A DNA stretch of 64,000 bases from Candidatus Latescibacterota bacterium (GTDB lineage Bacteria; Latescibacterota; UBA2968; UBA8231): contig OZ253462.1 in assembly GCA_965261395.1 (NCBI GenBank), positions 4,800,001 through 4,864,000 on the forward strand. The letters are read 5' to 3'. The translations under genes were made by a program, and so were the position numbers. This document shows positions 1-64,000 of the stretch, piece after piece; position 1 is the first letter of the stretch; every line of letters starts with the position of its first letter. Under the pieces are notes generated by a model. The model worked only from the letters and a program-made list of their open reading frames with translations. It had not been told where the DNA came from and did no database searches.

Positions 1-1082
1 TCAATATGGGCATCCCCCCGCAACGCCTTGATGAAGACATCGCGCAAATGCCCCCGTCCCATCCACAGCCCAGAGAGCACCAGTACGATCATGGCCCCCA
101 TGGCTTGGTGGGCCATGTGCGGCCCGACTAGGTTGGCGAAACGGCTCAGGTTTTCCTCACTGTAGATGCCCAGCACATTGAAGACACCTCGCTGCAGAGA
201 GGATAGCAAAAAGAAAAACCAGAACCCTAGGGCAATATCCCGGCTCAATAGGTAGGCAAAGCCGATCAGCGCTAGGTTCATATCTAGGCGGAGGTACGTA
301 GTGCCACGGAAGAGGTGAAAGCCGGTCGAGGTGGTGATGCGAGGCACGAATTCGTAGTAGCTATTCAGGGCATTTATAAGGCCGATAAGGAAGGGGATGG
401 CAAAACCCAGCCACATAGCCGTATTAGAAAAAAAAGGGGCCAGCAGCGTCCGTCTCCCATCACCCTGAATCATCTCTAGGGGAACCTGGGCCAAGGGATA
501 AAGCAGTTTTTCGCTTTCCATCCACTGTCGGCGCACGATCACCATGGCGCAGATGGATACCCAGTAGAAGGCAAGGATGAACAGGCACCAGTAGGTCAAG
601 GGCTCGACCCAAGCACCCCAAGGTAGTGGCCGCCCCTCGGGTAGCCCTTCGTAGAAATAGCGAATAGCGTCGGGGTCCTGGGGGACCATCCACTCGGGCA
701 CATGGGGGTGAATCAAGTCTGCCCAGTTGTTTTCAGGGGTGGCAAAGTAGTAGAGCCCCGTGGTGATGGGCAGAACGTATTCGGTGAAGCCAATCGTGGG
801 GATGGAAGTGGCTACCATCGCCATGATATAGACCACGGCCAATTCCCCTCTCGACAGGGCCAAGCCCCGGTGGAACAGGTGCAACAGTGGATTGAGGAAA
901 AGGACGAGGATGAAGAAGATAAAGAGGGCAACAGGAGTGCTGAAGTTGTGCGCTAGTACCGTCCCCTTGATGACCATATTGGAATAAGGTACGGCAACGC
1001 CGATGAAGATCGAGGCAACGCCGCCGATTAGCAGGGCTTTGAAGGTGACACCGCCGCCCGAGTTTTTCCCCTCAGTTGCCAT
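1..1082 (-). CDS. DUF6785/DUF6784-like multi-pass membrane protein (putative transporter), 3' end runs off the window
   Basis: Not in the ORF track. Reading the minus strand from ATG at 1082 gives MATEGKNSGGGVTFKALLIGGVASIFIGVAVPYSNMVIKGTVLAHNFSTPVALF, a close paralog of 16189..18219 (PYTNMIIKGTVMAHNFSTPAALF). Confidence 0.85.
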   Translation of the reverse strand, partial: MATEGKNSGGGVTFKALLIGGVASIFIGVAVPYSNMVIKGTVLAHNFSTPVALFIFFILVLFLNPLLHLFHRGLALSRGELAVVYIMAMVATSIPTIGFTEYVLPITTGLYYFATPENNWADLIHPHVPEWMVPQDPDAIRYFYEGLPEGRPLPWGAWVEPLTYWCLFILAFYWVSICAMVIVRRQWMESEKLLYPLAQVPLEMIQGDGRRTLLAPFFSNTAMWLGFAIPFLIGLINALNSYYEFVPRITTSTGFHLFRGTTYLRLDMNLALIGFAYLLSRDIALGFWFFFLLSSLQRGVFNVLGIYSEENLSRFANLVGPHMAHQAMGAMIVLVLSGLWMGRGHLRDVFIKALRGDAHI

Positions 1083-1210
1083 GTACCAATCCGTTCCAGC
1101 CGCCGGCGATGGACTTCGTTTGGCACCGAGGTGCCACAGACGGGAGACAGGCAGCCCAAACCTGCCTCATCCCAAGCCCAGTGCTATCAGGGGCCAGATC
1201 GACCGCCTAC

Positions 1211-2593
1211 TCAGTCGGCGTAGTAATAGCCGTAGAGAATCATCATTTCATCGGCGCGCGTGAACCCGAAGTTGAGATTCCGCTCGGTGTCATTGTCGTA
1301 GGTGGCCCTAATCCTGAAGCCTTGGCCCTCTTCGACCATGAGCGGCGGATCGAATCTAAGAGGAGCCGGGTGTTCCCAGTCGTAGCCGATGTAGATCAGT
1401 TCCCCATCCCGGGGTCCGCCGATGAGTTCGGCGGTGAATTCCTCCATGCGGTCATGGGTGTGGGAAACAAGTTGGAAGATGTGCCTGTCCTCCTTAAAGA
1501 TGAACTCTTTCTCTAGGGAAGTGACTTGGCCAGCGGGCAGATCAATATCGAAGTTGCTCAGGGCGAAGACCTCGGCTACCCGTTCTACTTCCGAGGGTTC
1601 AATAAGATGCAGGTTGACAAATACTTCGCCGATCGCGGCCTGATCGGTGGCATTGGCATAGTGGGAGTTCATATCAAGTCCCGTTCCAGCGGGCAGACGC
1701 ATGGCCACGCCGGGAGGCAAGCTGAAGTCAAGGCGCGTAGATTGGGCGATTACGATGGGAACCTGGTACTGCATGACCCGCCAGTCGAACAGATCGTACC
1801 CTTCGGCGTCTTGGTAATTGCCTGCGGTGTCGCGCAGGTCGCGGTAGATCTCTGGCTGGGGAATAACATCGGTCGGGGTGTAGCCGGGAAACTGGTTGAG
1901 GATGAAGTGGTGACTCCCCGATCGCATGGACAATTCAAAGCGATTGACGAAGAGATCCTCGGCGTGGTCGAGGGGCTGATAAAAATAGACCTCGCGCTCG
2001 TACTGGGGTGCCACCTCGAAGGGACCCAAGTAGAGTTGGATGCCATTGAACGGCGGATTTAGCGGCGTGAACTCCGGTACTGCATAGCGCTCCTCGTCCT
2101 GCAGCAGGGCCAAGTCTGCTACCACCCTTTCTTCGGGGGCTCCGGCGCGGATCCACTGGCGTATGAATTCCAGTTGGCCGTTAGTCAGCGGCGGACGACC
2201 CAGCGGCATCTGCTCGCCATAAGTGGGATGATCAGCGTAAAAGTGCTCTTGGTCGGGCGCGTTGATCTTTTCCCATAGATAGCTCTTGAAAAGACCCCCA
2301 AGTCCCTCGTCGCTCAGCAAGACTAAGCCGTCTTGGGCGGCCGCAGCATTGCGCGGTACAGTATTGATCAGTTGGCTATACGCCAAATCTGGAGTCAGAA
2401 CCAAGTCTGACTGCCGAGCGAAGGAGGCACCGGCACTGTGGCAGCTAACGCAGTTGGAGGCGAAGATATCGTGCTGGATCACGTTCCAAGTCGATACTTC
2501 CTGGGGCTCTACCGAGCGGCCGGAATCGCAGCCGCTCAGAGAACAACTCATAGCGCTGAGCAATGCGCTTAGTACAAAGCCGATTCGCCGCAT
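1211..2593 (-). CDS. Lipoprotein: c-type cytochrome domain fused to a copper type II ascorbate-dependent monooxygenase (PHM/DBH-like) domain
   Basis: Lipobox LSGC; CxxCH (CVSCH) with distal QMP; Cu-site motifs SHHF, NSHY, SHTH and DEMM. Start placed at MRRIGF; the ORF is open to 2608. Confidence 0.75.
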   Translation of the reverse strand: MRRIGFVLSALLSAMSCSLSGCDSGRSVEPQEVSTWNVIQHDIFASNCVSCHSAGASFARQSDLVLTPDLAYSQLINTVPRNAAAAQDGLVLLSDEGLGGLFKSYLWEKINAPDQEHFYADHPTYGEQMPLGRPPLTNGQLEFIRQWIRAGAPEERVVADLALLQDEERYAVPEFTPLNPPFNGIQLYLGPFEVAPQYEREVYFYQPLDHAEDLFVNRFELSMRSGSHHFILNQFPGYTPTDVIPQPEIYRDLRDTAGNYQDAEGYDLFDWRVMQYQVPIVIAQSTRLDFSLPPGVAMRLPAGTGLDMNSHYANATDQAAIGEVFVNLHLIEPSEVERVAEVFALSNFDIDLPAGQVTSLEKEFIFKEDRHIFQLVSHTHDRMEEFTAELIGGPRDGELIYIGYDWEHPAPLRFDPPLMVEEGQGFRIRATYDNDTERNLNFGFTRADEMMILYGYYYAD

Positions 2594-3010
2594 AGCTATC
2601 CTCCACAAGTGCGGGGATAATAAGATGATAGGCCAATGCCACAGACGTGCGAGAAAATCACTAGCCTACGTCTGTTAACCTATTATATTCCAGATACCAC
2701 CATTTTGGGAGATTGTCAAGTTTTACTGCGTGGCCAAGATCTCTGGGTGCCGATTTGCCGCAACTTTTTAGTTAGCCCAAGCGAGGTCTTTGTTATCCGT
2801 GAGCAGATAGAGCGAGCAATTTTGATTGATATACTCGTTGATTTCTTGTAGTATTTTCTCTTCTGCATGGATAATCGCTATTTTGTTTTCGAATATTCAA
2901 CTTTTCACAATCTGGGCCGAATTGCGGATCTTTTGAAGATGCCATTCGTCGCTCTGCAATGGCTCCTGTGATTTTCGCCCTTCCACAATAGCGAGATCAA
3001 TGCCCACCCT

Positions 3011-4897
3011 ATGGCTGACTTATCTCGTTTGTTGATCTGGAGCCTCTCCTTGTGGACTGGTTTCGCGGCCGGACCGGCCTCCGGGTTGGTTATCTACCGA
3101 TTGGGCGGCGAAGCATTGGCCCCGCCTCCAGAAGCAGGCCATGAAGGCGTGGAATTCATCCAACTAAACTGGACGGATTTCAATCCTCCCCTAGGCGGGG
3201 CCGCCATTGATTTGGATATAGACACCGCCGCTATCCGGCCTCTCAAACGCGATCCGAATTTCAATATAGCCCCCGGCATTGAAGCAAATGGAGGGGAGCA
3301 CGTCAGGCCCAATGTGAATGTGGAAGTATGGGATGGAGATGTCAGTACGGCTTGGGTGGCGGCCAGTTATCTGTGCGGCGCACTCAGCAGGTTTTTCTGC
3401 GTAGATGATTTTGGCCGACAGGGCACGGCTAATATCAACCTAGGCAATCCCTATCTTATTGACCGGGTGCGGATTATATCCGGCCTGACCGATCCGAGCA
3501 AAATAGTGCGGACGGTCCGCATTTACATCGCGCCGGAGTTGCCTTGGAAAAAAAGAACTCTCATTGATCATCCCCCGCCGTATTCACCCTGGGTCGTCGA
3601 GGTGCGGGACAATCGAGAGCAGATCATCGACATTCCCCTCCCCCCACAAGAGGGAACGACCTTTGTGCAGGTAGCCGCCAGCGAGCACGGCGAGGACTGG
3701 GAAGTAAACGAGATAGAAATCTACGCCAAAGGGCTAGTCAAAAAGGCCAGCTACATCTCGAACATTCTCGATTTTGGTCAGCCGATGGCCTGGGGCGACC
3801 TGCGCTGGTCCGGACGCCAAGACCCCAAAGCCCGCATCCTCATCCAATCCCGATCCGGACAAGACCAAGACCCCGACCTGTTCTGGCGCTTCACCGGACG
3901 AGGCGACGAAAAAATACCCGTCAGCCGTTCCGAATACGCCGACTTGGCCGTAGGCGAAAAAGCCGGCACCGGCTACGATCAAGCCAACTGGACCTTCTGG
4001 TCGGCCCCCTACGCCTTTGCCGACAGCAGTGGCACCCCCATCGTGTCGCTAAGCCCACGACGCTATCTCCAACTCAAAGTCGACTTTCTGCCTCAAGACG
4101 ACGACGGCGGACAGGTGGACTTTCTCGAAGTGCGCGCTTCCCCGCCGGTGGCCACGCAGTTGATCGGCGAGGTCTGGCCCGTCGAGGTCGCTGTGGGCCA
4201 GCCGCAGCAGTTTACCTATGTGGTGCGACCAACCTTGGGGGGTGACAGTGGAGGCTTTGACCGGTTGGAGGTGGCTACAGCGGCACGGCTGGGGACCGTA
4301 ACCCAAGTGCGCATGGGCGATGAGCCGGTCGACTATGCGGTGGAGGTGGCTGAACTGCACCGGGTGGTGGTGAGTTTCCCCCGGCTGACAGCTCAGGATT
4401 CGGGTGCTTTGGTGGAGGTAGTCTTCGAGGCGGAGGTATTGCGCTATGGCTCTACTTTTTCGGTGCGGGTGTGGGACAGTGCCCAGCCGTTGGAGGTGCC
4501 CCAGAGCGTGCAGGAGGGTGATGCCAGTCCAGCCTATGAGGGCAATCGGGTGTGGGTAGCCACCAAGGCGGAGCATCAGGGGGTGTTGCAGGTGGGTCGG
4601 CAGCCAGTGGTCTTGACGCCCAATGGGGATGGGCGCAACGACGCGGTGGGGTTGGGATATCGTTTGGTAGAGTTGACGGGTCGGTCCTGGGTGACGGTGG
4701 CGGTGTGGGATTTGTCGGGTCGCCGGGTTCGTCAGGTGTATGCGGGGTTGGATGGTGTGGGTGCGTATGAGCGGGTGTGGGATGGTCGGGACGAGTCGGG
4801 TCGGCTGGTGTCGCCGGGCCTTTACCTCTACCGCGTCTCCGTCGAAGCCGACCACCAAACCGTCTCGGCCGTAAAACCACTACAGGTCGCCTATTAA
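3011..4897 (+). CDS. Secreted protein with discoidin-like domain, Ig-like domains and C-terminal FlgD/CHU_C-like Ig tail (family A)
   Basis: 628 aa; signal peptide; LTPNGDGRND...VWDLSGRRVR...WDGRDESGRLVSPGLYLYRV; ends VAY. Confidence 0.85.
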   Translation: MADLSRLLIWSLSLWTGFAAGPASGLVIYRLGGEALAPPPEAGHEGVEFIQLNWTDFNPPLGGAAIDLDIDTAAIRPLKRDPNFNIAPGIEANGGEHVRPNVNVEVWDGDVSTAWVAASYLCGALSRFFCVDDFGRQGTANINLGNPYLIDRVRIISGLTDPSKIVRTVRIYIAPELPWKKRTLIDHPPPYSPWVVEVRDNREQIIDIPLPPQEGTTFVQVAASEHGEDWEVNEIEIYAKGLVKKASYISNILDFGQPMAWGDLRWSGRQDPKARILIQSRSGQDQDPDLFWRFTGRGDEKIPVSRSEYADLAVGEKAGTGYDQANWTFWSAPYAFADSSGTPIVSLSPRRYLQLKVDFLPQDDDGGQVDFLEVRASPPVATQLIGEVWPVEVAVGQPQQFTYVVRPTLGGDSGGFDRLEVATAARLGTVTQVRMGDEPVDYAVEVAELHRVVVSFPRLTAQDSGALVEVVFEAEVLRYGSTFSVRVWDSAQPLEVPQSVQEGDASPAYEGNRVWVATKAEHQGVLQVGRQPVVLTPNGDGRNDAVGLGYRLVELTGRSWVTVAVWDLSGRRVRQVYAGLDGVGAYERVWDGRDESGRLVSPGLYLYRVSVEADHQTVSAVKPLQVAY

Positions 4898-4938
4898 CAA
4901 GGCGTTTTGTACGAATCTAATTAGAGATTGGTTCTCCC

Positions 4939-7142
4939 ATGCAAGCGGACTTTAGTTCGAATTTACGCTCATATCTGATTATAGGGGTCTTGCTCTCCGT
5001 CTACGGGTCTGTGGGTACAGGAGCCACCAAGGAGTTGATCATTCTCGGCGGCGAGGAAGGCCGACCTTGGCAAGAAGGAGGAGGAGGATTAGATCCGGTG
5101 ATCATCTTAGGGCCCCAGGAGGTGACAAACGAAAACGTACCTGGGGGGGTTATCGACTTTTCTGCGCGGGAGGGATGGATTTTTCCCGAAAAGGCCGACC
5201 AAACTGACAACATCGCCTTACAACTGCGAGACCGAGGTGGATCTGTAACCGCGCCCACTGTTCTCACAGATCTAGCGGCAGACCTGTTAAAAATGATAGA
5301 CAATAATGCCAGCTCGGCCTTTGAAAGGAAAAGCGCTCCTGGTCGGAATGTCCGGGCGCTGGGCGTGGTCCTCCAGTTCGACCTAGGAGCGCGATTTGGT
5401 GTGAGTCGCATCCGCTTCTTCCCCAGGAACGCCGCTCCAGATTTTCTCGCTCCAGATTTTCCCTTTCAAGACGATTATATGAGGGCCTATGAGATTTTTC
5501 TCAACGACGGCACGCGAGAAACACTAGCCGCCGGCCTGCCGGTATTCACCAGCGTTCTGCTCGTACTGCAGAACGACCAACCGGTAGTAGATGTGCAGAT
5601 AGAGCCCCAGTACGTGCGCTATCTCCAGCTAAAATCCCAGACCACAGTGGGCTTTGAAATAGGAGAGTTCCAAGTCTTCGGAGAGGGTTTCGTGCCCACG
5701 GCGGAGTATCATTCGGATATATTCGATCTGGGAGAAAATTTGGCCCTTTGGGGAAATCTGCGCTGGGAGGAGGAGAGCCAAGGCGACCCGATCCGCTCCC
5801 AAGTGCCCATCAGCACTAGGAGCGGCTTTGATGATTCTCCAGTCGTGTTCAATCGCCTCCGCAGCGACCTCGACGGGGCCGAAGTGGCTTGGAAGACGGC
5901 CGATGAATTCGACGAAGGCAGCCAAGCGTGGGAAATCGTCAGTCAACTCGACGCGCCCGATTTCGATATAAAGCAGGCTCGGCAGTTCTACAAAGATTTG
6001 CCCCTCGATAGGAGGAATGAGATATCGCTGACCCAATCCGACTACAATAAACTGAGGTCGGGCAACAAGGGCTCGGTGCGGGACGACTTGGAAAACTGGA
6101 GCGCTTGGTCGCCGCCCTATGCGGCTACGGGTATAACTAGCGCCGATGAAGTATCCGCAGGGATGGGCGGAGTGCCCATCGTTTCGCCCGGTCCAGGGCG
6201 TTACTTTCAGTTCAAAGTGGATTATTTGAGTGAAGATCTCTTTTCGGCCAAAGGCATCGGTTCACTGTCCCTCGATTTTTCCAGGCCGGTACTGGCCGCA
6301 GAGATCGTGGGAGAGATCACCCCACGCCAAGCGGATCTGGGGCAAAAAACAGCTTTTTCCTTGGCACTCATTCCGATATGCGGCCCGAAATCGATCAGGG
6401 CTTCAGTTCCCTCGAAATCAGCACACCCGTAAAAGTGGACGCAGTAGATCGGATTGGCATGTCGCTACCGGATGGATCCCGCCTCGAACAAGATTTCTCG
6501 GATTCGGACCTGAGCGACCTGCCGGTGGAACGCGGGGATTTCCGCATTGATTTGGTCGAGGAAGATCGCTTCCAGATTAGTTTCCCCAAAGTAGAGAATA
6601 GTCGCATAGAAGTGGGACAGATGACCGTCTTGGAAGTGGTTTTCCAATGCGTAGTGCTGCGGACTGGAACCGCCTTTTCCCCCCTAGCCCTGTCCGAAAC
6701 CCCCGGCGAAGTTCCACAACGGGTAGTGGGAGGCAATGTCTTTTACTTGAGCCAAGAAAGTTCCAATGCCACTCTCATTCGCGACCCGGGAAATCTGGTG
6801 GTGCAAGTGGCGAAAAAAGGGGACTTGCTGATCAACGTCAACGCCGTACCAGCAGTCTTTACGCCCAATGGGGATCAGATCAACGATATTGCGCAGATAC
6901 ATTTTGATATCACCGATCTCATCAGCGGGGCCGGCGTAGCGCTGCGGATATACGACTTGTCTGGTGGCATGGTGCGGGAAGTCTATCGCGGAATCGACCA
7001 GAGTGGTCGCTTCACCAAGACGTGGGACGGTACCGATGGCCGAGGTAACACCGTGCCGCCTGGCCTCTACATTTTCAACATTGATTTGGACACCGACGGC
7101 GGCAAGGCCGAGGCGAGCGGCCTCATAGGCGTGGCCTATTGA
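4939..7142 (+). pseudogene. Family A FlgD-tail protein with a single -1 frameshift near 6373-6377 (real lesion or sequencing error)
   Basis: ORF 4939..6432 matches paralogs up to FSLALIP. ORF 6378..7142 continues the paralog alignment (GFSSLEISTP...FTPNGDQIND...GVAY). Adding one base gives 734 aa. Confidence 0.75.
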
Positions 7143-7201
7143 AGGCTGGACCGGGGTATGGATTGCTTCTGAGAAGCGCTTGCTAACGGGAGGGACACCT
7201 G

Positions 7202-9982
7202 ATGGTAGATACAGGTTACAGAGTATGGATAGCACTGTGGATAGTCGCGGCTTTGAGTACGACGGCTTTTCCCCAAGACTACAACAACCGCCTTGGGCAG
7301 CAAAGGGGTGGCAAGGTCACCTTTGAACCCTTGGGACCAGGGGTGTTTTTCGATGCCCTTGATCCCACAGTGAAACGGTGGTATGTCCCCCAAGAACTCT
7401 ACCACGATTACCGCTTCCAGACTTGGGAATACTCCAACTATGCCCGAGATCGCTATGAGCGCTACGTCAACACTACTCGGGAAGGCGAATATTTCTACGA
7501 CACGTTCGGCAATTTCGTCAACCGGGGATGGCTCATCTACGACTGGCGTCAGGAAGCCTTGACCCCTTTGGGCAGTTCCATCTACCAAGATTCGAGGTAT
7601 CAGGGTTGGTTCAACCAAGTGTTGATCGCCGCGGATTCAAAAGGCGGTGCTCTCTACTCCATAACTACAGGGGATCAGATACGCACCACGCTCACCCCCA
7701 TGACCTTTTCCAAGCCGGCATTCAACGGCATTCAGCTAGATTTCGCCGCCGATAAATACGCTGGCACGCTCCTCCTTTCAAGGATTAGTAGCCCAGTCAG
7801 GTCGTCCGTCTCCAGTGCCGATACCCGGACCAATGCCACCAATCTGATCGGCGGCCGGGCCCTAGCCCAGGTGGGCGATTTCGTCACCGTCGGCGCGACT
7901 TGGGTCAATGCCCACAACACCCGTACCACGCTGGGCTCCAGCAACCCCACCAAGGGCACACTGGGCGACGGGCAGGCCAGAGTGCCTATCAACGCTATCG
8001 CCCTCGTGCTCAGCGATGATTCTCCCGAAGACGGGGAGGGAGGAACCGCGCTCTTTTCCCACGATTTAGTCGTGGTGCGCGAAGATTTCCAAAACGGAAT
8101 CCGCGAAACGCTCAGCCTTGCCGACCTAACCAACGATCCAACGCGCTGGCCAGTCATAGAAGGCGGTTTTCGGGAAGAGGGTTTCTTGGCCGCCAACGGC
8201 ATTCAGCGGATCATCATCAACTACGATTTTAACGATCCGGCCTATATCGGTCCCGACCCGACTGAGATCGTAAAAATGACCTTTGATTTGGTACTGGCCA
8301 ACGACTACAAAGTCGAGGTGTGGTCCGACCGCCAGACCGGGCAGGAAACCCCGCCGGAAGCGCCTCTGACTAGAGCGATCCTCGACGAGAGGAATCCGGT
8401 CTTACTCGAGATCGCCCGTGCGCTCGACAATACCAAGGACGGCTCCAACCGGAGAAGGCTGGTTTTCGACTACGGCCTACCCACTGCCACGCAGATTTAT
8501 GGCTTTACCATTGAGGCGCAGGACATCCTAGGTTTCAACTTCTACGGCGAGTACGACATCAACCATAAATTCAGGCAGTATCCCAACCTAGCCTTGTTTA
8601 CCGACGACCGTTCCTTTGAGGACGCTTCGACCCGAGCGGATGCTTGGATGATGAACCTCTCCTTTCAGGATTATCCTTGGTTCTTCTTCGGCGAGGCCTT
8701 TTCCATGGACCACGACTACTCCACTAGTTCCTTCCTACTCAACCAAAATGGCGATATCAACTACGACCAGCCTTCCCAGTTTTTCTACGAGTTCGTCGAA
8801 GACAACGACGATCAGGATCGCACTCCCGATTGGCAGCGAGGCGGTCAGCCGGGTCCCGATTTTTCTATTTTCCCCGGCTGGGACGAAAACAACGACTTCG
8901 TAAGCGATTTCAACCAGAATGACAATCGGACAATCAGCAATCGCATCCCCGATTACGACGAGCCCTTTCTCAGGTATGAGGTCGACCGGCCGGAATTTCT
9001 CTTTGGCATTGACTTGAACAACAACGACTGGATTGACCGTTTCGAGAACGACGACGAGCCAGATTTTCCCTACAAGAGGGACCACAGAGGCTACAATGCC
9101 TATTCCGGCGCTCATGTCATCCCAGGTGTCAGGGTGAGCGTGGGACAGACCCGCGAGGAACTGCTCTCCTCTGAGCGAGAGAATACGACTACCTACGGGC
9201 TGGCGACCGTGGATGGGAATTGGGCCGGTCTAGGGCGCTTGCGGGTGTTCGATATGGTAAAACGAGCCAAAGACACCATCCCCGATGACCGCCGTGCGCC
9301 CCAGGGATTTCTCTTGGCGGGTCTGCCCGCCAAGGTCGCCGATATTCTGCCCGCCCAGGATACCTGGGTGAACTCCCTGTTTATCGGATTCGACTATACG
9401 CGGATTCCGCAACTGAACATCCGCAATAAGATCAAATACGATCTGTACGTTCAGCGCAGCGATGATCTCAGGGCTTTGGACAGAAGTCCACTTCACGATA
9501 GGTCGTCCTTCCTCGGGCTTATCAACAAAGTGGATTATACCTACCGCCTTGAAGGTCTGAGCATTCAGCCGCGCTTCAAAAGCCAGTACTTGAAGCGCAC
9601 ACCATTCTTGCGCCGCGAGGCAGATATCGAGGAATGGGATGGATTCTTGTCGGTGATCCTCAAATTCCCCGTGCTGAGGCATTCGATGATTGAAATGGGC
9701 ACGGAGTTCAGACAGCTAAGAGAATTGAAGGCAGACGAAGATGCCTTGGTCCAGGAGAGCGTAGTGGGACCGACGGGAGATCTAAACGAGACTAACCTAG
9801 CCGTTCAGTGGTCAACCAAGACGGATTACCTAGGGTACGTATTACTGCTACAGACAGGGTTCCGACTGTCTAGGAAATCCTTAGAGACCATCGAGATTAT
9901 GGATCTGGAGGTCGACAAAAAGTCCACCATCGAGACTGGCACCACCACCTTCATAACCATCTACGCCGGGGTGGAACAGTAA
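7202..9982 (+). CDS. Uncharacterised ~900-aa secreted protein, probable outer-membrane protein with acidic Ca-binding-like loops (family B)
   Basis: 926 aa; signal peptide; shares PQELY, TTLTPMTF, DDSP, YGLPTA, DNDDQD, NNDFxSDFNQN and PDYxEPFLRY with 10072..12849 and 56930..59599. Confidence 0.85.
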   Translation: MVDTGYRVWIALWIVAALSTTAFPQDYNNRLGQQRGGKVTFEPLGPGVFFDALDPTVKRWYVPQELYHDYRFQTWEYSNYARDRYERYVNTTREGEYFYDTFGNFVNRGWLIYDWRQEALTPLGSSIYQDSRYQGWFNQVLIAADSKGGALYSITTGDQIRTTLTPMTFSKPAFNGIQLDFAADKYAGTLLLSRISSPVRSSVSSADTRTNATNLIGGRALAQVGDFVTVGATWVNAHNTRTTLGSSNPTKGTLGDGQARVPINAIALVLSDDSPEDGEGGTALFSHDLVVVREDFQNGIRETLSLADLTNDPTRWPVIEGGFREEGFLAANGIQRIIINYDFNDPAYIGPDPTEIVKMTFDLVLANDYKVEVWSDRQTGQETPPEAPLTRAILDERNPVLLEIARALDNTKDGSNRRRLVFDYGLPTATQIYGFTIEAQDILGFNFYGEYDINHKFRQYPNLALFTDDRSFEDASTRADAWMMNLSFQDYPWFFFGEAFSMDHDYSTSSFLLNQNGDINYDQPSQFFYEFVEDNDDQDRTPDWQRGGQPGPDFSIFPGWDENNDFVSDFNQNDNRTISNRIPDYDEPFLRYEVDRPEFLFGIDLNNNDWIDRFENDDEPDFPYKRDHRGYNAYSGAHVIPGVRVSVGQTREELLSSERENTTTYGLATVDGNWAGLGRLRVFDMVKRAKDTIPDDRRAPQGFLLAGLPAKVADILPAQDTWVNSLFIGFDYTRIPQLNIRNKIKYDLYVQRSDDLRALDRSPLHDRSSFLGLINKVDYTYRLEGLSIQPRFKSQYLKRTPFLRREADIEEWDGFLSVILKFPVLRHSMIEMGTEFRQLRELKADEDALVQESVVGPTGDLNETNLAVQWSTKTDYLGYVLLLQTGFRLSRKSLETIEIMDLEVDKKSTIETGTTTFITIYAGVEQ

Positions 9983-10071
9983 ATGGCAGGCGCTGATTAC
10001 ACCTGTGGAGCAAGCGAGAATTTTGCTTTGAGCACTCCGTCCTTTTGCGCACAGTCCAATAGGAGGGATCC

Positions 10072-12849
10072 ATGCTAAAAAGGTACGGCTCGTGGTATGT
10101 TGTGGGGATACTCTGCGTACTAGCTTTATCGTCCGCTACTGGCTGGGCTGCGCAAAACTATGGGGCTCTCTTAGGGCACCAAGCCAATGACGGCACAGTG
10201 GTGTATCGCTCTGAGGGTCCCAAGACCCTGCTGGGCAACGTGGAGCCATCGGTGCGGAAACGGTATCTGCCCCAAGAGCTGTATCAGGAGTACCAGTGGC
10301 AGACTTGGCAGTACACTAACTACGCTGGCAATCCCTATCAGAGATATGTGGCGCAAAGCCTCTGGGGCGATTATTTCTACGATGTGTACGGAAATTTCCT
10401 GACCAGAGGATGGTTGGTCTACGACTGGACCGAGGATCACCCGCGAATCTCCGAGGGCAGTCGTCTGCTGAAAAGAGGAGCATATTCCGGTTTCTTTAGC
10501 TCATTGATTGTAGCCTCCGACCAGAAAGGTCAATATTCCTTTTCCATTTCCGTTGGCGACGAACTGGTCACGACCCTGACGCCAATGACCTTTCGCAAGT
10601 CTGTGTACAACGGTGCCCAAGTCGATCTCATGTCGGACGCGGTCGAGCTGACTGGTATCTTTTCCCGCATCAGCGCACCGGGCTTCATCACCGATCCGAA
10701 TCCGGCCTCTTTCAACAACTACACCAACCTGATAGGGGGCCGGACTAGGGTCCGACTAGGTGATGCCATTACCTTGGGAGGGGTCTTCGTCAATTCCCAC
10801 AACGGCCGGGGGACCGTGCAGAGCTTTGAGGGCAATCCCTTCAAAGGGGAATTAACCTCGCTGCAGTTACAAAACCAGATCAGTACTATTGTCATCCGGC
10901 TGAGCGACGACTCACCGGCCGATGATATCGGGGGGAGCGTCCTACTAGCGGATAATGTAGAAATAGCGACGACTATCGGAGACAGAGACACCGTGCTAGT
11001 CGGCAATGAGATCGGCTTCACACCCCATAGGCAGGGAGGCACCATCATAGAAGGCGTGCGCACGGCCAACGGTACGGAACAGATCACCTTGCGTTACGAC
11101 TTAAACGACCTAGCCGTGATTCTCGACGACAAGGATGCCATCAACAACATCCGGGATCTCCGCTTCAGACTGGTCCTAGTCAACGACTATCGGATCGAGA
11201 TCACTTCCGATCAGCAGACCAACTTTGAAGGACAACCGGTCTTTCTGCTGATGGCCCAGGCCGAAGGCAATATTCAGGACGGATCGAATAAGCGCGAAGT
11301 GGTCTTCAACTACGGCTTGCCCACTGCTAACCAGCTATTGGGCTTCACGATCGAGGCCCGAGATTTCCTAGGATTTGACTTTTACACCGAGTTCGATGTG
11401 AACCACCAGTACAGAAAATACCCCAACCGCCGGGTGCAGACGCACAGGGCTTACTCGGGACTCGTCGGCGACGAAAACGCCAAAGCCTGGATGATGAATC
11501 TGTCCAAATCGGTCTTCTCTTGGTCCCTCTTTGTCGAGGGCTTCTACATGGATGAGGCCTACAATACCAGTCCCTTCATATCGGATGGTAGCGGCCGCGT
11601 AGATTACGAAGACGGAACCAGGAGCATCTACGACTTCGTCGACGACAACGACGATCAGGACAAGAAACCCGACCAAAAGCGGCGCTACCAAGATCCTAGG
11701 ACTGGCGAGGAATTCCGCGCCGATAGAACCGGAAGATCCGCCGAAGGTTTCGCCGACGAGGCGGTGTTCCCCGGCTGGGATCAGAACAACGATTTCATCT
11801 CCGACTTCAACCAAAACAGCAACATCTTCAGTGATAACCGCTTCCCGGACTACGAGGAACCCTTCCTGCGCTATGGTTCAGACCGACCTGAATACCTCTT
11901 CGGTATCGATCTCAACAACAACGGCTGGGTCGATCAGTTCGAAAACGACAACCTGCCCGATTATCCTTACAAGAGGGATCGCAAGGGCTACAACCTGTAC
12001 CTGCGCAATCAGGTAACTCCGCACTTGCAACTCACCGCCGGGCAGGCCCGCGAACAGCTCCTTTCAGACGACCGCCAAAATCTGACCACCTACGCCCTAG
12101 TGAGCTTTGAACAGGAGTACGCCCGGATCGGACGGGTGAGCATCTTCGACATGCTCAAAAAGGCGGCAGACGATATTCAGGACGACCTCTTTCAATGGGT
12201 ACAAGTTCCAGGTCTGCCCGGATCGCACCAAGCAATAGACGACCCCCTCTTCGCCCAAGATACCTATATCAATACCTTTTGGCTGGGTTTGGACCGTCGG
12301 ACAAATATCGGGGTCAATTTTTCCAATAAATTCAAGTACGAGACCGTGAGACAGCGGGAGAAAGGTAACAATCTAGGTTTTAAGGACGATACGCGTTTCC
12401 TCGGGATCATCAATAAGGCCGACTATCTGTACCAGTACAAAACTCTGACGATGCGACCGAAGATCAAGAGCGAATTTCTCAAGGACAATACTCCCTATTC
12501 TATGGGAGGTGTGCGCCCTGTGCGAGATCAATGGACTGGTTTGTTCTTCTTGACCCTCAAATTCCCCGTTCTGCGGCGAACGACCATAGAGACGGGTATA
12601 GAACAACTCTTTTTCAGGGATTCGGTGGTTGATGAGGACGATTTAGCAGCGGGTGAATTCACCGAGGATTTCAACAGCACGGTCTTGGCTATGCAACTTT
12701 CGAACAGGGGGGAGTACCTAGGCTATGTGCTCACGGCCCAACTCGGCTACAGTATCCGTAGAATCAGTCAAGAGCGAGTCGAAAGAGATGACCGGTCACA
12801 GATAGATAGTACCGTGTTTATGACGATGTACGCCAGCCTGAAAGATTGA
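10072..12849 (+). CDS. Family B ~900-aa secreted/probable outer-membrane protein
   Basis: 925 aa; RBS AGGAGG upstream; signal peptide; same motif set as 7202..9982. Confidence 0.85.
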   Translation: MLKRYGSWYVVGILCVLALSSATGWAAQNYGALLGHQANDGTVVYRSEGPKTLLGNVEPSVRKRYLPQELYQEYQWQTWQYTNYAGNPYQRYVAQSLWGDYFYDVYGNFLTRGWLVYDWTEDHPRISEGSRLLKRGAYSGFFSSLIVASDQKGQYSFSISVGDELVTTLTPMTFRKSVYNGAQVDLMSDAVELTGIFSRISAPGFITDPNPASFNNYTNLIGGRTRVRLGDAITLGGVFVNSHNGRGTVQSFEGNPFKGELTSLQLQNQISTIVIRLSDDSPADDIGGSVLLADNVEIATTIGDRDTVLVGNEIGFTPHRQGGTIIEGVRTANGTEQITLRYDLNDLAVILDDKDAINNIRDLRFRLVLVNDYRIEITSDQQTNFEGQPVFLLMAQAEGNIQDGSNKREVVFNYGLPTANQLLGFTIEARDFLGFDFYTEFDVNHQYRKYPNRRVQTHRAYSGLVGDENAKAWMMNLSKSVFSWSLFVEGFYMDEAYNTSPFISDGSGRVDYEDGTRSIYDFVDDNDDQDKKPDQKRRYQDPRTGEEFRADRTGRSAEGFADEAVFPGWDQNNDFISDFNQNSNIFSDNRFPDYEEPFLRYGSDRPEYLFGIDLNNNGWVDQFENDNLPDYPYKRDRKGYNLYLRNQVTPHLQLTAGQAREQLLSDDRQNLTTYALVSFEQEYARIGRVSIFDMLKKAADDIQDDLFQWVQVPGLPGSHQAIDDPLFAQDTYINTFWLGLDRRTNIGVNFSNKFKYETVRQREKGNNLGFKDDTRFLGIINKADYLYQYKTLTMRPKIKSEFLKDNTPYSMGGVRPVRDQWTGLFFLTLKFPVLRRTTIETGIEQLFFRDSVVDEDDLAAGEFTEDFNSTVLAMQLSNRGEYLGYVLTAQLGYSIRRISQERVERDDRSQIDSTVFMTMYASLKD

Positions 12850-12900
12850 TACCGGGCGGCAGATTCTACTCCCGATTCCATAAAGAAGGAAGCACCAATT

Positions 12901-14190
12901 ATGCGAAGTACCGTCTCTGCACCAGATCTGGGATTGGTGGAGTCTCTCTTTGCAGAAATTGAAAAAATTCCGTGTATCAACTCCCACTCCCACATGGGGC
13001 CGGAAGCCGAGCGCCTAGCGCAGCAGATAGACGCTCTCGCCTTTTTCAACCACGCCTATCCGGCTGCCGACTTGGTGGTGGCCGGCCTCTCTCCCGAGAA
13101 TAAAGAGGCCCTTTTCGACGCTCGACGCCCGCTGGACCAGCGGTGGTGTCTGTTCGAGCCGTACTGGAACCGGATCCGCCTGACCGGGTACTCCCAGTGC
13201 ATCTTGACCGGCTGCCGCGATCTGCTCGGCTTCGACGATCTGACAGCCGCCACAGTTGGACCACTCTCTGAGGCCATCCAAGCACATAGCAAACCGGGCT
13301 TCTACAAAACGGTGCTGCAGCAGCGAGCCAATCTCGCAAGGTCAGTGGTCAATATGGAAGATCTGATTGAGGTGGACCGGACCTTATTCCTGCCCCTGCC
13401 CCGCCTCAACCGCTTCAGCATGCTCCGCACGGCTGAGCAAATCCACGCGATAGAGCGCGACTACGATGTGTCCATCGGCGATCTGCGCCAGCACGTCGCA
13501 GTCATTCGACAGGTGTGCCAAGACTGGAAGGAAGCCCGGGTGGCCGGGGTCAAGATGTCGCAATCCTACCACCGCCGCATGGACTTCAAAGAACGGGACG
13601 CCGGCCAAGCCGCTGTTATTTTCGACCGTCTGTTGCAAGACGACTACGCTGGGCTTGATTCGGCAGAAGGTGCACTGCTGGAGGACTACCTAGTCTTCGA
13701 ATGCTGCCAGGCCGCTGCGGAAGCTGACCTGACCGTCCAGTTCCACCTAGGCATGCGGGCGGGCAACAATGGGGGTATGGAAGGGTGCAGTCCAGTGCCG
13801 CTCATCCCCTTGCTGCAGGCCTTCCCCCAAGTCCGCTTTGACCTCTCCCACGCCGGCTTCCCCTATCTGCGCGAGGGCGCCGTGTTGGGCAAGACCTTTG
13901 CCAATGTCTATCTGAACATGTCTTGGATCCACATCATCTCCCCCTTCGGGTCTCGGCTAGATCTGCGAGAGTGGCTCCAGATGGTGCCCTACAACAAAAT
14001 TATCGCCTTTGGGGATGACTTACAGCAGGTCGAGACGGTCTACGGGCACTTGCAGATGGCACGCCGGAATTTCGCCTATGCGCTGGGAGCTCTGCTGGAA
14101 GAGGGCTTGCTGTCCGAGTCGATGGCTCTCGACGTGGCCCAAGCGACCTTTCGCGACAATCCGGCGATGGTCTACGGAGTCAATGCCTGA
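12901..14190 (+). CDS. Amidohydrolase family (TIM-barrel metallohydrolase)
   Basis: N-terminal HSH, then QFHLG, LSHAG and FGDD metal-ligand motifs; 429 aa. Confidence 0.85.
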   Translation: MRSTVSAPDLGLVESLFAEIEKIPCINSHSHMGPEAERLAQQIDALAFFNHAYPAADLVVAGLSPENKEALFDARRPLDQRWCLFEPYWNRIRLTGYSQCILTGCRDLLGFDDLTAATVGPLSEAIQAHSKPGFYKTVLQQRANLARSVVNMEDLIEVDRTLFLPLPRLNRFSMLRTAEQIHAIERDYDVSIGDLRQHVAVIRQVCQDWKEARVAGVKMSQSYHRRMDFKERDAGQAAVIFDRLLQDDYAGLDSAEGALLEDYLVFECCQAAAEADLTVQFHLGMRAGNNGGMEGCSPVPLIPLLQAFPQVRFDLSHAGFPYLREGAVLGKTFANVYLNMSWIHIISPFGSRLDLREWLQMVPYNKIIAFGDDLQQVETVYGHLQMARRNFAYALGALLEEGLLSESMALDVAQATFRDNPAMVYGVNA

Positions 14191-16146
14191 TTACCAGTCA
14201 TGCACATTGTGGCCCTGCAAGGGAAACCAGATTACATCCACTACTCCCGAGAGCACGACGCCGATTACATAGCCCACGCCCAAGCCGTAAAAAAAGGGCT
14301 TGCCCTTGCGGTACGCTCTGACTCCGCCGTAGCGCAGCAGTAGCAATTTAGCTATCCAGACCAAAAACAGGCTGAACCAATAGATGGATGTGCCCGAGGT
14401 ATGCTGAAAGGCCAGCCCAATGGGATGGAGCGAGAACCAGTGAAAGCGGGCCCGTAACAGCGCTAGGCCTCCCGACTGCAACAAGCCCCAGCCCCAGACG
14501 CCCCACTTCCCCGGATCCCCAACTCTGGGATTTTGCAGCAGATGCACTGTTTCGTCTAAGAGGCCGGTCGCACCCATCAGAAAAACGCCCCCCCCTTTGT
14601 CATAGGCCATCTCGAGGCTGGCCCATACCGCGGTTAGAAAACCCACTGCAAAGGCGACTAGCACCGTAGCGGTCACCAGCCACGGCTGATCCCGTAGCGA
14701 GAAAATGCGCAGATGGTGTGGGATGGCGGGCCAAGCCGGCAGACGGATATTGCCGAAAAAAGCATGACCGGTGAACATCTTGAAGGCGACTAGGTCCTGC
14801 GGTGACAGGCGGGCCGAGCCCACCAAATCGACGATGAAAGAACTCCCCTTGGCATTGGGCCAACTGGGCATGAGGTAGGGAAAGCCCGTGGCCGCAATGA
14901 GTTTGATGGTGACGAAAAAGGTCGATACCATCAGGACAAAGGCACCGGTGGCCAGCGGTAAACTCGCCCCCAGACTGCAAGCCCAAGCGATGACATAGAG
15001 GGCCGACAGGATCAGACCGACCAAGGCCAAGCGATAGATCCCGACTTGGCGCCGGTCCCCCTCCCCGGTGCGTACCTGTCGCCACACTTCTCGCAAGTGC
15101 CGGCGGGCTAAGTACACAGACCAGCAGGCCACAAAGACGATGGCCCCCAAGCTTTCCAGCGAGAGGATCGCCTGCGGTGCCAAAGGCTGCCCCTCTGCAC
15201 CTATGACTAGTCCCACCCGATCCATCAGCCCTATTTTGACCGTAGCCAGCAGAGCGAAGACGACTAGGCTGCCCAGGATATCCAGCGGACATAGATAGGT
15301 CAAAGCCATAACCAAAGGCAGAACGCGGATGGTCAGACCCGGGAAAGGTTGGGGCAATTCGAGGTGGAAGCGTTTGGTATAGAGTTCAAACAGCGGCAAA
15401 CCCGGCGTGAAGTATGCGCCGATATTGTAGAGTAGGGGCAATAAGACAACCCCGCAGCCGATCCAGAACAGACCCGAGCAGAACAGGTCGGGCACCCGTC
15501 GCGGCCCGTCGAAGCCCCGCGTCAGATCAAGGGGCATCTGCGCCAGCGGGAAAGAGAGTTTTTCGGCTTCCATCCACTGGCGCTGGAATAGTACCACCAA
15601 GCAAAAGCCGAATACCACCATGCCCAGCGAGGCCCCCATCCACTGGATAATTGCCCCGACCCAGCCATCCCACGGCACCGCCGCCCCCTGAGGTAGCCCC
15701 ATCCAGAAGGTATCTAGCACCCGAGGCGAGGAGTCGGGAAAGACGCCCCAGGGCAAATAGGGAAAGAGCAGGTCCGACCACTGGTTTTCAGGTGTGGCCA
15801 TGTAGAAGGGCGCTCCGAGAATGGCGATCCAGTAGTCGCTCCAGCCCCACTGCGGCAAAGCACCCACCACCCAGAGCATGGTGAAAATAGTCAGCAGTTC
15901 GCCCCGGTCTAGGGCCAGCCGGGGCCACATGCGCCCGCAGGCGGCGTTGAGGAAAAGCCACAGCACGAAGGGCATAAAGACCACCATGGGGAACTGCGAG
16001 CGGACATAGCTCCCCGACCCCGATGCTTGTCCGACCTCGAGGATGAGGTAGTAGAATACAGCGACAATGGTCAGCCCCCCTAGAATCAGGGCACGCAAGG
16101 TAATCCGAGGGGGCTTGGAGTCGTCTAATGAACGGATGTTACGCAC
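14191..16146 (-). CDS. DUF6785/DUF6784-like multi-pass membrane protein
   Basis: 651 aa, many TM segments; ATPENQW, QWMEAEKLSFPL, WFSLHPIG and RYGGVRAYRKGKPFFYGL motifs. Confidence 0.85.
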   Translation of the reverse strand: MRNIRSLDDSKPPRITLRALILGGLTIVAVFYYLILEVGQASGSGSYVRSQFPMVVFMPFVLWLFLNAACGRMWPRLALDRGELLTIFTMLWVVGALPQWGWSDYWIAILGAPFYMATPENQWSDLLFPYLPWGVFPDSSPRVLDTFWMGLPQGAAVPWDGWVGAIIQWMGASLGMVVFGFCLVVLFQRQWMEAEKLSFPLAQMPLDLTRGFDGPRRVPDLFCSGLFWIGCGVVLLPLLYNIGAYFTPGLPLFELYTKRFHLELPQPFPGLTIRVLPLVMALTYLCPLDILGSLVVFALLATVKIGLMDRVGLVIGAEGQPLAPQAILSLESLGAIVFVACWSVYLARRHLREVWRQVRTGEGDRRQVGIYRLALVGLILSALYVIAWACSLGASLPLATGAFVLMVSTFFVTIKLIAATGFPYLMPSWPNAKGSSFIVDLVGSARLSPQDLVAFKMFTGHAFFGNIRLPAWPAIPHHLRIFSLRDQPWLVTATVLVAFAVGFLTAVWASLEMAYDKGGGVFLMGATGLLDETVHLLQNPRVGDPGKWGVWGWGLLQSGGLALLRARFHWFSLHPIGLAFQHTSGTSIYWFSLFLVWIAKLLLLRYGGVRAYRKGKPFFYGLGVGYVIGVVLSGVVDVIWFPLQGHNVHDW

Positions 16147-16188
16147 CTTCCCATTTTCTGTTAGTCTCGCGCCTTCGAAGCATCCTGC

Positions 16189-18219
16189 TCAAAAATACCC
16201 CAACACATTCCCGGTCTTTCCGGTGCAGGCGTCAATGACCAGCCACAAACCGGCCACTACAACTTGGCCCAAAATTAAACCGAGAAAAAACGGCCGCGTC
16301 TTCACGTACCCCGCGGAGCCGCCGTACTTGAGTATGGCGATCTTCAGCACCCAAGCGGTGAAGATACTGAACCACACCCAGTTCATAATGTTGAACGTAC
16401 CTGTGGCAAAGCCCAACGGATGGATCGGCCACCACACAAAGTGGTAGCGGATATAAGTCAACAGGCCCATGAGTACCGCGCCCAAAGCCGTGAAGCCCCA
16501 ACCAGATATGCTAGCCGGGACCGGATCGACGAATTTAGGAGCGATAAAATTGAATGCATTGCGCGGCACTCCCACGAACCAGAACTCGTGGAGGTTGATC
16601 CCACCGTACTTATAGGACAGGGTCATAACGGACCACACCGAGCTGAGCAAAGTGACGGCTATAGCCAAGAAAACCGCCCACAGCAGGCCTCTTTTACTGC
16701 CGCGAATCTCCTCGGCCAGCTTCAGCGCATTGGCAAAACAGGGCATGAAGAAGATGCGTATATTGGCGCTCCACACATAGGTGAAGGCCAGCCCGGTCAG
16801 ACCGGAGGCACCCAACGCGCTGGTGCCCACTCCAGAAATCACAAAATCGGCCGGGGTCAAGGGCGTGCGAATCACGGAAATTCCGCCTTCCGCTACCGCT
16901 CTGGTGATGGCGATAAAGATCGCGGTCATTCCGAATAGAAAGACCGGGACAACCCACAGCGGAACCCCGGACTGCCACAACCAAGTCCCCATCACCCCCA
17001 GCCCCACGAGCAGGCCCCAGACCGCCGTGCGATAGGAGATAATTTCGTCGCTATCGTCGATGGACGGGTCGTGGTTGAATACCTTGCGATAGACGGCTTG
17101 CAGATGCCGGCGCGCCATCCACACGCTGGACAAGACTAGCACGATCATGGCACCCATGGCTTGGTGAGCCAGATAGGGGCCAACCGAATTGGCGAACCGG
17201 CTCAAGGTCTCCGTGCTTTGTATACCCAAGACATTGAAGACTCCCCGTTGCACAGTCGACAGCAGGAAGAAGAACCAGAATCCCAGAGCTACATCGCGGC
17301 TGAGCAGATAGGCGAAACCGATCAGGCCTAGGTTCAGGTCGAGACGCAGGTAGGTGCTGCCTCTGAACAGACGCATCTCGGAATCGGTGTCGATGTGCGG
17401 CAGAAAAGGAAAATAGCCGCTGAGCGCGTTCGCCGTACCTATGAGGAAAGGCACGGCGAACCCGACCCACATGGCCCGGTTCCTAAAGTAAGGTTTGACG
17501 AGCGAGCGCCGCTCGTTAGGGCCGCCCCCCTCGCGCTCTTCATCCTGAATCATCTCTAACGGGACTTGGACTAAGGGATAGGGCAGCTTTTCGTATTCTG
17601 CCCATTGTTTGCGCAGAATGGTCATCATACATATAGACACCCAGTAGAATGAGAAGATGAACAGGCACCAGTAGAAGAGCGGCTCGATCCAAGCATCCCA
17701 AGGCAGAGCCATGCCTTGGGGCAAGCCCTCGTAAAAATAAGTGATGGCCTCCATATCTTGCGGGGCGATCCACCTAGGCACATGTGGGTGGATCAATTCA
17801 TGCCACTTATTTTCGGGGGTGGCGTAGTAGTAAAGCCCTGCGATGACAGGCAGCAGATTTTCGGTGAAACCAATGGTGGGGATGGAGGTGGCTAGCATCG
17901 CCATGATGTAAACCACCGCCAACTCGGAACGGCTCAGGGCAAATCTAGGGCTTGGCAGGGCCAAGGCTGTGTTTATTAGGAAAGCGAATACGAAGAATAC
18001 AAAAAGGGCGGCCGGTGTGCTGAAATTGTGGGCCATGACCGTGCCCTTGATGATCATATTGGTATAAGGCACAGCCGCGCCGATGAACAGCGACAAAAAG
18101 GCACCAATTGACACGGCCCGAAAGGTAATACCTGATGTCTGTTCCTCGGGCTGGGCCGCGCCGCGCCGGGTCTTTAGGTGGCGCTGGAAGATTGGAGGGA
18201 TCTCTTTTTTTATATTCAA
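16189..18219 (-). CDS. DUF6785/DUF6784-like multi-pass membrane protein
   Basis: 676 aa; ATPENKW, QWAEYEKLPYPL, WWPIHPLG and KYGGSAGYVKTRPFFLGL motifs. Start uncertain (TTG). Confidence 0.85.
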   Translation of the reverse strand: MNIKKEIPPIFQRHLKTRRGAAQPEEQTSGITFRAVSIGAFLSLFIGAAVPYTNMIIKGTVMAHNFSTPAALFVFFVFAFLINTALALPSPRFALSRSELAVVYIMAMLATSIPTIGFTENLLPVIAGLYYYATPENKWHELIHPHVPRWIAPQDMEAITYFYEGLPQGMALPWDAWIEPLFYWCLFIFSFYWVSICMMTILRKQWAEYEKLPYPLVQVPLEMIQDEEREGGGPNERRSLVKPYFRNRAMWVGFAVPFLIGTANALSGYFPFLPHIDTDSEMRLFRGSTYLRLDLNLGLIGFAYLLSRDVALGFWFFFLLSTVQRGVFNVLGIQSTETLSRFANSVGPYLAHQAMGAMIVLVLSSVWMARRHLQAVYRKVFNHDPSIDDSDEIISYRTAVWGLLVGLGVMGTWLWQSGVPLWVVPVFLFGMTAIFIAITRAVAEGGISVIRTPLTPADFVISGVGTSALGASGLTGLAFTYVWSANIRIFFMPCFANALKLAEEIRGSKRGLLWAVFLAIAVTLLSSVWSVMTLSYKYGGINLHEFWFVGVPRNAFNFIAPKFVDPVPASISGWGFTALGAVLMGLLTYIRYHFVWWPIHPLGFATGTFNIMNWVWFSIFTAWVLKIAILKYGGSAGYVKTRPFFLGLILGQVVVAGLWLVIDACTGKTGNVLGYF

Positions 18220-18402
18220 GTTGCGATCCGGCTCCAGAGAGGAGGTTAGTCAGTTAAACCTAAATCGAGGCTGCACTACAGCTTAGATTGTTATCGTGTA
18301 CTTAGCTCGCTCCTACAATTCCGTGGCCCTACGAGAGCCGCCCCAGATTGTGTATCTCCTTCGATGGCGTGTGCCGCTCTACGCCTAGCTTCGCCGGCTT
18401 CT

Positions 18403-18792
18403 TTACGGAGTATGATCGCTTGCTGAGGGAACTTGGTAGGCAGTGTATTTGAGGTTTTTGCCCCGGGCCTTTTCCACCGGATAGCGCTGGGCCGAAATGG
18501 CCAATTTCTCCTCCAGCATTTGCGCGGCGTCCAAGCCGAAGCGGTCGCACATAAGCAGGACAAAGTACAGCGCGTCGGCCAATTCGTGGCCGATAGCCCG
18601 GCGGAAGGATTCGTCTGCTAGGCGGGTGGCGATCTCTTGGTCGGAGCGAAAGCGGAAGTGCTCCAAGACTTCGGCCGCTTCGGTCGAAAGCCCAATAGCC
18701 AAGTCCTTGGGGGTATGGAATTGCGCCCAGTCGCGCTCCTCCACGAAGCAGCGAATTTGGGCAGTGAGCTGGGCCAGCGTAGCTTCGCTCAT
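18403..18792 (-). CDS. MazG-like nucleotide pyrophosphohydrolase (DCTPP1/RS21-C6 type)
   Basis: RDWAQFHTPKDLAIGLSTEAAEVLEHF...ELAD...RYP; its ATG overlaps the stop of the upstream gene (ATGA). Confidence 0.9.
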   Translation of the reverse strand: MSEATLAQLTAQIRCFVEERDWAQFHTPKDLAIGLSTEAAEVLEHFRFRSDQEIATRLADESFRRAIGHELADALYFVLLMCDRFGLDAAQMLEEKLAISAQRYPVEKARGKNLKYTAYQVPSASDHTP

Positions 18793-21099
18793 GATGCGTT
18801 AGACTGAGTTTGGAGAATCGCCTTCACGTCTAGCCGGTGAGTCTGCACAAACCGGATGCTTTTCTCTAACTCTCCCAATTTCAGCGGGACCTCAAGATCG
18901 TCCGAGTCTTCCAAAGCGCGATGCAACTCTTTCATTGCGTCTTCGTCACATATCACAAATTCCTTGTACATTGCCGCGCACAGGGGGCATAACGCGAGGA
19001 ATTGAGCTTCGTGTTCCTTGATAAAATAGTCTTTTGAAAGTGCCTCTACTGCTTCAAAGTAATACTCTCCATCTCGTTTTTTGAACGGCATTTCCTTCTG
19101 GCAAATCTGGCATACCATCTCACTGAAATCATTCGTATATTGCTCTTTAAGATCAATTTTAGGGACCACAGCTCCCCGTGAAATTCGGATGCTTCTTTCT
19201 TGAAGCTCGTATTCTTTTTCAGGAGAACTGTCGAGTTGCTCCTCAACTCTTCTTTGCCTACGATCTGGATTATTTGACGCTCTCTCTGGAAATGTCGGCC
19301 TCTGCTTTTTCGCCTTCTGCTGCTGAATAAATTCTTTCACCGCTTCGGGATCTTCTTTATTTACCTTTGCAAACTCTTGAGCTTGCTCGACGGAAGCAAA
19401 TCCGATGCTTTTGGCAACCTCTTCTTTGCGTTGATATTCTTGAGTGGCTTGTTCCTTTTCTTTTTGTTCCTGTTCCTCACGATCCCGCCTGCTTTTTCCG
19501 AATTCGATTGATTCCAACCATTGCGCTCTGGGCTTATACGAAAACTCTTCTGGGAGCAACTCTGCAACGGCTTCATAAGGCTTCACGAATCTCTCTCTAC
19601 CGTTTTCTATTTGCGGCACCCACCCTCCTCTTCTTAATCTCCAGATAAGCGTAGAATTCGCTGTCCTAATAGAATAGCTGGCATTGGGTCTATACCTAGC
19701 TTCGAGATACTCAATTTCAGGCAATCCATTCATTGTATTCCAGATAAGTTGGGAGTTTCTCAAACCAGGTTCCTTCAATAATACATTAAACTCTGGTATA
19801 TCATAGTCTCTATTTATTTCATTGTCGTTTATCCTAGCACCAGATACTCTTAACTCATCTCTCTCTGGATGAGACCACGGGATATATTGTTTTTTAACGC
19901 ATAGTTTAGTTCGTACGCCAACTTCTTTTGCAAACTTTCCAATTCTCTCTGCACTAATCCCGCACTTTTCATAATCTTCGGATAACGCCCGACGTTTTGC
20001 ATCATTGCCTAATGCCTCATAATAGGCTAATAGTCCGGTTTCATAGAACGGCGAATCAAGATAAACCTCTCTCGGCTTATCCCACTTCCCGTCAGTCAGT
20101 TTGAATATGGAGTAATCTGCAAACATATACGCCTGTTCGGGGTGTTGTTCCACAAAGTCAATGAAGTGCTTGATGTCCTTAATTTTTGATTCCAATCCTT
20201 CATTACTTCTATATCTATCCTTCAGAATCGCCTCAATTCGCTCTTTTTCACCGACTTCACGAACCCCGATTTTTTCAAGGAATTCGCGGGCTTTATCCTG
20301 TTGATTCTTGTCTTTGCCTGACAAACAGAGATTCTTGGCGACGCGGGGCATAGCTTCATCATGCTCCACTCCGTCACTTGGAAAATAGCACTCCGTTCCT
20401 CTTTTGTAGGTTTTATCATTGCATCGAATAATGCGAAGGTTCCATAACTTGTAGGACCTGTCTCTTCCTAATTCATCCAATAACAAAACATAGAATCTCT
20501 GGTGCCACTCGTATGTTTTTCTTTTAAGCCATTTTATCATCGTATCAGACTTTTCGGATAATTCATCTACAAGGTCTAAGGTCGTCCATTCTGTGATCTC
20601 CAGCATGGATAAGAAACGATCTTCCCGCTGGTTTCGTTGCTGAGGATTTGCAATCCACAGCGGTGGGGAGTGTCCATCACCTAGAATCGTTGCCAAATCT
20701 TTGTCTTCGATATGATCGGATAATCGCGCTAGCCCTCTGAAGGCATCCTTTGCAGGGGTATGACCTCCCTGTTTCATCGGGACCAGTTCTTCATTATTGA
20801 ACACCTCAACCAGTTTTTCCATGATGGGTACGTAGGACAAAGGCACGTTGTCTTGATCATTAGGGAGCGTTGCCAAAAATCCTACGGTCAACAGCCCCCG
20901 GTCGCGTATAGTGTTCATTGATTCCGCGATTAAATCCGCCATGTGATCCCGCAGTTCATCATTTTCTGGACAATCACGGACGCTATCGCGGGCAACGGTT
21001 GAAGCAAAAGGTGCATGAAGATGAAACCGCAAATTGGACGTTTCCTTTTCGGCCGGGAAGTAAATTGAAATCTTGCCTAGCAACGGTATAATGCTCCAT

Positions 21100-22677
21100 G
21101 GGCACCTTAGCCGATTGTTATGGCACGATTTCGGTACGTATGTGTATATTTTACAGTAACTTGTTCTATTCTTTTGCCGCCTCCCCCGCGGCACGCTCCC
21201 CTCGATTGAGAAAGAAGGGGAGCAATGCCTGCGATTCTCTCTCTGGCGCCCTTTCAGCAGCGGCAGCAGTGGGCGCGCTTTCGAAGTAGAGCGCATGAAG
21301 CCCTGGACGAGTTGCTGGATCGGGTGGAGACGCAAATGAGCGAGCACGGATCTACTCCGCCGACGTTGATGGAGATTACCGAGGCGGTGTCGCAAGAGCG
21401 CTCCGGGCTTACCGCGGCGGTGGTGGAAGCCTTCATCGAACGCCGCCACGGCCAGTTCCTGGCGCAAGAAGAGGCGGCCTGCCCGAAGTGTGAGCGCGTC
21501 CTGCGTGCGCGACCGTCGCGCTCGCGCACGGTGGAGACGCTGCTCGGGCCGGTGCCCTTGGAGCGGCCCTATTTCTACTGCGTTTCCTGTGAGCACGGCT
21601 TTTATCCGCTGGACGAGGCCCTGGGCCTGTCGGGGCACCGCAAGCAGTGGGACGTTCAAAACGCCGGGGTCAAGCTGGCGCTGGAGATGCCCCACCAGCG
21701 CGCCGCGAAGCTGCTGGACGAGCTGACCGACGCGTCGATGAGCGACTGTGTGATTCACGAGGTGCTGCAACAGACCGGGTCGTTGGACGTGCTGCAGGTG
21801 TGTCCGGACGCGGCCGACATCCAGGATCGCATTGCTCAAGCCGCCGCCGCTCGCAAGTGGCGGCCCATCGTGGTGTTGGCCATCGACGCGGCCGACGTGC
21901 CCAGTCGTCCCGAGACCGCCAAAGGGACTCGTCCGGGGCGCAAGAAGAGCCGGGCTCGGCGAAGGCGTTGGCAGGGTGAATACCACGAAGCCAAGGGCTT
22001 TCGCTTCTACTTGGTAGACGATGAGCGCATCGAGCAGCTGATCTCCTGGCACCAGATGGGCGACGAACAGGCCTTCGGCTCGGCCTTGCGCCAGGTCAAG
22101 GAGGCGGGGCTGATCCCGGAGGAGCAGGTGCGCTTGTGTGCCATCGGGGACGGAGCCCCGTGGATCTGGAAATGGGTGGAGGAACTGTTCCCGAGCGCCC
22201 GTCAGATCCTCGACTACTACCATTGTAGCCGCTACCTGCACGCGGTGGCCGAGGCTCAATACGGCACCGATGCGGCGCGCGCCAGCCATTGGCTGGAAGC
22301 GACTCTGGCGCGCCTGTTCTGCGGTGAGGGCACCGGCGTGGTTTGGGGTCTGCAGCGCATGCAGGCGGTCTCGGAAGAGGCCGAAGAAGCGATCGGCACG
22401 GCCTTGACGTACCTGCAAAAGCGATTGCATCAAGTCGATTTCGGCAGCCATCGCAAGGGCGGATACCCGATCGGGTCGGGTGCGATCGAATCGGCGCATC
22501 GCTTCATCGGCCATGTTCGTCTGAAACGCTCGGGCGCTTGGTGGTATAAGGAAAACAGCAACGCCATTCTTGCCCTGCGTTGCGCCTTGTACAATGGAAC
22601 GCTTGACCGGGTCTTTCAGCAGTACCGAGACAACCTAAAAACAACCACCAAAACCGTAACAATCACCTAATGCACCC
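21100..22677 (+). mobile_element. ISKra4-family insertion sequence (1578 bp)
   Basis: Imperfect TIRs GGGCACCTTAGCCGATTGTTATGG and GGGTGCATTAGGTGATTGTTACGG (18/24 match); 8-bp target duplication TGCTCCAT at 21092-21099 and 22678-22685. Confidence 0.92.
21225..22670 (+). CDS. ISKra4-family (UPF0236-like) DDE transposase
   Basis: CxxC...CxxC, IGDGAPWIW, ILDYYH and PIGSGAIESAHR...RLKRSGAWW motifs. Confidence 0.92.
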   Translation: MPAILSLAPFQQRQQWARFRSRAHEALDELLDRVETQMSEHGSTPPTLMEITEAVSQERSGLTAAVVEAFIERRHGQFLAQEEAACPKCERVLRARPSRSRTVETLLGPVPLERPYFYCVSCEHGFYPLDEALGLSGHRKQWDVQNAGVKLALEMPHQRAAKLLDELTDASMSDCVIHEVLQQTGSLDVLQVCPDAADIQDRIAQAAAARKWRPIVVLAIDAADVPSRPETAKGTRPGRKKSRARRRRWQGEYHEAKGFRFYLVDDERIEQLISWHQMGDEQAFGSALRQVKEAGLIPEEQVRLCAIGDGAPWIWKWVEELFPSARQILDYYHCSRYLHAVAEAQYGTDAARASHWLEATLARLFCGEGTGVVWGLQRMQAVSEEAEEAIGTALTYLQKRLHQVDFGSHRKGGYPIGSGAIESAHRFIGHVRLKRSGAWWYKENSNAILALRCALYNGTLDRVFQQYRDNLKTTTKTVTIT

Positions 22678-23514
22678 TGCTCCATTGCTCTGAGATTTTC
22701 TTTTGTTTCTTTCGCTTTTCTGTCTTTTTAGCAGTTTGTTCTTGTTTTCTCTCCAAACGGAAAGCAGCGGCAATTCGGCACGACTTCAACTCACCGTTTT
22801 CGTCCTTCACCTCAACCTCCTTTTCAAATCGAAGAAAAGAGACTGAAGCCGGTTTCGAGTCTCCTGGACGCTGGACGAGAATCTCAATTCTATTTTCCTG
22901 ATCTATTTCTTTCCGCTCGATAAAACCCTCAGTTGAATCAGGCAGCCGATATTCTATCTTTTTAATATTGCTGAGAAAGAGAAGCGTGCTTTCGTCCAAC
23001 CGCAGCAGATTTCTTTCTATTTCAGCACGAGCTTTTTCAGGTGGCTTTGCGTCATTATCAAAAGGGAAAGAGAAGTAGGTTTGTTTTTCGCCCCGAGGAC
23101 AGGAAGCCAATCCCTTCGTATCGGGCACGACTAAATCACGGATGTGGAAATGATATTCGCCTGATGTAATTTCAGGCGTCTCCGTATAGGCAAATACAGC
23201 TTTGAAACCAACACCAAACTTGCCGATGCTGGTCTGATCTTCTCTCTTTTTGCTGAAACCGATACTTGTAATAGAGTCCACATCCTCCAGAGTGAATAGT
23301 CGAGCTCCGTTGTGTTCAAATTCGACACTGTCCTCTCTGAGAGTGAAGCGCACTTCTGTTGCGTGAGCATCCTCAGCATTTTGCAGAAGCTCATAAATGA
23401 AGTGCGCGTTGTCGGGATATAGATCGGTTAGTAAACGTCTGATGCCATCATCAAAGCCGTTTTCGCGGTTCGCCTCTACCCACTTCAAACGCTTCTCTCG
23501 TAATTCTTCCAGGC

Positions 23515-26500
23515 TCATTTTATCTCCTCAATGTTGAGAACCCCATACGCCACTGGCTCCGCGACAATATCGACTTTCTCCTCGGCCCTATCCAAATCCT
23601 CAACGTGCCGGTTGTAGTCAGCCTCTGCTCGGCCTATCTGCGATCGCCGCATCCTTTGTATCCTCTCATTACTTGCATTTTCAAGCTGCTCTCCAAGGAG
23701 TGCCATCTGCGCCCGATGGCTCGTCGTCAAACTCTCTCTGCGGTACGCTGCCAATTCCTCAGTCCGTTGCCGGTGCTCTGCCCGTGCCTCAGACCACAAC
23801 CGATGATGCTGTGCCTCCAGTTCGTCCCACTCGCCCTGTTCCCCTGCCTCAGCATCCTCCGCCTTCTCTAAAAGGCGACCCAAATGCGGCACTACTGCGT
23901 CCGACGAGGCAACCAGCTTGAGCTTTAAATCTTCCCGGATGCCGTAGAATCGCCACTGATAAACGACGAACTGATACTGGCCAGTAGGCGCATCATCGTC
24001 CCGCACCTTTAGGTTGACAACGGCCCGTTCATCACTATCAAAAAAACGGGCTGCCTGTTTCACCAAAGGATGCAGTGGCATGACAAATGCGGCCTCTGGA
24101 TGCTGGGTGGCACAATCCTGCTCAAAGGTTATTTGCAGATGCTGGTCTTCCCCTTTCAGCCATGTCTCCCACTCCCGATAGGTGCTCTGCCTAGGAAGCT
24201 GTTGAAAATCGCCCAACAAGAGATTGCGCGCATCCTGTGCAAGCCTCAGCGTTTTCAGGGGCCTCTCGCCGAGGATGAAATCCCGCTCTTCCCCACATCG
24301 CTGCTGTAAATAGAGCGCGGCGAGCCTTTGTAGTGAACCCGGCGTCAACCAAAAGCTCGAAGCGTCTCTAATCTCCCTCTTCATCTGGTCTTCAGGGAGA
24401 CGAATACCAAAAAGCTTCATCTGATTCTGTTCCAATCCTTCCTGTTCTTGTATTAAGCGAATTTTATTGTCTGCCAACTGCTGGAGTTGAGCCTGGCGCT
24501 CCTCTTCACTGAAGGTATAGTTCTCGGCGATGTCCTTTATTTCTTTGGAAATCTCCCCGAGGATTTCTTCGCTACCGCCGAGAGCCTGCTCAAACACGCC
24601 TATGCGTTTGAGGCAACGCTCATAAATGTCCGCGTCAACAGTGCCCGGCGTGATCAGGTTGACGATAGCGACGCTCTCACTCTGCTGGCCGTTGCGGTCA
24701 ATGCGACCGATCCGCTGCTCCACCCGCATCGGGTTCCAAGGCAAGTCATAGTTCACAATGCAATCGCAGAACTGGTAATCCAAGCCCTCGCAACCAATCT
24801 CCGAGAACAGCAAGACATCGAGAGCGTCGCTGTCCTCACTCGATCTCTCAAACATACGCCGCAGTTCAACACGCTCCTCATCTGGCGTCCCGCCGTGGAC
24901 CATGGCGACGCGCACGCCATCCGCCCTGAGCCTCTCGTAAAGATAGTGCAGTGTGTGGCGAAAACTGCTGAACAGCATGACTTTGTTGTTAGGTAAGGCT
25001 TGCTTGTCCTCGATGATTTTGCACAGTTCCTCCAACTTGGGATCGTAGGGGTCAAGTGTGCTCGCTTTCTCAAGTACGTCCTTGATTTGAGATCGGATCG
25101 AAGCGACGACATCGCTTGGCGGGACGGGCTCCCCGTCGTCAGCCTCTTCCCATTCCAATTCGTCGAGCCGACGATTCAGAATGCTCTCAAGGAAAGGGGC
25201 CAATCCATACAGACAACTCGCCGCTTGGCGTCTAATCGTGGTCATCATAAACTTGACATTCTTATCCCCGTGAAGCCGACTGAACATGTCCGCCTGAACA
25301 GCGAGTAATTCGTCGTGAAGCTGCTTTTGGCTGGGAGTGAACTCAACATGTACTGTTTTCGGCTTTCTCACGGTGAATGCCCCAATATCGCGTCGTCGCG
25401 TCCTGTTGATCATGCTCGCAAAAGTATGCAGCACTTCCATGTCCGTGATGAGTTGGATGCGTTCATCCACAGCCACGTAGCCCTCAGCAAGTTGCCCTCT
25501 GACCCTCTTAAATTCAGGATTGTGCCTGAGAATGGCTCGTCCCCAACCCGTAGCGGCCGCTTCGTCGAGTGCTTCCATGGCCTGAGCCATCCAATCTGCC
25601 GCTTGGGTCCGCGCATGGTCCACCGCTTTATTGATAAACGGATTCGGCTCGGCCATGCGCTTAAAGCTCTCCATATCCTGAATTAGGTCGGGCCGCAGCA
25701 CGTTCAGCAGCACAAATAGGTCTTCGCTACCAAGCTGGACCGGGGTCGCGGTCAAAAAGACCGCAGACTCGGCGTAATCACAGAAAAATCGGACGGCCTC
25801 GTGAGAACGAGTGTTCGGATTGCGGATATGATGCGCTTCATCCACGATCACGAGATCGAAACGCGGCGGCGGGTTCAAATCCAGCAGTCCTTTCCCCTGC
25901 CTTCTTCTGCCCCTTCCCTCTGGTCCGTAAAGAAGTTCTTCGCCAAACAGCGAGTACGGAAGAATCGCTTTCTGATACTGAACGGGCCATTCGCCTTCCA
26001 GATCCATCTCCTTGATGCAATAACTTAGCGTTGAGCCATCCAAATGGGTGAACTGTTCGCCAAACCGCTTCATCTCACTTCTCCACTTGCCCTCGGCCAC
26101 CAATGGACGGGGACATATAATGAGTACAGACTTGATCTCCCGCCTCGCTTGCAACTCCCGCAGGATCAATCCGGCCTCAATGGTCTTGCCGACCCCGACG
26201 CCATCCGCGATCAACAGGCGCGGACGGTCTGACCGAATGAACCTCAGCACGGGCCGGAACTGATAAGGGATGAAATTGACGCGCGCCGCGTTCAGCGAAT
26301 ACAATGTCGATAGGCTGGGATGCCGAATCTGTAGCGCGGTCAGGTAGGCATGAAACAGGTCGCGCGAAAGCGGCTGCAAGCCATCAGCGGGCCGCTCCTC
26401 GGCCTGTAACTGAGAGGCATAATACGTCTGCACACTGCCATCCACAAACACCTTCACCCGGCTTTCACCTTCACCCGGCAGCACTTCCACAACCGCACCT

Positions 26501-27333
26501 TTCACAGAAGGATCGGACTTTAAGAAGACGATTTGACCTGGTACAAACACAGTTTGGTCTGGCATATATTTTTCGGCCATCTGCGAGGCGCTAGCGGCAA
26601 GCAGACGACCGAGCACTTCCAAATCGATCATTCGTGCATGTTCGCAGACAGCTAGTACTTGGTCAAAATGCTTATCGAGGTCTTGGTGTATCTGGTGATT
26701 TCCGTCCACGACATCATCGGTCACGTAGTGGACCAAAATCTCGGCTGCCTTGACTAGATGATAGAGTCCTATCAATTCGAGCGCGACCACCTTGGCATGG
26801 GCCGTTTCTTGTCCTACAAGATACTTCTTTTCAAAACCAGATTGGGCATCGCGCAGGCGGGAGGTTCGTTTCAAAACTACGTCGAGGTCGGTATAGCGAT
26901 CCTTGCGGATCAGTCGTAGCCAAACATCAAGGACTGTTGCCCAAGTGCGCTTATGCCAATCTTCCGAATCAACGGGAAGCTCATCCCAAGGTTCTTTCTC
27001 TAACCATAGCACTGCATCAGCCTCTTTATCTCCCAATACGGCAAGGATTCCCGCTCTCAATAGGAATTTCCCGGCATCGAGTGCGTCGGCCGGACGAGGC
27101 AAGGCGTGCAGCAAATAAAAGGCAGCAGCAGCGGCGAGTTGCAGTTCCCTTTGCTTTTTCTCGTCATCCGCTACGTCCTCAAGCATGAGATCGAGCACAG
27201 CCATTTCCAGCACGTCGGCAGCACGTCGGAACAATTTTTCGTCTACCAGCTTGTGCGAATTCTGTGCAAGTTGAGCTTGATTCAGCGCTTGTTGGCACAT
27301 CTCTTTCTGGTCTTCAAGCAGCCAATGACTCAT
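23515..27333 (-). CDS. SNF2/RapA(HepA)-type helicase with an extra ~256-aa N-terminal helical domain
   Basis: IPYQ, LIADGVGVGKTIEAG, DEAHH, LTATP, EGLDYQ and NYDLPWNPMRVEQRIGRIDR motifs; 1272 aa. Confidence 0.9.
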   Translation of the reverse strand: MSHWLLEDQKEMCQQALNQAQLAQNSHKLVDEKLFRRAADVLEMAVLDLMLEDVADDEKKQRELQLAAAAAFYLLHALPRPADALDAGKFLLRAGILAVLGDKEADAVLWLEKEPWDELPVDSEDWHKRTWATVLDVWLRLIRKDRYTDLDVVLKRTSRLRDAQSGFEKKYLVGQETAHAKVVALELIGLYHLVKAAEILVHYVTDDVVDGNHQIHQDLDKHFDQVLAVCEHARMIDLEVLGRLLAASASQMAEKYMPDQTVFVPGQIVFLKSDPSVKGAVVEVLPGEGESRVKVFVDGSVQTYYASQLQAEERPADGLQPLSRDLFHAYLTALQIRHPSLSTLYSLNAARVNFIPYQFRPVLRFIRSDRPRLLIADGVGVGKTIEAGLILRELQARREIKSVLIICPRPLVAEGKWRSEMKRFGEQFTHLDGSTLSYCIKEMDLEGEWPVQYQKAILPYSLFGEELLYGPEGRGRRRQGKGLLDLNPPPRFDLVIVDEAHHIRNPNTRSHEAVRFFCDYAESAVFLTATPVQLGSEDLFVLLNVLRPDLIQDMESFKRMAEPNPFINKAVDHARTQAADWMAQAMEALDEAAATGWGRAILRHNPEFKRVRGQLAEGYVAVDERIQLITDMEVLHTFASMINRTRRRDIGAFTVRKPKTVHVEFTPSQKQLHDELLAVQADMFSRLHGDKNVKFMMTTIRRQAASCLYGLAPFLESILNRRLDELEWEEADDGEPVPPSDVVASIRSQIKDVLEKASTLDPYDPKLEELCKIIEDKQALPNNKVMLFSSFRHTLHYLYERLRADGVRVAMVHGGTPDEERVELRRMFERSSEDSDALDVLLFSEIGCEGLDYQFCDCIVNYDLPWNPMRVEQRIGRIDRNGQQSESVAIVNLITPGTVDADIYERCLKRIGVFEQALGGSEEILGEISKEIKDIAENYTFSEEERQAQLQQLADNKIRLIQEQEGLEQNQMKLFGIRLPEDQMKREIRDASSFWLTPGSLQRLAALYLQQRCGEERDFILGERPLKTLRLAQDARNLLLGDFQQLPRQSTYREWETWLKGEDQHLQITFEQDCATQHPEAAFVMPLHPLVKQAARFFDSDERAVVNLKVRDDDAPTGQYQFVVYQWRFYGIREDLKLKLVASSDAVVPHLGRLLEKAEDAEAGEQGEWDELEAQHHRLWSEARAEHRQRTEELAAYRRESLTTSHRAQMALLGEQLENASNERIQRMRRSQIGRAEADYNRHVEDLDRAEEKVDIVAEPVAYGVLNIEEIK

Positions 27334-28124
27334 GGCTCACCTCCAGGTATGCGAGATGGAAGGTCACCGATGGCGCAAGGCAGATATATTGCGATCAAGC
27401 AGCATGTTGTCGGGCATTGCAGTTTTCCCGCCATAGTTATTCCTCGTGTCCGTAAATCCAACTCATTGGGCTGCGTATCCCGAATCAGAACCCCAAAGAG
27501 CGCAAGTGCCTTGTTTCCCGACTTAAGGAATATTCTAACCGCAGCTTTGAATAATGTTTCATGGTCCGTTCCTTTACAGCGTGGTAAAAGCCATATAAGA
27601 AGCTGACTAACCAAGGACAGATCGTTTGCTAAGTTGTCTATCTGGTGCATTAAACCGCTCCGACCGTTCATTACACTCGGTGGTGTCCCGGAGTGAGTGG
27701 ATGATTTCACCTCACCCAGTACGAGGCGCGTAGCCCCACCTTCAACTATAAATCCGACCAAATCTGCACCTGGAAGGCTCGCATTAGGATGCCGCTTATC
27801 GCGTTCCATGTTCCAAGGCCATGTAATTTCATACTCGCGACTCAGGTACACTTCAGCTACTGCTTCCCCCGCCGCCCAACTTGGCTTTTCACTTATTTCG
27901 GCTGCCAGGATTTCCTCAAGGCTATCTCGAGCGAATCCTGTGTCGGCTAAGTCTTGAAGATACGCTTCAAATTCGGCCTTGCCTTCTTCATCGTAAAGCC
28001 GCACCGAAACTTCGTTGGATATGAACAAATTGAACGCATCGCCGTCTTTCATACTTACACCCTGCCAAGATACCTGACGGTCCTGTCTTTTATAGTCTGT
28101 GGTTAATAGATCTGGCTCTGTCAT
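27330..28124 (-). CDS. PD-(D/E)xK nuclease resembling Hachiman HamA (DUF1837)/Cap4-type
   Basis: GEAVAE...LPGADLVG...LGEVKSS motif order; 264 aa; stop overlaps the helicase start. Confidence 0.7.
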   Translation of the reverse strand: MTEPDLLTTDYKRQDRQVSWQGVSMKDGDAFNLFISNEVSVRLYDEEGKAEFEAYLQDLADTGFARDSLEEILAAEISEKPSWAAGEAVAEVYLSREYEITWPWNMERDKRHPNASLPGADLVGFIVEGGATRLVLGEVKSSTHSGTPPSVMNGRSGLMHQIDNLANDLSLVSQLLIWLLPRCKGTDHETLFKAAVRIFLKSGNKALALFGVLIRDTQPNELDLRTRGITMAGKLQCPTTCCLIAIYLPCAIGDLPSRIPGGEP

Positions 28125-28303
28125 ACCCTCATCTCGCGGACTCTCAGCCGCGCTACCGTTTTAATTTGCCCCACCAGCACGGTCGCTTGGGGTGCTATTC
28201 TAAAAGAAATACCAATACACTGCGCTGTACACCAAGAGCAATACCACCCTTCTCATCGAATAAATCTGATCCTGCTTCCGGCTCGGCATCGACGCCGTGT
28301 CCA

Positions 28304-28348
28304 GCAGCGAGCCTAGGCGATAATCTGGATCAGTGTAGCGTCGCTCAC
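28304..28348 (-). repeat. Decayed duplicate of the first 15 codons of the mazG-like gene (18748..18792)
   Basis: GTGAGCGACGCTACACTGATCCAGATTATCGCCTAGGCTCGCTGC vs ATGAGCGAAGCTACGCTGGCCCAGCTCACTGCCCAAATTCGCTGC, 32/45 identical and ungapped; contains an in-frame TAG. Confidence 0.75.
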
Positions 28349-29154
28349 TAGCACCCCAACCCGCGCAAATACTGGCGTATCCCCGCACTCCGCCGCGCCT
28401 CACTGACCGCGTCCTCGCCCTCGTAGGCGGGCTCGCCCGGACAACTGGTCACCCAGCGGTCAAAGCCCCGCTCGGCGAGCGTGTTGAGCACCCCGGCAAA
28501 GTCGAGGCACTCGCCCTCGCCGACCGAAACCCACTCGGGATTGTAGCGTCCCGGCTCGCGCACCGTGCAAGACGTATAGTCCTGGAGGTGGACGTAATTG
28601 AGCTGGTGCCAAAAGTCGATTAGCGACTGCACTGGATCGTAGTCCCACAGCTCGGCGTGCGAGACATCGATGCACAGCCGCGCCTTGTCCAGCAAGCTCA
28701 TGTACAGCCGCCAATCCTCAGCCGAATCCACCAGCAAGTTGGTGTGGATGTGGTAGCTTAGCTCCAGCCCGTACTGGGAGGCGTACTCGGCCCACTGCTC
28801 GGCCCCCTCGGCCGCCCGCTCAATATCGGCGCGTTCCACCGGCCGCCCTTCCGGCTTGCGGCCGCTCATAAACATAAAGCAATCCACGCCCATCTCGGCG
28901 GCGAAATCCATCCGCCGCTTGTTGCGCTCGGTGTGCTCCCAGTCGCGGTCTTCGGGCGAGCCACTAGCCGTAAACACGCACAGCGGCATATCCGCGTCCT
29001 CGCACACTTGCTTCAGCCGCTTCGGCGGCCCCAACCAGTCGAGCGGCAATCGCCCCTCCCAGCCGTCCCAGCCAGCCTTTTTGAGTTCGGGCAGGGCCTT
29101 TGCCAAATCCGGCTGCCGCCAGCGCAGGGTCGCGTATCCCATCTTGAGTGCCAT
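28348..29154 (-). CDS. Sugar phosphate isomerase/epimerase (xylose isomerase-like TIM barrel)
   Basis: SYHIH, CIDVSH, YVHLQD and VGEG motifs; 268 aa. Confidence 0.85.
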   Translation of the reverse strand: MALKMGYATLRWRQPDLAKALPELKKAGWDGWEGRLPLDWLGPPKRLKQVCEDADMPLCVFTASGSPEDRDWEHTERNKRRMDFAAEMGVDCFMFMSGRKPEGRPVERADIERAAEGAEQWAEYASQYGLELSYHIHTNLLVDSAEDWRLYMSLLDKARLCIDVSHAELWDYDPVQSLIDFWHQLNYVHLQDYTSCTVREPGRYNPEWVSVGEGECLDFAGVLNTLAERGFDRWVTSCPGEPAYEGEDAVSEARRSAGIRQYLRGLGC

Positions 29155-29254
29155 AATCCGTCTCCTTTGTCGTGTGGTCTAACTTAAAGCCAAACAGAGA
29201 GCTACAAGCAACGTTCATTGCCCTTTTCTGACATCGCAACGATATTTTTTCACT

Positions 29255-31549
29255 ATGGAAAATGCACCTTCTCTCTCGCGCGGCCAAGTGCATCGCGCCC
29301 TCCGCTCCTTCGTCGTCGCCAGCGGCTTGTGGGGCGCTTGGGGGCAAGCCTGTGGCTTGGGGACGGCGGCCTTTACCGGCTTTGCCCTGTACTTAGGTGC
29401 CGACGGTGCCTTTATCGCCTTCTTCACCTCCGCCGCGTACTTCCTCGCTTTGACGCAATTGCTCGCCCCTCTGTTGAGCGCCCACGTCCGCGACAAGAAG
29501 CGCTTTGTCGTCGTCGGCGGCTACGTGGAAATCGCCTTTCGCGGGCTACCGCTGGTCATCCCCCTCCTCGTCCCAGAGCAATACCGACTCGCAGCCTTGG
29601 TGGGCATGGTCTGCCTCAGCTTGTTCGGTGGCTATGCGATTTTGCCCTTTTACAGCACTTGGATCGCCAACGCCGTGCCGGAGAATATCCGCGCGCGGTT
29701 TGCCAGCCGCCAGACCATCGTCAGCACCATAGTGGCAATGGTTGCCGGTTTCGCGATCGGCCAATTCCTCGACCTTTTCCCCGAGGGCGGCGGCTTTGTC
29801 TGGGTCTTTGCGGCTGGGACGCTCTTTGGATTCTTGGGCTACTCCAATCTCCTCCGCGCGCCCTTTCCCCAACAGACGGCCACCACCGACGAACAAAGCA
29901 CGCGCTTGCGCGATCTCTTGCAGCCCTTCCACGACGCCAACTTCCGCCGCGCTGCCCTCTTTTTTGGCCTGTGGACCTTTGGCGTTGGGCTGGCCGGGCC
30001 GCTCTATAGCGTCTTTATGCTCGACCGCCTGCAGATCTCCTATACCGAGGTCTCAATTTTCAACGCCCTGTTCATGCTGACCAGCATCGCTGGCTACCGG
30101 CTCTGGGCCGGCCTCATCGACCGCTTCGGCTCCAGACCCGTCCTGCAAATCCTGATGACGCCGGCCGCGTTCCTGCCTCTTGTTTGGGCCTTCAACCAGC
30201 CGGGGGACTACCACCTGATACCCGTGGCCTTGGTCCTGAGCGGCATTCTATTCTCTGGGATCGGGGTTGGCATCAACCCCCTGCTCTACGGCCTGTTGCC
30301 CCGAGGCGAAAAGCGCACGATGTACCTAGCAACTTGGTCGGTGACGGTCAACTTAATGGGTGCGCTTGGCCCCTTGTTGGGCGGCCTGCTCGTCGCCCAA
30401 CTAGAGGGCTTGCGCTTTTCCGTTTTCGGCGTGCCCATGGGCGAATTACAAGTCATCTTTGCCCTCAGCACCTTGGCCCGGCTAGCGCCTTTGTTCATCC
30501 TCCGCACCGTCAAGGACGCGCGGAGCGCGACTTCGCGCAGCCTGCTCTCGCGGATGCTGCGTGGCAACGTCCTCAGCTACGCCTACAACGCCACCATCTT
30601 CAGCCTAGCCACTGCCGAGGGAACTAGGGCGCGCGCCGCCGAGGCCCTAGGTCGCTCGGGCAATCCCCTCGCCATCGAGCAATTGGTCCAAGCCCTAGCC
30701 GACGCCAGTCCCCGGGTGCGCCGCGCCGCCGCCCGCGCCTTGGGCGAGAGCCGGTCGGAAAGCGCCACCGAACCCCTGATGCGCGAGCTGCTCGACGGGG
30801 CCTCGGACATCCGCAGCGAAGCCGCCGAGGCCCTAGGCCGCCTCGGATCCTCCACTAGCATCGATCCACTAGTCGATGCGCTGGCCGACGCCGATCCCCG
30901 GGTGCGCATCAGCGCCATCCGCGGCCTAGCCAGCCTCCGTGGGGACGAAGTCCACGAGCTATTATTCTGGCAATTTGGCAGCGATTTCGACCCCCTGACG
31001 TTCCCGACGCTGGTCGATGTTCTCGGCGAGCGCCAAGACCGCCGCATCATCAGACCCGCGCTCGGCCGCTTGACCGACTTTCCTTCCCCCGCCGTGCGCT
31101 TGCAGCTACTCAACGGGGTCTGCCGTGCGCTAGGCGCTGGCGACCAGTTCTATCGCTTGCTCTCGCGCGAGGATACCGACCGCGTCGCCGCCATCACCCG
31201 CCTGCTGCGCCGGGCAACGGACTCCTTGGGAGCGGCCCGCTGCATCGACACCGAATACCGCGCGCAGTTAAAGACCCTGTGCCGGGAGGTGGTCGTCGCT
31301 TATGAAGAGGAAAAGGTCGAGGCGCTAGTCGAGGCCATGCGGCAGGTCGTGCGCACCGTGCGCGACGGACTCTCCGCTACTAGCGACCAAGCATACGATG
31401 TGCTCTCGGTATACGTGGTTCTCATCGCCATCGGCCGCTTCATCAACAGCCCGGTGCGGCAAGAATCGCCCGTTGCCCAAGAGATTTTTCTCACCGTGTG
31501 CCTAGGGCGCCTAGCCGCTTTGATCCGCCAGATCGACGACAGGGATTGA
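29255..31549 (+). CDS. MFS transporter fused to HEAT repeats
   Basis: About 12 TM segments with WAGLIDRFGSRP, followed by repeated RxxAAEALG and L(A)DxxPRVR units. Confidence 0.88.
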   Translation: MENAPSLSRGQVHRALRSFVVASGLWGAWGQACGLGTAAFTGFALYLGADGAFIAFFTSAAYFLALTQLLAPLLSAHVRDKKRFVVVGGYVEIAFRGLPLVIPLLVPEQYRLAALVGMVCLSLFGGYAILPFYSTWIANAVPENIRARFASRQTIVSTIVAMVAGFAIGQFLDLFPEGGGFVWVFAAGTLFGFLGYSNLLRAPFPQQTATTDEQSTRLRDLLQPFHDANFRRAALFFGLWTFGVGLAGPLYSVFMLDRLQISYTEVSIFNALFMLTSIAGYRLWAGLIDRFGSRPVLQILMTPAAFLPLVWAFNQPGDYHLIPVALVLSGILFSGIGVGINPLLYGLLPRGEKRTMYLATWSVTVNLMGALGPLLGGLLVAQLEGLRFSVFGVPMGELQVIFALSTLARLAPLFILRTVKDARSATSRSLLSRMLRGNVLSYAYNATIFSLATAEGTRARAAEALGRSGNPLAIEQLVQALADASPRVRRAAARALGESRSESATEPLMRELLDGASDIRSEAAEALGRLGSSTSIDPLVDALADADPRVRISAIRGLASLRGDEVHELLFWQFGSDFDPLTFPTLVDVLGERQDRRIIRPALGRLTDFPSPAVRLQLLNGVCRALGAGDQFYRLLSREDTDRVAAITRLLRRATDSLGAARCIDTEYRAQLKTLCREVVVAYEEEKVEALVEAMRQVVRTVRDGLSATSDQAYDVLSVYVVLIAIGRFINSPVRQESPVAQEIFLTVCLGRLAALIRQIDDRD

Positions 31550-31553
31550 CCGC

Positions 31554-32270
31554 TTAGGATCGGCGGCGATGCGCCCAGCGGATCCGCGCCAGATCTTTGA
31601 GATTGGCCAGCGTCCCAGTCACCGGATTAAAGCGGCTGTCCGGGTCGAAACGCCACTTCACGGGGATCTTTGCGATGCGGTAGCCCAATTGGCGCGTCAG
31701 CAGCAACAACTCCACATCGAACATGAAGCCGGCGACCTGCTGCCGCGCGCAGAGGTCGCGCGCCACCGCGGCCTGAAAAAACTTAAATCCACACTGGGTA
31801 TCGCCGAACTCGCCCAAGCCCATCAGCCTGCGCAAGAGCCAGCCAAACGCCTCGGTCCCCCACTGCCGGTAGCGCCGGCGCGCGACGACGAATTCGGTCG
31901 CACTCAGCGTCCGGTCGCCGATCACCCCGTCCCACCCGGCTGCCAATAGGGGCATCACCTGGTCCAGCGCAGCGATGTCGGTCTTGTAATCGCCGTCCAT
32001 AAAGCCGATGTAGCGGCCCCGGGCCTCGGCCACGCCGTGCTGCACGGAATAGCCCTTGCCGCGGTTGCGGTCATTTTGCACGCAGCGGACTTGGGGATGC
32101 TCACGGGCGTACTCCGCAATGCAGGCGGCCGTGCGGTCGACGCTGCCGTCATCAACGACCAGCAATTCATAGGACCACGGCCGCTGCTGCAACAACGCGA
32201 GCGTCTGCTCCAAGGCGATGAGAATCCGCTTCTCTTCGTTGTACGCGGGTATGACGATGCTCAAATCCAT
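31554..32270 (-). CDS. GT2 glycosyltransferase (dolichyl-phosphate beta-glucosyltransferase-like)
   Basis: LSIVIPAYNEE, VDDGS, NRGKG, DGD and DTQCGFK motifs. Confidence 0.9.
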   Translation of the reverse strand: MDLSIVIPAYNEEKRILIALEQTLALLQQRPWSYELLVVDDGSVDRTAACIAEYAREHPQVRCVQNDRNRGKGYSVQHGVAEARGRYIGFMDGDYKTDIAALDQVMPLLAAGWDGVIGDRTLSATEFVVARRRYRQWGTEAFGWLLRRLMGLGEFGDTQCGFKFFQAAVARDLCARQQVAGFMFDVELLLLTRQLGYRIAKIPVKWRFDPDSRFNPVTGTLANLKDLARIRWAHRRRS

Positions 32271-32363
32271 AGCTAGCGCAATCGCGGCGGCCCGCTTGAC
32301 GTCCCCAGCCGCCGCGCCTATAATCCGCCGCAACCAAGCCCCTAAGCCCTGTGAGAAAGGCCA

Positions 32364-32741
32364 ATGAGCGAGGAAACGCTTTCCCCGCTGCCTTCAGGCA
32401 GTGAAACCATTTTCAGCAAAATCATCCGCCGCGAAATTCCCGCCGACATCGTCTATGAGGACGACGACTGTTTGGCCTTCCGCGACATCCAGCCCCAAGC
32501 CCCGACGCACATCCTCGTCATACCCAAGGAAGTCGTCACCGGCGTGCAACACGCCGCTCCCGAGCACGGCCACCTGCTCGGCCACCTGCTGCTCAAGGCC
32601 GGCCAGATCGCCGCCGAGCAGGGCCTAGCCGCGACGGGCTATCGCTTGGTCATCAACGCCGGCGAGGACGGGGGGCAAACGGTAGCCCACCTCCACGTCC
32701 ATCTGCTCGGCGGCCGCCCCATGCAGTGGCCGCCCGGATAA
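32364..32741 (+). CDS. hinT: Histidine triad nucleotide-binding protein
   Basis: IFSKII, FRDIQPQAPTH, GGQTVAHLHVHLLGGR and WPPG motifs. Confidence 0.93.
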   Translation: MSEETLSPLPSGSETIFSKIIRREIPADIVYEDDDCLAFRDIQPQAPTHILVIPKEVVTGVQHAAPEHGHLLGHLLLKAGQIAAEQGLAATGYRLVINAGEDGGQTVAHLHVHLLGGRPMQWPPG

Positions 32742-32774
32742 AAAAAGAGGCGATGCCACGCCGGGCACCGCCTC
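32740..32774 (-). terminator. Intrinsic terminator of rplC
   Basis: Minus strand GAGGCGGTGCC-CGGCGT-GGCATCGCCTC followed by a T7 run. Confidence 0.8.
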
Positions 32775-32798
32775 ACAAGCACTCTTAAAGCAGGGGGG

Positions 32799-33416
32799 TT
32801 AGCTGGTCTGTATCAGGATGTAGCCATTGGCTCCGCCCGGTACCGCCCCTTTGAGGAAGAGCAAGTTGCGATCCGCGTCGATCCGCTCGACGGTCAACCC
32901 CTTGGTGGAAACCCTCTTGTTACCCATCTGGCCGGGCATTTTCTTGCCCTTCCACACCTTACCTGGAGTCGTGCCCTGGCCGATGGAGCCGCCGTGGCGT
33001 ACGGTATTGGGTGTGCCGTGGCTCGTGTTCTTGCCGTGGAAACCGTGGCGCTTGACCACCCCGGCAAACCCCTTGCCCTTGGATTTGCCCGTCACCTTGA
33101 CCCGGTGGCCGACCTCGAACTGGCCTACATCCAAGACTTGGCCGACCTCGAACGCGCCCTCTTCGCCGCGAAATTCGCGCAAGATGCGGTGCCCGTTCAC
33201 GCCGGCCTTAGCCAGATGGCCCTTTTGCGGCTTGGTCAGCTTGCGCTCCGGCACTTCGTCGAATGCGAGTTGCAAAGCCGAGTATCCATTGTCCTCCTCG
33301 GTCCGCACTTGTACCACCGGGCAGGGCCCGGCCGCGACGATCGTCACCGGCGTGAGCTCCTCGCGGTCGTTGTACACCTGCGTCATGCCCAATTTCTTGC
33401 CAATCAAGGCCCCCAT
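32799..33416 (-). CDS. rplC: 50S ribosomal protein L3 (stand-alone)
   Basis: LIGKKLGMTQ, SKGKGFAGVVKRHGF, PGKVWKGKKMPGQMG and KGAVPG motifs; RBS AAGGAG. Confidence 0.97.
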   Translation of the reverse strand: MGALIGKKLGMTQVYNDREELTPVTIVAAGPCPVVQVRTEEDNGYSALQLAFDEVPERKLTKPQKGHLAKAGVNGHRILREFRGEEGAFEVGQVLDVGQFEVGHRVKVTGKSKGKGFAGVVKRHGFHGKNTSHGTPNTVRHGGSIGQGTTPGKVWKGKKMPGQMGNKRVSTKGLTVERIDADRNLLFLKGAVPGGANGYILIQTS

Positions 33417-33460
33417 AAGGCCAACTCCTTCAGATAGTTGTAGATCAAACAGAATTGTAG

Positions 33461-33489
33461 AAATTACGCAAAAATTTCCTGGCGGGCAA
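33461..33489 (-). promoter_or_regulatory. Putative sigma70 promoter of rplC
   Basis: TTGCCC-N17-TAATTT; inverted repeat GCGGGCA-N5-TGCCCGC (33482-33500) overlaps the -35. Confidence 0.4.
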
Positions 33490-33515
33490 GAGATGCCCGC
33501 AGTGGGGCGGCAAAA

Positions 33516-34415
33516 TTGAGCGCGATAACCATATTTCGCGGTGGGGCAATCGGCGACTTCGTCCTCACCCTACCCGCCATTGATGCCGTGCGCCGAGCCT
33601 TTCCCACCGCCGAATTGCGCCTCATCGGCCACCCGGCGACCCTAGCGCTCGGCCCAGCGGCCTCCGTCCTCGACAGCGAAGATCCACGCCTGATTGCCCT
33701 GCACCGCGATGGGCCGCTTCCCCCGGCCACTCGCCAGCTCTTCGCCGCTACGCAGCGCGTGCTAGCCTATGTGGTGAATGCCCAACAACACTTCGGCCCG
33801 CAACTGCGCCGAGCCGTAGCCGGCCCCGTGTTGCTGTGGGACCCACGCCCCCCAGCCGATTTCCGCGGCCACATCGTCGATCACTTGCTAAGCCCCTTGC
33901 GGCAATGGGGCCTGCCCGTCGGCGACCGCACCCCGCACATCGCGCTGCGGCCCGGCGACTACGGCTATGTGGACGCGCTCGCCTCCGCGCCCGAAGTCGT
34001 CATCCACCTAGGCAGCGGCTCGCCAGCCAAATGCTGGCCTGCAGCGAATTTCCACGCCCTCGCCAGCGCGCTGCAAAAAAGAGGCTGGCATACCGCGCTC
34101 CTGTGCGGCCCAGTCGAACGCGAACGCCAACTAACCGTCGGCAGCCTGCCCGCGCTCCACCCCCCAGACCTGCGCTCCCTTGCCGGCCTGCTCGCCAAAG
34201 CCGCGCTCTTTATCGGCAACGACTCCGGCCCCGGGCACATAGCCGCAGCCGTCGGCACCCCGACCCTGACGCTGTTTGGCCCCACCGACCCCCGGCTGTG
34301 GGCACCGCGCGGCAAGCGCAGCCACATCCTGCAAGCACCCGCCGCAGACATCGCTGCAATCCCCACTGTGACCGCAATAGACGCTGCGCTAGCCCTCCTC
34401 CAAAGTGCGCGATGA
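33516..34415 (+). CDS. GT9 glycosyltransferase (ADP-heptose:LPS heptosyltransferase-like)
   Basis: GAIGDFVLTLP, HLGSGSPAKCW and FIGNDSGPGHIAAAVGTPTLTLFGPT motifs. Confidence 0.9.
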   Translation: MSAITIFRGGAIGDFVLTLPAIDAVRRAFPTAELRLIGHPATLALGPAASVLDSEDPRLIALHRDGPLPPATRQLFAATQRVLAYVVNAQQHFGPQLRRAVAGPVLLWDPRPPADFRGHIVDHLLSPLRQWGLPVGDRTPHIALRPGDYGYVDALASAPEVVIHLGSGSPAKCWPAANFHALASALQKRGWHTALLCGPVERERQLTVGSLPALHPPDLRSLAGLLAKAALFIGNDSGPGHIAAAVGTPTLTLFGPTDPRLWAPRGKRSHILQAPAADIAAIPTVTAIDAALALLQSAR

Positions 34416-35035
34416 CTACTTCTTACGCCGACCAACGCCGCGCGATGGTGCGCGAGCAACTCAGCCAGCGCGGCATTCGCGATTCGCGCGTACTCGCGGC
34501 GTTTGACCGCGTCCCAAGGCATTGCTATGTCCCGGAGGCCCTGCGCTCCCACGCGTATGCCGACCACCCGCTGGCCATCGGCGCAGAGCAAACCATCTCT
34601 CAGCCGTACGTCGTGGCCTACATGCTCTCGGCTCTCGGCTTGCAGGGCGCGGAACGGGTCTTGGAGATTGGCACCGGCTCCGGGTACCAGACCGCCCTGC
34701 TCGCCGAACTGGCCGGTCAAGTCTATAGCATTGAATTCTTCTCCGACCTCGCCGCACAAGCCAGTCGAGTACTCGCCGATACAGGTTATGGCCATGTCGC
34801 TCTCCGCGTCGGCGACGGCCGCATGGGTTGGCCCGAGGCCGCCCCTTTTGACGCCATCGTATGCTCGGCTGCGCCCGCTACCATCCCACCCACTCTAACC
34901 GCACAACTAGCGCCTAACGGCCGCTTCATTCTCCCGCTAGGTACCCAACGCCAGCACTTGGTCTTGGTAGAACGCAGCCCGACCGGCCTCAGCCAGCGCA
35001 AACTCCTACCCGTGCGCTTCGTGCCGATGCAGTGA
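34412..35035 (+). CDS. pcm: Protein-L-isoaspartate O-methyltransferase
   Basis: QTISQPY, VLEIGTGSGYQTA, GWPEAAPFDAI and VRFVPM motifs; ATGA overlap with the GT9 gene. Confidence 0.95.
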   Translation: MTTSYADQRRAMVREQLSQRGIRDSRVLAAFDRVPRHCYVPEALRSHAYADHPLAIGAEQTISQPYVVAYMLSALGLQGAERVLEIGTGSGYQTALLAELAGQVYSIEFFSDLAAQASRVLADTGYGHVALRVGDGRMGWPEAAPFDAIVCSAAPATIPPTLTAQLAPNGRFILPLGTQRQHLVLVERSPTGLSQRKLLPVRFVPMQ

Positions 35036-35134
35036 AGCCGCGCTTTCGCTTTTCTCGTCTAAGAAGCTGTCTGGAAATTTCGGGGATGTACCGACCGCCG
35101 AGCTTGCAGCCGGGCACAGGCCGCTAGGAATTTT

Positions 35135-36046
35135 CTAAACCCGCAAGCTGCCCACCAGCGAGGCGAGGCGGTCGATGCCGCGCTCGTCGCAATAGGCGTC
35201 GAGGCCCTCGACAATTTCGACGCCGGCGTTGGGGTTGGCAAAATTGGCCGTGCCGACTTGAACCGCGGAAGCTCCGGCGACCATGAACTCTAGGACATCA
35301 CTCGCGGTGGCGATGCCGCCGATGCCCATGACGGGCACGGCGACGGCTTGGGCTACCTTCCACACCATGGCGAGAGCCACGGGCTTGATCGCCGGGCCGG
35401 ACAAGCCGCCGGTGATACCGCCCAAGACGGGCCGCCGCCGCTCCACGTCAATGGCCATGCCAACGAGCGTATTGATCAGCGAGACCGCATCCGCACCCGC
35501 ATCCACTACGGCGCGGGCAATTTCGGCAATATCTGTGACATTGGGCGTCAGCTTGGCGATGACTGGCCGCTGGGTGCGGCTGCGGACTGCGGCAATGGCG
35601 GCAGCCGCGGTCTGGGGTCGGGTGGCGAAATTGTCGCCCCCGGCTTCGACATTGGGGCAGGATATATTGACTTCGAGCGCAGCAATGCCTGCCAATGCTT
35701 CGAGACTCGCCGCCATCTGCCCGAATTCCTCGACCGCGAATCCGGCGATATTTACCACCACCTGCGCGTCCAAACTGGCCAACAAAGGCCATTGCTTCTC
35801 AACAAAAGCCTCCAGCCCAGGGTTTTGCAAGCCAATGGAATTGAGCATTCCGGCCGGCGTCTCGACGATGCGCTGGGGAGGGTTGCCGCCCCGAGGCTGC
35901 GGAGTAATGGTTTTGGTGACCAGCCCACCCAAGCGCGCAAAATCGGTCAGCGGCAAAAGCTCCTGACCGTAGTTGCAGGTGCCCGAGGCCAGCAGTACCG
36001 GGTTGCGCAGTCGCACACCGGCAAAGTCTATGCTCAAGTCGGCCAT
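35135..36046 (-). CDS. pyrD: Dihydroorotate dehydrogenase B, catalytic subunit
   Basis: NPVLLASGT, GMLNSIGLQNPG, EVNISCPNV, KLTPN and GGLSGPAIKP motifs. Confidence 0.95.
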   Translation of the reverse strand: MADLSIDFAGVRLRNPVLLASGTCNYGQELLPLTDFARLGGLVTKTITPQPRGGNPPQRIVETPAGMLNSIGLQNPGLEAFVEKQWPLLASLDAQVVVNIAGFAVEEFGQMAASLEALAGIAALEVNISCPNVEAGGDNFATRPQTAAAAIAAVRSRTQRPVIAKLTPNVTDIAEIARAVVDAGADAVSLINTLVGMAIDVERRRPVLGGITGGLSGPAIKPVALAMVWKVAQAVAVPVMGIGGIATASDVLEFMVAGASAVQVGTANFANPNAGVEIVEGLDAYCDERGIDRLASLVGSLRV

Positions 36047-36846
36047 GCGCTGTTCCATTTTATCTGCCGCGCGTCGAACGCCGGCCCATCCACGCAGATG
36101 CGGGCGTAGCGACCGTAGTCCGTGTCGCCTTTTGCCATCTCCAGCTCGACGGCGCAGCCCACGCAGATGCCAATGCCGCAAGCCATATACTCTTCGAGTG
36201 AGACCTGACACGGAACTTGGGCCTCTAGGCACATGGCGGCCACGGCCTGCATCATCCCATGCGGGCCACAGCAATAGACCGCGCACGGCCCCTTTTCAAC
36301 TAGCTCGTGCCGCAACAGATCGGTGACCAAGCCCGCGTGCCCGAGGCTACCGTCGTCGGTGGCGAGGCGCACTAGGTCCGCAGCCGGCGTGAGCAACTCG
36401 CTGGTCAGGTGCTTGCCCGCAGTCCGCGCCCCCACCAGCAGCGCAGTCTGGTGCGCCCACTGCCTCAGCTCCAATCCCCAGTACAGCAGCGGCGGCACGC
36501 CGATGCCACCCCCGACTAGTGCGACTCGCGTACCCTCGGGCGGCGGCGTGAATCCCTTGCCCAGCGGGCCGAGGGTCGGCAGAATTGCGTCCGGCCCGAG
36601 TTGGCTCAGTGCTCGGGTCTTAGGCCCGACCTCTTCGTACAATACCTCAATCATACCGGCCTCGCGATCGACACCGCTCACGCTCAGCGGGACGCGCAAC
36701 AAGGGCGCAATCCCCGCGCTGACCTCGATGTTGACGAACTGACCCGGCTCAATCTGCGCTGCAATGTAGGGTGCGTTAAGGCGCGCCAAATAGAAGTCCG
36801 CCGCGACTTCGCGGTTGCTCAACAGGCGCGCTTGCTCGTCAATCAC
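36034..36846 (-). CDS. pyrK: Dihydroorotate dehydrogenase electron transfer subunit
   Basis: PGQFV, GGGIGVPP, CGP and MACGIGICVGC...CVDGP motifs; GTG start overlaps the upstream TGA. Confidence 0.93.
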   Translation of the reverse strand: MIDEQARLLSNREVAADFYLARLNAPYIAAQIEPGQFVNIEVSAGIAPLLRVPLSVSGVDREAGMIEVLYEEVGPKTRALSQLGPDAILPTLGPLGKGFTPPPEGTRVALVGGGIGVPPLLYWGLELRQWAHQTALLVGARTAGKHLTSELLTPAADLVRLATDDGSLGHAGLVTDLLRHELVEKGPCAVYCCGPHGMMQAVAAMCLEAQVPCQVSLEEYMACGIGICVGCAVELEMAKGDTDYGRYARICVDGPAFDARQIKWNSAWPT

Positions 36847-39467
36847 GGCTCTTCCCCTTTGCCTTGCGGCAGTCCAAACGGCACGGCCAACTCGATCCAA
36901 GACTTGATCTCCTCGCCGTTGCGGCGCACCGCGGGATAGAATCTATAGCCATACGCCGCGGCTATCGCGCTCTCGACAAAAGGAGGTTCTCCGCGAAAGA
37001 CCTCCACTTGCTCGGGCCGCCCCTCGTAGTCAATTAGCACGTCGAGCAACACCTCGGCCGAATCCTCAGCAGCCGCCGGATAGACTGGCCGCACCACCTG
37101 CCGGACCAGCGGCCAATCGCTCAGCGACAGGTCTCCCTCTTTCCACCCCAGTTGGTCGGGAGGAACCGACAAGTCGAGCGCGATCATCGCTTCCAAGTCC
37201 AAGTCCTCTTGGTCCTGGCCCGCCTGAAAATCCGGGTGCTTCTCCAGTAGGAAGCGAATCTGCGCGCTGTTGCGATCGCGCCGTGCGACCTCTCGCAGGT
37301 AGTGGTTGGCCGAGTCCTCTACGCCCTGCTCGGTAAAGGCGCGCCAGAGCCGGTAGTAGAGATTGAGGTTCCTCTTGTCAAAGGACAGGGCTTGGCGGTA
37401 GAACTCGATGGCGTCGTTGAAATAGCCCTCCTCCCAGTTGATGTTGCCGAGTTGATACAGGGCGCGCGGGTTGGCGACCTGTTGATCGATGCTCTGCTCG
37501 TAAAAATCGCGGGCTAACGCAACGTCTCCGCGTCGCTGCGCGCGCTCGGCAAAGCCGATGTATTTGCGCGCCAAGGACACGGAATCGAGCGTGTCCGGCT
37601 CCAAGGCGAGCAGTTCGATCCGCTCCCCTGGGCCGAGCTGGCCGCCGACCGCCTTCAGGCTGCGCTCCAGCTTGTCGATGAGCTTTTCCTCGCGCATTTC
37701 CCACCGCTGCTGGGACAGCTTGCCAAACCGCGTCTCGGCGAACTCCTCGCGCAACAATTGATAGCGCTGCTCGGCCGAAAGCGTATCTCCGACGACATTC
37801 TCGTAGGTATTGGCCGCCAAAAACGCCGCTTGACCCCCCGTTTGCGTACCGACGAAGGCATGGCTCAAACTGTCCAACAGGGGGATGTACGCCTCGGTGT
37901 TTTCAGGCTGTGCTAAGCGCAATGTTTCGATCCGCGCAAACTCGCGGGCTGCCAGCTCTTCGGCGGTGGCCTCGGACTTTTGCCCCAGCAGACGGCGGGC
38001 CTCGTTGGCGTGGGCCGAGGTGGGAAACTCCTCGATCAGCCGCAGCAAATAGGGCCTAGCCCCCTCTTCGTCGCCACGCATTTGCAACTCGATCCAAGCG
38101 AGGCTGTACACGGCGCGGGGCAATTGGTCGCTGTCCGGGAAGCGGCGGAGGACCTCCTCGTAGTACGCGCGGGCCGAATCGGCTTGGCCGATGTCGTCGC
38201 GATAGAGCTCGCACGCGCTGAACAGGTCGTCCAGCACATCCAAACTCCGCGCCACCACCACCGTATCGGCCGGGGCTTCCTCTGCCTGTCGCCACAACAG
38301 AGGCCCTTGCACCGCGCCTAGCGAATCGGCGTAGAGCGAATCGGCGCGGTGGACCTGGCGCTGGAACTGTTGCAGCCGACGCATGTGCCCCAGCATCTCC
38401 TGCGCTAAGAGCACGCCCTGCGCTCCCGGGCTCTCGCGGCTGCTCTCCTCAAGGTACTCGCGCCCCAGCTCGGTATCCCCGTATTCCTGCAGGCGCAGCA
38501 AGCCGATGCGATACAAGGCCATGGCCGCAGAGGGCGTCTGGGGAAAGTCGTTGCGCACCTGCTCGTACTCGGCCAGCGCCTCGTCGATCAAGCGGCGGCC
38601 CTGATACCACTCGCCGATTAGGAGCCGGGTGCGGCCCTCAAAGCGACGAAAGCGGCCCTCGTCGAGCAGGCTGACGTACGCCTCTAGGGCCTCATCCTCC
38701 GCGCCCATGGCGTAGAGCGCGCGGCCACTGTTGAGCCGAGCGCGATACTTTTGGTCCGCGCTGGGATCGGCCTGCAGCACCTCGTCGAAGGCCGCTAGGG
38801 CCTCATCTAAGCGGCCCGGATCCTCTAAGGCCATCAGCGCCTCGCCCAAGCGCAACCACAACTGGGCGCGCACCGCGCTCTTGGGAAAGGCCGCCAGCGT
38901 CGCCCGATATTCCCGCATGGCCGCGATGTAGTCCTCGCGGTCGTGCGCCATCTCGGCCAAGTGCAGGCCCGCTTGGACGGCGATCTTTTTCTCGGCCTCG
39001 TCAAACAGCACTCGGTAAAGCGACTGCGCTTGGTCGTCAGCCCGCTGCTCCTCTAGGCAGCGAGCGCGCCAGTAGCGGGCTTGATCGAAGTACGGACTGG
39101 ACGGGAAAAAGGTCTCCAAGTCGCGGAACGAATCTTGGGCATTGAGGTATTCGCCGCGCCAGTAATACGCCCGGCCGATCAGGAACATGGCGTCGTCAAC
39201 CAAGTCGCTCTCCTTGTACTTATCGAGCACCTTGGACGCCTTGCGCACCACTTTGTCGTAGAGTTGGTCGGCCTGCGGCGAGCGCTGCCGCTGCAATTCG
39301 GGCCCAGCCCGGTCAAAGGCCCAGTCGGCGTAGGTCTCTTCGTGCTTGTGCCGCTCTTTTTCGGCCGCGCGGAAGGTTTTCTTGGCGTTGTAAAACGTAT
39401 TGAAATAGACGCAGGCCGAAATCGCCAGACAACAAGCCAGCAACAGCACCAAGGGCGCGGTCCGCAC
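36843..39467 (-). CDS. TPR-repeat lipoprotein with C-terminal TonB_C-like domain
   Basis: Lipobox ISAC followed by VYFNTFYNAK; many TPR units; C-terminal PVYP...VLIDYEG...YRFYPA...VPF. Confidence 0.8.
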   Translation of the reverse strand: MRTAPLVLLLACCLAISACVYFNTFYNAKKTFRAAEKERHKHEETYADWAFDRAGPELQRQRSPQADQLYDKVVRKASKVLDKYKESDLVDDAMFLIGRAYYWRGEYLNAQDSFRDLETFFPSSPYFDQARYWRARCLEEQRADDQAQSLYRVLFDEAEKKIAVQAGLHLAEMAHDREDYIAAMREYRATLAAFPKSAVRAQLWLRLGEALMALEDPGRLDEALAAFDEVLQADPSADQKYRARLNSGRALYAMGAEDEALEAYVSLLDEGRFRRFEGRTRLLIGEWYQGRRLIDEALAEYEQVRNDFPQTPSAAMALYRIGLLRLQEYGDTELGREYLEESSRESPGAQGVLLAQEMLGHMRRLQQFQRQVHRADSLYADSLGAVQGPLLWRQAEEAPADTVVVARSLDVLDDLFSACELYRDDIGQADSARAYYEEVLRRFPDSDQLPRAVYSLAWIELQMRGDEEGARPYLLRLIEEFPTSAHANEARRLLGQKSEATAEELAAREFARIETLRLAQPENTEAYIPLLDSLSHAFVGTQTGGQAAFLAANTYENVVGDTLSAEQRYQLLREEFAETRFGKLSQQRWEMREEKLIDKLERSLKAVGGQLGPGERIELLALEPDTLDSVSLARKYIGFAERAQRRGDVALARDFYEQSIDQQVANPRALYQLGNINWEEGYFNDAIEFYRQALSFDKRNLNLYYRLWRAFTEQGVEDSANHYLREVARRDRNSAQIRFLLEKHPDFQAGQDQEDLDLEAMIALDLSVPPDQLGWKEGDLSLSDWPLVRQVVRPVYPAAAEDSAEVLLDVLIDYEGRPEQVEVFRGEPPFVESAIAAAYGYRFYPAVRRNGEEIKSWIELAVPFGLPQGKGEEP

Positions 39468-39477
39468 GAGCCGTCTC

Positions 39478-42400
39478 CTAGCCCCGATGGTAATCCTGCA
39501 GGGATTGCACGCTTAGTTCGGCGCGTTGCAGCGCCTCAATGCCCGCGACCGCAGCCCGGGCCCCGGCCATCGTCGTGGTATAGGGCACGCCGGTTACGAC
39601 CGCGGCCCGGCGCACCGCAAAGTCGTCGTAGTGCGAAGACTCGCCGAGGGGAGTGTTGATAATCAGGTCAATCTGGCGGCTGCGGATCGCGTCTTCGATG
39701 TGCGGGCGGCCCTCGTGAATTTTGCGCACCCGCTCTGCGGCGATGTCGTGCTTGCCGAGGAAGTCGCGCGTGCCCTGCGTAGCCACCAGCTCGAACCCGG
39801 CCGCGCGCAGCCTGCGAGCCACCGGCAAGACCTCCTCTTTATCGCAGTCGGCCACGCTGATAAAGACCCGGCCGCACGACGGCAGCAGCGAGCCCGCCCC
39901 CATCTGCGCCTTGAGGAAGGCCGTGCCAAAGTCGTGGCCAATGCCCATGACCTCGCCGGTGGACTTCATCTCCGGCCCCAACAGGCTATCGGCCCCAGGG
40001 AATTTTATAAAGGGCAGCACGGCCTCCTTGACCGATATGTGCGCCGGCACGACTTCCTCGGTGAAGCCCTGCTCGCGCAAGCTCACTCCCACCATAGCCA
40101 GCGCGGCGATCTTGGCCAGCGGGCGGCCAATGGCCTTGCTGACAAAGGGCACGGTGCGCGAAGCCCGGGGATTTACTTCAATCACATAGACCTCGCCTTG
40201 ATAGACGGCGTACTGCACGTTCATCAGGCCGATCACGCCGAGGGCACGCGCCAGCGCGTGGGTGTACTCGCGCATGGTCTCGATGTGCTTGGCCGGCGTG
40301 TCGTAAGGTGGCAAGGTGCAGGCACTGTCGCCCGAATGCACGCCAGCGTGCTCGATGTGCTGCATGATTCCACCGACGACCACGTCCGTCCCATCGGCCA
40401 CGGCATCCACGTCGAATTCCTCTGCGCCTTGCAGATAGCGGTCGATGAGCACGGGTCGCTCGGGTGCGACCTCAATGGCCTCGTCCATGTAGGTTTCGAG
40501 GCCCCCGACATCGTAGGCGACGACCATGGCCCGCCCGCCCAGCACATAAGAAGGCCGCACCAAAACCGGAAAGCCGATCTGTTCGGCGACCGCGCACGCC
40601 TCGGCACAACTAGCGGCCATGCCATTGGCCGGCTGACGGATACCCAGCTCGTTTAGTAGCTGGCCGAAGCGCTGGCGATCCTCGGCCAAATCGATGCTGC
40701 TGGACGAGGTGCCGATGATGGGCACGCCCTCGCGCTCTAGTTCAGCCGCCAAGTTCAGCGGAGTCTGCCCCCCGAACTGCACAATGACGCCGTCTGGGGC
40801 TTCGCGGTCGACTATGTGCAGCACGTCTTCGATCGTCAGCGGCTCAAAGTAGAGCTTGTCGGCCGTGTCGTAATCTGTGCTGACCGTCTCGGGATTGGAG
40901 TTGACCATGATGGTCTCATAGCCGATTTCGCGCAGCGCGAAACACGCGTGGACGCAGCAGTAATCAAATTCGATCCCCTGGCCGATGCGGTTCGGCCCCC
41001 CGCCGAGGATGGCGATTTTCTTGCGCGTCGAGCGCTGCACCTCGTCCTCGCGGTCGTACGTCGAGTAGTGGTAGGGCGTGTGCGCCTCGAACTCAGCGGC
41101 GCAGGTATCGACCGTTTTGTACACCGGGCGAATGTTCAGCTCAAGGCGACGGCGGCGGACGCCGGCCTCGTCGCAGCCGTTGAGATGCGCTAGCTGGCGG
41201 TCGCTAAATCCCCACTCCTTGGCGCGGCGCAACAAGGCGGCATCTGCGAGCACGTCTTCCCGCGCTAGCTGTTGTTCGAGTTCAAAAAGCTGGTAGAGCT
41301 GGTCGAGAAACCACGGGTCAATGCCCGTGAGGCCATAGATCTCGTCGTGGGTGTAGCCTTTGGCGATGGCCAGCTTGAGGTAGGACATGCGCTGGGAGTT
41401 GGGACGCAGCAATTTCTCGCGCAGTTCCTTGTCGGTCACCTTGGCCGCGCTCAGGTCCTTGCCGTCGGCACCAAAACCCGCCCGGCCGACCTCCAGCGAG
41501 CGCAGGCCCTTTTGCAGGGACTCCTTAAAGGTGCGGCCAATGGCCATGGTCTCTCCCACCGAGCGCATCTGGGTGTCGAGTGCGTCCGGCGTGCTGGGAA
41601 ATTTCTCAAAGGTAAAGCGCGGAATTTTGGTCACCACGTAGTCGATGGTCGGCTCAAAGGAAGCCGGGGTCTCGCGGGTGATGTCGTTGCGGATTTCGTC
41701 CAGACTGTAGCCCACGGCCAGTTTGGCGGCGATCTTGGCAATGGGAAAGCCCGTTGCCTTGGAAGCCAGCGCCGAAGAACGCGAGACCCGGGGGTTCATC
41801 TCGATGACGACCATGCGGCCGTCGGTGGGATTGACCGCGAACTGGATATTGGACCCGCCGGTATCCACCCCGATCTCGCGCATGATGCGGATGGCCGCAT
41901 CGCGCATGTGCTGATATTCCTTGTCCGACAAGGTCTGCGCCGGCGCGACCGTGATGCTATCGCCGGTGTGGATCCCCATGGGGTCGAAGTTTTCAATCGA
42001 GCAGATAATGACCACGTTGTCGCGGTGATCGCGCATGACCTCCAGCTCGAATTCCTTCCACCCGAGCACCGATTCCTCGATCAGCACCTCGTCGATCGGG
42101 CTTAGGTCGAGGCCGTGGCGCACGATCTGCTCGAATTCCTCGGCGTTGTACGCCACGCCGCCGCCAGAGCCTCCCATCGTAAAAGAGGGGCGAATGATGG
42201 TCGGGTAGCCCAAGTCGGCTTGGTGCTTGTGGGCCTCTTCGAGGCTGTGGACGAAGGCCCCGCGAGGCATGGACAATCCGGCCCGGTCCATGGCGGCTTT
42301 GAAGAGCTCGCGGTCTTCGGCCATCTTGATGGCCTCGAGTGAAGCGCCGATCAGCTCGACGTTGTGCTCGGCGAGGATGCCGCTTTCGGCCAAGGCCACC

Positions 42401-42696
42401 GCCGTGTTGAGCGCGGTTTGGCCCCCGAGCGTTGGCAGGAGGGCCTGCGGCTTTTCCGCGGCGATGATCCGCGCGCAAATCTCCGGCGTGATCGGCTCGA
42501 TATAGGTCCGGTCGGCCACCTCTGGATCAGTCATAATCGTCGCCGGATTGCTGTTGACCAAGACGATGTCGTAGCCTTCTTCGGCCAGCGCCTTACAGGC
42601 TTGCGTTCCCGAATAATCAAACTCGCAGGCTTGGCCAATGACGATGGGGCCAGAGCCGATGAGCATTATTTTTTGAATGTCTGTGCGTTTGGGCAT
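39478..42696 (-). CDS. carB: Carbamoyl-phosphate synthase large subunit
   Basis: [42 protein letters not shown] and [15 protein letters not shown] motifs; 1072 aa. Confidence 0.98.
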
Positions 42697-42701
42697 GGAG
42701 T

Positions 42702-42890
42702 TTAGTGAATGCGAAGAGCGCGAAAGAACGGCGGCACAACGGGGCCGATTGGCGAGTGGTTACCGCATGGGACTGCGAGTGGTCCGAGTGCGCATCGGCC
42801 CAATCTCCATCCGAACCAATCTTGCTGCAGACCTCGTGCGAACAACTCGATGAAGGGGCCTGGACTGCACGTCTCGATCAACTCGTACTG
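42702..42890 (-). pseudogene. 3' remnant of an MT-A70-family methyltransferase
   Basis: QYELIETCSPGPFIELFARG...W...NHS resembles the MT-A70 C-terminus. No DPPW motif or N-terminal part is present. Confidence 0.6.
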
Positions 42891-42892
42891 TC

Positions 42893-43384
42893 CTAAAGCC
42901 TTAGGTAAACGAGAAACAGGGTGAGCGCGATTACAGTAATGCAGCCAGCCTGGAGCAAGAGCTGGCCGTAGCGCTCCCAATCGTGGCTCTGACTGACCTT
43001 GAGCTTGGGACGCTCCACTTCCTTGATATCTACCTGAAAGCGCTGCTCGTTGATGAGGCGGACGAGATGGGGGTCGTAGTCGGCAATGGCCTTTAGGACC
43101 ATGCGCTTGCGACGCGCCGCTTTTTCGGCGCAGGCCCGTTGGGCGTCCTTGGCCGCGACTTTACCCTGAGCAGTGGAGTGGTCGGCGATGCGAGTACTAG
43201 TCTTCTCCCGCGCCAAATTCTCGGCCAAGCGGCTGAGGGCTTCGCGGCTTTTTACGTTGTCCTGAATAACGGTATAGCAGGTATCGATAAAGCGGCTGAA
43301 ATCCGCGAGAATCTCGTCTTCCGAAAGCCCCAGCAAGTAGGACTCTTCGATCATTTCTTCAATGGCGTCTTTGACGTCGGCCAT
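42893..43384 (-). CDS. Hypothetical protein with C-terminal transmembrane helix
   Basis: 163 aa from MADVKDAIEE; helical and charged with a hydrophobic tail; no recognised family. Confidence 0.6.
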   Translation of the reverse strand: MADVKDAIEEMIEESYLLGLSEDEILADFSRFIDTCYTVIQDNVKSREALSRLAENLAREKTSTRIADHSTAQGKVAAKDAQRACAEKAARRKRMVLKAIADYDPHLVRLINEQRFQVDIKEVERPKLKVSQSHDWERYGQLLLQAGCITVIALTLFLVYLRL

Positions 43385-43479
43385 AACGCAAGCTCTGTAA
43401 ATTAAATGTGCAAAAGCCAAGAAGCGCCCACACCAGCACCCCAGTTCCATTTCCAGATTACAGCATCACCCCAAACATG

Positions 43480-45042
43480 TCAAGCAGATCGCGCCGCATC
43501 TACCATCGCCAAGGCGATTTCATCGGCTATATCGCCCGCCCGCATCCCCCATTCCCCCAGCCGCTCGACCGCCCGATCCCCAGCCCGACCGTGGACATAG
43601 ACCCCGAGGCAAGCTGCGGCCTCTGCGCCGATCCCTTGGGCTATCAGCCCGGCGATGATCCCGGTCAGCACGTCGCCCGACCCGGCCGTGGCCATGCCCG
43701 CATTGCCCGTGGAGTTGACCGCCACGCGTCCATCGCCCAAGGCCACGACGGTCGGCGCGCCCTTCAACACGAGCGTCGCGCCGAATTCGCTGGCAAAGTC
43801 GCGGGCCACGGCCATGGGCGCGTCGGCAATCCGCCGCTTGTCCAACCCGCTCAAGCGGGCGAACTCGCCCACATGGGGCGTGAGGACCAGCGGTGCCGAG
43901 CGGCCCTTTAGCGCATCGGCTTGCCCGGCGAAAGCACTAAGCCCGTCTGCATCCAAAACGAGGGGCAGCTCGGTTTGCAACACCAGCCGCCTCACCAGCT
44001 CCTCGGTCTCCCGATAGCGCCCCAAACCCGGCCCCAATGCCAAGACATCGGCCCGCGTCAACATAGCGCACACTTCGCCCAAGGCCCGCAGAGACAAACA
44101 GCGCCGCTTGCGCACTTCGGGCAACGGCCGGGTCATCACCTCAGAGAGCTTGACTTCGAGAATGTCGTTGAGACTTGCGGGCACCCCTAGATGGACGCGA
44201 CCGGCCCCGCTTCTGAGCGCGGCATCCGCCGTCAGCGCGGCCGCCCCGGTCATGCCCACCGAACCCGCGACCACGGCCACCGTCCCGCAGCTTCCCTTGT
44301 GCTCGTCGCCACGGCGTCGCGGCACGAGCGCGCCTAGGCCCTCGGCGGAAAGCAGCAGGGCCTGGGCAACCGCATCGCGCAGGATAGGCTCGGGGAAGCC
44401 GATGTTGGCCAAGTGCAGCGCACCGCAATGCGACCGACCGGGATAGAATAGCTGCCCGACTTTGACCAATCCGAAGGTCACCGTCAGCATCGCTTGAACG
44501 GCCGCGCCGTGGACCTGCCCAGTATCGGCCTCGACTCCCGAGGGGATATCCACGGCCACTACCGGCCTTTCGCACTGGGCAATGCGCTCGATGACGCGCG
44601 CCATCGCAGGACGAGGTGCCCCTCGCAACCCGGTCCCCAAAAGCGCGTCAATCACCAAGTCGGCTTCTTGGAGGGCGGCGTCGAACGGGGCCAAATCCTC
44701 GCCGAGCACTTCGACGGCCTCGCCCGCCTGTTCGCAGCGCCGCAAATGCTCGGCGGCAGCCCCTTGCACCTCCGCGCGGTCTGCCGCGAGGAAGACGCGC
44801 ACCGACCCACCGCCAGCGCGCAAGAGCCGAGCTGCGGCAAACCCGTCGCCGCCATTGTTGCCCTTGCCGCACAGCACCACGGCCTGCAAACCGGCCAAGC
44901 CGTCCCAGCGCGCCGCAATGGCTGCAACCACTTCTGTACCCGCCCGCTCGATGAGTTCGGCGCTAGAAATATCCGCCTCGGCGATGGTGCGCTGATCGAC
45001 CGCCGCCATTTCTCGGCCCGTTACCAGTTTGTGCAAGTCCAA
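43480..45042 (-). CDS. nnr: Bifunctional NAD(P)H-hydrate epimerase/dehydratase
   Basis: GKGNNGGDG, DALLGTG, DIPSG, HKGSCG, LTPHVGEF and ATAGSGDVLTG motifs. Confidence 0.95.
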   Translation of the reverse strand: MDLHKLVTGREMAAVDQRTIAEADISSAELIERAGTEVVAAIAARWDGLAGLQAVVLCGKGNNGGDGFAAARLLRAGGGSVRVFLAADRAEVQGAAAEHLRRCEQAGEAVEVLGEDLAPFDAALQEADLVIDALLGTGLRGAPRPAMARVIERIAQCERPVVAVDIPSGVEADTGQVHGAAVQAMLTVTFGLVKVGQLFYPGRSHCGALHLANIGFPEPILRDAVAQALLLSAEGLGALVPRRRGDEHKGSCGTVAVVAGSVGMTGAAALTADAALRSGAGRVHLGVPASLNDILEVKLSEVMTRPLPEVRKRRCLSLRALGEVCAMLTRADVLALGPGLGRYRETEELVRRLVLQTELPLVLDADGLSAFAGQADALKGRSAPLVLTPHVGEFARLSGLDKRRIADAPMAVARDFASEFGATLVLKGAPTVVALGDGRVAVNSTGNAGMATAGSGDVLTGIIAGLIAQGIGAEAAACLGVYVHGRAGDRAVERLGEWGMRAGDIADEIALAMVDAARSA

Positions 45043-45045
45043 TGC

Positions 45046-45786
45046 TCAAGCCTCCCAGGGGCGGATCAGTTCGCGCAGCCGGCGTGGGGCCTCACTGGGC
45101 AGAGACTGGCCCGTGTACTTGGGCAAGAGCGCGTGAAAGCCGACGCTGACCCACAAGGCCCAAGCCGCCAAGCCGCCGCAGAACAACCCCACCCCAGAAG
45201 CGACGCCAAGGCCCAAGGCCAAGCCTGCGCTCAGTAGAAAAACCAGTGAGAGCTTTATATTATCGACCGATAGAAGAAAGCTATGGCGCACGGTGGCCCA
45301 CACCGACCCTTCTTGGGTGACCAGCACTGGAAAAACATACACTGCGACCATGCCCACCAGCAGTATGAACCAGACCATCAGCCCGCCCAAAAGCACCCCA
45401 AGCCAGCCGCCCAGCCGCTGGTAAAAGACCACGTTGGTCAGCACCAGTGCGACCGCGGCGACCATCAACAACCCCAGCGCGAGGGCGCGCCAAAAAAACG
45501 CGCGGCCAGCCGCCCAAAACTCCCGCAGGCCGAAGTCCCTGCCCCGTGCCCAAGCGGCCCCAGCGGCGAAAAGCACTGCCGTGGCCGGTGCGCCCAACAG
45601 CAGGGCACCGGCTAAGACGATAGCCCCCACCAAGCCCAAGCCACCTAGCCCAAATCCTAGTTGCAAAAGCAGGTAGGCCCCGCCGATCCAAGGCAGGCTC
45701 AACGCGCTCCACAGCAAGTTGTAGCCCACCAGCCCGCCCAAGCGGTCGTACGCCGTCCACAAGAAGCGTTGCAGGTTTCCGCTCAA
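45046..45786 (-). CDS. Membrane protein, DUF624/YesL-like
   Basis: Several TM segments; NLLW...GAPATA...FW pattern. Confidence 0.7.
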   Translation of the reverse strand: MSGNLQRFLWTAYDRLGGLVGYNLLWSALSLPWIGGAYLLLQLGFGLGGLGLVGAIVLAGALLLGAPATAVLFAAGAAWARGRDFGLREFWAAGRAFFWRALALGLLMVAAVALVLTNVVFYQRLGGWLGVLLGGLMVWFILLVGMVAVYVFPVLVTQEGSVWATVRHSFLLSVDNIKLSLVFLLSAGLALGLGVASGVGLFCGGLAAWALWVSVGFHALLPKYTGQSLPSEAPRRLRELIRPWEA

Positions 45787-47021
45787 TGGTCCTCCAAGCC
45801 GCGCAGCATAAACTCGGCGTACGTACGGGCTGTCAACACCAAGTCGCGCACCCGCACGCGCTCATCTATCCCGTGAATGCGCTCGCCCTTTACCCCATAG
45901 CCAATGCCGGGCAAGCCGCCGTCAATCGCAAAGTAGTGCAGATCTGTAAAGCCAGAGCTGAGCCGGTAGCCAGCGGCGCGGCGGCGCACGGCTTGCACGG
46001 CCCGCGCAAATGCCTGGGGCAGCGCGTGATCAGCATCGACGACGCAAGGCTCAATCTGCAAAGGCGCTGCCACTCGGCAGGGTGGCTCGGCGGCCTGCGC
46101 CACAGCGCGTCTCAGCTCGCGCTCGACTGCTGCGAGCTGCTCGCCGGGCACTAAGCGGCGGTCGAGCGAAAAGCGAGCATACGCGGGTACGGTGTTTATC
46201 TTGTCGCCCTCCCCACCGGCGAAGACGCCACCGATATTGAGCGTGGGGTTGCGCGACCGACCGTCGAAATCCACGTAGCGGCGCTGGGGCGCATTTAGTT
46301 TCCTTTTGTAGGCTTGCAACTTCTGCACTACGCTGGCCATGGCTTCAAAGGCGTTGACCCCCTGTTCTGGGTTAGAAGCGTGGGCGGCCTTGCCCGTCAA
46401 CTCGACCTCTAACCACAGCACGCCGTTGTGACCGCAGCCGACCTGCGTCCCAGCCGCCCCCTCACAGACGACTGCGAAATCGGCGTTCACCAGCCCCTTG
46501 TTTACAATCCATCCCGCGCCCAATTGGCCGCCGGTCTCCTCGTCGGCCGTAAACGAACATTCGATGTTAAAAGCCGGCTCAGCACCCGTTTCCTTGAGCG
46601 CCTCCACGGCCATCAGCAACGCGGCGATCGACCCTTTCATGTCCCCGGAGCCGCGGCCATAGAGCGCACCGGCGGCCAGCCCCGGCTCGAAAGGGCTGCC
46701 GAATTTCCACTGCCCAGCGCAGGGCACCACGTCGTAGTGGGCATTGAAATGCACCGTCTGCGGCCGGCCGGCGTCCCACCGAGCAATCAGGTTGTAGCGC
46801 GGGAACTCGGCCGATCCGAGTACTCGGCGGACCTCTTGATCTGGAACGCGGTGGACTTGGGCCTGCATGCCCAAGTCCTGACAGCATCTCAAGAGCGCGT
46901 CGGCCATCGCTTGGTAGTTATTCCCCGGCGGATTGACGGTATTCACGTGAACTAAAGCCTGCGCGCTATCAATCAACTGCTCTTGGTGCTTTTCGATGTA
47001 TTGGTGAACCCCAGATTTCAC
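45783..47021 (-). CDS. M20 family metallopeptidase/deacylase (ArgE/DapE-like)
   Basis: NAHYDVV, GRGSGDMKG, DEETGG, GKAAHA and HGIDE motifs. Start uncertain (GTG at 47021; ORF open to 47066). Confidence 0.9.
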   Translation of the reverse strand: MKSGVHQYIEKHQEQLIDSAQALVHVNTVNPPGNNYQAMADALLRCCQDLGMQAQVHRVPDQEVRRVLGSAEFPRYNLIARWDAGRPQTVHFNAHYDVVPCAGQWKFGSPFEPGLAAGALYGRGSGDMKGSIAALLMAVEALKETGAEPAFNIECSFTADEETGGQLGAGWIVNKGLVNADFAVVCEGAAGTQVGCGHNGVLWLEVELTGKAAHASNPEQGVNAFEAMASVVQKLQAYKRKLNAPQRRYVDFDGRSRNPTLNIGGVFAGGEGDKINTVPAYARFSLDRRLVPGEQLAAVERELRRAVAQAAEPPCRVAAPLQIEPCVVDADHALPQAFARAVQAVRRRAAGYRLSSGFTDLHYFAIDGGLPGIGYGVKGERIHGIDERVRVRDLVLTARTYAEFMLRGLEDH

Positions 47022-47032
47022 ACGTGATTCGC

Positions 47033-48514
47033 TCAGAACGTGGTCTCCTTGGTCGTTATGGGGCACCAGCGCGCCGCGGTCAAATGGTGCAGCAATACGT
47101 CTTGGGCCTGGGGCGTGCCAATCTGTTGCAGGGCGGCCGAGCTGTGCCCCTGGACGTAGCGATTCTCGTCGCTGAGGGCCTCAGCCAACGCTTCTGTGGC
47201 CGCTGCGGCCCCCGGGCCGAAGTGGGCCAGCGCATAGGCGGCGTTGAAGCGCACCTGCTCGTCCTCGTCGCCCAGCAGCGCGGCCAACGCGGGCACGGCC
47301 CCTTCTGGATGCAGTTCAATCGTCCCGAGGGCCTCGGCCACGTTGCACCGCACCCATGTGTCTGGGTCGTCGTGTAGCGCGCACAGGGCGGTCGCAGCCG
47401 CAGCACCCGCCCGCGGCCCCATGTCGCCCAGCGCGTACGCGGCAAAACCCCGCACGTGGGCGCGCTCGTCGCCAAGGGCCGCAACCAAGGCATCCACGGC
47501 CTCCTCTCCCACCGCACCGAGTGCATACGCCGCGTGTTCGCGCACGTGTTCGCGCTCGTCGTCGAGGGCTGCCATCAAAGGGCGTACCGCGGCCGCACCC
47601 ACTGCACCCAGCGCATACGCGGCATTGAGGCGCACTGGCTCGGCCTCGTCGCCCAGCGCGCCGAGCAGCGCGTCGAGCGCGGGAGCGGCTTTTTCCCCTA
47701 GCGCGCCGAGGGCGTCGGTCGCGGCAAGGCGTTGTTCTAATGTCCCTTGAAGAGACTCAATCAGTTGCTCGATTTGCCCGCTGGCCTCGGCGCGACTCGG
47801 GGTGCCCGCGTGCCAATCCCATATCCGCGACCACACAACTCGATGCTTGGTAGAGGGAGCGGAGCCGTTGGCCGGCCACTCCGGGACTTGGATGTTCCAA
47901 GTGGGCCGGCTCGGCTCGCTGAGGCGGGTAAATTGGAACTTCACCATGTAGCGGTTGGCCTCCGTGCTATTGGGCATGGCCCGGTGCCACAAGTCAAAAT
48001 GCACCAAGGTGCAGGTGCCAGCCTCGCCGCAGACGGGCAAGTGGCGCTCGTCCTTTTCGTCGGCTGCGCGGTCGTTGTAGTAATGCGTGCCGGGCATGAC
48101 CGCGGTGGGGCCGTTTTCCAAGGTGACGTCTTGTGGGTAGTAAAAAATCATCACCCAGCGATTGCGATGATAGCGCACCTTGCGATAGCCCCAATAGCTG
48201 TCCTTGTGCCAGCCACCACCCTGGCCGCCGGCCGGATTGATGTGGCAGTGGCGGTGGGCGTGCATGATGTAATCCGGCCCGACCACCGACGTGAGAGCAC
48301 CGCGCACGACCGGATCGTCAAAGACCTGTTGCAACGCCGGGATGCGAGGCAGAATATTGTTGCCGGGATTGCCCTCCTTGGCAAAAACATCTTCGGTGCG
48401 CTGGTAGATGTCTTGGTGGAGGGAGGCGGGCAGCGAGGATTTGAGCGTGAGATAGCCCTCGGCTATAAACTGCTGCATCTCCTCGTCGCCGAGGAGAAAC
48501 TGAGGGTCTAACAT
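47033..48514 (-). CDS. Phytanoyl-CoA dioxygenase (PhyH)-family Fe/2OG domain fused to HEAT repeats
   Basis: WHKD, GPTAVMPGTH and LWHRA motifs, then VRxxAAYALG repeats. Confidence 0.88.
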   Translation of the reverse strand: MLDPQFLLGDEEMQQFIAEGYLTLKSSLPASLHQDIYQRTEDVFAKEGNPGNNILPRIPALQQVFDDPVVRGALTSVVGPDYIMHAHRHCHINPAGGQGGGWHKDSYWGYRKVRYHRNRWVMIFYYPQDVTLENGPTAVMPGTHYYNDRAADEKDERHLPVCGEAGTCTLVHFDLWHRAMPNSTEANRYMVKFQFTRLSEPSRPTWNIQVPEWPANGSAPSTKHRVVWSRIWDWHAGTPSRAEASGQIEQLIESLQGTLEQRLAATDALGALGEKAAPALDALLGALGDEAEPVRLNAAYALGAVGAAAVRPLMAALDDEREHVREHAAYALGAVGEEAVDALVAALGDERAHVRGFAAYALGDMGPRAGAAAATALCALHDDPDTWVRCNVAEALGTIELHPEGAVPALAALLGDEDEQVRFNAAYALAHFGPGAAAATEALAEALSDENRYVQGHSSAALQQIGTPQAQDVLLHHLTAARWCPITTKETTF

Positions 48515-48590
48515 GAGAAGTCTCCTGAGATGATGGGAACAAGGGCGATTTTGGCCCAAAAAGTATCGTTGGAGGCCGGGTAGGGCAATC

Positions 48591-49181
48591 CTAAGATACG
48601 GGCCGCGCGGTCCCCCATTGGGACAGCTTATCCAACAGGTGGCGCAGGGCCGTCTCTGTAGTCATCTCGTCCATGTCCAGCGTCACATGGGCTTGGTCAA
48701 AGCCGCCTTGGCGCTCGGCCAACAGCGGCCGGAGTTGCGCCGTGCTTTCGGGCGGTTGCAGCAGCAGCGGATGCGGCCGCTGCGCCGCTTCTAAGGCTGG
48801 CTGGCGCAGCTTCCAATAGGTGCTGGCCAGCGACATTTTGAGATACACCAACGTCGCTTTGTCCAGTACCTGCTGGAGATTGCCCCCTTTGATCAGCGCC
48901 CCATCGCCCAAGACGACGATCCCGGGCGGACGAGTGGCCAATGCTTGGGCGAGAAAGCGGTCTTCTAATCCGCGTAGGGCCTCTATACCCTGCGTCTGCA
49001 CGAGAGCTACCAAGGACTGGCCGGCCTGGTGTTCGATCCAGCGATCCACTTCAATGAGGGGCAGACCACTCAAGGCGGCCAAGTCGCGGCCCAAGCTGTG
49101 TTGGTCAACGCCGAGGAAGCCGATGAGAGCAACCGGACGCTGTAGCAGGACCAGCGGGCCTGGTTCGTAGTAATTGGACAA
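48591..49181 (-). CDS. Shikimate kinase-like protein with degenerate P-loop
   Basis: IGFLGVDQHSLG, DRWIE...G and GxEALRxLE shikimate kinase pattern, but no GKS/T. Confidence 0.7.
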   Translation of the reverse strand: MSNYYEPGPLVLLQRPVALIGFLGVDQHSLGRDLAALSGLPLIEVDRWIEHQAGQSLVALVQTQGIEALRGLEDRFLAQALATRPPGIVVLGDGALIKGGNLQQVLDKATLVYLKMSLASTYWKLRQPALEAAQRPHPLLLQPPESTAQLRPLLAERQGGFDQAHVTLDMDEMTTETALRHLLDKLSQWGTARPVS

Positions 49182-49443
49182 GGCGTTCAGTCGCTTTCTG
49201 GATTGCAGGCGGTGGTGATATAGGCAAAGATGAACACGGGATTAACTCCTTGGTGCGAGCAAGCGACATGAGGCCCTTGGGCAATGACAATTTCACCGAA
49301 TCCTGCATTGACGTCAAAGACGAGGTATTTGTACGGCATTCTGGATGAGACGACGTCGTGCAAGTTCCGCCGTTTGCTGGAGAGGCCTCGTTTGACGGAT
49401 GGATTGTTCCGGCTTGGGAAGAGCTACTTACCCCGGGCAAAAG

Positions 49444-52143
49444 TCAATACGCCACCCCAACTAGGCGAGCAGCCGAGTTGTCATCCCTCGCGTCGTCATC
49501 CACCTTAATACGGGCAAGGTAAAGGCCCGGGGATACTAAATTCCCCCCTTCATCTCGTCCGTCCCAGACGAGGCGATACAGCCCGTTGGCCAGATCGCGC
49601 CGCTCAGATAGACGCCTCACTTTCCTGCCCGCCAAGTCGTAGAATTCCACCCACACTTGCCGGGCTACATTGACTTTGAGCACGGCAAACGAAAAGACAG
49701 CCGTGTCGTTGATGCCGTCGCCATTCGGGGTAAAAATGGCGGGATCCACCTCGATTATCCCGATCTGCCCGCCGTGGGCGGTCGTCAATACTGTCAGCCC
49801 CTCACCGGCGGCCAATTCGTCTCCTACCGGGTCCGCCGGATCCACCCTCTGCCAGTTGTCCGCTTGAGTCGAGCGCCCAACTTCGGCTGCAAAAGTGGCA
49901 CCGCTCAGGAAAACACGCGACGAAAAAGAGAGTCGCACAATGTCCGCACTGCCTCGCCGCAGTACCCTTGGCAAGCCGAGTTGGAGAGTGTCTCCTGCCA
50001 CTTTGGTCAATTCCAGTTTCTCCCCCTCTCCATTCTCAAAACGGCCTTTTGCCACTTCGGCAAATATTTCCTCGTTTCCGGCTGCAAATTCGCTTTCGTC
50101 TCCTAAGCTCACTTGGCGCAGTTCAATATTCGCTCGCGAAGGAGCTATGAGACGGATGCGGTCGAATCCCGGGTCTCGAGCGGTGAAGGAGGGGCGTATG
50201 AAGAGATCGAAATCGGTGAGTTCGCCGATGGGGACATTTCGCTTGGGCTCTATTTCCCCGGCGATGCGCTCTGCCAGCGGCGCTGTGAAGTGGACTTGGA
50301 TAGACTGCAAGCTGGCGGCCACGGCCGCGTCTCCACTGAGCAGTCTCGTCTGGATCATCATATAGCGCCGGGGGCTGGGGGAACGTATGACTTCGCCCGG
50401 CTCGATATAGACTTGGCTCCAGTTGCTCCAGCCCGGTCCCGGCAGGAACTCGGTAATGATATCCCCCCTGTAGAAGGACGGCTGATCCTCGTATTCTTCT
50501 TTGTTGGCTACTTCCGTGCCGTCTTTTTTGAAATAGCGGTTTACTTCGCGCAGATCGTTTCCCGTGCGAGTGCGGATTTCCACCGCTGTGCCGGAGGGGG
50601 TGTTCGCTTCCCATTCGATGGTAGTCAGCGTCTTGGAACTCTCCAGATCGATGAGGTCAGAAGTCATCTCGAGAAGCGGCAGATGCCCGTTGGCGAAGAC
50701 TTGGATTTCGGTCACCGTGCTCAGTATCCGATGCCCTTCATGGGCCCTAGTGCGGCGGGCAATATCTAGGTTGCGGAATTCTATAAAGCGTATCGGGCGC
50801 GGCGCAAAGCGATCCTCAAACAACCGCGTATTCTGGTTTAGCTGCCGCGTCTCACCACTCAATTCCTCCCAGATTAAACTGCCATCCGGCGCCAGCGAGC
50901 CGTCCGAACCACGCAATAGATAACCAATCAGGTTTCTTCCTCCGACGCGGGTAATGATGCGCACCGCATGGACCAGGAAGTAGGTGCCCAGATCTACGTT
51001 CAACAGACCCCACTCGGCGGTCTCCCCGGTGGGAAAGTAAACCATGCCCTGCCACTCGGTGCGCACGTTGCCGTCAACGGCAAGTTCGGGCGAAGAATTG
51101 GGATTGACATCGTGCAAATTACCGCCGCGCTCTACGATCCCCAAGGCAATGTTCTCGCCTATAGTCCATACCTCCACCTCGGCGAGTTGAGGCCGTTCGC
51201 GGCGGTAATAGCGCACCCCGCCCTGCTGCTCAAGTGGCAACTGGTCGTAGCGCTCGGCCGTTACTAGACGCTCTTCACCGGCAATTTTCCAGACGTATTC
51301 CACAGCGCCTTGGTTCTCTGCTGTCAACGCCTGATAATCCTCGGCCGAGAGCTGTTGCGCCCGCTCGCCATTGGTGGCCGTGGCCGCGACGCGCAGGTAC
51401 TGCATAATGCGGCCGCTCCACTCCTCTGTATGGGTGCCCAGCGGTGCGAGATCAAACTCAAAGACCCGCTGGTCGCGATTGGGCTGAGTGGTACTGCCAA
51501 CCAAGGTATAGTCCAAGGCACCGCTGCGGTCAGCCGTGCCAAAGGGGTTTTGCCCCCCTGCCGAATGCACCCTGAATTGCAGGAACGGGTCCCCTTCTTC
51601 GGCAAAGCGCACGACGACCTTGGTGGCCGACACCAGACGGCCAAGATCAATCTCCAACACCCAGTCCCGCAGGGGATCGGCCGGGTCCGGCTCCCAAGCT
51701 GTAGCCGGATTTGCGTCAATGGCCCGCTCCGCTAGCTGCGGATTTGAACCGGCCCTTTTGATCCCTCCGTGCGCCAGCAGAGTGTTGTTTTCATCTTGGA
51801 ACGAATTGGCGTACTGATCTCGCAAGCTGCCATCAATGGGATAGCTAAAGTCGGCCACATTCAATATGGCGTTGTGCGGTACTTGTACAAATCTGGACTG
51901 CATCGAGCCAGACGGCGTTATGGTCACCATATCTCCCGGAAAATCCCAGGCCTGCCAGTGCGCCTGAGTCCGCACCTCTACCCGATCCGCGCCCAAACTG
52001 TAACCCCTCGACTGGGCCCATACCCCATTTAGAGCCATAGAAAAAAAAAGGGCTACAAAACAGAGCGCCGGGGACAAAAGACCCGATCTCCTCGCGGCCG
52101 TCTCCGAAATCATCGAGTACTGCGTAGGTAAGCGGTGTTCCAT
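49444..52143 (-). CDS. Family A FlgD-tail secreted protein, long form with two discoidin-like modules
   Basis: 899 aa; two (I/V)DLG...EVEV/EIQV modules; FTPNGDGIND...WDGRDEGGNLVSPGLY; ends VAY. Confidence 0.85.
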   Translation of the reverse strand: MEHRLPTQYSMISETAARRSGLLSPALCFVALFFSMALNGVWAQSRGYSLGADRVEVRTQAHWQAWDFPGDMVTITPSGSMQSRFVQVPHNAILNVADFSYPIDGSLRDQYANSFQDENNTLLAHGGIKRAGSNPQLAERAIDANPATAWEPDPADPLRDWVLEIDLGRLVSATKVVVRFAEEGDPFLQFRVHSAGGQNPFGTADRSGALDYTLVGSTTQPNRDQRVFEFDLAPLGTHTEEWSGRIMQYLRVAATATNGERAQQLSAEDYQALTAENQGAVEYVWKIAGEERLVTAERYDQLPLEQQGGVRYYRRERPQLAEVEVWTIGENIALGIVERGGNLHDVNPNSSPELAVDGNVRTEWQGMVYFPTGETAEWGLLNVDLGTYFLVHAVRIITRVGGRNLIGYLLRGSDGSLAPDGSLIWEELSGETRQLNQNTRLFEDRFAPRPIRFIEFRNLDIARRTRAHEGHRILSTVTEIQVFANGHLPLLEMTSDLIDLESSKTLTTIEWEANTPSGTAVEIRTRTGNDLREVNRYFKKDGTEVANKEEYEDQPSFYRGDIITEFLPGPGWSNWSQVYIEPGEVIRSPSPRRYMMIQTRLLSGDAAVAASLQSIQVHFTAPLAERIAGEIEPKRNVPIGELTDFDLFIRPSFTARDPGFDRIRLIAPSRANIELRQVSLGDESEFAAGNEEIFAEVAKGRFENGEGEKLELTKVAGDTLQLGLPRVLRRGSADIVRLSFSSRVFLSGATFAAEVGRSTQADNWQRVDPADPVGDELAAGEGLTVLTTAHGGQIGIIEVDPAIFTPNGDGINDTAVFSFAVLKVNVARQVWVEFYDLAGRKVRRLSERRDLANGLYRLVWDGRDEGGNLVSPGLYLARIKVDDDARDDNSAARLVGVAY

Positions 52144-52177
52144 AACCTATTGTCCCGGATAAAACGTACCTACGTAT

Positions 52178-53914
52178 CTATTCGCCCTTGGTCGGGGCTT
52201 CCCCTGCGTGGCGCTGCAGGAACGCATCGGGTAGGGCCGCCGCCAACGCGCTATCAGATACGGCGATCCGCTCTTTGTACTTGTCCAGCAGGTCATCTAT
52301 CAAGTCCTCGAAAAGTTGCTCTCGCTTCTGTCCACGCACCAAGGCCCGCGCCTTTTTCTCGACTTGAAAAAAGGGAGACAATTCTCCCCCCTGGCGGTTG
52401 AGAACTTTGAAAATGCTGTATCCGCCGGCAACAGGCTCCGGGCCGGTAATTTTGTCGAGGTCGGCCGCCTTTACTGCTTTGAAGAGCCGCGGCAGGGTCA
52501 AACGCTCGTACTCGCCCAAATGCAACAAGCCATCTTCTTTTTTTATACCAGGGCGGATGGTGTGCTTTTGGGCGAGCATTCCGAGGGTCGCACCTTGTGC
52601 GATGGCTCGCAGCAAACCAGCGGCTTCCACCTCGGTCTCGACCAGCACTTCAACGACAATGTACTGAGCCGGTTCCCTGAACAACTCCTCATTGTCATCG
52701 TAAAAATCCCTGGCTTCCTCCTCGCTCGCCTCGGATTGGTCAATGACCTCTTCCTGGCGTAGTTGTTTGATCATGAATTCCGTGCGTATTTCCGCCAACC
52801 GCTGTTGTCCATCCGCCATCTCCTCCAACCCAGCCCGCTGCGCCGCCTCTGCCAACAAAGCCGGCATCAAAACCAGTTCCCGCGCTGTATCAACCACCTC
52901 GGCACTGTCCCGTACCCCCCAGCCGGACAGGGCCCGCATATCCTTCCACAGGGCATTGAGGTAATCTCCCAGAGCGATCTGCCCCCCATCATAGGTAAAG
53001 AGGGACTGGCCCACCTCCTCGTCGGTCAGATGAGCGAGTCGCACCCGGGTGTGGAGTGCCGCTTTATCCAATAGAATATCTAATCCCTCTGGCACTAGCT
53101 GCACGTCTAGCTTGCGGGCGAGGGTCGCGATCTCCGCTCTCTCCTGCTCTAGTCGCTTGCGTTCGTAGAGTATATCGCGAATCTGCTGTCGTTTCTCTGC
53201 TAGCGGAACGGGCTGGTGCTGGAGAAAACGCACGATTTGGTAGCGCGTGCCCATGGGTAGGATCGGGGATAGCTGTCCACTCGGCAGACTGCGAAACACC
53301 TCGTCTGGAATCTGCAACCTGCGGGCCTGCTCCAGATCGATAAATCCCAGTATGCCTCCCTGGGAAGCCGACCGTTCGTCTATGGTATATTCGGCGGCCA
53401 GTTGGGCAAAATCCTCGCCCGCTTCGAGTTGCTCATAGATTTGCTTTGCAGTGCTGTCCTCTTCCACCAGAATGCCCGCCATCTGACGCTTGCGGTCTAG
53501 GCCACTGTGGGCGAAATAAGCGCGTACCTCCTCCTCAGAAACCGGCACATTGGGGGCCAGTGCGAGTTGGCGATAGGTGTCGACCAAGTGCTGGCGCCAG
53601 TAGTGCATCACCTTAGTCTGTACCACCTGGGCGGTATCCAATCCTCGCTCTTTGGCCTCCAGTATGAGCAAGTACTTGGCCAGCATGCTGCGCAGGTAGC
53701 GCTTCCGCGCTGGGTCGCCCTGTCCCTGAAGGCGCAAGGACTGGGGCATCTGGACGACGAAATCGCGCATCTCGACAGCCGAGATGGAAATGGAATCAAT
53801 GCGCGCCACCACACCGGGTTCAAGGACGACCTCCACACCCGGAGAACACGCCGTGAGACTCCACATGAGTGCCAGCTCGCATCCTCGCCAAGTCCATGGT
53901 TTTCTGTGTCCCAT
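52178..53914 (-). CDS. Parvulin-type peptidyl-prolyl isomerase with two PpiC domains (SurA/PrsA-like), probable lipoprotein
   Basis: LTAC lipobox; GEDFAQLAAEYT...GGILG and a second LGMLAQKHT...GLLHLG domain. Confidence 0.85.
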   Translation of the reverse strand: MGHRKPWTWRGCELALMWSLTACSPGVEVVLEPGVVARIDSISISAVEMRDFVVQMPQSLRLQGQGDPARKRYLRSMLAKYLLILEAKERGLDTAQVVQTKVMHYWRQHLVDTYRQLALAPNVPVSEEEVRAYFAHSGLDRKRQMAGILVEEDSTAKQIYEQLEAGEDFAQLAAEYTIDERSASQGGILGFIDLEQARRLQIPDEVFRSLPSGQLSPILPMGTRYQIVRFLQHQPVPLAEKRQQIRDILYERKRLEQERAEIATLARKLDVQLVPEGLDILLDKAALHTRVRLAHLTDEEVGQSLFTYDGGQIALGDYLNALWKDMRALSGWGVRDSAEVVDTARELVLMPALLAEAAQRAGLEEMADGQQRLAEIRTEFMIKQLRQEEVIDQSEASEEEARDFYDDNEELFREPAQYIVVEVLVETEVEAAGLLRAIAQGATLGMLAQKHTIRPGIKKEDGLLHLGEYERLTLPRLFKAVKAADLDKITGPEPVAGGYSIFKVLNRQGGELSPFFQVEKKARALVRGQKREQLFEDLIDDLLDKYKERIAVSDSALAAALPDAFLQRHAGEAPTKGE

Positions 53915-53922
53915 GTCTTCTA

Positions 53923-55800
53923 TCAGTACACTAGAGCGATAGGCCCTAGTCGCTCCTCCTGACCACTGCCCGCTTCTACCACGACGCGGTAAATGTATAG
54001 TCCTGGGGCTACCAATTCGCCTTGGTCATCCCGACCGTCCCAAGTAGCTTGATAAAGCGCGCTACCCCCCTCCTCGCCGCCCAAGGTGCGCACTCGGTTT
54101 CCCGCCAGCGTGTAGATTTCCGTCGCAAGGGGCACGACATCGGTCAGACGCAGTAACGTATAGGAGAACTGCACTTGGTCGTTGACGCCATCTCCATTGG
54201 GTGAGAACGGGTTGGGAACCACCTGCACGGCACTGAGCAGACTGCCCTTGAGCGGCGTGCGGACGTTCAAGGCATCGCTCAACAACTCGCTCATAGCATC
54301 TCCGGGAATCACGCTCTGGGATACTTCGTCGCGGTCCGCATCCGACACTGCGCCGCTGAAAGTCGTTCCATAGTTGAAGACTCGGGCGTCGAAATCGACT
54401 TCTAGCAGCGTCTGATCTTGGTCGATGCGATCAAATTGGACGGCGAACTGGTGGGGATCTGCCGGATCGAAACTCGGGGTAAAATCGACCTCTTCGCGGT
54501 CGATACGCACCTCGTGGATGGCCTCCAGACGAGCGGGCGTACGCACCTCGAGAACATTGAAACCCGATTGCTCTGCCTCTAGTCGAGTCCGCACCGCATA
54601 AGTGAACCGAACCGGGTCGGGTGACTCGACAAAAGGAGGGGAAATCTCGCCAATCGCCTCGGAGACTACAGGTGGTTGGGAAAATTCAAAAAACAGCGAG
54701 TCGATCTGTCCCCCCTCCAATCTGGCAGAAAAAAAAGCGATGTGTAACTGCACATACTGCCGGGGACTGGGAGAGCGGATCTGGCTGCCGGCGAGTCCGT
54801 CCGCATATTCATAGGTGTGCCATACGCTCCAATTTTCCAGATCCTGGGTAATGCGCCCCCGCACGTTCTGGGGCATGGCCCCATACGCTTGGCGGCTCAT
54901 GGGCCGACCATTGGCTCCGAATGGCACTTGCTCTCCGCCCACCCCGGTCTTGCGCCAGTAGACCTCGGGCTGGTCATCGCTACCGCTGCGGCTCTGGATG
55001 ACTATTTTCGCTCCTGTATCAAGTTGGCCGCTCCACCAAATGCGTCCCAAACTGGATGCTCGTCCCAGATCAATCGGATCGGACAGAAATGAGGCTTGGG
55101 GAACGAACCCCTGACCGTACACCTCGAACTCGGCCACTTCCCAGGTCTCCCCCACTTCCAAGGGATGGAGATAGACGTGGCGTGCTATCTGGGGTTCGAT
55201 ATCCAGTTCTACTATTGGGATCAAGTTGTCCTTCTCTTCGTGAACCAAGGTCCAGATAAGATTTCCTTTTTCGTTTTTGCTCTCTTCCCTGCCGTCGTTG
55301 ATAGAAAGCCTAAACTGGCGGATCTTGTGCCCTGGATGATCGGCGCGGGTTGCAAAGCGGATCCCTTCGATGGGGAATGGTGCCCCCAGATCGAAGAACA
55401 TCGGCGTAGTATAGAAGAACCCAGGGCCGCTGAAGAAGTTGATGCGCGGCGGATGCACAAAGGCCGTATTCGAATCGCCATCTACTACCAACACGCGGTC
55501 TTCTAGCCAATTGGCCGGTAGGGTGTAAATGCTCACCAAGCTGGTAATGTCGCCATTTCGCTCGCCCATCGAGGCAATCAGGTTCTCGCCACTTGCGGCG
55601 CTGAATGGGCGGATGGCACCCGGCACTTTTGCCACATCGATGAAACTCAGGGTGCCGCTTTCACTCCAAGGGTTTCCAACGTGGCCCCCCAATTGGTAAA
55701 ATTGGCGCGCCTCGGCCCGATAGCCCACTCCCATCCCCAACACTGTCAGGACTAGAATCAGTACCTGTCTCACCCAGTGCCTCCTTTGCTTGGTCGCCAA
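53923..55800 (-). CDS. Family A FlgD-tail secreted protein
   Basis: 625 aa; FSPNGDGVND...WDGRDDQGELVAPGLY; ends LVY. Confidence 0.85.
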   Translation of the reverse strand: MATKQRRHWVRQVLILVLTVLGMGVGYRAEARQFYQLGGHVGNPWSESGTLSFIDVAKVPGAIRPFSAASGENLIASMGERNGDITSLVSIYTLPANWLEDRVLVVDGDSNTAFVHPPRINFFSGPGFFYTTPMFFDLGAPFPIEGIRFATRADHPGHKIRQFRLSINDGREESKNEKGNLIWTLVHEEKDNLIPIVELDIEPQIARHVYLHPLEVGETWEVAEFEVYGQGFVPQASFLSDPIDLGRASSLGRIWWSGQLDTGAKIVIQSRSGSDDQPEVYWRKTGVGGEQVPFGANGRPMSRQAYGAMPQNVRGRITQDLENWSVWHTYEYADGLAGSQIRSPSPRQYVQLHIAFFSARLEGGQIDSLFFEFSQPPVVSEAIGEISPPFVESPDPVRFTYAVRTRLEAEQSGFNVLEVRTPARLEAIHEVRIDREEVDFTPSFDPADPHQFAVQFDRIDQDQTLLEVDFDARVFNYGTTFSGAVSDADRDEVSQSVIPGDAMSELLSDALNVRTPLKGSLLSAVQVVPNPFSPNGDGVNDQVQFSYTLLRLTDVVPLATEIYTLAGNRVRTLGGEEGGSALYQATWDGRDDQGELVAPGLYIYRVVVEAGSGQEERLGPIALVY

Positions 55801-55810
55801 CTAAGAGAAC

Positions 55811-55842
55811 GGCGGGATTTACAGTCGCCCGTAAATCCCGCC
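55811..55842 (-). terminator. Perfect 12-bp stem-loop (weak terminator or mRNA-stabilising hairpin)
   Basis: GGCGGGATTTAC-N8-GTAAATCCCGCC; only a weak U tract on the minus strand. Confidence 0.6.
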
Positions 55843-55890
55843 TGAAACTATCCTGCAACGTCTATGGTACAGGCAGTCGAGTCGGCCTTA

Positions 55891-56763
55891 TTAGAAGGTG
55901 GACTTGATCTGGCCCCAAGTGCTGGCCTCGACTGCGGTAGCTCCGGCATCGGGTAGCCCCTCTTCGATGGGTGCCAACAGATAGTCGCCGAACTGGTCGG
56001 CATCCCTAGAAGCACCTACGCCACCGAAACCAGACCAATAGGCATCGTCGTAGGAGCCGGGATCGGCATCCTTGTCGCCCCAGTTGACCTCTATACCGAC
56101 AACTGTGCCTTCGACCCAATTGTGTTGAACACTCTGGTCGGCACCGTCGGGATGGATGTCGTCAAAGGGCACAATGGAGTATTCGCCGAACATTTCGGCT
56201 GGCTCTTGGGTATTGACGTCGCCACGGAGAAACTTGCCGGCCCACTCCACGTAAGGGGCTTGGCCCGCCCAAGCTTTGGAGCCATCGATAATCCGGGTAT
56301 AATAACCAGAAGAGCTGAAAATTGGGCCGGCCAGATCGTAGCGTTGGGCTTGGGCACTGGCCCAGCGGGTTTCGAAATCATCCCCCTGGTCGAAGTTGCG
56401 AAAGATGCCGCCGGAGTGGTCCCAATCTGTAGTCGTGGACCACTTCTCGGTGTCGTTGATGAAGTCGTCGGCAATCCAAGCTGCAAAATAGGCCTTGCCG
56501 TTGTTGATGTTGTAGGCCCAAATGAGCGAGGCATTGAAATCGCTCAAATCCATGGGTGCGCCGAACTGGTTGAACATGGTTTCGGCTTTGAGCTTGTACA
56601 CATCGCTGACAATGTCCCAGTCCGACATATCGCCGTCCAGCACTGGCGCCAGGTGATCTGGGAACTGGAACATGAACCTCATCTCCCCTTGGTGGCCAAA
56701 AGCCGAGCCGACCATGAGGGCCGAGACCAGTAAAGCAATTGATATCTTATTGATTCTCTTCAT
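55891..56763 (-). CDS. Secreted protein, possible CBM9-like fold, with C-terminal TAVEASTWGQIK tail
   Basis: 290 aa; signal peptide; PVLDGDMSDW; acidic; ends ATAVEASTWGQIKSTF. Confidence 0.8.
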   Translation of the reverse strand: MKRINKISIALLVSALMVGSAFGHQGEMRFMFQFPDHLAPVLDGDMSDWDIVSDVYKLKAETMFNQFGAPMDLSDFNASLIWAYNINNGKAYFAAWIADDFINDTEKWSTTTDWDHSGGIFRNFDQGDDFETRWASAQAQRYDLAGPIFSSSGYYTRIIDGSKAWAGQAPYVEWAGKFLRGDVNTQEPAEMFGEYSIVPFDDIHPDGADQSVQHNWVEGTVVGIEVNWGDKDADPGSYDDAYWSGFGGVGASRDADQFGDYLLAPIEEGLPDAGATAVEASTWGQIKSTF

Positions 56764-56929
56764 TGCAATACCTCTTTTTCAGTTAGTGAGTGAGTTCATT
56801 GTGCCTCTTGCTACCCCAATAGGGGCTGAAACGACGACTGTTTCTCTCTCCTCCTTTCGGCTGCCAACAGATCGCCATGTTATATCGCTGCAATCTCAAC
56901 CTGATTCAACTTTGCGAAGATCAAACCCA

Positions 56930-59599
56930 CTAGCGTTCCAGCCCTGCATAGGCCGTCATGAATATCTTGCTAGTCGTGCTAGGGGGCAGATTTTCAAACG
57001 TCAGCTTCTGCAGGCGAAATCCCGTCTGCAGATGGAGCCTGTAGCCCAAGTAATCCGAAGAGTTATTAAATTGCACCGCGACGATGCGACTGAAGGAATC
57101 CGGCTCCAAGTCGCGATTGACCGGCACCCCCTCCTCGTCGTCGCGAAACTGCTCAAAATGGGACAGTTCTAGTCCCAACTCGATGAGCGTATGGGAGAGC
57201 ATGGGAATGCGGGCAATAAGAAAAAGCGTCTCGGTCAACTCGCGGCGCTCCGGGTCGCGCTTGCGCACGGGGCGCTCGCGCAAAAATTCGCTCTTGAAGC
57301 GCGGTTCAAGTTCGATGTTTCTCACTGGGAAAGTGTAATCGACTTTGTTGATGAGACCGGCAAAGCTAGCCGTGCCACGCAGGTCGCGCTGATCCCGGCG
57401 CTGATTGTAGATTTCAGTCTTGAATTTGTTGATTACATTCAGGTTCCCTACGAGCGTGAAATCGAACTGTACATAGGAAGTGTTGACCCAGGTGTCGCGA
57501 GCCGGGAGCAAATCAAAAACGCGCTGTTGAGTACCGCGGGAATTAGACGGCTGCACCCACTGGAAGAGGTTGTCGGGAATGTCGTCCTCGACCAGTTTGA
57601 AATTGTCGAACACCCGCAAACGGCCCAACTGGGCAAAATCCCTTTCGTAGGTGAAGAGCAGGTACGTGGATTCGTTTTTGCGATCCCCCGCCAGCAGTTT
57701 TTCGCGCAAACGCCCGACGGTTAGCCGGGCCTCGGGCCCGATCTGGGTTCCCGCGTAGATATTGTAGCCGCGGTGGTCGCGCCCATAGGGATAATCGGGT
57801 TCTTCGTCGTTTTCAAAGCGGTCGATCCAGCCGTTGTTGTTCATGTCAACGCCAAAGAGGTATTCGGGTCTATCGGCGTGATAGCGCAGGAAGGGCTCTT
57901 CGTAATCGGGAATGAAGTTCTGGCGATCCTCCGTATCGTTCTGGTTGAAATCCGAGACGAAATCGTTGTTCTCGTCAAAACCCGGAAAGACCGCATTGTC
58001 CGACAGCATACTATAGCGGTTCCAGTCCGGCCGGCGGTCTTGGTCATCGTTGTCCTCGACGAACTCGTAGATATAGGATATTTCGTCTTCGTAATCGATT
58101 TCGTCCTGTCCCCGAGTACCCGCTAGGAAGGTGCGGGTAGAATAGTCCGCGTCCATGCTATAGCCTTCGAGGAAGACGAACCAAGGATAGGACGCCTTGG
58201 ACAGGTTGAACATCCACGCCTGGGCGTCGTTAACCGCCTTGCGATGATCCTTTAGATTGAGGTTGGGATACTGGCGGTACTGATTGTTGAAATCGTACTC
58301 CCCGTAAAAGTCAAAACCCCAGACCTTGTTGGACTCTAAAGTAACGCCAAGGATGGTATTGGCCGTGGGCAGACCGTAGTCGAATTGCAACAGTCGCTGG
58401 TTGGAGTTGTCGCGGATATTGTTCTGGGCCCGTTCGATCAGCAAGAAGACGGGCTGTGAGTCCCGGTTGGTCTGCCGGTCGGACGTGATTTCCACCTTGT
58501 AGTCGTTGGAGATCACCAATTCAAAGGATACTCTTTCAATAGTCGTAGGATCAGGTCCTATGTACAAAGGGTCAGTAAAGTCGTAGGTGAGGGTAATGCG
58601 CTCGTCCCCGTCCGCAGCTAAAAACCCCACCCGTTGGAACCCCCCTTCGCGTATAGGCTCGAATCCTATGGCACTGCCTCGGAAAATGTTGCCGTCCACA
58701 TCCTCGATGATGATTTCATCGTCGAACAGGGCCGCCCCACCCACTCCGTCTGCGGGCGAGTCGTCCGACAGCCGGATAATGATGCGGGATATGGGTAGCG
58801 CATTCTGGTCGGTGGTCAGAGCCCCGCCCGCAAAAGGGTTGCCGGTGAAATCGTCGAATAGCGTCTGACCTTGGAAGGCGGTCACATAGGTCGCCCCGAC
58901 CTGGACGAAGTCGCCGACCCGAACGATGCCCCGTCCGCCCAGTAAGTTGGTGACGCTGGTCTTCTGATCGGGGATATCCAGAGAAGTGGCCACGGCCGGC
59001 CGACTGGGGCGGGCCAGTAGGAGAGTACCCTGGTACTTGTCGGCAGCAAAATCCCACTGAATGCCGTTGAACGTGGGTTTAGAAAAAGTCATCGGTGTCA
59101 AAGTAGTGCGGATCTCATCGCCAATCGTGATGCTGTAGTGGTATTGTCCCTTGTGGTCCGAGGAGACGGCTACTCGGGTGAACCATTGGTTGAACCTGTT
59201 GGTCTTGAGAATGCTGCTGCCGAATTGCTGGGGGCGATCTTGCTGCCAATCGTAGATCAACCAGCCTCGGGTGACTAGATTGCCGAAGAAATCGTAGAAG
59301 TAATCGCCCTCCAACGCGGTGTCCACATAGCGCTGATAGGGATCGCGGGCGTAGTTGGAGTACTCCCACTGTCTCCACTGGTACTCCTTATACAATTCTT
59401 GGGGGACGTACCATTTGCGCACTGCCGGATCCAGCGCATCGAATAATACCCCCGGTCCTTGCGGGGAAAAATCCACCTTCCCACCCTGCTTCACTCTACC
59501 CATGCGCGAGCCGTACGCTTGGGCACCAACCGGAGTCGGCGCACTCCAGCCTAGCGCGCAGAGAACAGCACCTACCACAATCAGATAGCGCTTGTTCAA
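56930..59599 (-). CDS. Family B ~900-aa secreted/probable outer-membrane protein
   Basis: Paralog of 7202..9982. TTG start at 59599 follows AGGAGG; the ORF is open to 59614. Confidence 0.85.
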   Translation of the reverse strand: MNKRYLIVVGAVLCALGWSAPTPVGAQAYGSRMGRVKQGGKVDFSPQGPGVLFDALDPAVRKWYVPQELYKEYQWRQWEYSNYARDPYQRYVDTALEGDYFYDFFGNLVTRGWLIYDWQQDRPQQFGSSILKTNRFNQWFTRVAVSSDHKGQYHYSITIGDEIRTTLTPMTFSKPTFNGIQWDFAADKYQGTLLLARPSRPAVATSLDIPDQKTSVTNLLGGRGIVRVGDFVQVGATYVTAFQGQTLFDDFTGNPFAGGALTTDQNALPISRIIIRLSDDSPADGVGGAALFDDEIIIEDVDGNIFRGSAIGFEPIREGGFQRVGFLAADGDERITLTYDFTDPLYIGPDPTTIERVSFELVISNDYKVEITSDRQTNRDSQPVFLLIERAQNNIRDNSNQRLLQFDYGLPTANTILGVTLESNKVWGFDFYGEYDFNNQYRQYPNLNLKDHRKAVNDAQAWMFNLSKASYPWFVFLEGYSMDADYSTRTFLAGTRGQDEIDYEDEISYIYEFVEDNDDQDRRPDWNRYSMLSDNAVFPGFDENNDFVSDFNQNDTEDRQNFIPDYEEPFLRYHADRPEYLFGVDMNNNGWIDRFENDEEPDYPYGRDHRGYNIYAGTQIGPEARLTVGRLREKLLAGDRKNESTYLLFTYERDFAQLGRLRVFDNFKLVEDDIPDNLFQWVQPSNSRGTQQRVFDLLPARDTWVNTSYVQFDFTLVGNLNVINKFKTEIYNQRRDQRDLRGTASFAGLINKVDYTFPVRNIELEPRFKSEFLRERPVRKRDPERRELTETLFLIARIPMLSHTLIELGLELSHFEQFRDDEEGVPVNRDLEPDSFSRIVAVQFNNSSDYLGYRLHLQTGFRLQKLTFENLPPSTTSKIFMTAYAGLER

Positions 59600-59626
59600 A
59601 ATCCCCCTCCTCACTTGGCGTAGCCC

Positions 59627-61645
59627 CTAGTATACCACGGACACACTGCTGGACCGCCGCTCGGTCTCCCGGTCGGAGCGAATTTCCACTACCGCCAAGT
59701 AGATGCCCGGCGGTACTAGGCGATCGTCGTCGCCACGACCGTCCCACTGTAGCTGGATGCGGCCGTTTTGGACCTCGGCAGCGTTGAGCCGCCGCACGCG
59801 GCCACCAGTCAAGTCATAGATATTTACCTCGCTCGGTGATGGTTCGAGCAGGTGCAGAACCGCATAGCTTATTTCCGCCACGTCATTGGCCCCATCTCCA
59901 TTGGGGGTGAAGATCCGCGGCTGGATTGCCAGCGGACCAGCCACCTGCGAGCCCACGGGAATTCGCACCAGCAACTCGTCGGTATCCTGTTCGGCCGAAG
60001 CATCTCCGCTCTCGGTCTGCAGCGGCACTTGTACGCTGGCATCGGCAAGGGCTCGCCCTTGGAAACGCGTGCCGTAGCGGAACACGGCTGCATCAAAGAC
60101 AATCTTCAAAAGAGTGCCATCGACGTTGATCAGAGGTAAGCTTAGGGCAAAGTGGTCGTCCTCCACCGCCTCAATGGAGAACGATCCGACGCGCAGGGGC
60201 AAAGACACATCAGCCAGCTCGCCGCTGAACTCGGCTCCATCTAGGCGATTGCCCGCCCTATCTTGGATCTCCACCGAATGGATGGCCGCGATGCGAGCCG
60301 GGGTTTCGATTTCAAAGCGCGTGAATCCCGGCCGGCCCGTAGTATTGGTGATGCGGGCGAAGTACGTAAAAGTCGTCTGTTTGCCGACCTCGGTCCGCGG
60401 TGGTCCCACCTCGGCGACGATGCGGTCAACCGGGGGCCGTGCAAACTGGAAGCCCAAGTCGGCGACAGCGCGGCTAGCATCCAGGCTCAGATTGGTGAAG
60501 TCGAGGCGGAACTGGAAGTAGCGCCGTGGTGCCGGCACCGTCAGAGGGGTGCCATTGTCGACCACTTGCCACTGGACCCAGCCGTTGTCGGTATCGGATT
60601 TGATAGGCCCCTGCTGGTTCTTCGCCAGTTTTTCGAAGGTTTCTTCTGTCAGCGCATTGCCTTCGCTATCGGTGGGCACATATTCGGGTTGCCGACCACC
60701 TACATTGGCATTGCGGAAAAAGACATCTGGCGTCGTATCCCGCCCGCTGCGTACGCGGATTTCTATCTTGGAATCTGCGCTATTGCCCGCGACCTCTTCG
60801 CTCCAAGCGATTCGCCCCCAGACTACCTCCTCGCCCAGATCTAGCACATTGGACACATAGCTGGCCGTCGGTACGAACCCCCTGCCGTACACCTCTACCT
60901 CGTCAATTTCAAATCCTAGGGTAGAAATCGACTTGAGTTGCAGAAAGCGGACAAATTGGGGGTTGATCTGTACGTCCACTCTGGCCTCGCGGTTGTCTGG
61001 ATCGCGCCGCACCGGCGAAGTGAAAATGGGCTGACCACTGGCAAAGAGGTTTTGCAGCAAACCGTCGTTGAGGAACAACTCATATCCCCGCATGAATTCG
61101 TTCCCAAAGGGAAACGACGCCGTCATCCTCGGATAGAACGCGATTCGGTCCACTCCGAAGCGCGCACCAAGGTCAATGCGAATGGTGACGCCGTTGTTGC
61201 GCACGATGCGGCCGGCCACGAACTTGCGATCAAAAGCCACTCGGTGGTCGCCATTGAGCATGCCCGCCAATTGCTCTGGATTTTTCTGGCTGGCATCCAG
61301 CCCCGGAATATCTATAGTGCCTCCCCGCTCGAGAACACCGAGCGAAATGTTGAAATCAGAGCGCAAGCGCAGCGGCATGATCCAGTTTTGCAGGGAATCC
61401 ACGCCATCGGCGAACACTTTTTCGCCGTTGGCGTCCTCGATAGTTCCCAATTGCTCGACAAAATCGATCACGCCCCCAGGTGTTGTGCCAGAATTGTCCC
61501 AAGGACGTTCGTCGCCGCCGACCGTAAAAACATCCTGCGCGCTGGTTGGACACACGGACAGCAGCAGAAGGAGAATTAGCAAAGGAAGGACTATCTGCAA
61601 CGACTGCAGTAGCTTGAAAAGGGAACCGATGAGACGATGTGTCAT
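59627..61645 (-). CDS. Family A FlgD-tail secreted protein
   Basis: 672 aa; IDLGARFGVDRIAFYPR shared with the 4939 gene (FDLGARFGVSRIRFFPR); FTPNGDGAND; ends VVY. Confidence 0.85.
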   Translation of the reverse strand: MTHRLIGSLFKLLQSLQIVLPLLILLLLLSVCPTSAQDVFTVGGDERPWDNSGTTPGGVIDFVEQLGTIEDANGEKVFADGVDSLQNWIMPLRLRSDFNISLGVLERGGTIDIPGLDASQKNPEQLAGMLNGDHRVAFDRKFVAGRIVRNNGVTIRIDLGARFGVDRIAFYPRMTASFPFGNEFMRGYELFLNDGLLQNLFASGQPIFTSPVRRDPDNREARVDVQINPQFVRFLQLKSISTLGFEIDEVEVYGRGFVPTASYVSNVLDLGEEVVWGRIAWSEEVAGNSADSKIEIRVRSGRDTTPDVFFRNANVGGRQPEYVPTDSEGNALTEETFEKLAKNQQGPIKSDTDNGWVQWQVVDNGTPLTVPAPRRYFQFRLDFTNLSLDASRAVADLGFQFARPPVDRIVAEVGPPRTEVGKQTTFTYFARITNTTGRPGFTRFEIETPARIAAIHSVEIQDRAGNRLDGAEFSGELADVSLPLRVGSFSIEAVEDDHFALSLPLINVDGTLLKIVFDAAVFRYGTRFQGRALADASVQVPLQTESGDASAEQDTDELLVRIPVGSQVAGPLAIQPRIFTPNGDGANDVAEISYAVLHLLEPSPSEVNIYDLTGGRVRRLNAAEVQNGRIQLQWDGRGDDDRLVPPGIYLAVVEIRSDRETERRSSSVSVVY

Positions 61646-61741
61646 AGCGAGGATCGGCTCTTTAATAGACAGCCGAGATTCCAGCCTTGCTCATCTCTGA
61701 ATAGTGTACCGGAGGCTGCCTCTGAAGCGTGATATTCGTTA

Positions 61742-61887
61742 GAAGCCGTCTGAAAACCCCCTGTCGGGCTGTTTTTCGGGTGGTCAAGCGATCTAGGCGT
61801 CGAGCGTTTTTCATAGGGCGAGACGCCCTCGATCCCAGCGGCTTGGAGTCAAAGCAGAGATCGAAACCCTAGTTTTCAGACGGCTTC
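61742..61887. mobile_element. MITE (146 bp, non-coding)
   Basis: Perfect 16-bp TIRs GAAGCCGTCTGAAAAC / GTTTTCAGACGGCTTC, flanked by TTA on both sides (61739-61741 and 61888-61890). Confidence 0.85.
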
Positions 61888-61984
61888 TTAGTAAGTCGTG
61901 ATAAACTATATATTTATATGAGATGAATCAAGAAGAGCCTAAGGGCCGTTAGCTGTCCGTCCTGCCGCGACGCTCCTTCTATAG

Positions 61985-62284
61985 TCAAACGTCGAGCGGC
62001 ACCAACCAGACCAAGGTAGCCCCCCAGCCACCACCACCTTCGCCAGCCAAGCGGAACGTTTCCACTTCGGGCAAGCGGCCCAAAATGGCGTGGACCGAGC
62101 GCCGCAACTGGCCCGTGCCCTTGCCGTGGATGACGCGCACTTGCAAAATGCCCGCTTGGCGACAGGCATCCAAATAGTCGGGCAACAGCTCTTTGAGGTC
62201 GCGCGGATGGAAGGTGTGCAGGTCCAGCGTGCCGTCGATGGGCACTTCCACCGCTTCAGGCTCTTCCCATTGTTCTTCGGTCAT
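61985..62284 (-). CDS. Stand-alone Smr/MutS2 domain protein
   Basis: LDLHTF, VRVIHGKGTGQLR and GGWGATLV motifs. Confidence 0.92.
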   Translation of the reverse strand: MTEEQWEEPEAVEVPIDGTLDLHTFHPRDLKELLPDYLDACRQAGILQVRVIHGKGTGQLRRSVHAILGRLPEVETFRLAGEGGGGWGATLVWLVPLDV

Positions 62285-62288
62285 CGTC

Positions 62289-63425
62289 CTAAGCCTTCCG
62301 AGCGCGGAGTTCAGTAGAGCTGATATCCATCCTAAAAGACACCGGCGCGAAAAGGTCCACATACTTTGTGGGTATATCTATATCCGCTAAGGTGCGGTAC
62401 GCATCTCCCTCCACCCGTCCGGCCACCCAAAAGCGACAGCCCCCAGCGGCAAATTCCGCCAGCGCCGCCGCCAAGCCCCGTTCCCCTTCATCATAATACT
62501 GGTCCTGCAAGAGCCGCACGGCCGTATCGTACCCCAGCGCGAAATGGCAACCGCCAAAAAGCCGGGCCTTCTGCAAAAAAGTCGGTGCCCGCGTCACCAC
62601 CACTGGGAAGCGACCACGCATCTGCACCAAGCGCTGCTCAACCTCACGCCTTTGCAGGGGCGGCTTATCGACATTTTCGATGGACAGTTCCAGACTCGGT
62701 CGCCGACCACTTAGCTGTCCCACCGCAGCCGCGAGCTTCTCGTGTCCCTCGTGCAGCGGGTTAAAGGCCCCGGACAAGAGCAGGCGCTGCCCGCGCTCGA
62801 CCTCCGGGTAGATCGCTCCATCGAGCCGCATTTCGACGACGTCCAACTCGCCCGCAAACAGCAAGCCCAGCGGATCGTCCAACGCCAACTCGCGCCGCGC
62901 AAGATGCGCGTAGTCCGGCAGCGATGCACCAGCGACCGGGCCGCTGCAGGTCTCCACTATGGCCTCCAAGGCCAAGCGGCTCAAGACCTCCTCTTGCTCC
63001 AAGCGGTCGGCTGCGCCCTTCGCAAAGCGCAGGGTGTACAGGCGATAGGTGCGCTCTAAGCGCAGCGCGATGCAGCCCCGGTCCGCGCCGCGCCGCGGCC
63101 TGCCCGTCGCCAAAGCCGCACTGCAGCCCACGCCGATGCAGCCCTGCCCCGGCTCAACAAAGGAAGCAGCCCGCACAAAGGCCCGACCCGCCATATCCCG
63201 CGCCGTTTGCTCGTTTGCCCCATGCGGCCCTACCGAGGCCAAATACGCCGCTAGCGCTCGCTCGCTGTAGGGTACTTGGGCTTCGATGATCGCGCGCGAA
63301 GCCCCAGGGTGATTCAAGAGCCAGCTAATGAGTTCGCTGCCCCCGCCAGTGGTCGCCAAGGCCAGCCGGGTGCCGCTGTTCAATACGGCTTCGACCTGCG
63401 TCCAGATGTCGCTGGAGACGCGCAA
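62289..63425 (-). CDS. CinA-like N-terminal domain fused to an HxGH nucleotidyltransferase (NMNAT/cytidylyltransferase-like)
   Basis: ATTGGG and VPYS in the N-part; SGAFNPLHEGH, GYDTAVRL and ISSTELR in the C-part. Confidence 0.75.
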   Translation of the reverse strand: MRVSSDIWTQVEAVLNSGTRLALATTGGGSELISWLLNHPGASRAIIEAQVPYSERALAAYLASVGPHGANEQTARDMAGRAFVRAASFVEPGQGCIGVGCSAALATGRPRRGADRGCIALRLERTYRLYTLRFAKGAADRLEQEEVLSRLALEAIVETCSGPVAGASLPDYAHLARRELALDDPLGLLFAGELDVVEMRLDGAIYPEVERGQRLLLSGAFNPLHEGHEKLAAAVGQLSGRRPSLELSIENVDKPPLQRREVEQRLVQMRGRFPVVVTRAPTFLQKARLFGGCHFALGYDTAVRLLQDQYYDEGERGLAAALAEFAAGGCRFWVAGRVEGDAYRTLADIDIPTKYVDLFAPVSFRMDISSTELRARKA

Positions 63426-63431
63426 GCCGTT

Positions 63432-64000
63432 TCAACCCGCGAAGAAGTCGAAGGCACTGCGGAGGCCCCAGCCCGTGAGGAAGAGGCCGCTGACCAAGTT
63501 GAGCACCCGCAGCGGCCACCCCATGCGCAGCGCTACCGGCAGGAAGCGGTGATCGGTCCACACCATCAGCAGACACCACAGACCGCAGGTGAGGACCCCG
63601 CCGAAGATCGCCGCTGGTGTCACGATCGCCACCGGATTGCCGCCCAGCCACATAATGGCGATGCCGCCAACACCGCAGTAGGCCACCACCCACGGCCGCA
63701 GCCGGGCGACAGGCACTTCGCGCACCCGCCGGACAATGGGCCGGAGGCACTCGTAAGTGGTGCGCGTATAGAGCTCGTACGCGGCCATTATGGTGCCAAA
63801 AAACGCAGTGAACACGCCGAATTGGTACAGATAGACCAAGGCTGGATGCAGGAGCGTGAGGAAATCGGCCTGCACCGAGAGTAGCTGCATCCCCTCTGGC
63901 ACGATGTGCTGGGGGCGGAGTACGGCCGCGCCGAGCACCACAAAGGCCATGGTAAAAATCACCACGCAGGCAAAGGACACCCCGGAGTCCACCAGTGGAC
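63432..64000 (-). CDS. Nramp-like (APC fold) transporter, 5' part outside the window
   Basis: Hydrophobic C-terminal part: FVVLGAAVL...FGVFTAFFGT. Confidence 0.65.
   Translation of the reverse strand, partial: PLVDSGVSFACVVIFTMAFVVLGAAVLRPQHIVPEGMQLLSVQADFLTLLHPALVYLYQFGVFTAFFGTIMAAYELYTRTTYECLRPIVRRVREVPVARLRPWVVAYCGVGGIAIMWLGGNPVAIVTPAAIFGGVLTCGLWCLLMVWTDHRFLPVALRMGWPLRVLNLVSGLFLTGWGLRSAFDFFAG

Follow-up and report, generated by a model that had tools for sequence, protein, structure and literature searches.

An undescribed, heavily amplified module of discoidin-type secreted proteins and large predicted outer-membrane barrels in a Latescibacterota bacterium, possibly a motor-coupled importer

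Four genes of two families, here named A and B, lie on the + strand at 3011-12849 of the window (the whole stretch of 64,000 nucleotides analysed), in the order A, A, B, B, as the preliminary description had reported; the intergenic gaps are 41, 59 and 89 bases. A1 (3011..4897, +, 628 aa) carries a signal peptide, a beta-sandwich scaffold into which a CBM32/F5-8 type C (discoidin) fold is inserted (3245..3742, +), an Ig-like domain, and a type-B-like type IX secretion system (T9SS) tail (C-terminal domain at 4577..4894, +) with a TPNGDGxND motif and Tyr as the last residue. A2 (4939..7142, +), a single gene coding for about 734 aa, appears in the assembly as two ORFs (4939-6432 and 6378-7142). 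B1 (7202..9982, +, 926 aa) and B2 (10072..12849, +, 925 aa) belong to two clades, called first-B and second-B below, and are 42% identical from end to end, in agreement with the earlier statement that B is conserved along its whole length. Scans for promoters and terminators stayed at chance level. Contigs of RNA runs from three studies spanned most of the cluster, contigs being unable to show transcription, and one run spanning it was labelled sponge metagenome.

The split of A2 could be traced to position 6372, where the assembly has one base fewer: an extra base was present in the contigs of three of the four runs compared, the fourth having no coverage there, and in the best-matching run it was the sole difference over 3.3 kb. 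Since A2 was also a single open frame in 7/7 relatives, the split is a one-base assembly error, and a real pseudogene broken at 6372 was ruled out.

An Amidohydrolase_2 family enzyme (12901..14190, +, E 4e-8), a possible cargo-processing gene, begins 51 bases after B2, and next to it two multi-pass inner-membrane proteins with Pfam matches to DUF6785/DUF6784 are encoded on the other strand (14191..18219, -). A third DUF6785 gene (3..1082, -) runs past the window start, with a fourth just outside the window. Divergently from A1 runs the gene of a 465-aa lipoprotein (1211-2608, -), which contains a CxxCH motif and weakly matches copper monooxygenase.

The same two families recur in another order in a second cassette (49444..61645, -), as had been noted before. 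In the direction of transcription it consists of A (59627-61645, -, 672 aa), B3 (56930-59614, -, 894 aa), a TWG-tail CBM9-like protein (55891-56763, -, 290 aa), A (53923-55800, -, 625 aa), a SurA-like PPIase (52178-53914, -, 578 aa) and A (49444-52143, -, 899 aa). The CBM9-like protein ends in a short motif of the TAVE..SWG.IK type, which 48 other ORFs of the genome share, some of them CBM9-like and others secreted proteins without relation to these (49 matches to the pattern in all, a few of them spurious); it had no family match and is possibly a third sorting signal.

The model of A1 (pLDDT 91) contained the scaffold with the inserted domain, the Ig-like domain and the tail. For the discoidin part the best structure match had Z 14.7 and rmsd 2.5 over 134 residues, and the top matches were mostly CBM32 modules and F-type lectins, together with some non-sugar-binding DOC domains. 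Family A can be modelled as a secreted protein with a CBM32/discoidin fold of sugar-binding type, a shared fold not being proof of sugar binding; this is in line with the secreted, ligand-binding role proposed earlier. The discoidin region had further been described as variable on a conserved scaffold. It is indeed present, but pairwise identity among A proteins was 28% in this part against 27-31% in the scaffold and 37% in the tail, and what varies is length, mostly between 550 and 1100 aa. Signal peptides of A were read by eye, a lipobox-like pattern was found in 4/149 A, and no SusD match was obtained in the 25 A ORFs scanned besides the split N-half.

For the tail described as FlgD, T9SS type-B-like C-terminal domain is the better name: FlgD_ig matched A1 (E 3e-7), CHU_C (PF13585) matching the tail of A1 (E 7e-5) and all five tail-bearing A ORFs of the window, three of them above cut-off. 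CHU_C was also above cut-off in 11/20 further A, TIGR04131 matched A tails below its cut-off only, and the A1 tail had a fold match to the C-terminal part of PorU (Z 11.4, rmsd 2.7 over 98 residues). The final Tyr was present in 145/149 A and the type-B motif in 87/149, whereas among the 85 other FlgD-tailed proteins of the genome the type-B motif was found in none and a type-A-like motif in 62. A flagellar role of the tail was ruled out, full FlgD models matching far below cut-off.

SprA, seven PorV-family proteins and PorU were revealed above cut-off in the genome by profile searches, and SprA was present in 149/151 of the genomes compared. Because the tail is CHU_C/type-B-like and these components exist in the genome, A would most simply be T9SS type-B-like cargo, judging from sequence. 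The known pairs of type B cargo and barrel (SprB-SprF, PG1035-PorP), as far as they are treated in the parts consulted of PMC12618676 and PMC9143113, are similar in the CHU_C and weak TIGR04131 matches of the tail, in the cargo gene directly upstream of the barrel gene, and in SprA, PorV and PorU of the host. In contrast, the A tail is longer, FlgD-like and Tyr-ended, and no GldM match was found in this genome, the GldM model matching no control genome either. Given the missing GldM match, a TPR lipoprotein at 36843-39467 (-) is a lead on T9SS energisation; it resembles PorW/SprE of the T9SS (NF052312, E 1e-37, below cut-off) and has a C-terminal TonB_C above cut-off.

For B1, AlphaFold2 with 150 sequences gave a model of pLDDT 88 and pTM 0.87. 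In it, long strands that run antiparallel and are hydrophobic on alternating faces are connected by short turns at one end and by long loops at the opposite end, which points to a large outer-membrane beta-barrel of about 22-24 strands, a count read from secondary structure alone; the N-terminal 70 residues were of low confidence. Two large inserts stand on the long-loop side. One is a beta-rich domain by predicted secondary structure (7925..8476, +), which, from the distribution of short and long connections between strands, would be extracellular. The other is an Asp/Asn-rich stretch (8708..9082, +, 30% D+N), where the residues best conserved across family B are found, even among distant B; it probably binds calcium.

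Neither Pfam nor NCBIfam gave a match on B1, B2, B3 or four distant B, and the best E value in a PDB sequence search was 0.04. In Foldseek the top rows were SlpA and MtrB (E 2e-8 to 4e-7, TM about 0.2), and TM was at most 0.26. In VIA the best match had Z 12.7 and rmsd 9.9; the 50 matches listed were all membrane barrels with none outstanding, and the TonB-dependent transporters among the matches listed, RagA (Z 9.2) and BT1763 (Z 9.1), stood below generic porins. The earlier view of B as a membrane beta-barrel without family match, for which AlphaFold and Foldseek had been named as the check, was thus upheld. TonB-dependent transporters have the plug model PF07715, and the C-terminal domain of TonB is TonB_C (PF03544). 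Neither the plug domain nor the receptor barrel family matched B, the 22 plug matches of the genome lying elsewhere, and no SusD family match occurred on the A and B proteins of the window, as had been claimed. A charged lumen was not indicated at the barrel-interior positions (KR 17.0 vs DE 16.5). Homologues of B were labelled as Latescibacterota or Gemmatimonadota MAG proteins, all hypothetical. The nearest named cluster by language-model features was that of the DUF6029 (PF19494) barrels (0.89, 161/256 shared), which is a lead only, B having no Pfam match. On these models B would be a large outer-membrane barrel family without a close known relative, and the absent family match does not exclude a family.

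In the genome of 6.55 Mb, profile searches with a clear score gap counted 46 B genes and 149 A ORFs, a few of which stem from genes split in two; the two families make up 7.1% of the DNA. A same-strand A lay within 10 kb of 46/46 B, against a mean of 6.8 and a maximum of 15 in 500 trials of random placement, which bears out the predicted linkage of A and B within this genome. The gene directly upstream of B was A in 31/46 cases and another B in 9/46. B occurred in 32 clusters, all with A, and 26 further clusters held A only; the four genes at 3011-12849 are one of about 32 module copies in the genome. Within 10 kb of B were also 25/33 SurA-like PPIases, 26/36 CBM9-like TWG-tail proteins, 12/15 members of a small lipoprotein family and 48/92 FG-GAP/ASPIC and TPR proteins (7.4% expected), as well as 17/57 DUF6785 proteins against 4.2 expected; type-A-tailed proteins were not enriched there (2/86). 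The A/B module is a genuine envelope system, heavily amplified and so far undescribed.

A FastTree phylogeny of the 46 own and 29 distant B (one method, no bootstrap) separated the first and the second B of eight A-B-B cassettes, 3011-12849 included, into two clades with support of 93 and 99 and mirrored branching. From the separate clades and the mirrored branching, B1 and B2 are an old fixed duo, B2 being the fixed partner of B1 in the eight cassettes, and this suggests, on phylogeny, that they may work as a paired barrel.

Outside the window, a founder-type locus with motor genes was found in this genome (G000:5300170-5318460), and the same order exists in distant families: A, a PorV-like gene, one to three B, a TPR protein (1040-1180 aa), ExbB, ExbD, ExbD, a lipoprotein and often a membrane-anchored DUF4159 protein. 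The barrel right after A has 286-351 aa, with PorV and PorP/SprF matches below cut-off. A founder-type query found 63 loci, biased to close kin and some on short contigs, with TPR in 53, lipoprotein in 51, A in 46, ExbB in 29, DUF4159 in 28, ExbD in 26 and the PorV/PorP-like barrel directly after A in 26. L180, labelled Zhuqueibacterota, and its near twin L182 have a single-copy founder locus with unrelated genes between the PorV-like gene and B. At L114:16533-17729, a member of the small lipoprotein family continues into an AgmX/PglI (TonB_C-like) tail that scores above cut-off.

The DUF4159 proteins consist of a single N-terminal membrane helix, a Lys/Arg/Pro-rich linker and the DUF4159 head. 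TonB/TolA transducers bear a Ser-x3-His motif in the membrane helix; a His was found in the helix of 35/46 DUF4159 proteins and Ser-x3-His in 14/46, and helix and linker follow the TonB/TolA layout, so that these proteins may be called TonB-shaped. Of the four ExbB loci in this genome, three include DUF4159 and the lipoprotein, and one a canonical TonB; 3/10 DUF4159 and 1/4 ExbB lie within 10 kb of B. Two of the motor cassettes (G000:5503220-5514816 and 1389596-1402020) have ExbB, ExbD, DUF4159 and lipoprotein beside A, without B, one of them with TPR and PorV-like genes. Modelled in complex with the DUF4159 head of its neighbour, a truncated distant B (residues 36-764) scored 0.00 in two runs, a result that weighs neither for nor against contact.

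Across relatives, B was present in 91/151 genomes and membrane-anchored DUF4159 in 93/151, in the same families plus two weak matches. DUF4159 accompanied B in 91/91 genomes and both were absent from families f2-f4 (0/56 genomes), a co-occurrence that amounts to few independent losses. All 66 genomes of this bacterium's own family had B. The A scaffold model matched 81/151 genomes and missed three families with A visible in loci, the search being less sensitive for divergent A, though A tails still score. Most genome records with B were labelled Latescibacterota. A wide spread past the phylum was not seen, B occurring in 1/61 genomes of the phylum of the Zhuqueibacterota record; isolated B records under the names Zipacnadia, Planctomycetota and Cytophagia may come from bins with a wrong label. 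TonB-dependent plugs numbered 3-30 per genome with B and 15-35 without, similar counts by which B as a replacement for TonB-dependent transporters was ruled out.

B was also numerous without A. In genome G003, the ten B loci read contained 15 B, ten DUF4159 genes in eight loci and A in one, B and DUF4159 genes being duplicated jointly as units; in family f10 a lone B without A was seen in 6/9 loci. Genome G052 has 37 full-length B and two A scaffold matches, with A in 1/20 loci read. Of the 46 genes flanking B there, 43 were scanned with no genome-wide null, three founder-locus genes being left out: 19 degradative enzymes, in which genomes of this kind are generally rich, two DUF6785, four regulators, four mobile, two TPR, two type-A-tailed, five other and five without family. 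The degradative neighbours included five PhyH dioxygenases, a rhamnosidase, a sulfatase, an oligogalacturonate lyase and peptidases. The scatter of B among catabolic genes resembles that of TonB-dependent transporters. About a dozen B of this genome are apparently split and several stand beside transposases, which suggests ongoing turnover or assembly errors.

The best explanation, to which we give an even chance (roughly 0.5), is that the A/B module works as an importer coupled to a motor, A being its binding partner at the surface; it would resemble SusCD in function and not in descent. B barrels would import organic nutrients, driven by the ExbB/ExbD proton motor via the TonB-shaped DUF4159 protein, with the long TPR protein and the small lipoprotein assisting the coupling; motor genes of the founder locus would serve expanded cassettes such as 3011-12849 in trans. 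A would exit via the T9SS, through SprA and a PorV/PorP-like shuttle, and stay on the surface next to B, where its discoidin domains would bind ligands, much as SusD/E/F do on behalf of SusC. B1 and B2 would probably act as a fixed pair, and DUF6785 proteins could carry cargo across the inner membrane; they gave no useful PDB match and atlas leads to peptide/OPT transporters, all below 0.9. We infer transport by B and all partner contacts from the barrel fold, the founder locus with its motor, the shared distribution of B and DUF4159, the catabolic neighbours and the CBM32-type fold of A. Against this stand the lack of charge bias inside the barrel and, for coupling in this cassette, the position of the expanded B1/B2 clade away from motor genes.

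The comparison with SusC/SusD, made already in the preliminary description, would fit as an analogy. Large outer-membrane barrels in many paralogues, with proposed binding partners at the surface, genes of catabolism nearby and barrels in tandem pairs, are common to the module and the TonB-dependent transporters; so is an ExbB/ExbD motor with a single-helix transducer, for which the module has candidate genes in the founder locus. Unlike SusC and TonB-dependent transporters, B has no plug or receptor family match and no close fold match; unlike SusD, A is a T9SS-tailed discoidin protein instead of a lipoprotein; and the founder-locus transducer ends in DUF4159 instead of TonB_C.

B could instead be the shuttle or anchor for the type-B-like tail of A, a large stand-in for PorP/SprF that receives A at SprA and keeps it at the cell surface, which we consider rather unlikely. 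The Introduction of PMC12618676 states that a type B cargo gene precedes a sprF-like gene, and the order seen here, with A directly upstream of 31/46 B and another B upstream of 9, fits that rule. The Tyr end of A and its type-B motif, the latter missing from the other FlgD-tailed proteins, also speak for a shuttle role of B. On the same side, TIGR03519 was above cut-off in 0/151 genomes, with no positive control matched either, and the PorP search in this genome and in control genomes likewise gave no match. However, any A was found in one of 20 loci in G052 and one of ten in G003, and B is abundant without A there and in family f10. Founder loci place a PorV/PorP-like barrel, the expected shuttle, after A. 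PorP/SprF barrels (TIGR03519/PF11751) have about 300 aa and, according to the part of PMC9143113 consulted, PorP-like proteins are 14-stranded, whereas B has about 900 aa, about 22-24 strands and no such match. Similarity between neighbouring A and B was weakest at the tail (Mantel 0.16) and strongest in the middle Ig domain (0.40), a weak argument because shared descent inflates all values. Because B is abundant without A in relatives and founder A has its own PorV/PorP-like barrel, B is probably not the shuttle of A. The earlier idea of a small dedicated export system for A likewise did not hold, since A has a T9SS-type tail, SprA, PorV and PorU are present, and B is numerous without A in relatives.

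Another reading, which we hold unlikely, sees in the module a counterpart of Agl-Glt/Nfs of Myxococcus, a platform at the surface that is powered by the motor and serves adhesion, gliding or polymer export. The motor would move or load B, and A would be adhesins gripping host or particle glycans. The Agl-Glt core (aglRQS, gltC/D/E/G), as given in the part of PMC3169522 consulted, has one MotA/ExbB and two ExbD/TolR class proteins, a TonB-like transducer, TPR proteins and outer-membrane barrels, with a surface partner and repeated duplication, and the founder parts are of the same classes. The lipoprotein with the AgmX/PglI tail, the adhesins among Flavobacterium type B cargo and the sponge label of one run also favour a platform. 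Yet no homology to Agl-Glt was seen for B, A or the DUF4159 protein, no Glt model matched B, the GltC match of the founder TPR protein was weak (E 0.0014), the partner is T9SS-exported in our reading, and dozens of stand-alone B among catabolic genes are more in keeping with many substrates than with a single motility machine. Improbable is a passive role, with B as a porin or as a structural protein of the surface stabilised by calcium, A as a coat and the motor genes serving other clients: the SlpA and MtrB rows in Foldseek and the two motor cassettes with DUF4159 without B would fit, but the former are generic barrel likeness, and B and DUF4159 are co-duplicated in G003 and share one distribution.

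More tentatively than import itself, the module may represent an importer class of its own in the outer membrane, powered by protons and without relation to TonB-dependent transporters, in which B is gated by ExbB/ExbD via a DUF4159-headed transducer and fed by T9SS-displayed lectins, with partly fixed barrel pairs and independent expansion to dozens in several lineages. If motor-coupled import with A as surface partner is the function, energised outer-membrane transport would gain a new barrel class, DUF4159 and DUF6785 a role, and T9SS-type cargo a use outside the Bacteroidota, to which the Introduction of PMC12618676 assigns such cargo exclusively. Since the families take up 7% of the genome and B is universal in the family, A/B is probably a main way in which these uncultured marine and sponge-associated bacteria handle their surroundings. 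The literature searched, mostly main texts of open-access papers, linked neither Latescibacterota to T9SS or FlgD nor DUF4159 to ExbD, did not mention DUF6785 or DUF6784, and held nothing on the A/B module; PMC4454575, in the part consulted, describes porins and TonB import in Latescibacteria and leaves the module out of its account.

Elsewhere in the window, an island of lower GC (18403-28124, 49-54%) was observed with a SNF2 helicase and a sacsin-domain gene, the latter seemingly broken by a transposase-like ORF of 481 aa (21225-22670, labelled transposase by eye). It is possibly a defence island.

Follow-up and report, generated by a model that had tools for sequence, protein, structure and literature searches.

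A chimeric three-gene cassette in Candidatus Latescibacterota joining a HamA-like nuclease module to an SNF2 and Tiamat-like ATPase pair

Genes and features of the locus

The stretch of DNA analyzed here (the window) comprises 64,000 nucleotides of a Candidatus Latescibacterota genome (GenBank assembly GCA_965261395.1, contig OZ253462.1, forward-strand positions 4,800,001 to 4,864,000), and coordinates are those of the window unless the genome is named. Within 18789-28124 the ORF listing contains three minus-strand ORFs, each overlapping the next as a sequence-only reading of this DNA had described; both junctions read ATGA (GAGCCATGAGTCAT and ATAAAATGAGCCTG). Gene A (27330-28124, minus strand) encodes 264 aa, gene B (23515-27333, minus strand) encodes 1272 aa, and gene C, also on the minus strand, starts at 23518. 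The G+C content of the cassette is 42-56%, against 62-66% in an insertion sequence (IS) that interrupts gene C and 58-66% in the flanks, which bears out the earlier description of the cassette as partly AT-richer. The genes flanking the cassette encode a TIM-barrel enzyme (upstream) and a MazG-like protein. When the window was compared with two genomes of the same genus that lack the cassette, homology ended exactly at 28348, the stop of the TIM-barrel gene, and restarted at approximately 18794, the start of the MazG-like gene, with ordinary genes filling the gap in the two cassette-free genomes; the cassette is therefore inserted between host genes, as had been proposed. A 223-bp spacer between the TIM-barrel gene and gene A (28125-28347, minus strand) is the presumed promoter region. 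The earlier statement that the cassette holds no methyltransferase agrees with a domain search, in which no methyltransferase domain was found in genes A, B, and C or in the immediate flanks.

Gene A encodes a HamA-like PD-(D/E)xK nuclease of the PDC-M23A family, predicted to be a DNase effector. It matched the PADLOC PDC-M23A profile from end to end (4.6e-97; positions 6-260 of 263), the PADLOC HamA HMM only marginally (1.8e-3), and HamA in a profile search of the PDB with an E-value of only 0.76. The window protein had no Pfam match at E ≤ 0.01, PF08878 included, and PF08878 was precomputed for 19 of the 120 homologues listed. The best three PDB fold matches to its AF2 model (pLDDT 78.9) were all HamA (8vxy_A, 8vx9_A, and 8zue_A; E 7.4e-7 to 2.6e-4), with TM 0.59/0.63 and E 7.4e-7 for 8vxy_A, and residues D121, E138, and K140 were invariant in 17 of 17 aligned homologues. 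Gene A thus has the DUF1837 PD-(D/E)xK character of HamA in its fold and active site and is marginal by sequence.

Gene B is made up of two homology blocks. Residues 1-254 (26572-27333, minus strand) form a helical N-domain common to PDC-M23B, in the position of HamB's HamA-docking NAH domain. Residues 8-255 aligned to positions 18-264 of the 1060 in the PDC-M23B profile (1.5e-54), and the N-domain is 54% identical to residues 1-263 of a canonical M23B (locus L017); a profile search of the PDB with this domain gave no HamB match. M23B homology stops at about residue 254, and residue 263, where homology to short-form free SNF2 proteins begins, aligns with residue 5 or 21 of those proteins, with residues 255-262 (KYMPDQTV; 26548-26571, minus strand) forming a fusion linker between the two blocks; in the paralogous gene B of the same genome, the linker carries a 20-residue insertion. 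Residues 263-1272 and the stop codon (23515-26547, minus strand) comprise a small β-rich N-module, a RapA/DrmD-like SNF2 ATPase core, and a conserved helical C-terminal tail. Gene B matched SNF2-rel_dom (6.7e-17) and Helicase_C (3.7e-20) in Pfam, and its SNF2 part matched the PADLOC DrmD model PDLC02623 (1.8e-120) and NCBIfam NF038317 (6e-93), for which its score of 312.9 lies under the equivalog cut-off of 610. The closest solved relative is RapA (6.7e-33), and the score against the NCBIfam RapA model (181.5) is likewise under the cut-off (576). With free SNF2 genes from its own phylum the SNF2 part shares 73.5% identity, and its motifs are GVGVGKT at residues 378-384 (Walker A), DEAHH at 498-502 (DEAH), and QRIGRIDR at 873-880 (motif VI).

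Gene A is predicted to bind the N-domain of gene B. Structure prediction of this complex gave ipSAE values of 0.78, 0.77, and 0.78, the best control reaching 0.06; 58 of the 80 solved complexes attain the mark used, as do 2 of the 110 mismatched pairs. Contact agreement between runs was at least 82% and the partner pLDDT at least 80; a solved HamAB complex exists, so these scores may reflect model memory. The predicted interface residues of gene A (48-84, 108-118, and 169-204) parallel the three interface regions given for HamA (30-63, 102-117, and 159-199) in the accessible text of PMC12278908, where HamB's N-terminal domain is also reported to have been shown experimentally to hold HamA.

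Gene C is split by an ISKra4-family IS (21100-22677, plus strand; 1578 bp) with a transposase ORF at 21225-22670. The transposase scored 245.5 bits against NCBIfam ISKra4 NF033572 (cut-off 205); the terminal inverted repeats at 21100-21123 and 22654-22677 are imperfect (24 bp, 75% complementary); and an 8-bp direct repeat read from the sequence, TGCTCCAT, at 21092-21099 and 22678-22685 forms the target-site duplication. Seven copies in the genome match over exactly bases 1-1578, five with a bit score of 2847 and two with 2828, at a displayed identity of 100%. The transposase, both kinds of repeat, and the presence of several identical copies all agree with the ISKra4 family. The gene C pieces on either side share one frame relative to the target duplication, and a database protein of 1047 aa (P0125), identical to the N piece at 280/280 residues and to the C piece at 763/766, crosses the insertion site without a break. 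The window copy has lost gene C through this recent insertion, and its N piece continues into the IS to a stop at 22667. A second copy of the cassette, at 2815782-2823624 of the genome, is fully intact at 84% identity to the window copy, and is likely the working copy. Both copies lie in metabolic-gene surroundings rather than in a defence island.

The N piece of gene C (22678-23518, minus strand; 280 codons plus one base) encodes a sacsin/Tiamat-type GHKL ATPase domain that matched Pfam SACS PF25794 (2.5e-21), the NCBIfam sacsin ATP-binding domain NF047352 (3.5e-28), and PADLOC TmtA (8.9e-43). It contains YELLQNAEDA at residues 42-51 (N-box) and GKFGVGFK at 99-106 (G-box), with E43, N47, D50, G99, G102, and G104 invariant in 17 of 17 sequences. 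The C piece (18789-21091, minus strand; residues ~281-1047 of the uninterrupted protein) holds a Tiamat-like middle region and a zinc-ribbon C-terminal domain and matched TmtA PDLC03972 at 8.2e-17, a model that the intact paralogue matched at 9e-57 over residues 3-790. Gene C thus has the GHL ATPase and DUF3684-type central region of Tiamat. The C-terminal domain is a four-cysteine zinc-ribbon with CQIC and CPLC pairs, in which C33, C36, and C74 (domain numbering) are invariant in 33 of 33 sequences and C77 is present in at least 90%. HNH nucleases were the top fold matches to its AF2 model (pLDDT 83), McrA (6ghc_A) with an E-value of 0.018 and a probability of 0.99; none reached E ≤ 0.001, and no PD-(D/E)xK fold was among the matches. 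The domain has no HNH catalytic histidine and no invariant histidine between the cysteine pairs. Of the earlier description of gene C as a sacsin-like ATPase with an HNH-like end, the first part is upheld by the SACS and TmtA matches, but the second is left with a weak fold match that lacks the catalytic histidine. The motifs that had looked intact from the sequence, namely the nuclease D/E/K, the three SNF2 motifs, and the GHKL boxes, are all intact.

Two parent modules and the origin of the chimera

Both parent modules are common separately, and the chimera is rare. A homologue of gene A and the gene B N-domain lie side by side in 80 of 80 related genome loci, with the SNF2 core and gene C present in only four, all from Candidatus Latescibacterota. 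The canonical partners of gene A are full-length PDC-M23B/HamB-like Ski2-type DEAD helicases, and in both of the inspected loci (2/2) the PDC-M23 pair lies between the type I R-M genes hsdS and hsdR. The best 120 database proteins with the N-domain comprise 27 of the SNF2 type, which rank first (71-99% identity), and 93 of the DEAD type (≤67%); within this set, chimeric gene B accounts for 27 distinct 90%-identity protein clusters in public data.

The other parent emerges from 80 metagenome loci found with gene C. An SNF2 core stands immediately upstream of gene C on the same strand in 59, overlapping it by 4 bp or lying tens of bases away at identities down to 38%, and an SNF2 tail appears at the contig edge in 8 more; only one of the 80 carries gene A and the B N-domain. 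The 48 complete SNF2 ORFs in these loci divide into 37 long, 10 short, and 1 chimeric, and the distinct long N-termini match HEPN_Swt1 without exception (33/33), with R115, N116, and H120 invariant. Pairs of a short-form SNF2 gene and gene C with a 4-bp overlap occur in the same phylum, at the 73.5% SNF2 identity given above. Neighbours of the pair include PglZ, a methyltransferase-like gene, and an AAA_15 ATPase in one locus (L089), and DEAD/MZB and UvrD-like helicases in another (L133).

In a tree of the SNF2 cores, the seven chimeric cores group together in a single clade (SH-aLRT 100), which lies inside a clade shared with 4 short forms (SH-aLRT 98), itself nested within HEPN-bearing forms; the chimera arose once. 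Domain-wise HMM matches and junction alignments underlie the chimeric reading, and they show the operon to be chimeric in origin. The earlier idea of a hybrid between a Hachiman-like front end and an SNF2/sacsin-like pair has therefore held, with gene A and residues 1-254 of gene B corresponding to PDC-M23 and the SNF2 part and gene C to a separate pair. Chimeric gene B was found solely in genus g1, where 8 of 31 genomes have it and the source genome has it twice, and it was not found in the 137 other genomes of the phylum; it is full-length in five of the eight genomes and truncated or broken in three (G130, G133, and G141). With this distribution and the public protein clusters, the trio is not unique to the genome in which it was noticed.

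Comparison with named systems

The cassette resembles Hachiman in that gene A has the HamA fold and D...ExK active site (structures 8vx9/8vxy), with E138 and K140 bearing the same residue numbers as in ECOR31 HamA (Tuck et al. 2024; PMC12278908), and in that its motor has a helical N-domain which, by prediction, holds the nuclease at the same three regions of A. The order, nuclease then motor without a methyltransferase, is also that of Hachiman. It differs in that its motor is a RapA/DrmD-like SNF2 ATPase and not a Ski2-like DEAD/DEGH helicase, gene B matching SNF2-rel_dom, DrmD, and RapA instead of the HamB core; in its third coupled gene, encoding the GHKL protein; and in a sequence similarity to HamA and the HamB N-domain that is marginal or absent. 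No HamB model was among the best 25 of the 44 PADLOC matches.

The likeness to PDC-M23, a PADLOC-DB v2 candidate whose name was not found in the literature searched, extends over the full length of gene A and, in gene B, over the first quarter of the PDC-M23B profile. Canonical PDC-M23B (1053-1075 aa) runs into a HamB-like DEAD helicase across profile positions 4-1059, whereas gene B covers just 18-264 of 1060, lacks some 800 positions, and continues as an SNF2 protein. Canonical PDC-M23 also has two genes, placed inside type I R-M operons in the two inspected loci.

With the HEPN-SNF2 and Tiamat-like pair, the cassette shares orthologous proteins (residues 263-1272 of gene B, at 38-87% SNF2 identity in metagenomes, and gene C), gene order, tight coupling, and the C-terminal zinc-ribbon. 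Where the pair has the Swt1-like HEPN domain, the cassette carries the docking domain of PDC-M23B and, in a gene of its own, the DNase, such that the predicted effector is an RNase fused in cis in the pair and a DNase held in trans in the cassette. The SNF2 and Tiamat-like pair is probably the Type IV-A, neighbourhood IV-B, Tiamat-like family of a recent preprint (bioRxiv 10.64898/2026.09.30.754977), whose accessible text describes Type IV as having an HNH-like fold without catalytic residues and a helicase neighbour that is often fused to a nuclease. The cassette family agrees with that text in its weak HNH fold, its lack of an invariant histidine, and the HEPN-SNF2 neighbour in relatives. 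The same text makes a C-terminal PD-(D/E)xK nuclease a curation criterion for Tiamat proper (10.64898/2026.09.30.754977). Gene C resembles single-gene Tiamat (TmtA) in its sacsin-type GHKL domain and in an alignment that extends through the middle region, and differs from it in ending in the HNH-like zinc-ribbon, in its length (~1050 aa, against 1063-1782 for TmtA models), and in always being paired with SNF2.

Of the named models, DrmD of class 1 DISARM scores highest for the SNF2 part of gene B, but the score falls under the DrmD equivalog cut-off, and no drmA, drmB, drmC, or methylase gene adjoins the cassette. The claim that no catalogued system contains this trio stood insofar as only partial PDC-M23, DrmD, and TmtA profile matches were found, but the parts themselves are known. 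The literature searched yielded no experiment on the trio or on either parent, the Tiamat-like pair being described there computationally only.

Proposed working, alternatives, and implications

We think it fairly probable that the three components of the cassette make up one nuclease-NTPase defence system, which arose from a single in-frame fusion of two older two-gene modules; we infer its defence function, its trigger, and the role of gene C. One parent is PDC-M23, in which a HamA-like PD-(D/E)xK nuclease is paired with a Ski2-like helicase that may hold it by a helical N-domain, and the other is an SNF2 helicase with a Tiamat-like GHKL ATPase, in which most SNF2 N-termini bear a putative Swt1-like HEPN RNase. 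The fusion set the nuclease gene and a putative docking domain of ~254 residues ahead of a complete, HEPN-less SNF2 ORF, which would place the docked DNase in the effector position that HEPN appears to hold in relatives. The SNF2 motor and the GHKL ATPase of gene C could then act as a DNA sensor; ATP-driven movement of the motor lobes may be transmitted to the N-domain, by analogy with HamB; and this movement would free or activate nuclease A, leading to DNA degradation. Release of HamA by HamB is reported to have been demonstrated with a Ski2-like motor.

It is unlikely, in our judgment, that the locus instead holds two functional units, in which A and B form a self-sufficient Hachiman-like pair with an SNF2 motor and C acts on its own or is a dispensable passenger. 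At least two of the examined chimeric loci have a damaged gene C, one (that of the window) through the IS and another (L004) through truncation to 753 aa, yet A and B are intact there; the trio may thus be costly or gene C dispensable, given this damage and that to gene B in 3 of 8 genomes. In the catalogue, moreover, Tiamat consists of one gene (TmtA models), purified B. cereus Tiamat was active alone according to the accessible text of 10.64898/2026.09.30.754977, and the GHKL domain of gene C has been exchanged in two loci (L006 and L090), with 35% identity there against 61-68% over the remaining protein. However, the coupling of SNF2 and C in 59 of 80 loci down to 38% identity, and the ATGA overlap that the chimera retains, argue for joint action, as does the lack of an obvious effector of its own in the gene C family, which has neither the Tiamat PD-(D/E)xK nuclease nor the HNH catalytic histidine. 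Selection on C speaks in the same direction, dN/dS being 0.23-0.28 among its intact chimeric copies, which are under purifying selection. For the other genes of the chimeric copies (dS 0.15-0.58), dN/dS is 0.25-0.43 for A and 0.20-0.23 for B, with 0.35-0.67 for the B N-domain. From these codon comparisons, all three genes of the chimera are shown to be under purifying selection.

That the cassette is a decaying, non-functional recombination product, persisting in one genus by chance or hitch-hiking, is very improbable. Its confinement to one genus, its frequent lesions (the IS here, the broken or truncated gene B of G130, G133, and G141, and the shortened C of L004), and a position outside a defence island in the source genome would fit such decay, but it sits poorly with dN/dS of 0.2-0.4 in all three genes at dS of 0.15-0.58, with full-length B in five genomes and 27 distinct 90%-identity clusters in public data, with the integrity of every catalytic motif, and with two copies at 84% identity in the source genome, one fully intact. 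Least probable is a housekeeping or mobile-element role outside immunity, for example transcription recycling in the manner of RapA, or DNA repair by an SNF2 translocase, a GHKL clamp, and a nuclease: RapA is the closest solved relative of gene B, MutL-type GHKL ATPases act with helicases and nucleases in repair, and both copies are flanked by metabolic genes, but the cassette is patchy in the genus (8 of 31 genomes), is an insertion missing from the same site in relatives, has a G+C content below that of the host, falls well under the NCBIfam RapA cut-off, and has its best family matches exclusively in defence models (PDC-M23, DrmD, and TmtA), its parents lying in R-M and BREX-like neighbourhoods.

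Returning to a single three-component defence system, the reading makes specific predictions: gene A should bind residues 1-254 of gene B, protection should require the SNF2 ATPase, and the GHKL partner should prove either needed or not. Should the chimera prove active, the ATP-driven freeing of a docked nuclease would extend beyond HamB, a sensor pair that normally fires an RNase would have been rewired to a DNase, and nature would have supplied a pair with the same sensor and different effectors, useful for dissecting detection by SNF2 and Tiamat-like proteins. Beyond this, we put just short of even the likelihood that the N-terminal end of motors in defence systems is a general 'effector socket' that can be transplanted; in this case the HamA-docking domain and its nuclease would have moved from a Ski2-like helicase to an unrelated SNF2 translocase working with a Tiamat-like GHKL ATPase, taking the position of the cis-fused HEPN RNase of relatives. 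Defence systems are thought to evolve via shuffling of sensors and effectors, and the chimera is a clean, useful natural case: its two parents and single origin are visible, as is the exact junction, which falls within some five residues of where a complete SNF2 ORF begins. It could also serve as a way into two candidate systems: PDC-M23, and the HEPN-SNF2 and Tiamat-like pair, which is widespread. For annotation, the locus carries two warnings: PADLOC-type tools would call the cassette only partially (PDC-M23A, DrmD, and TmtA), and a 1241-aa ORF at 18789-22514 that spans the IS is an artefact, reading through the antisense strand of the G+C-rich element.

Cassette anatomy and insertion site

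The cassette comprises three open reading frames on the minus strand, which encode a HamA-like nuclease (gene A; 27330-28124; 264 aa), an SNF2 motor (gene B; 23515-27333; 1272 aa), and a sacsin/Tiamat-like GHKL ATPase (gene C; begins at 23518; minus strand) that is split by an insertion sequence (IS). An ATGA overlap is found at each of the two junctions, A/B and B/C, and the G+C content is 42-56% in the cassette as compared with 58-66% in its flanks, so that both the coupling by ATGA overlaps and the partial AT-richness noted in the sequence-only reading are borne out. Comparison of the window with two genomes from its genus that lack the cassette showed DNA homology breaking off exactly at 28348, where a xylose-isomerase-like TIM-barrel gene has its stop, and restarting at ~18794, at a MazG-like gene; in the cassette-free genomes a TPR/PMT_2 membrane protein gene and an FGE-sulfatase-type gene lie between the two. 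This marks the cassette as an insertion or replacement there, in agreement with the proposed placement between host genes. The TIM-barrel gene upstream of A is 94-97% identical in L004, L006, L007, and L090, cassette-bearing loci retrieved from genomes or metagenomes, which identifies them as the same locus.

The MazG-like ORF (18403-18792, minus strand; 129 aa; PF12643, 1.3e-10) shares an ATGA overlap with the gene C stop and was considered as a fourth cassette gene. This was ruled out, since L004, L006, and L007 have no such ORF after the cassette and the relative G131, which lacks the cassette, has it as a host gene (90% DNA identity; L168 7766-8214); the start codon of the ORF therefore marks the exact right-hand edge of the insertion. 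Farther downstream, past the MazG-like gene, are two tandem paralogues of 651 and 676 aa (14191-18219, minus strand), each containing DUF6785 and DUF6784.

The IS (21100-22677; 1578 bp) has terminal inverted repeats, interrupts gene C after codon 280, and is flanked by a duplicated 8-bp target, TGCTCCAT (21092-21099 and 22678-22685); its transposase belongs to the ISKra4 family (NF033572, 245.5 bits; cut-off, 205). The 6.55-Mb genome contains seven full-length copies, with every match spanning exactly 1-1578; the other six are at 2312918, 3284889, 5054727, 5347947, 6155262, and 6329929 of G000:C1 in the source genome. Identity is shown as 100% for all seven (top bit score in five, slightly lower in two), and the element is therefore active now or very recently. 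The two pieces of gene C lie in one common frame relative to the target duplication, and the database protein P0125, an uninterrupted relative of 1047 aa, is continuous across the insertion point and identical to gene C at 280/280 residues of the N piece and 763/766 of the C piece, from which it follows that the IS is the sole lesion and a recent one. A 1241-aa ORF (18789-22514) was set aside as an artefact of read-through into the IS, whose antisense strand is G+C-rich.

A HamA-like nuclease and a composite motor

Gene A matched the PADLOC profile PDC-M23A over its full length (4.6e-97) and the HamA profile at 1.8e-3. Searches of Pfam and NCBIfam with the window protein gave no match, and HamA was the sole match in a PDB profile search (E 0.76). 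The residues D121, E138, and K140 are invariant in 17/17 homologues. The three best PDB fold matches of the AlphaFold2 model (pLDDT 78.9) are all HamA: 8vxy_A (E 7.4e-7, TM 0.59/0.63), 8vx9_A, and 8zue_A. The link between A and HamA is thus one of predicted fold, the sequence link having been rejected. In HamA, E138A/K140A is reported to abolish defence (PMC12278908, PMC11914072).

Residues 8-255 of B matched positions 18-264 of the 1060 in the PDC-M23B profile (1.5e-54), and residues 264-1144 matched a DrmD-type SNF2 model (1.8e-120); by these profile matches, B is a composite protein. The Pfam domains SNF2-rel_dom and Helicase_C were identified in B, Walker A, DEAH, and motif VI are each intact, and RapA is the best solved relative (6.7e-33). 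NCBIfam scores are under the cut-offs for both DrmD (312.9 vs 610) and RapA (181.5 vs 576); with DrmD under its cut-off and the drmABC genes absent, a DISARM reading was ruled out.

The first ~254 residues of B form a putative N-terminal docking domain (N-domain), with B 1-254 being 54% identical to M23B 1-263. Residues 263-1272 share 73.5% identity with free SNF2 proteins (residues 5-1019 or 21-1035) from the same phylum, which lack a HEPN domain and whose genes are followed, with a 4-bp overlap, by a gene C homologue. Between the aligned parts is a linker of eight residues, KYMPDQTV, into which 20 residues are inserted in the second trio of the same genome. The alignments on both sides of the junction therefore indicate an in-frame fusion that placed the docking domain ahead of an entire SNF2 ORF.

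In HamB, published structures identify the helical bundle at the N-terminus (NAH, TPR-like) as the HamA-binding part, through which RecA2 movement is relayed to release the nuclease (PMC12278908, PMC11914072). A profile of 20 N-domain sequences did not find HamB in the PDB, returning two chance-level matches (7jh6, 0.03; 4fth, 0.87), and a sequence-level link to solved HamB was dropped on this result. When the complex of the N-domain (20-sequence alignment) with A (17-sequence alignment) was predicted, the scores were 0.78, 0.77, and 0.78 against 0.06 for the best control, a pass that may reflect memorisation by the predictor, since HamAB, a like complex, is already solved; the mark is attained by 58/80 solved complexes and 2/110 mismatched pairs. 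Contacts agree among runs by at least 82%, partner pLDDT is at least 80, and the predicted contacts on A (48-84, 108-118, and 169-204) parallel three published HamA interface regions. The prediction may thus be read as likeness to HamAB, not as binding. Among the chimeric copies, dN/dS ranges are 0.25-0.43 (A), 0.20-0.23 (B), 0.35-0.67 (B N-domain), and 0.23-0.28 (C), values computed at dS 0.06-0.58 from related copies and hence not independent.

Gene C and the two parent families

Gene C contains a sacsin-type GHKL ATPase domain (PF25794, 2.5e-21; NF047352, 3.5e-28), and models of TmtA from Tiamat matched its N piece at 8.9e-43 and residues 3-790 of the intact paralogue at 9e-57. Its family of ~1045-aa proteins yielded 2055 matches, with full-length relatives of 50-60% identity in several phyla. 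The last ~110 residues carry the cysteine pairs CQxC and CPxC, of which C33, C36, and C74 of the terminal domain are invariant in 33/33 homologues and C77 is present in at least 90%. For a model of this domain (pLDDT 83), Foldseek placed HNH nucleases on top, weakly (McrA, E 0.018, probability 0.99; then Cap5 and TagI), with 0 matches at E<=0.001. The domain is therefore HNH-like and degenerate rather than an HNH nuclease: of the HNH-like end proposed for gene C the weak fold likeness stood, but no invariant histidine was found between the cysteine pairs in the 33 homologues. An extra copy of the gene C zinc-ribbon domain is present in a neighbour gene of the metagenome loci L125 (7736-8134), L127 (11101-11490), and L092 (1650-2042); in L125 and L092 this copy separates the SNF2 gene from gene C.

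In a scan for relatives of A using one genome per species, 262 loci were found and the best 80 taken; the B N-domain directly follows A in 80/80 of these, and the SNF2 core and gene C come next in 4/80 (L004-L007), all from Candidatus Latescibacterota, with A 82-92% identical. L030, L033, and L083 were not counted as chimeras, their weak SNF2-core matches (30-31%) lying elsewhere in the locus, unfused to the N-domain. In two other loci inspected, the N-domain runs into a full-length PDC-M23B (~1400 bits), a HamB-like Ski2-type DEAD helicase (HamB HMMs to 1e-69) whose solved relatives are led by Ski2/Brr2/Hel308, with HamB 8vx9_B at 6e-19; in 2/2 loci inspected, the PDC-M23 pair is flanked on either side by the type I R-M genes hsdS and hsdR. 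L166 (G085:C1:4727000-4738000; 4907-6533, minus strand) has an A homologue (281 aa) followed by a 280-aa ORF with the docking domain only and a 584-aa ORF; as judged from these frames, it is a split or decayed canonical PDC-M23B. A short frame akin to that of L166, with one TGA, occurs in genome G092.

A metagenome scan for gene C relatives found 374, of which 80 were taken. The SNF2 core is directly upstream on the same strand in 59/80 loci (38-87% identity), a weak SNF2 match (30-33%) is present in four, and an SNF2 tail alone at the contig edge in eight; seven have no upstream DNA, and in two (L138, L145) no SNF2 match was found in 1.2-1.9 kb of upstream DNA. Only 1/80 (L090) has A and the B N-domain. 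The 48 complete SNF2 ORFs comprise 37 with an N-terminal extension, 10 without, and one chimera; 33/33 distinct extensions matched the Pfam Swt1-like HEPN domain, with R115, N116, and H120 invariant (Rx4H motif). PADLOC labels proteins of this pair as DrmD and TmtA only. A 2026 preprint on Tiamat (bioRxiv 10.64898/2026.09.30.754977) describes a "Tiamat-like Type IV-A" with an HNH-like fold lacking catalytic residues in the nuclease's place, and a "IV-B" neighbourhood in which a nuclease is fused to the helicase; these probably correspond to the SNF2 and gene C family. In L129 (439-4215), the first ~400 SNF2-core residues seemingly run directly into the middle part of a gene C homologue, giving a 1258-aa ORF that looks like a deletion-fusion.

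Distribution, history and second copy

The N-domain was found in 185 longer proteins of a 5.8-billion-protein set; among the best 120 of these, the top 27 (71-99% identity) are SNF2-type (26 with PF00176, one a fragment), and the remaining 93 (<=67% identity) all have PF00270, DEAD. Across 168 genomes of the phylum, chimeric B is confined to the genus of the source genome (8/31 genomes; 0/137 others), and the same gene order recurs in other genomes rather than being unique to the source. Chimeric B is full-length in G000 (the source genome, twice), G142, G125, G140, and G139, truncated N-terminally in G141 and G133, and in three pieces in G130. Free SNF2 cores of 70-74% identity occur in ~19 of the 168 genomes. 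The seven chimeric rows of a 48-core SNF2 tree form one clade (SH-aLRT 100), nested with four short forms (SH-aLRT 98) inside HEPN-bearing forms. Mapping the HEPN and short labels onto this tree takes 7-8 changes, and HEPN was therefore lost repeatedly.

The simplest account is a single system assembled by exchange of its effector. The SNF2 and Tiamat-like pair, a putative sensor, carries a HEPN RNase at the motor N-terminus in most relatives and nothing in the nearest ones, and the chimera lineage would have gained a Hachiman-type docking domain and DNase at the HEPN position. Against this account, gene C is damaged both in the window, by the IS, and in L004 (753 aa), three genomes have a damaged B, both copies in the source genome lie outside defence islands, and the N-domain has no sequence-level link to solved HamB. 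The suggestion of a Hachiman-like front end on an SNF2/sacsin-like pair gains support from the parents being mostly separate, and sequence comparison supports the cassette as a candidate nuclease-NTPase defence system that combines Hachiman/PDC-M23 with a Tiamat-like pair; we infer its defence function, its trigger, and the role of gene C. No description of the hybrid trio, or of a HamA-type nuclease with an SNF2 motor, was found in the running text of the papers searched; "PDC-M23" occurs in 0 papers there, and "SNF2" 0 times in the nuclease-NTPase preprint. The neighbourhood tables of the Tiamat preprint may list the SNF2 and gene C family (bioRxiv 10.64898/2026.09.30.754977).

An intact paralogous trio in the same genome (2815782-2823624; L003 7783-15625, minus strand; 264, 1288, and 1062 aa) has 4-bp overlaps throughout, is flanked by metabolic genes like the window copy, and is 84%, 84%, and 73-85% identical to window A, B, and C. 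In the chimeric loci L006 (14708-15313) and L090 (5307-5912), the GHKL domain of gene C is 35% identical to that of the paralogue and the remaining protein 61-68%, which points to exchange at the domain level within gene C. The second copy (L003, G000:C1:2808000-2827900) clusters with L005, L006, and L090 in the SNF2 tree, apart from the window copy; it may have been gained by transfer or recombination from a relative rather than by duplication within the genome.
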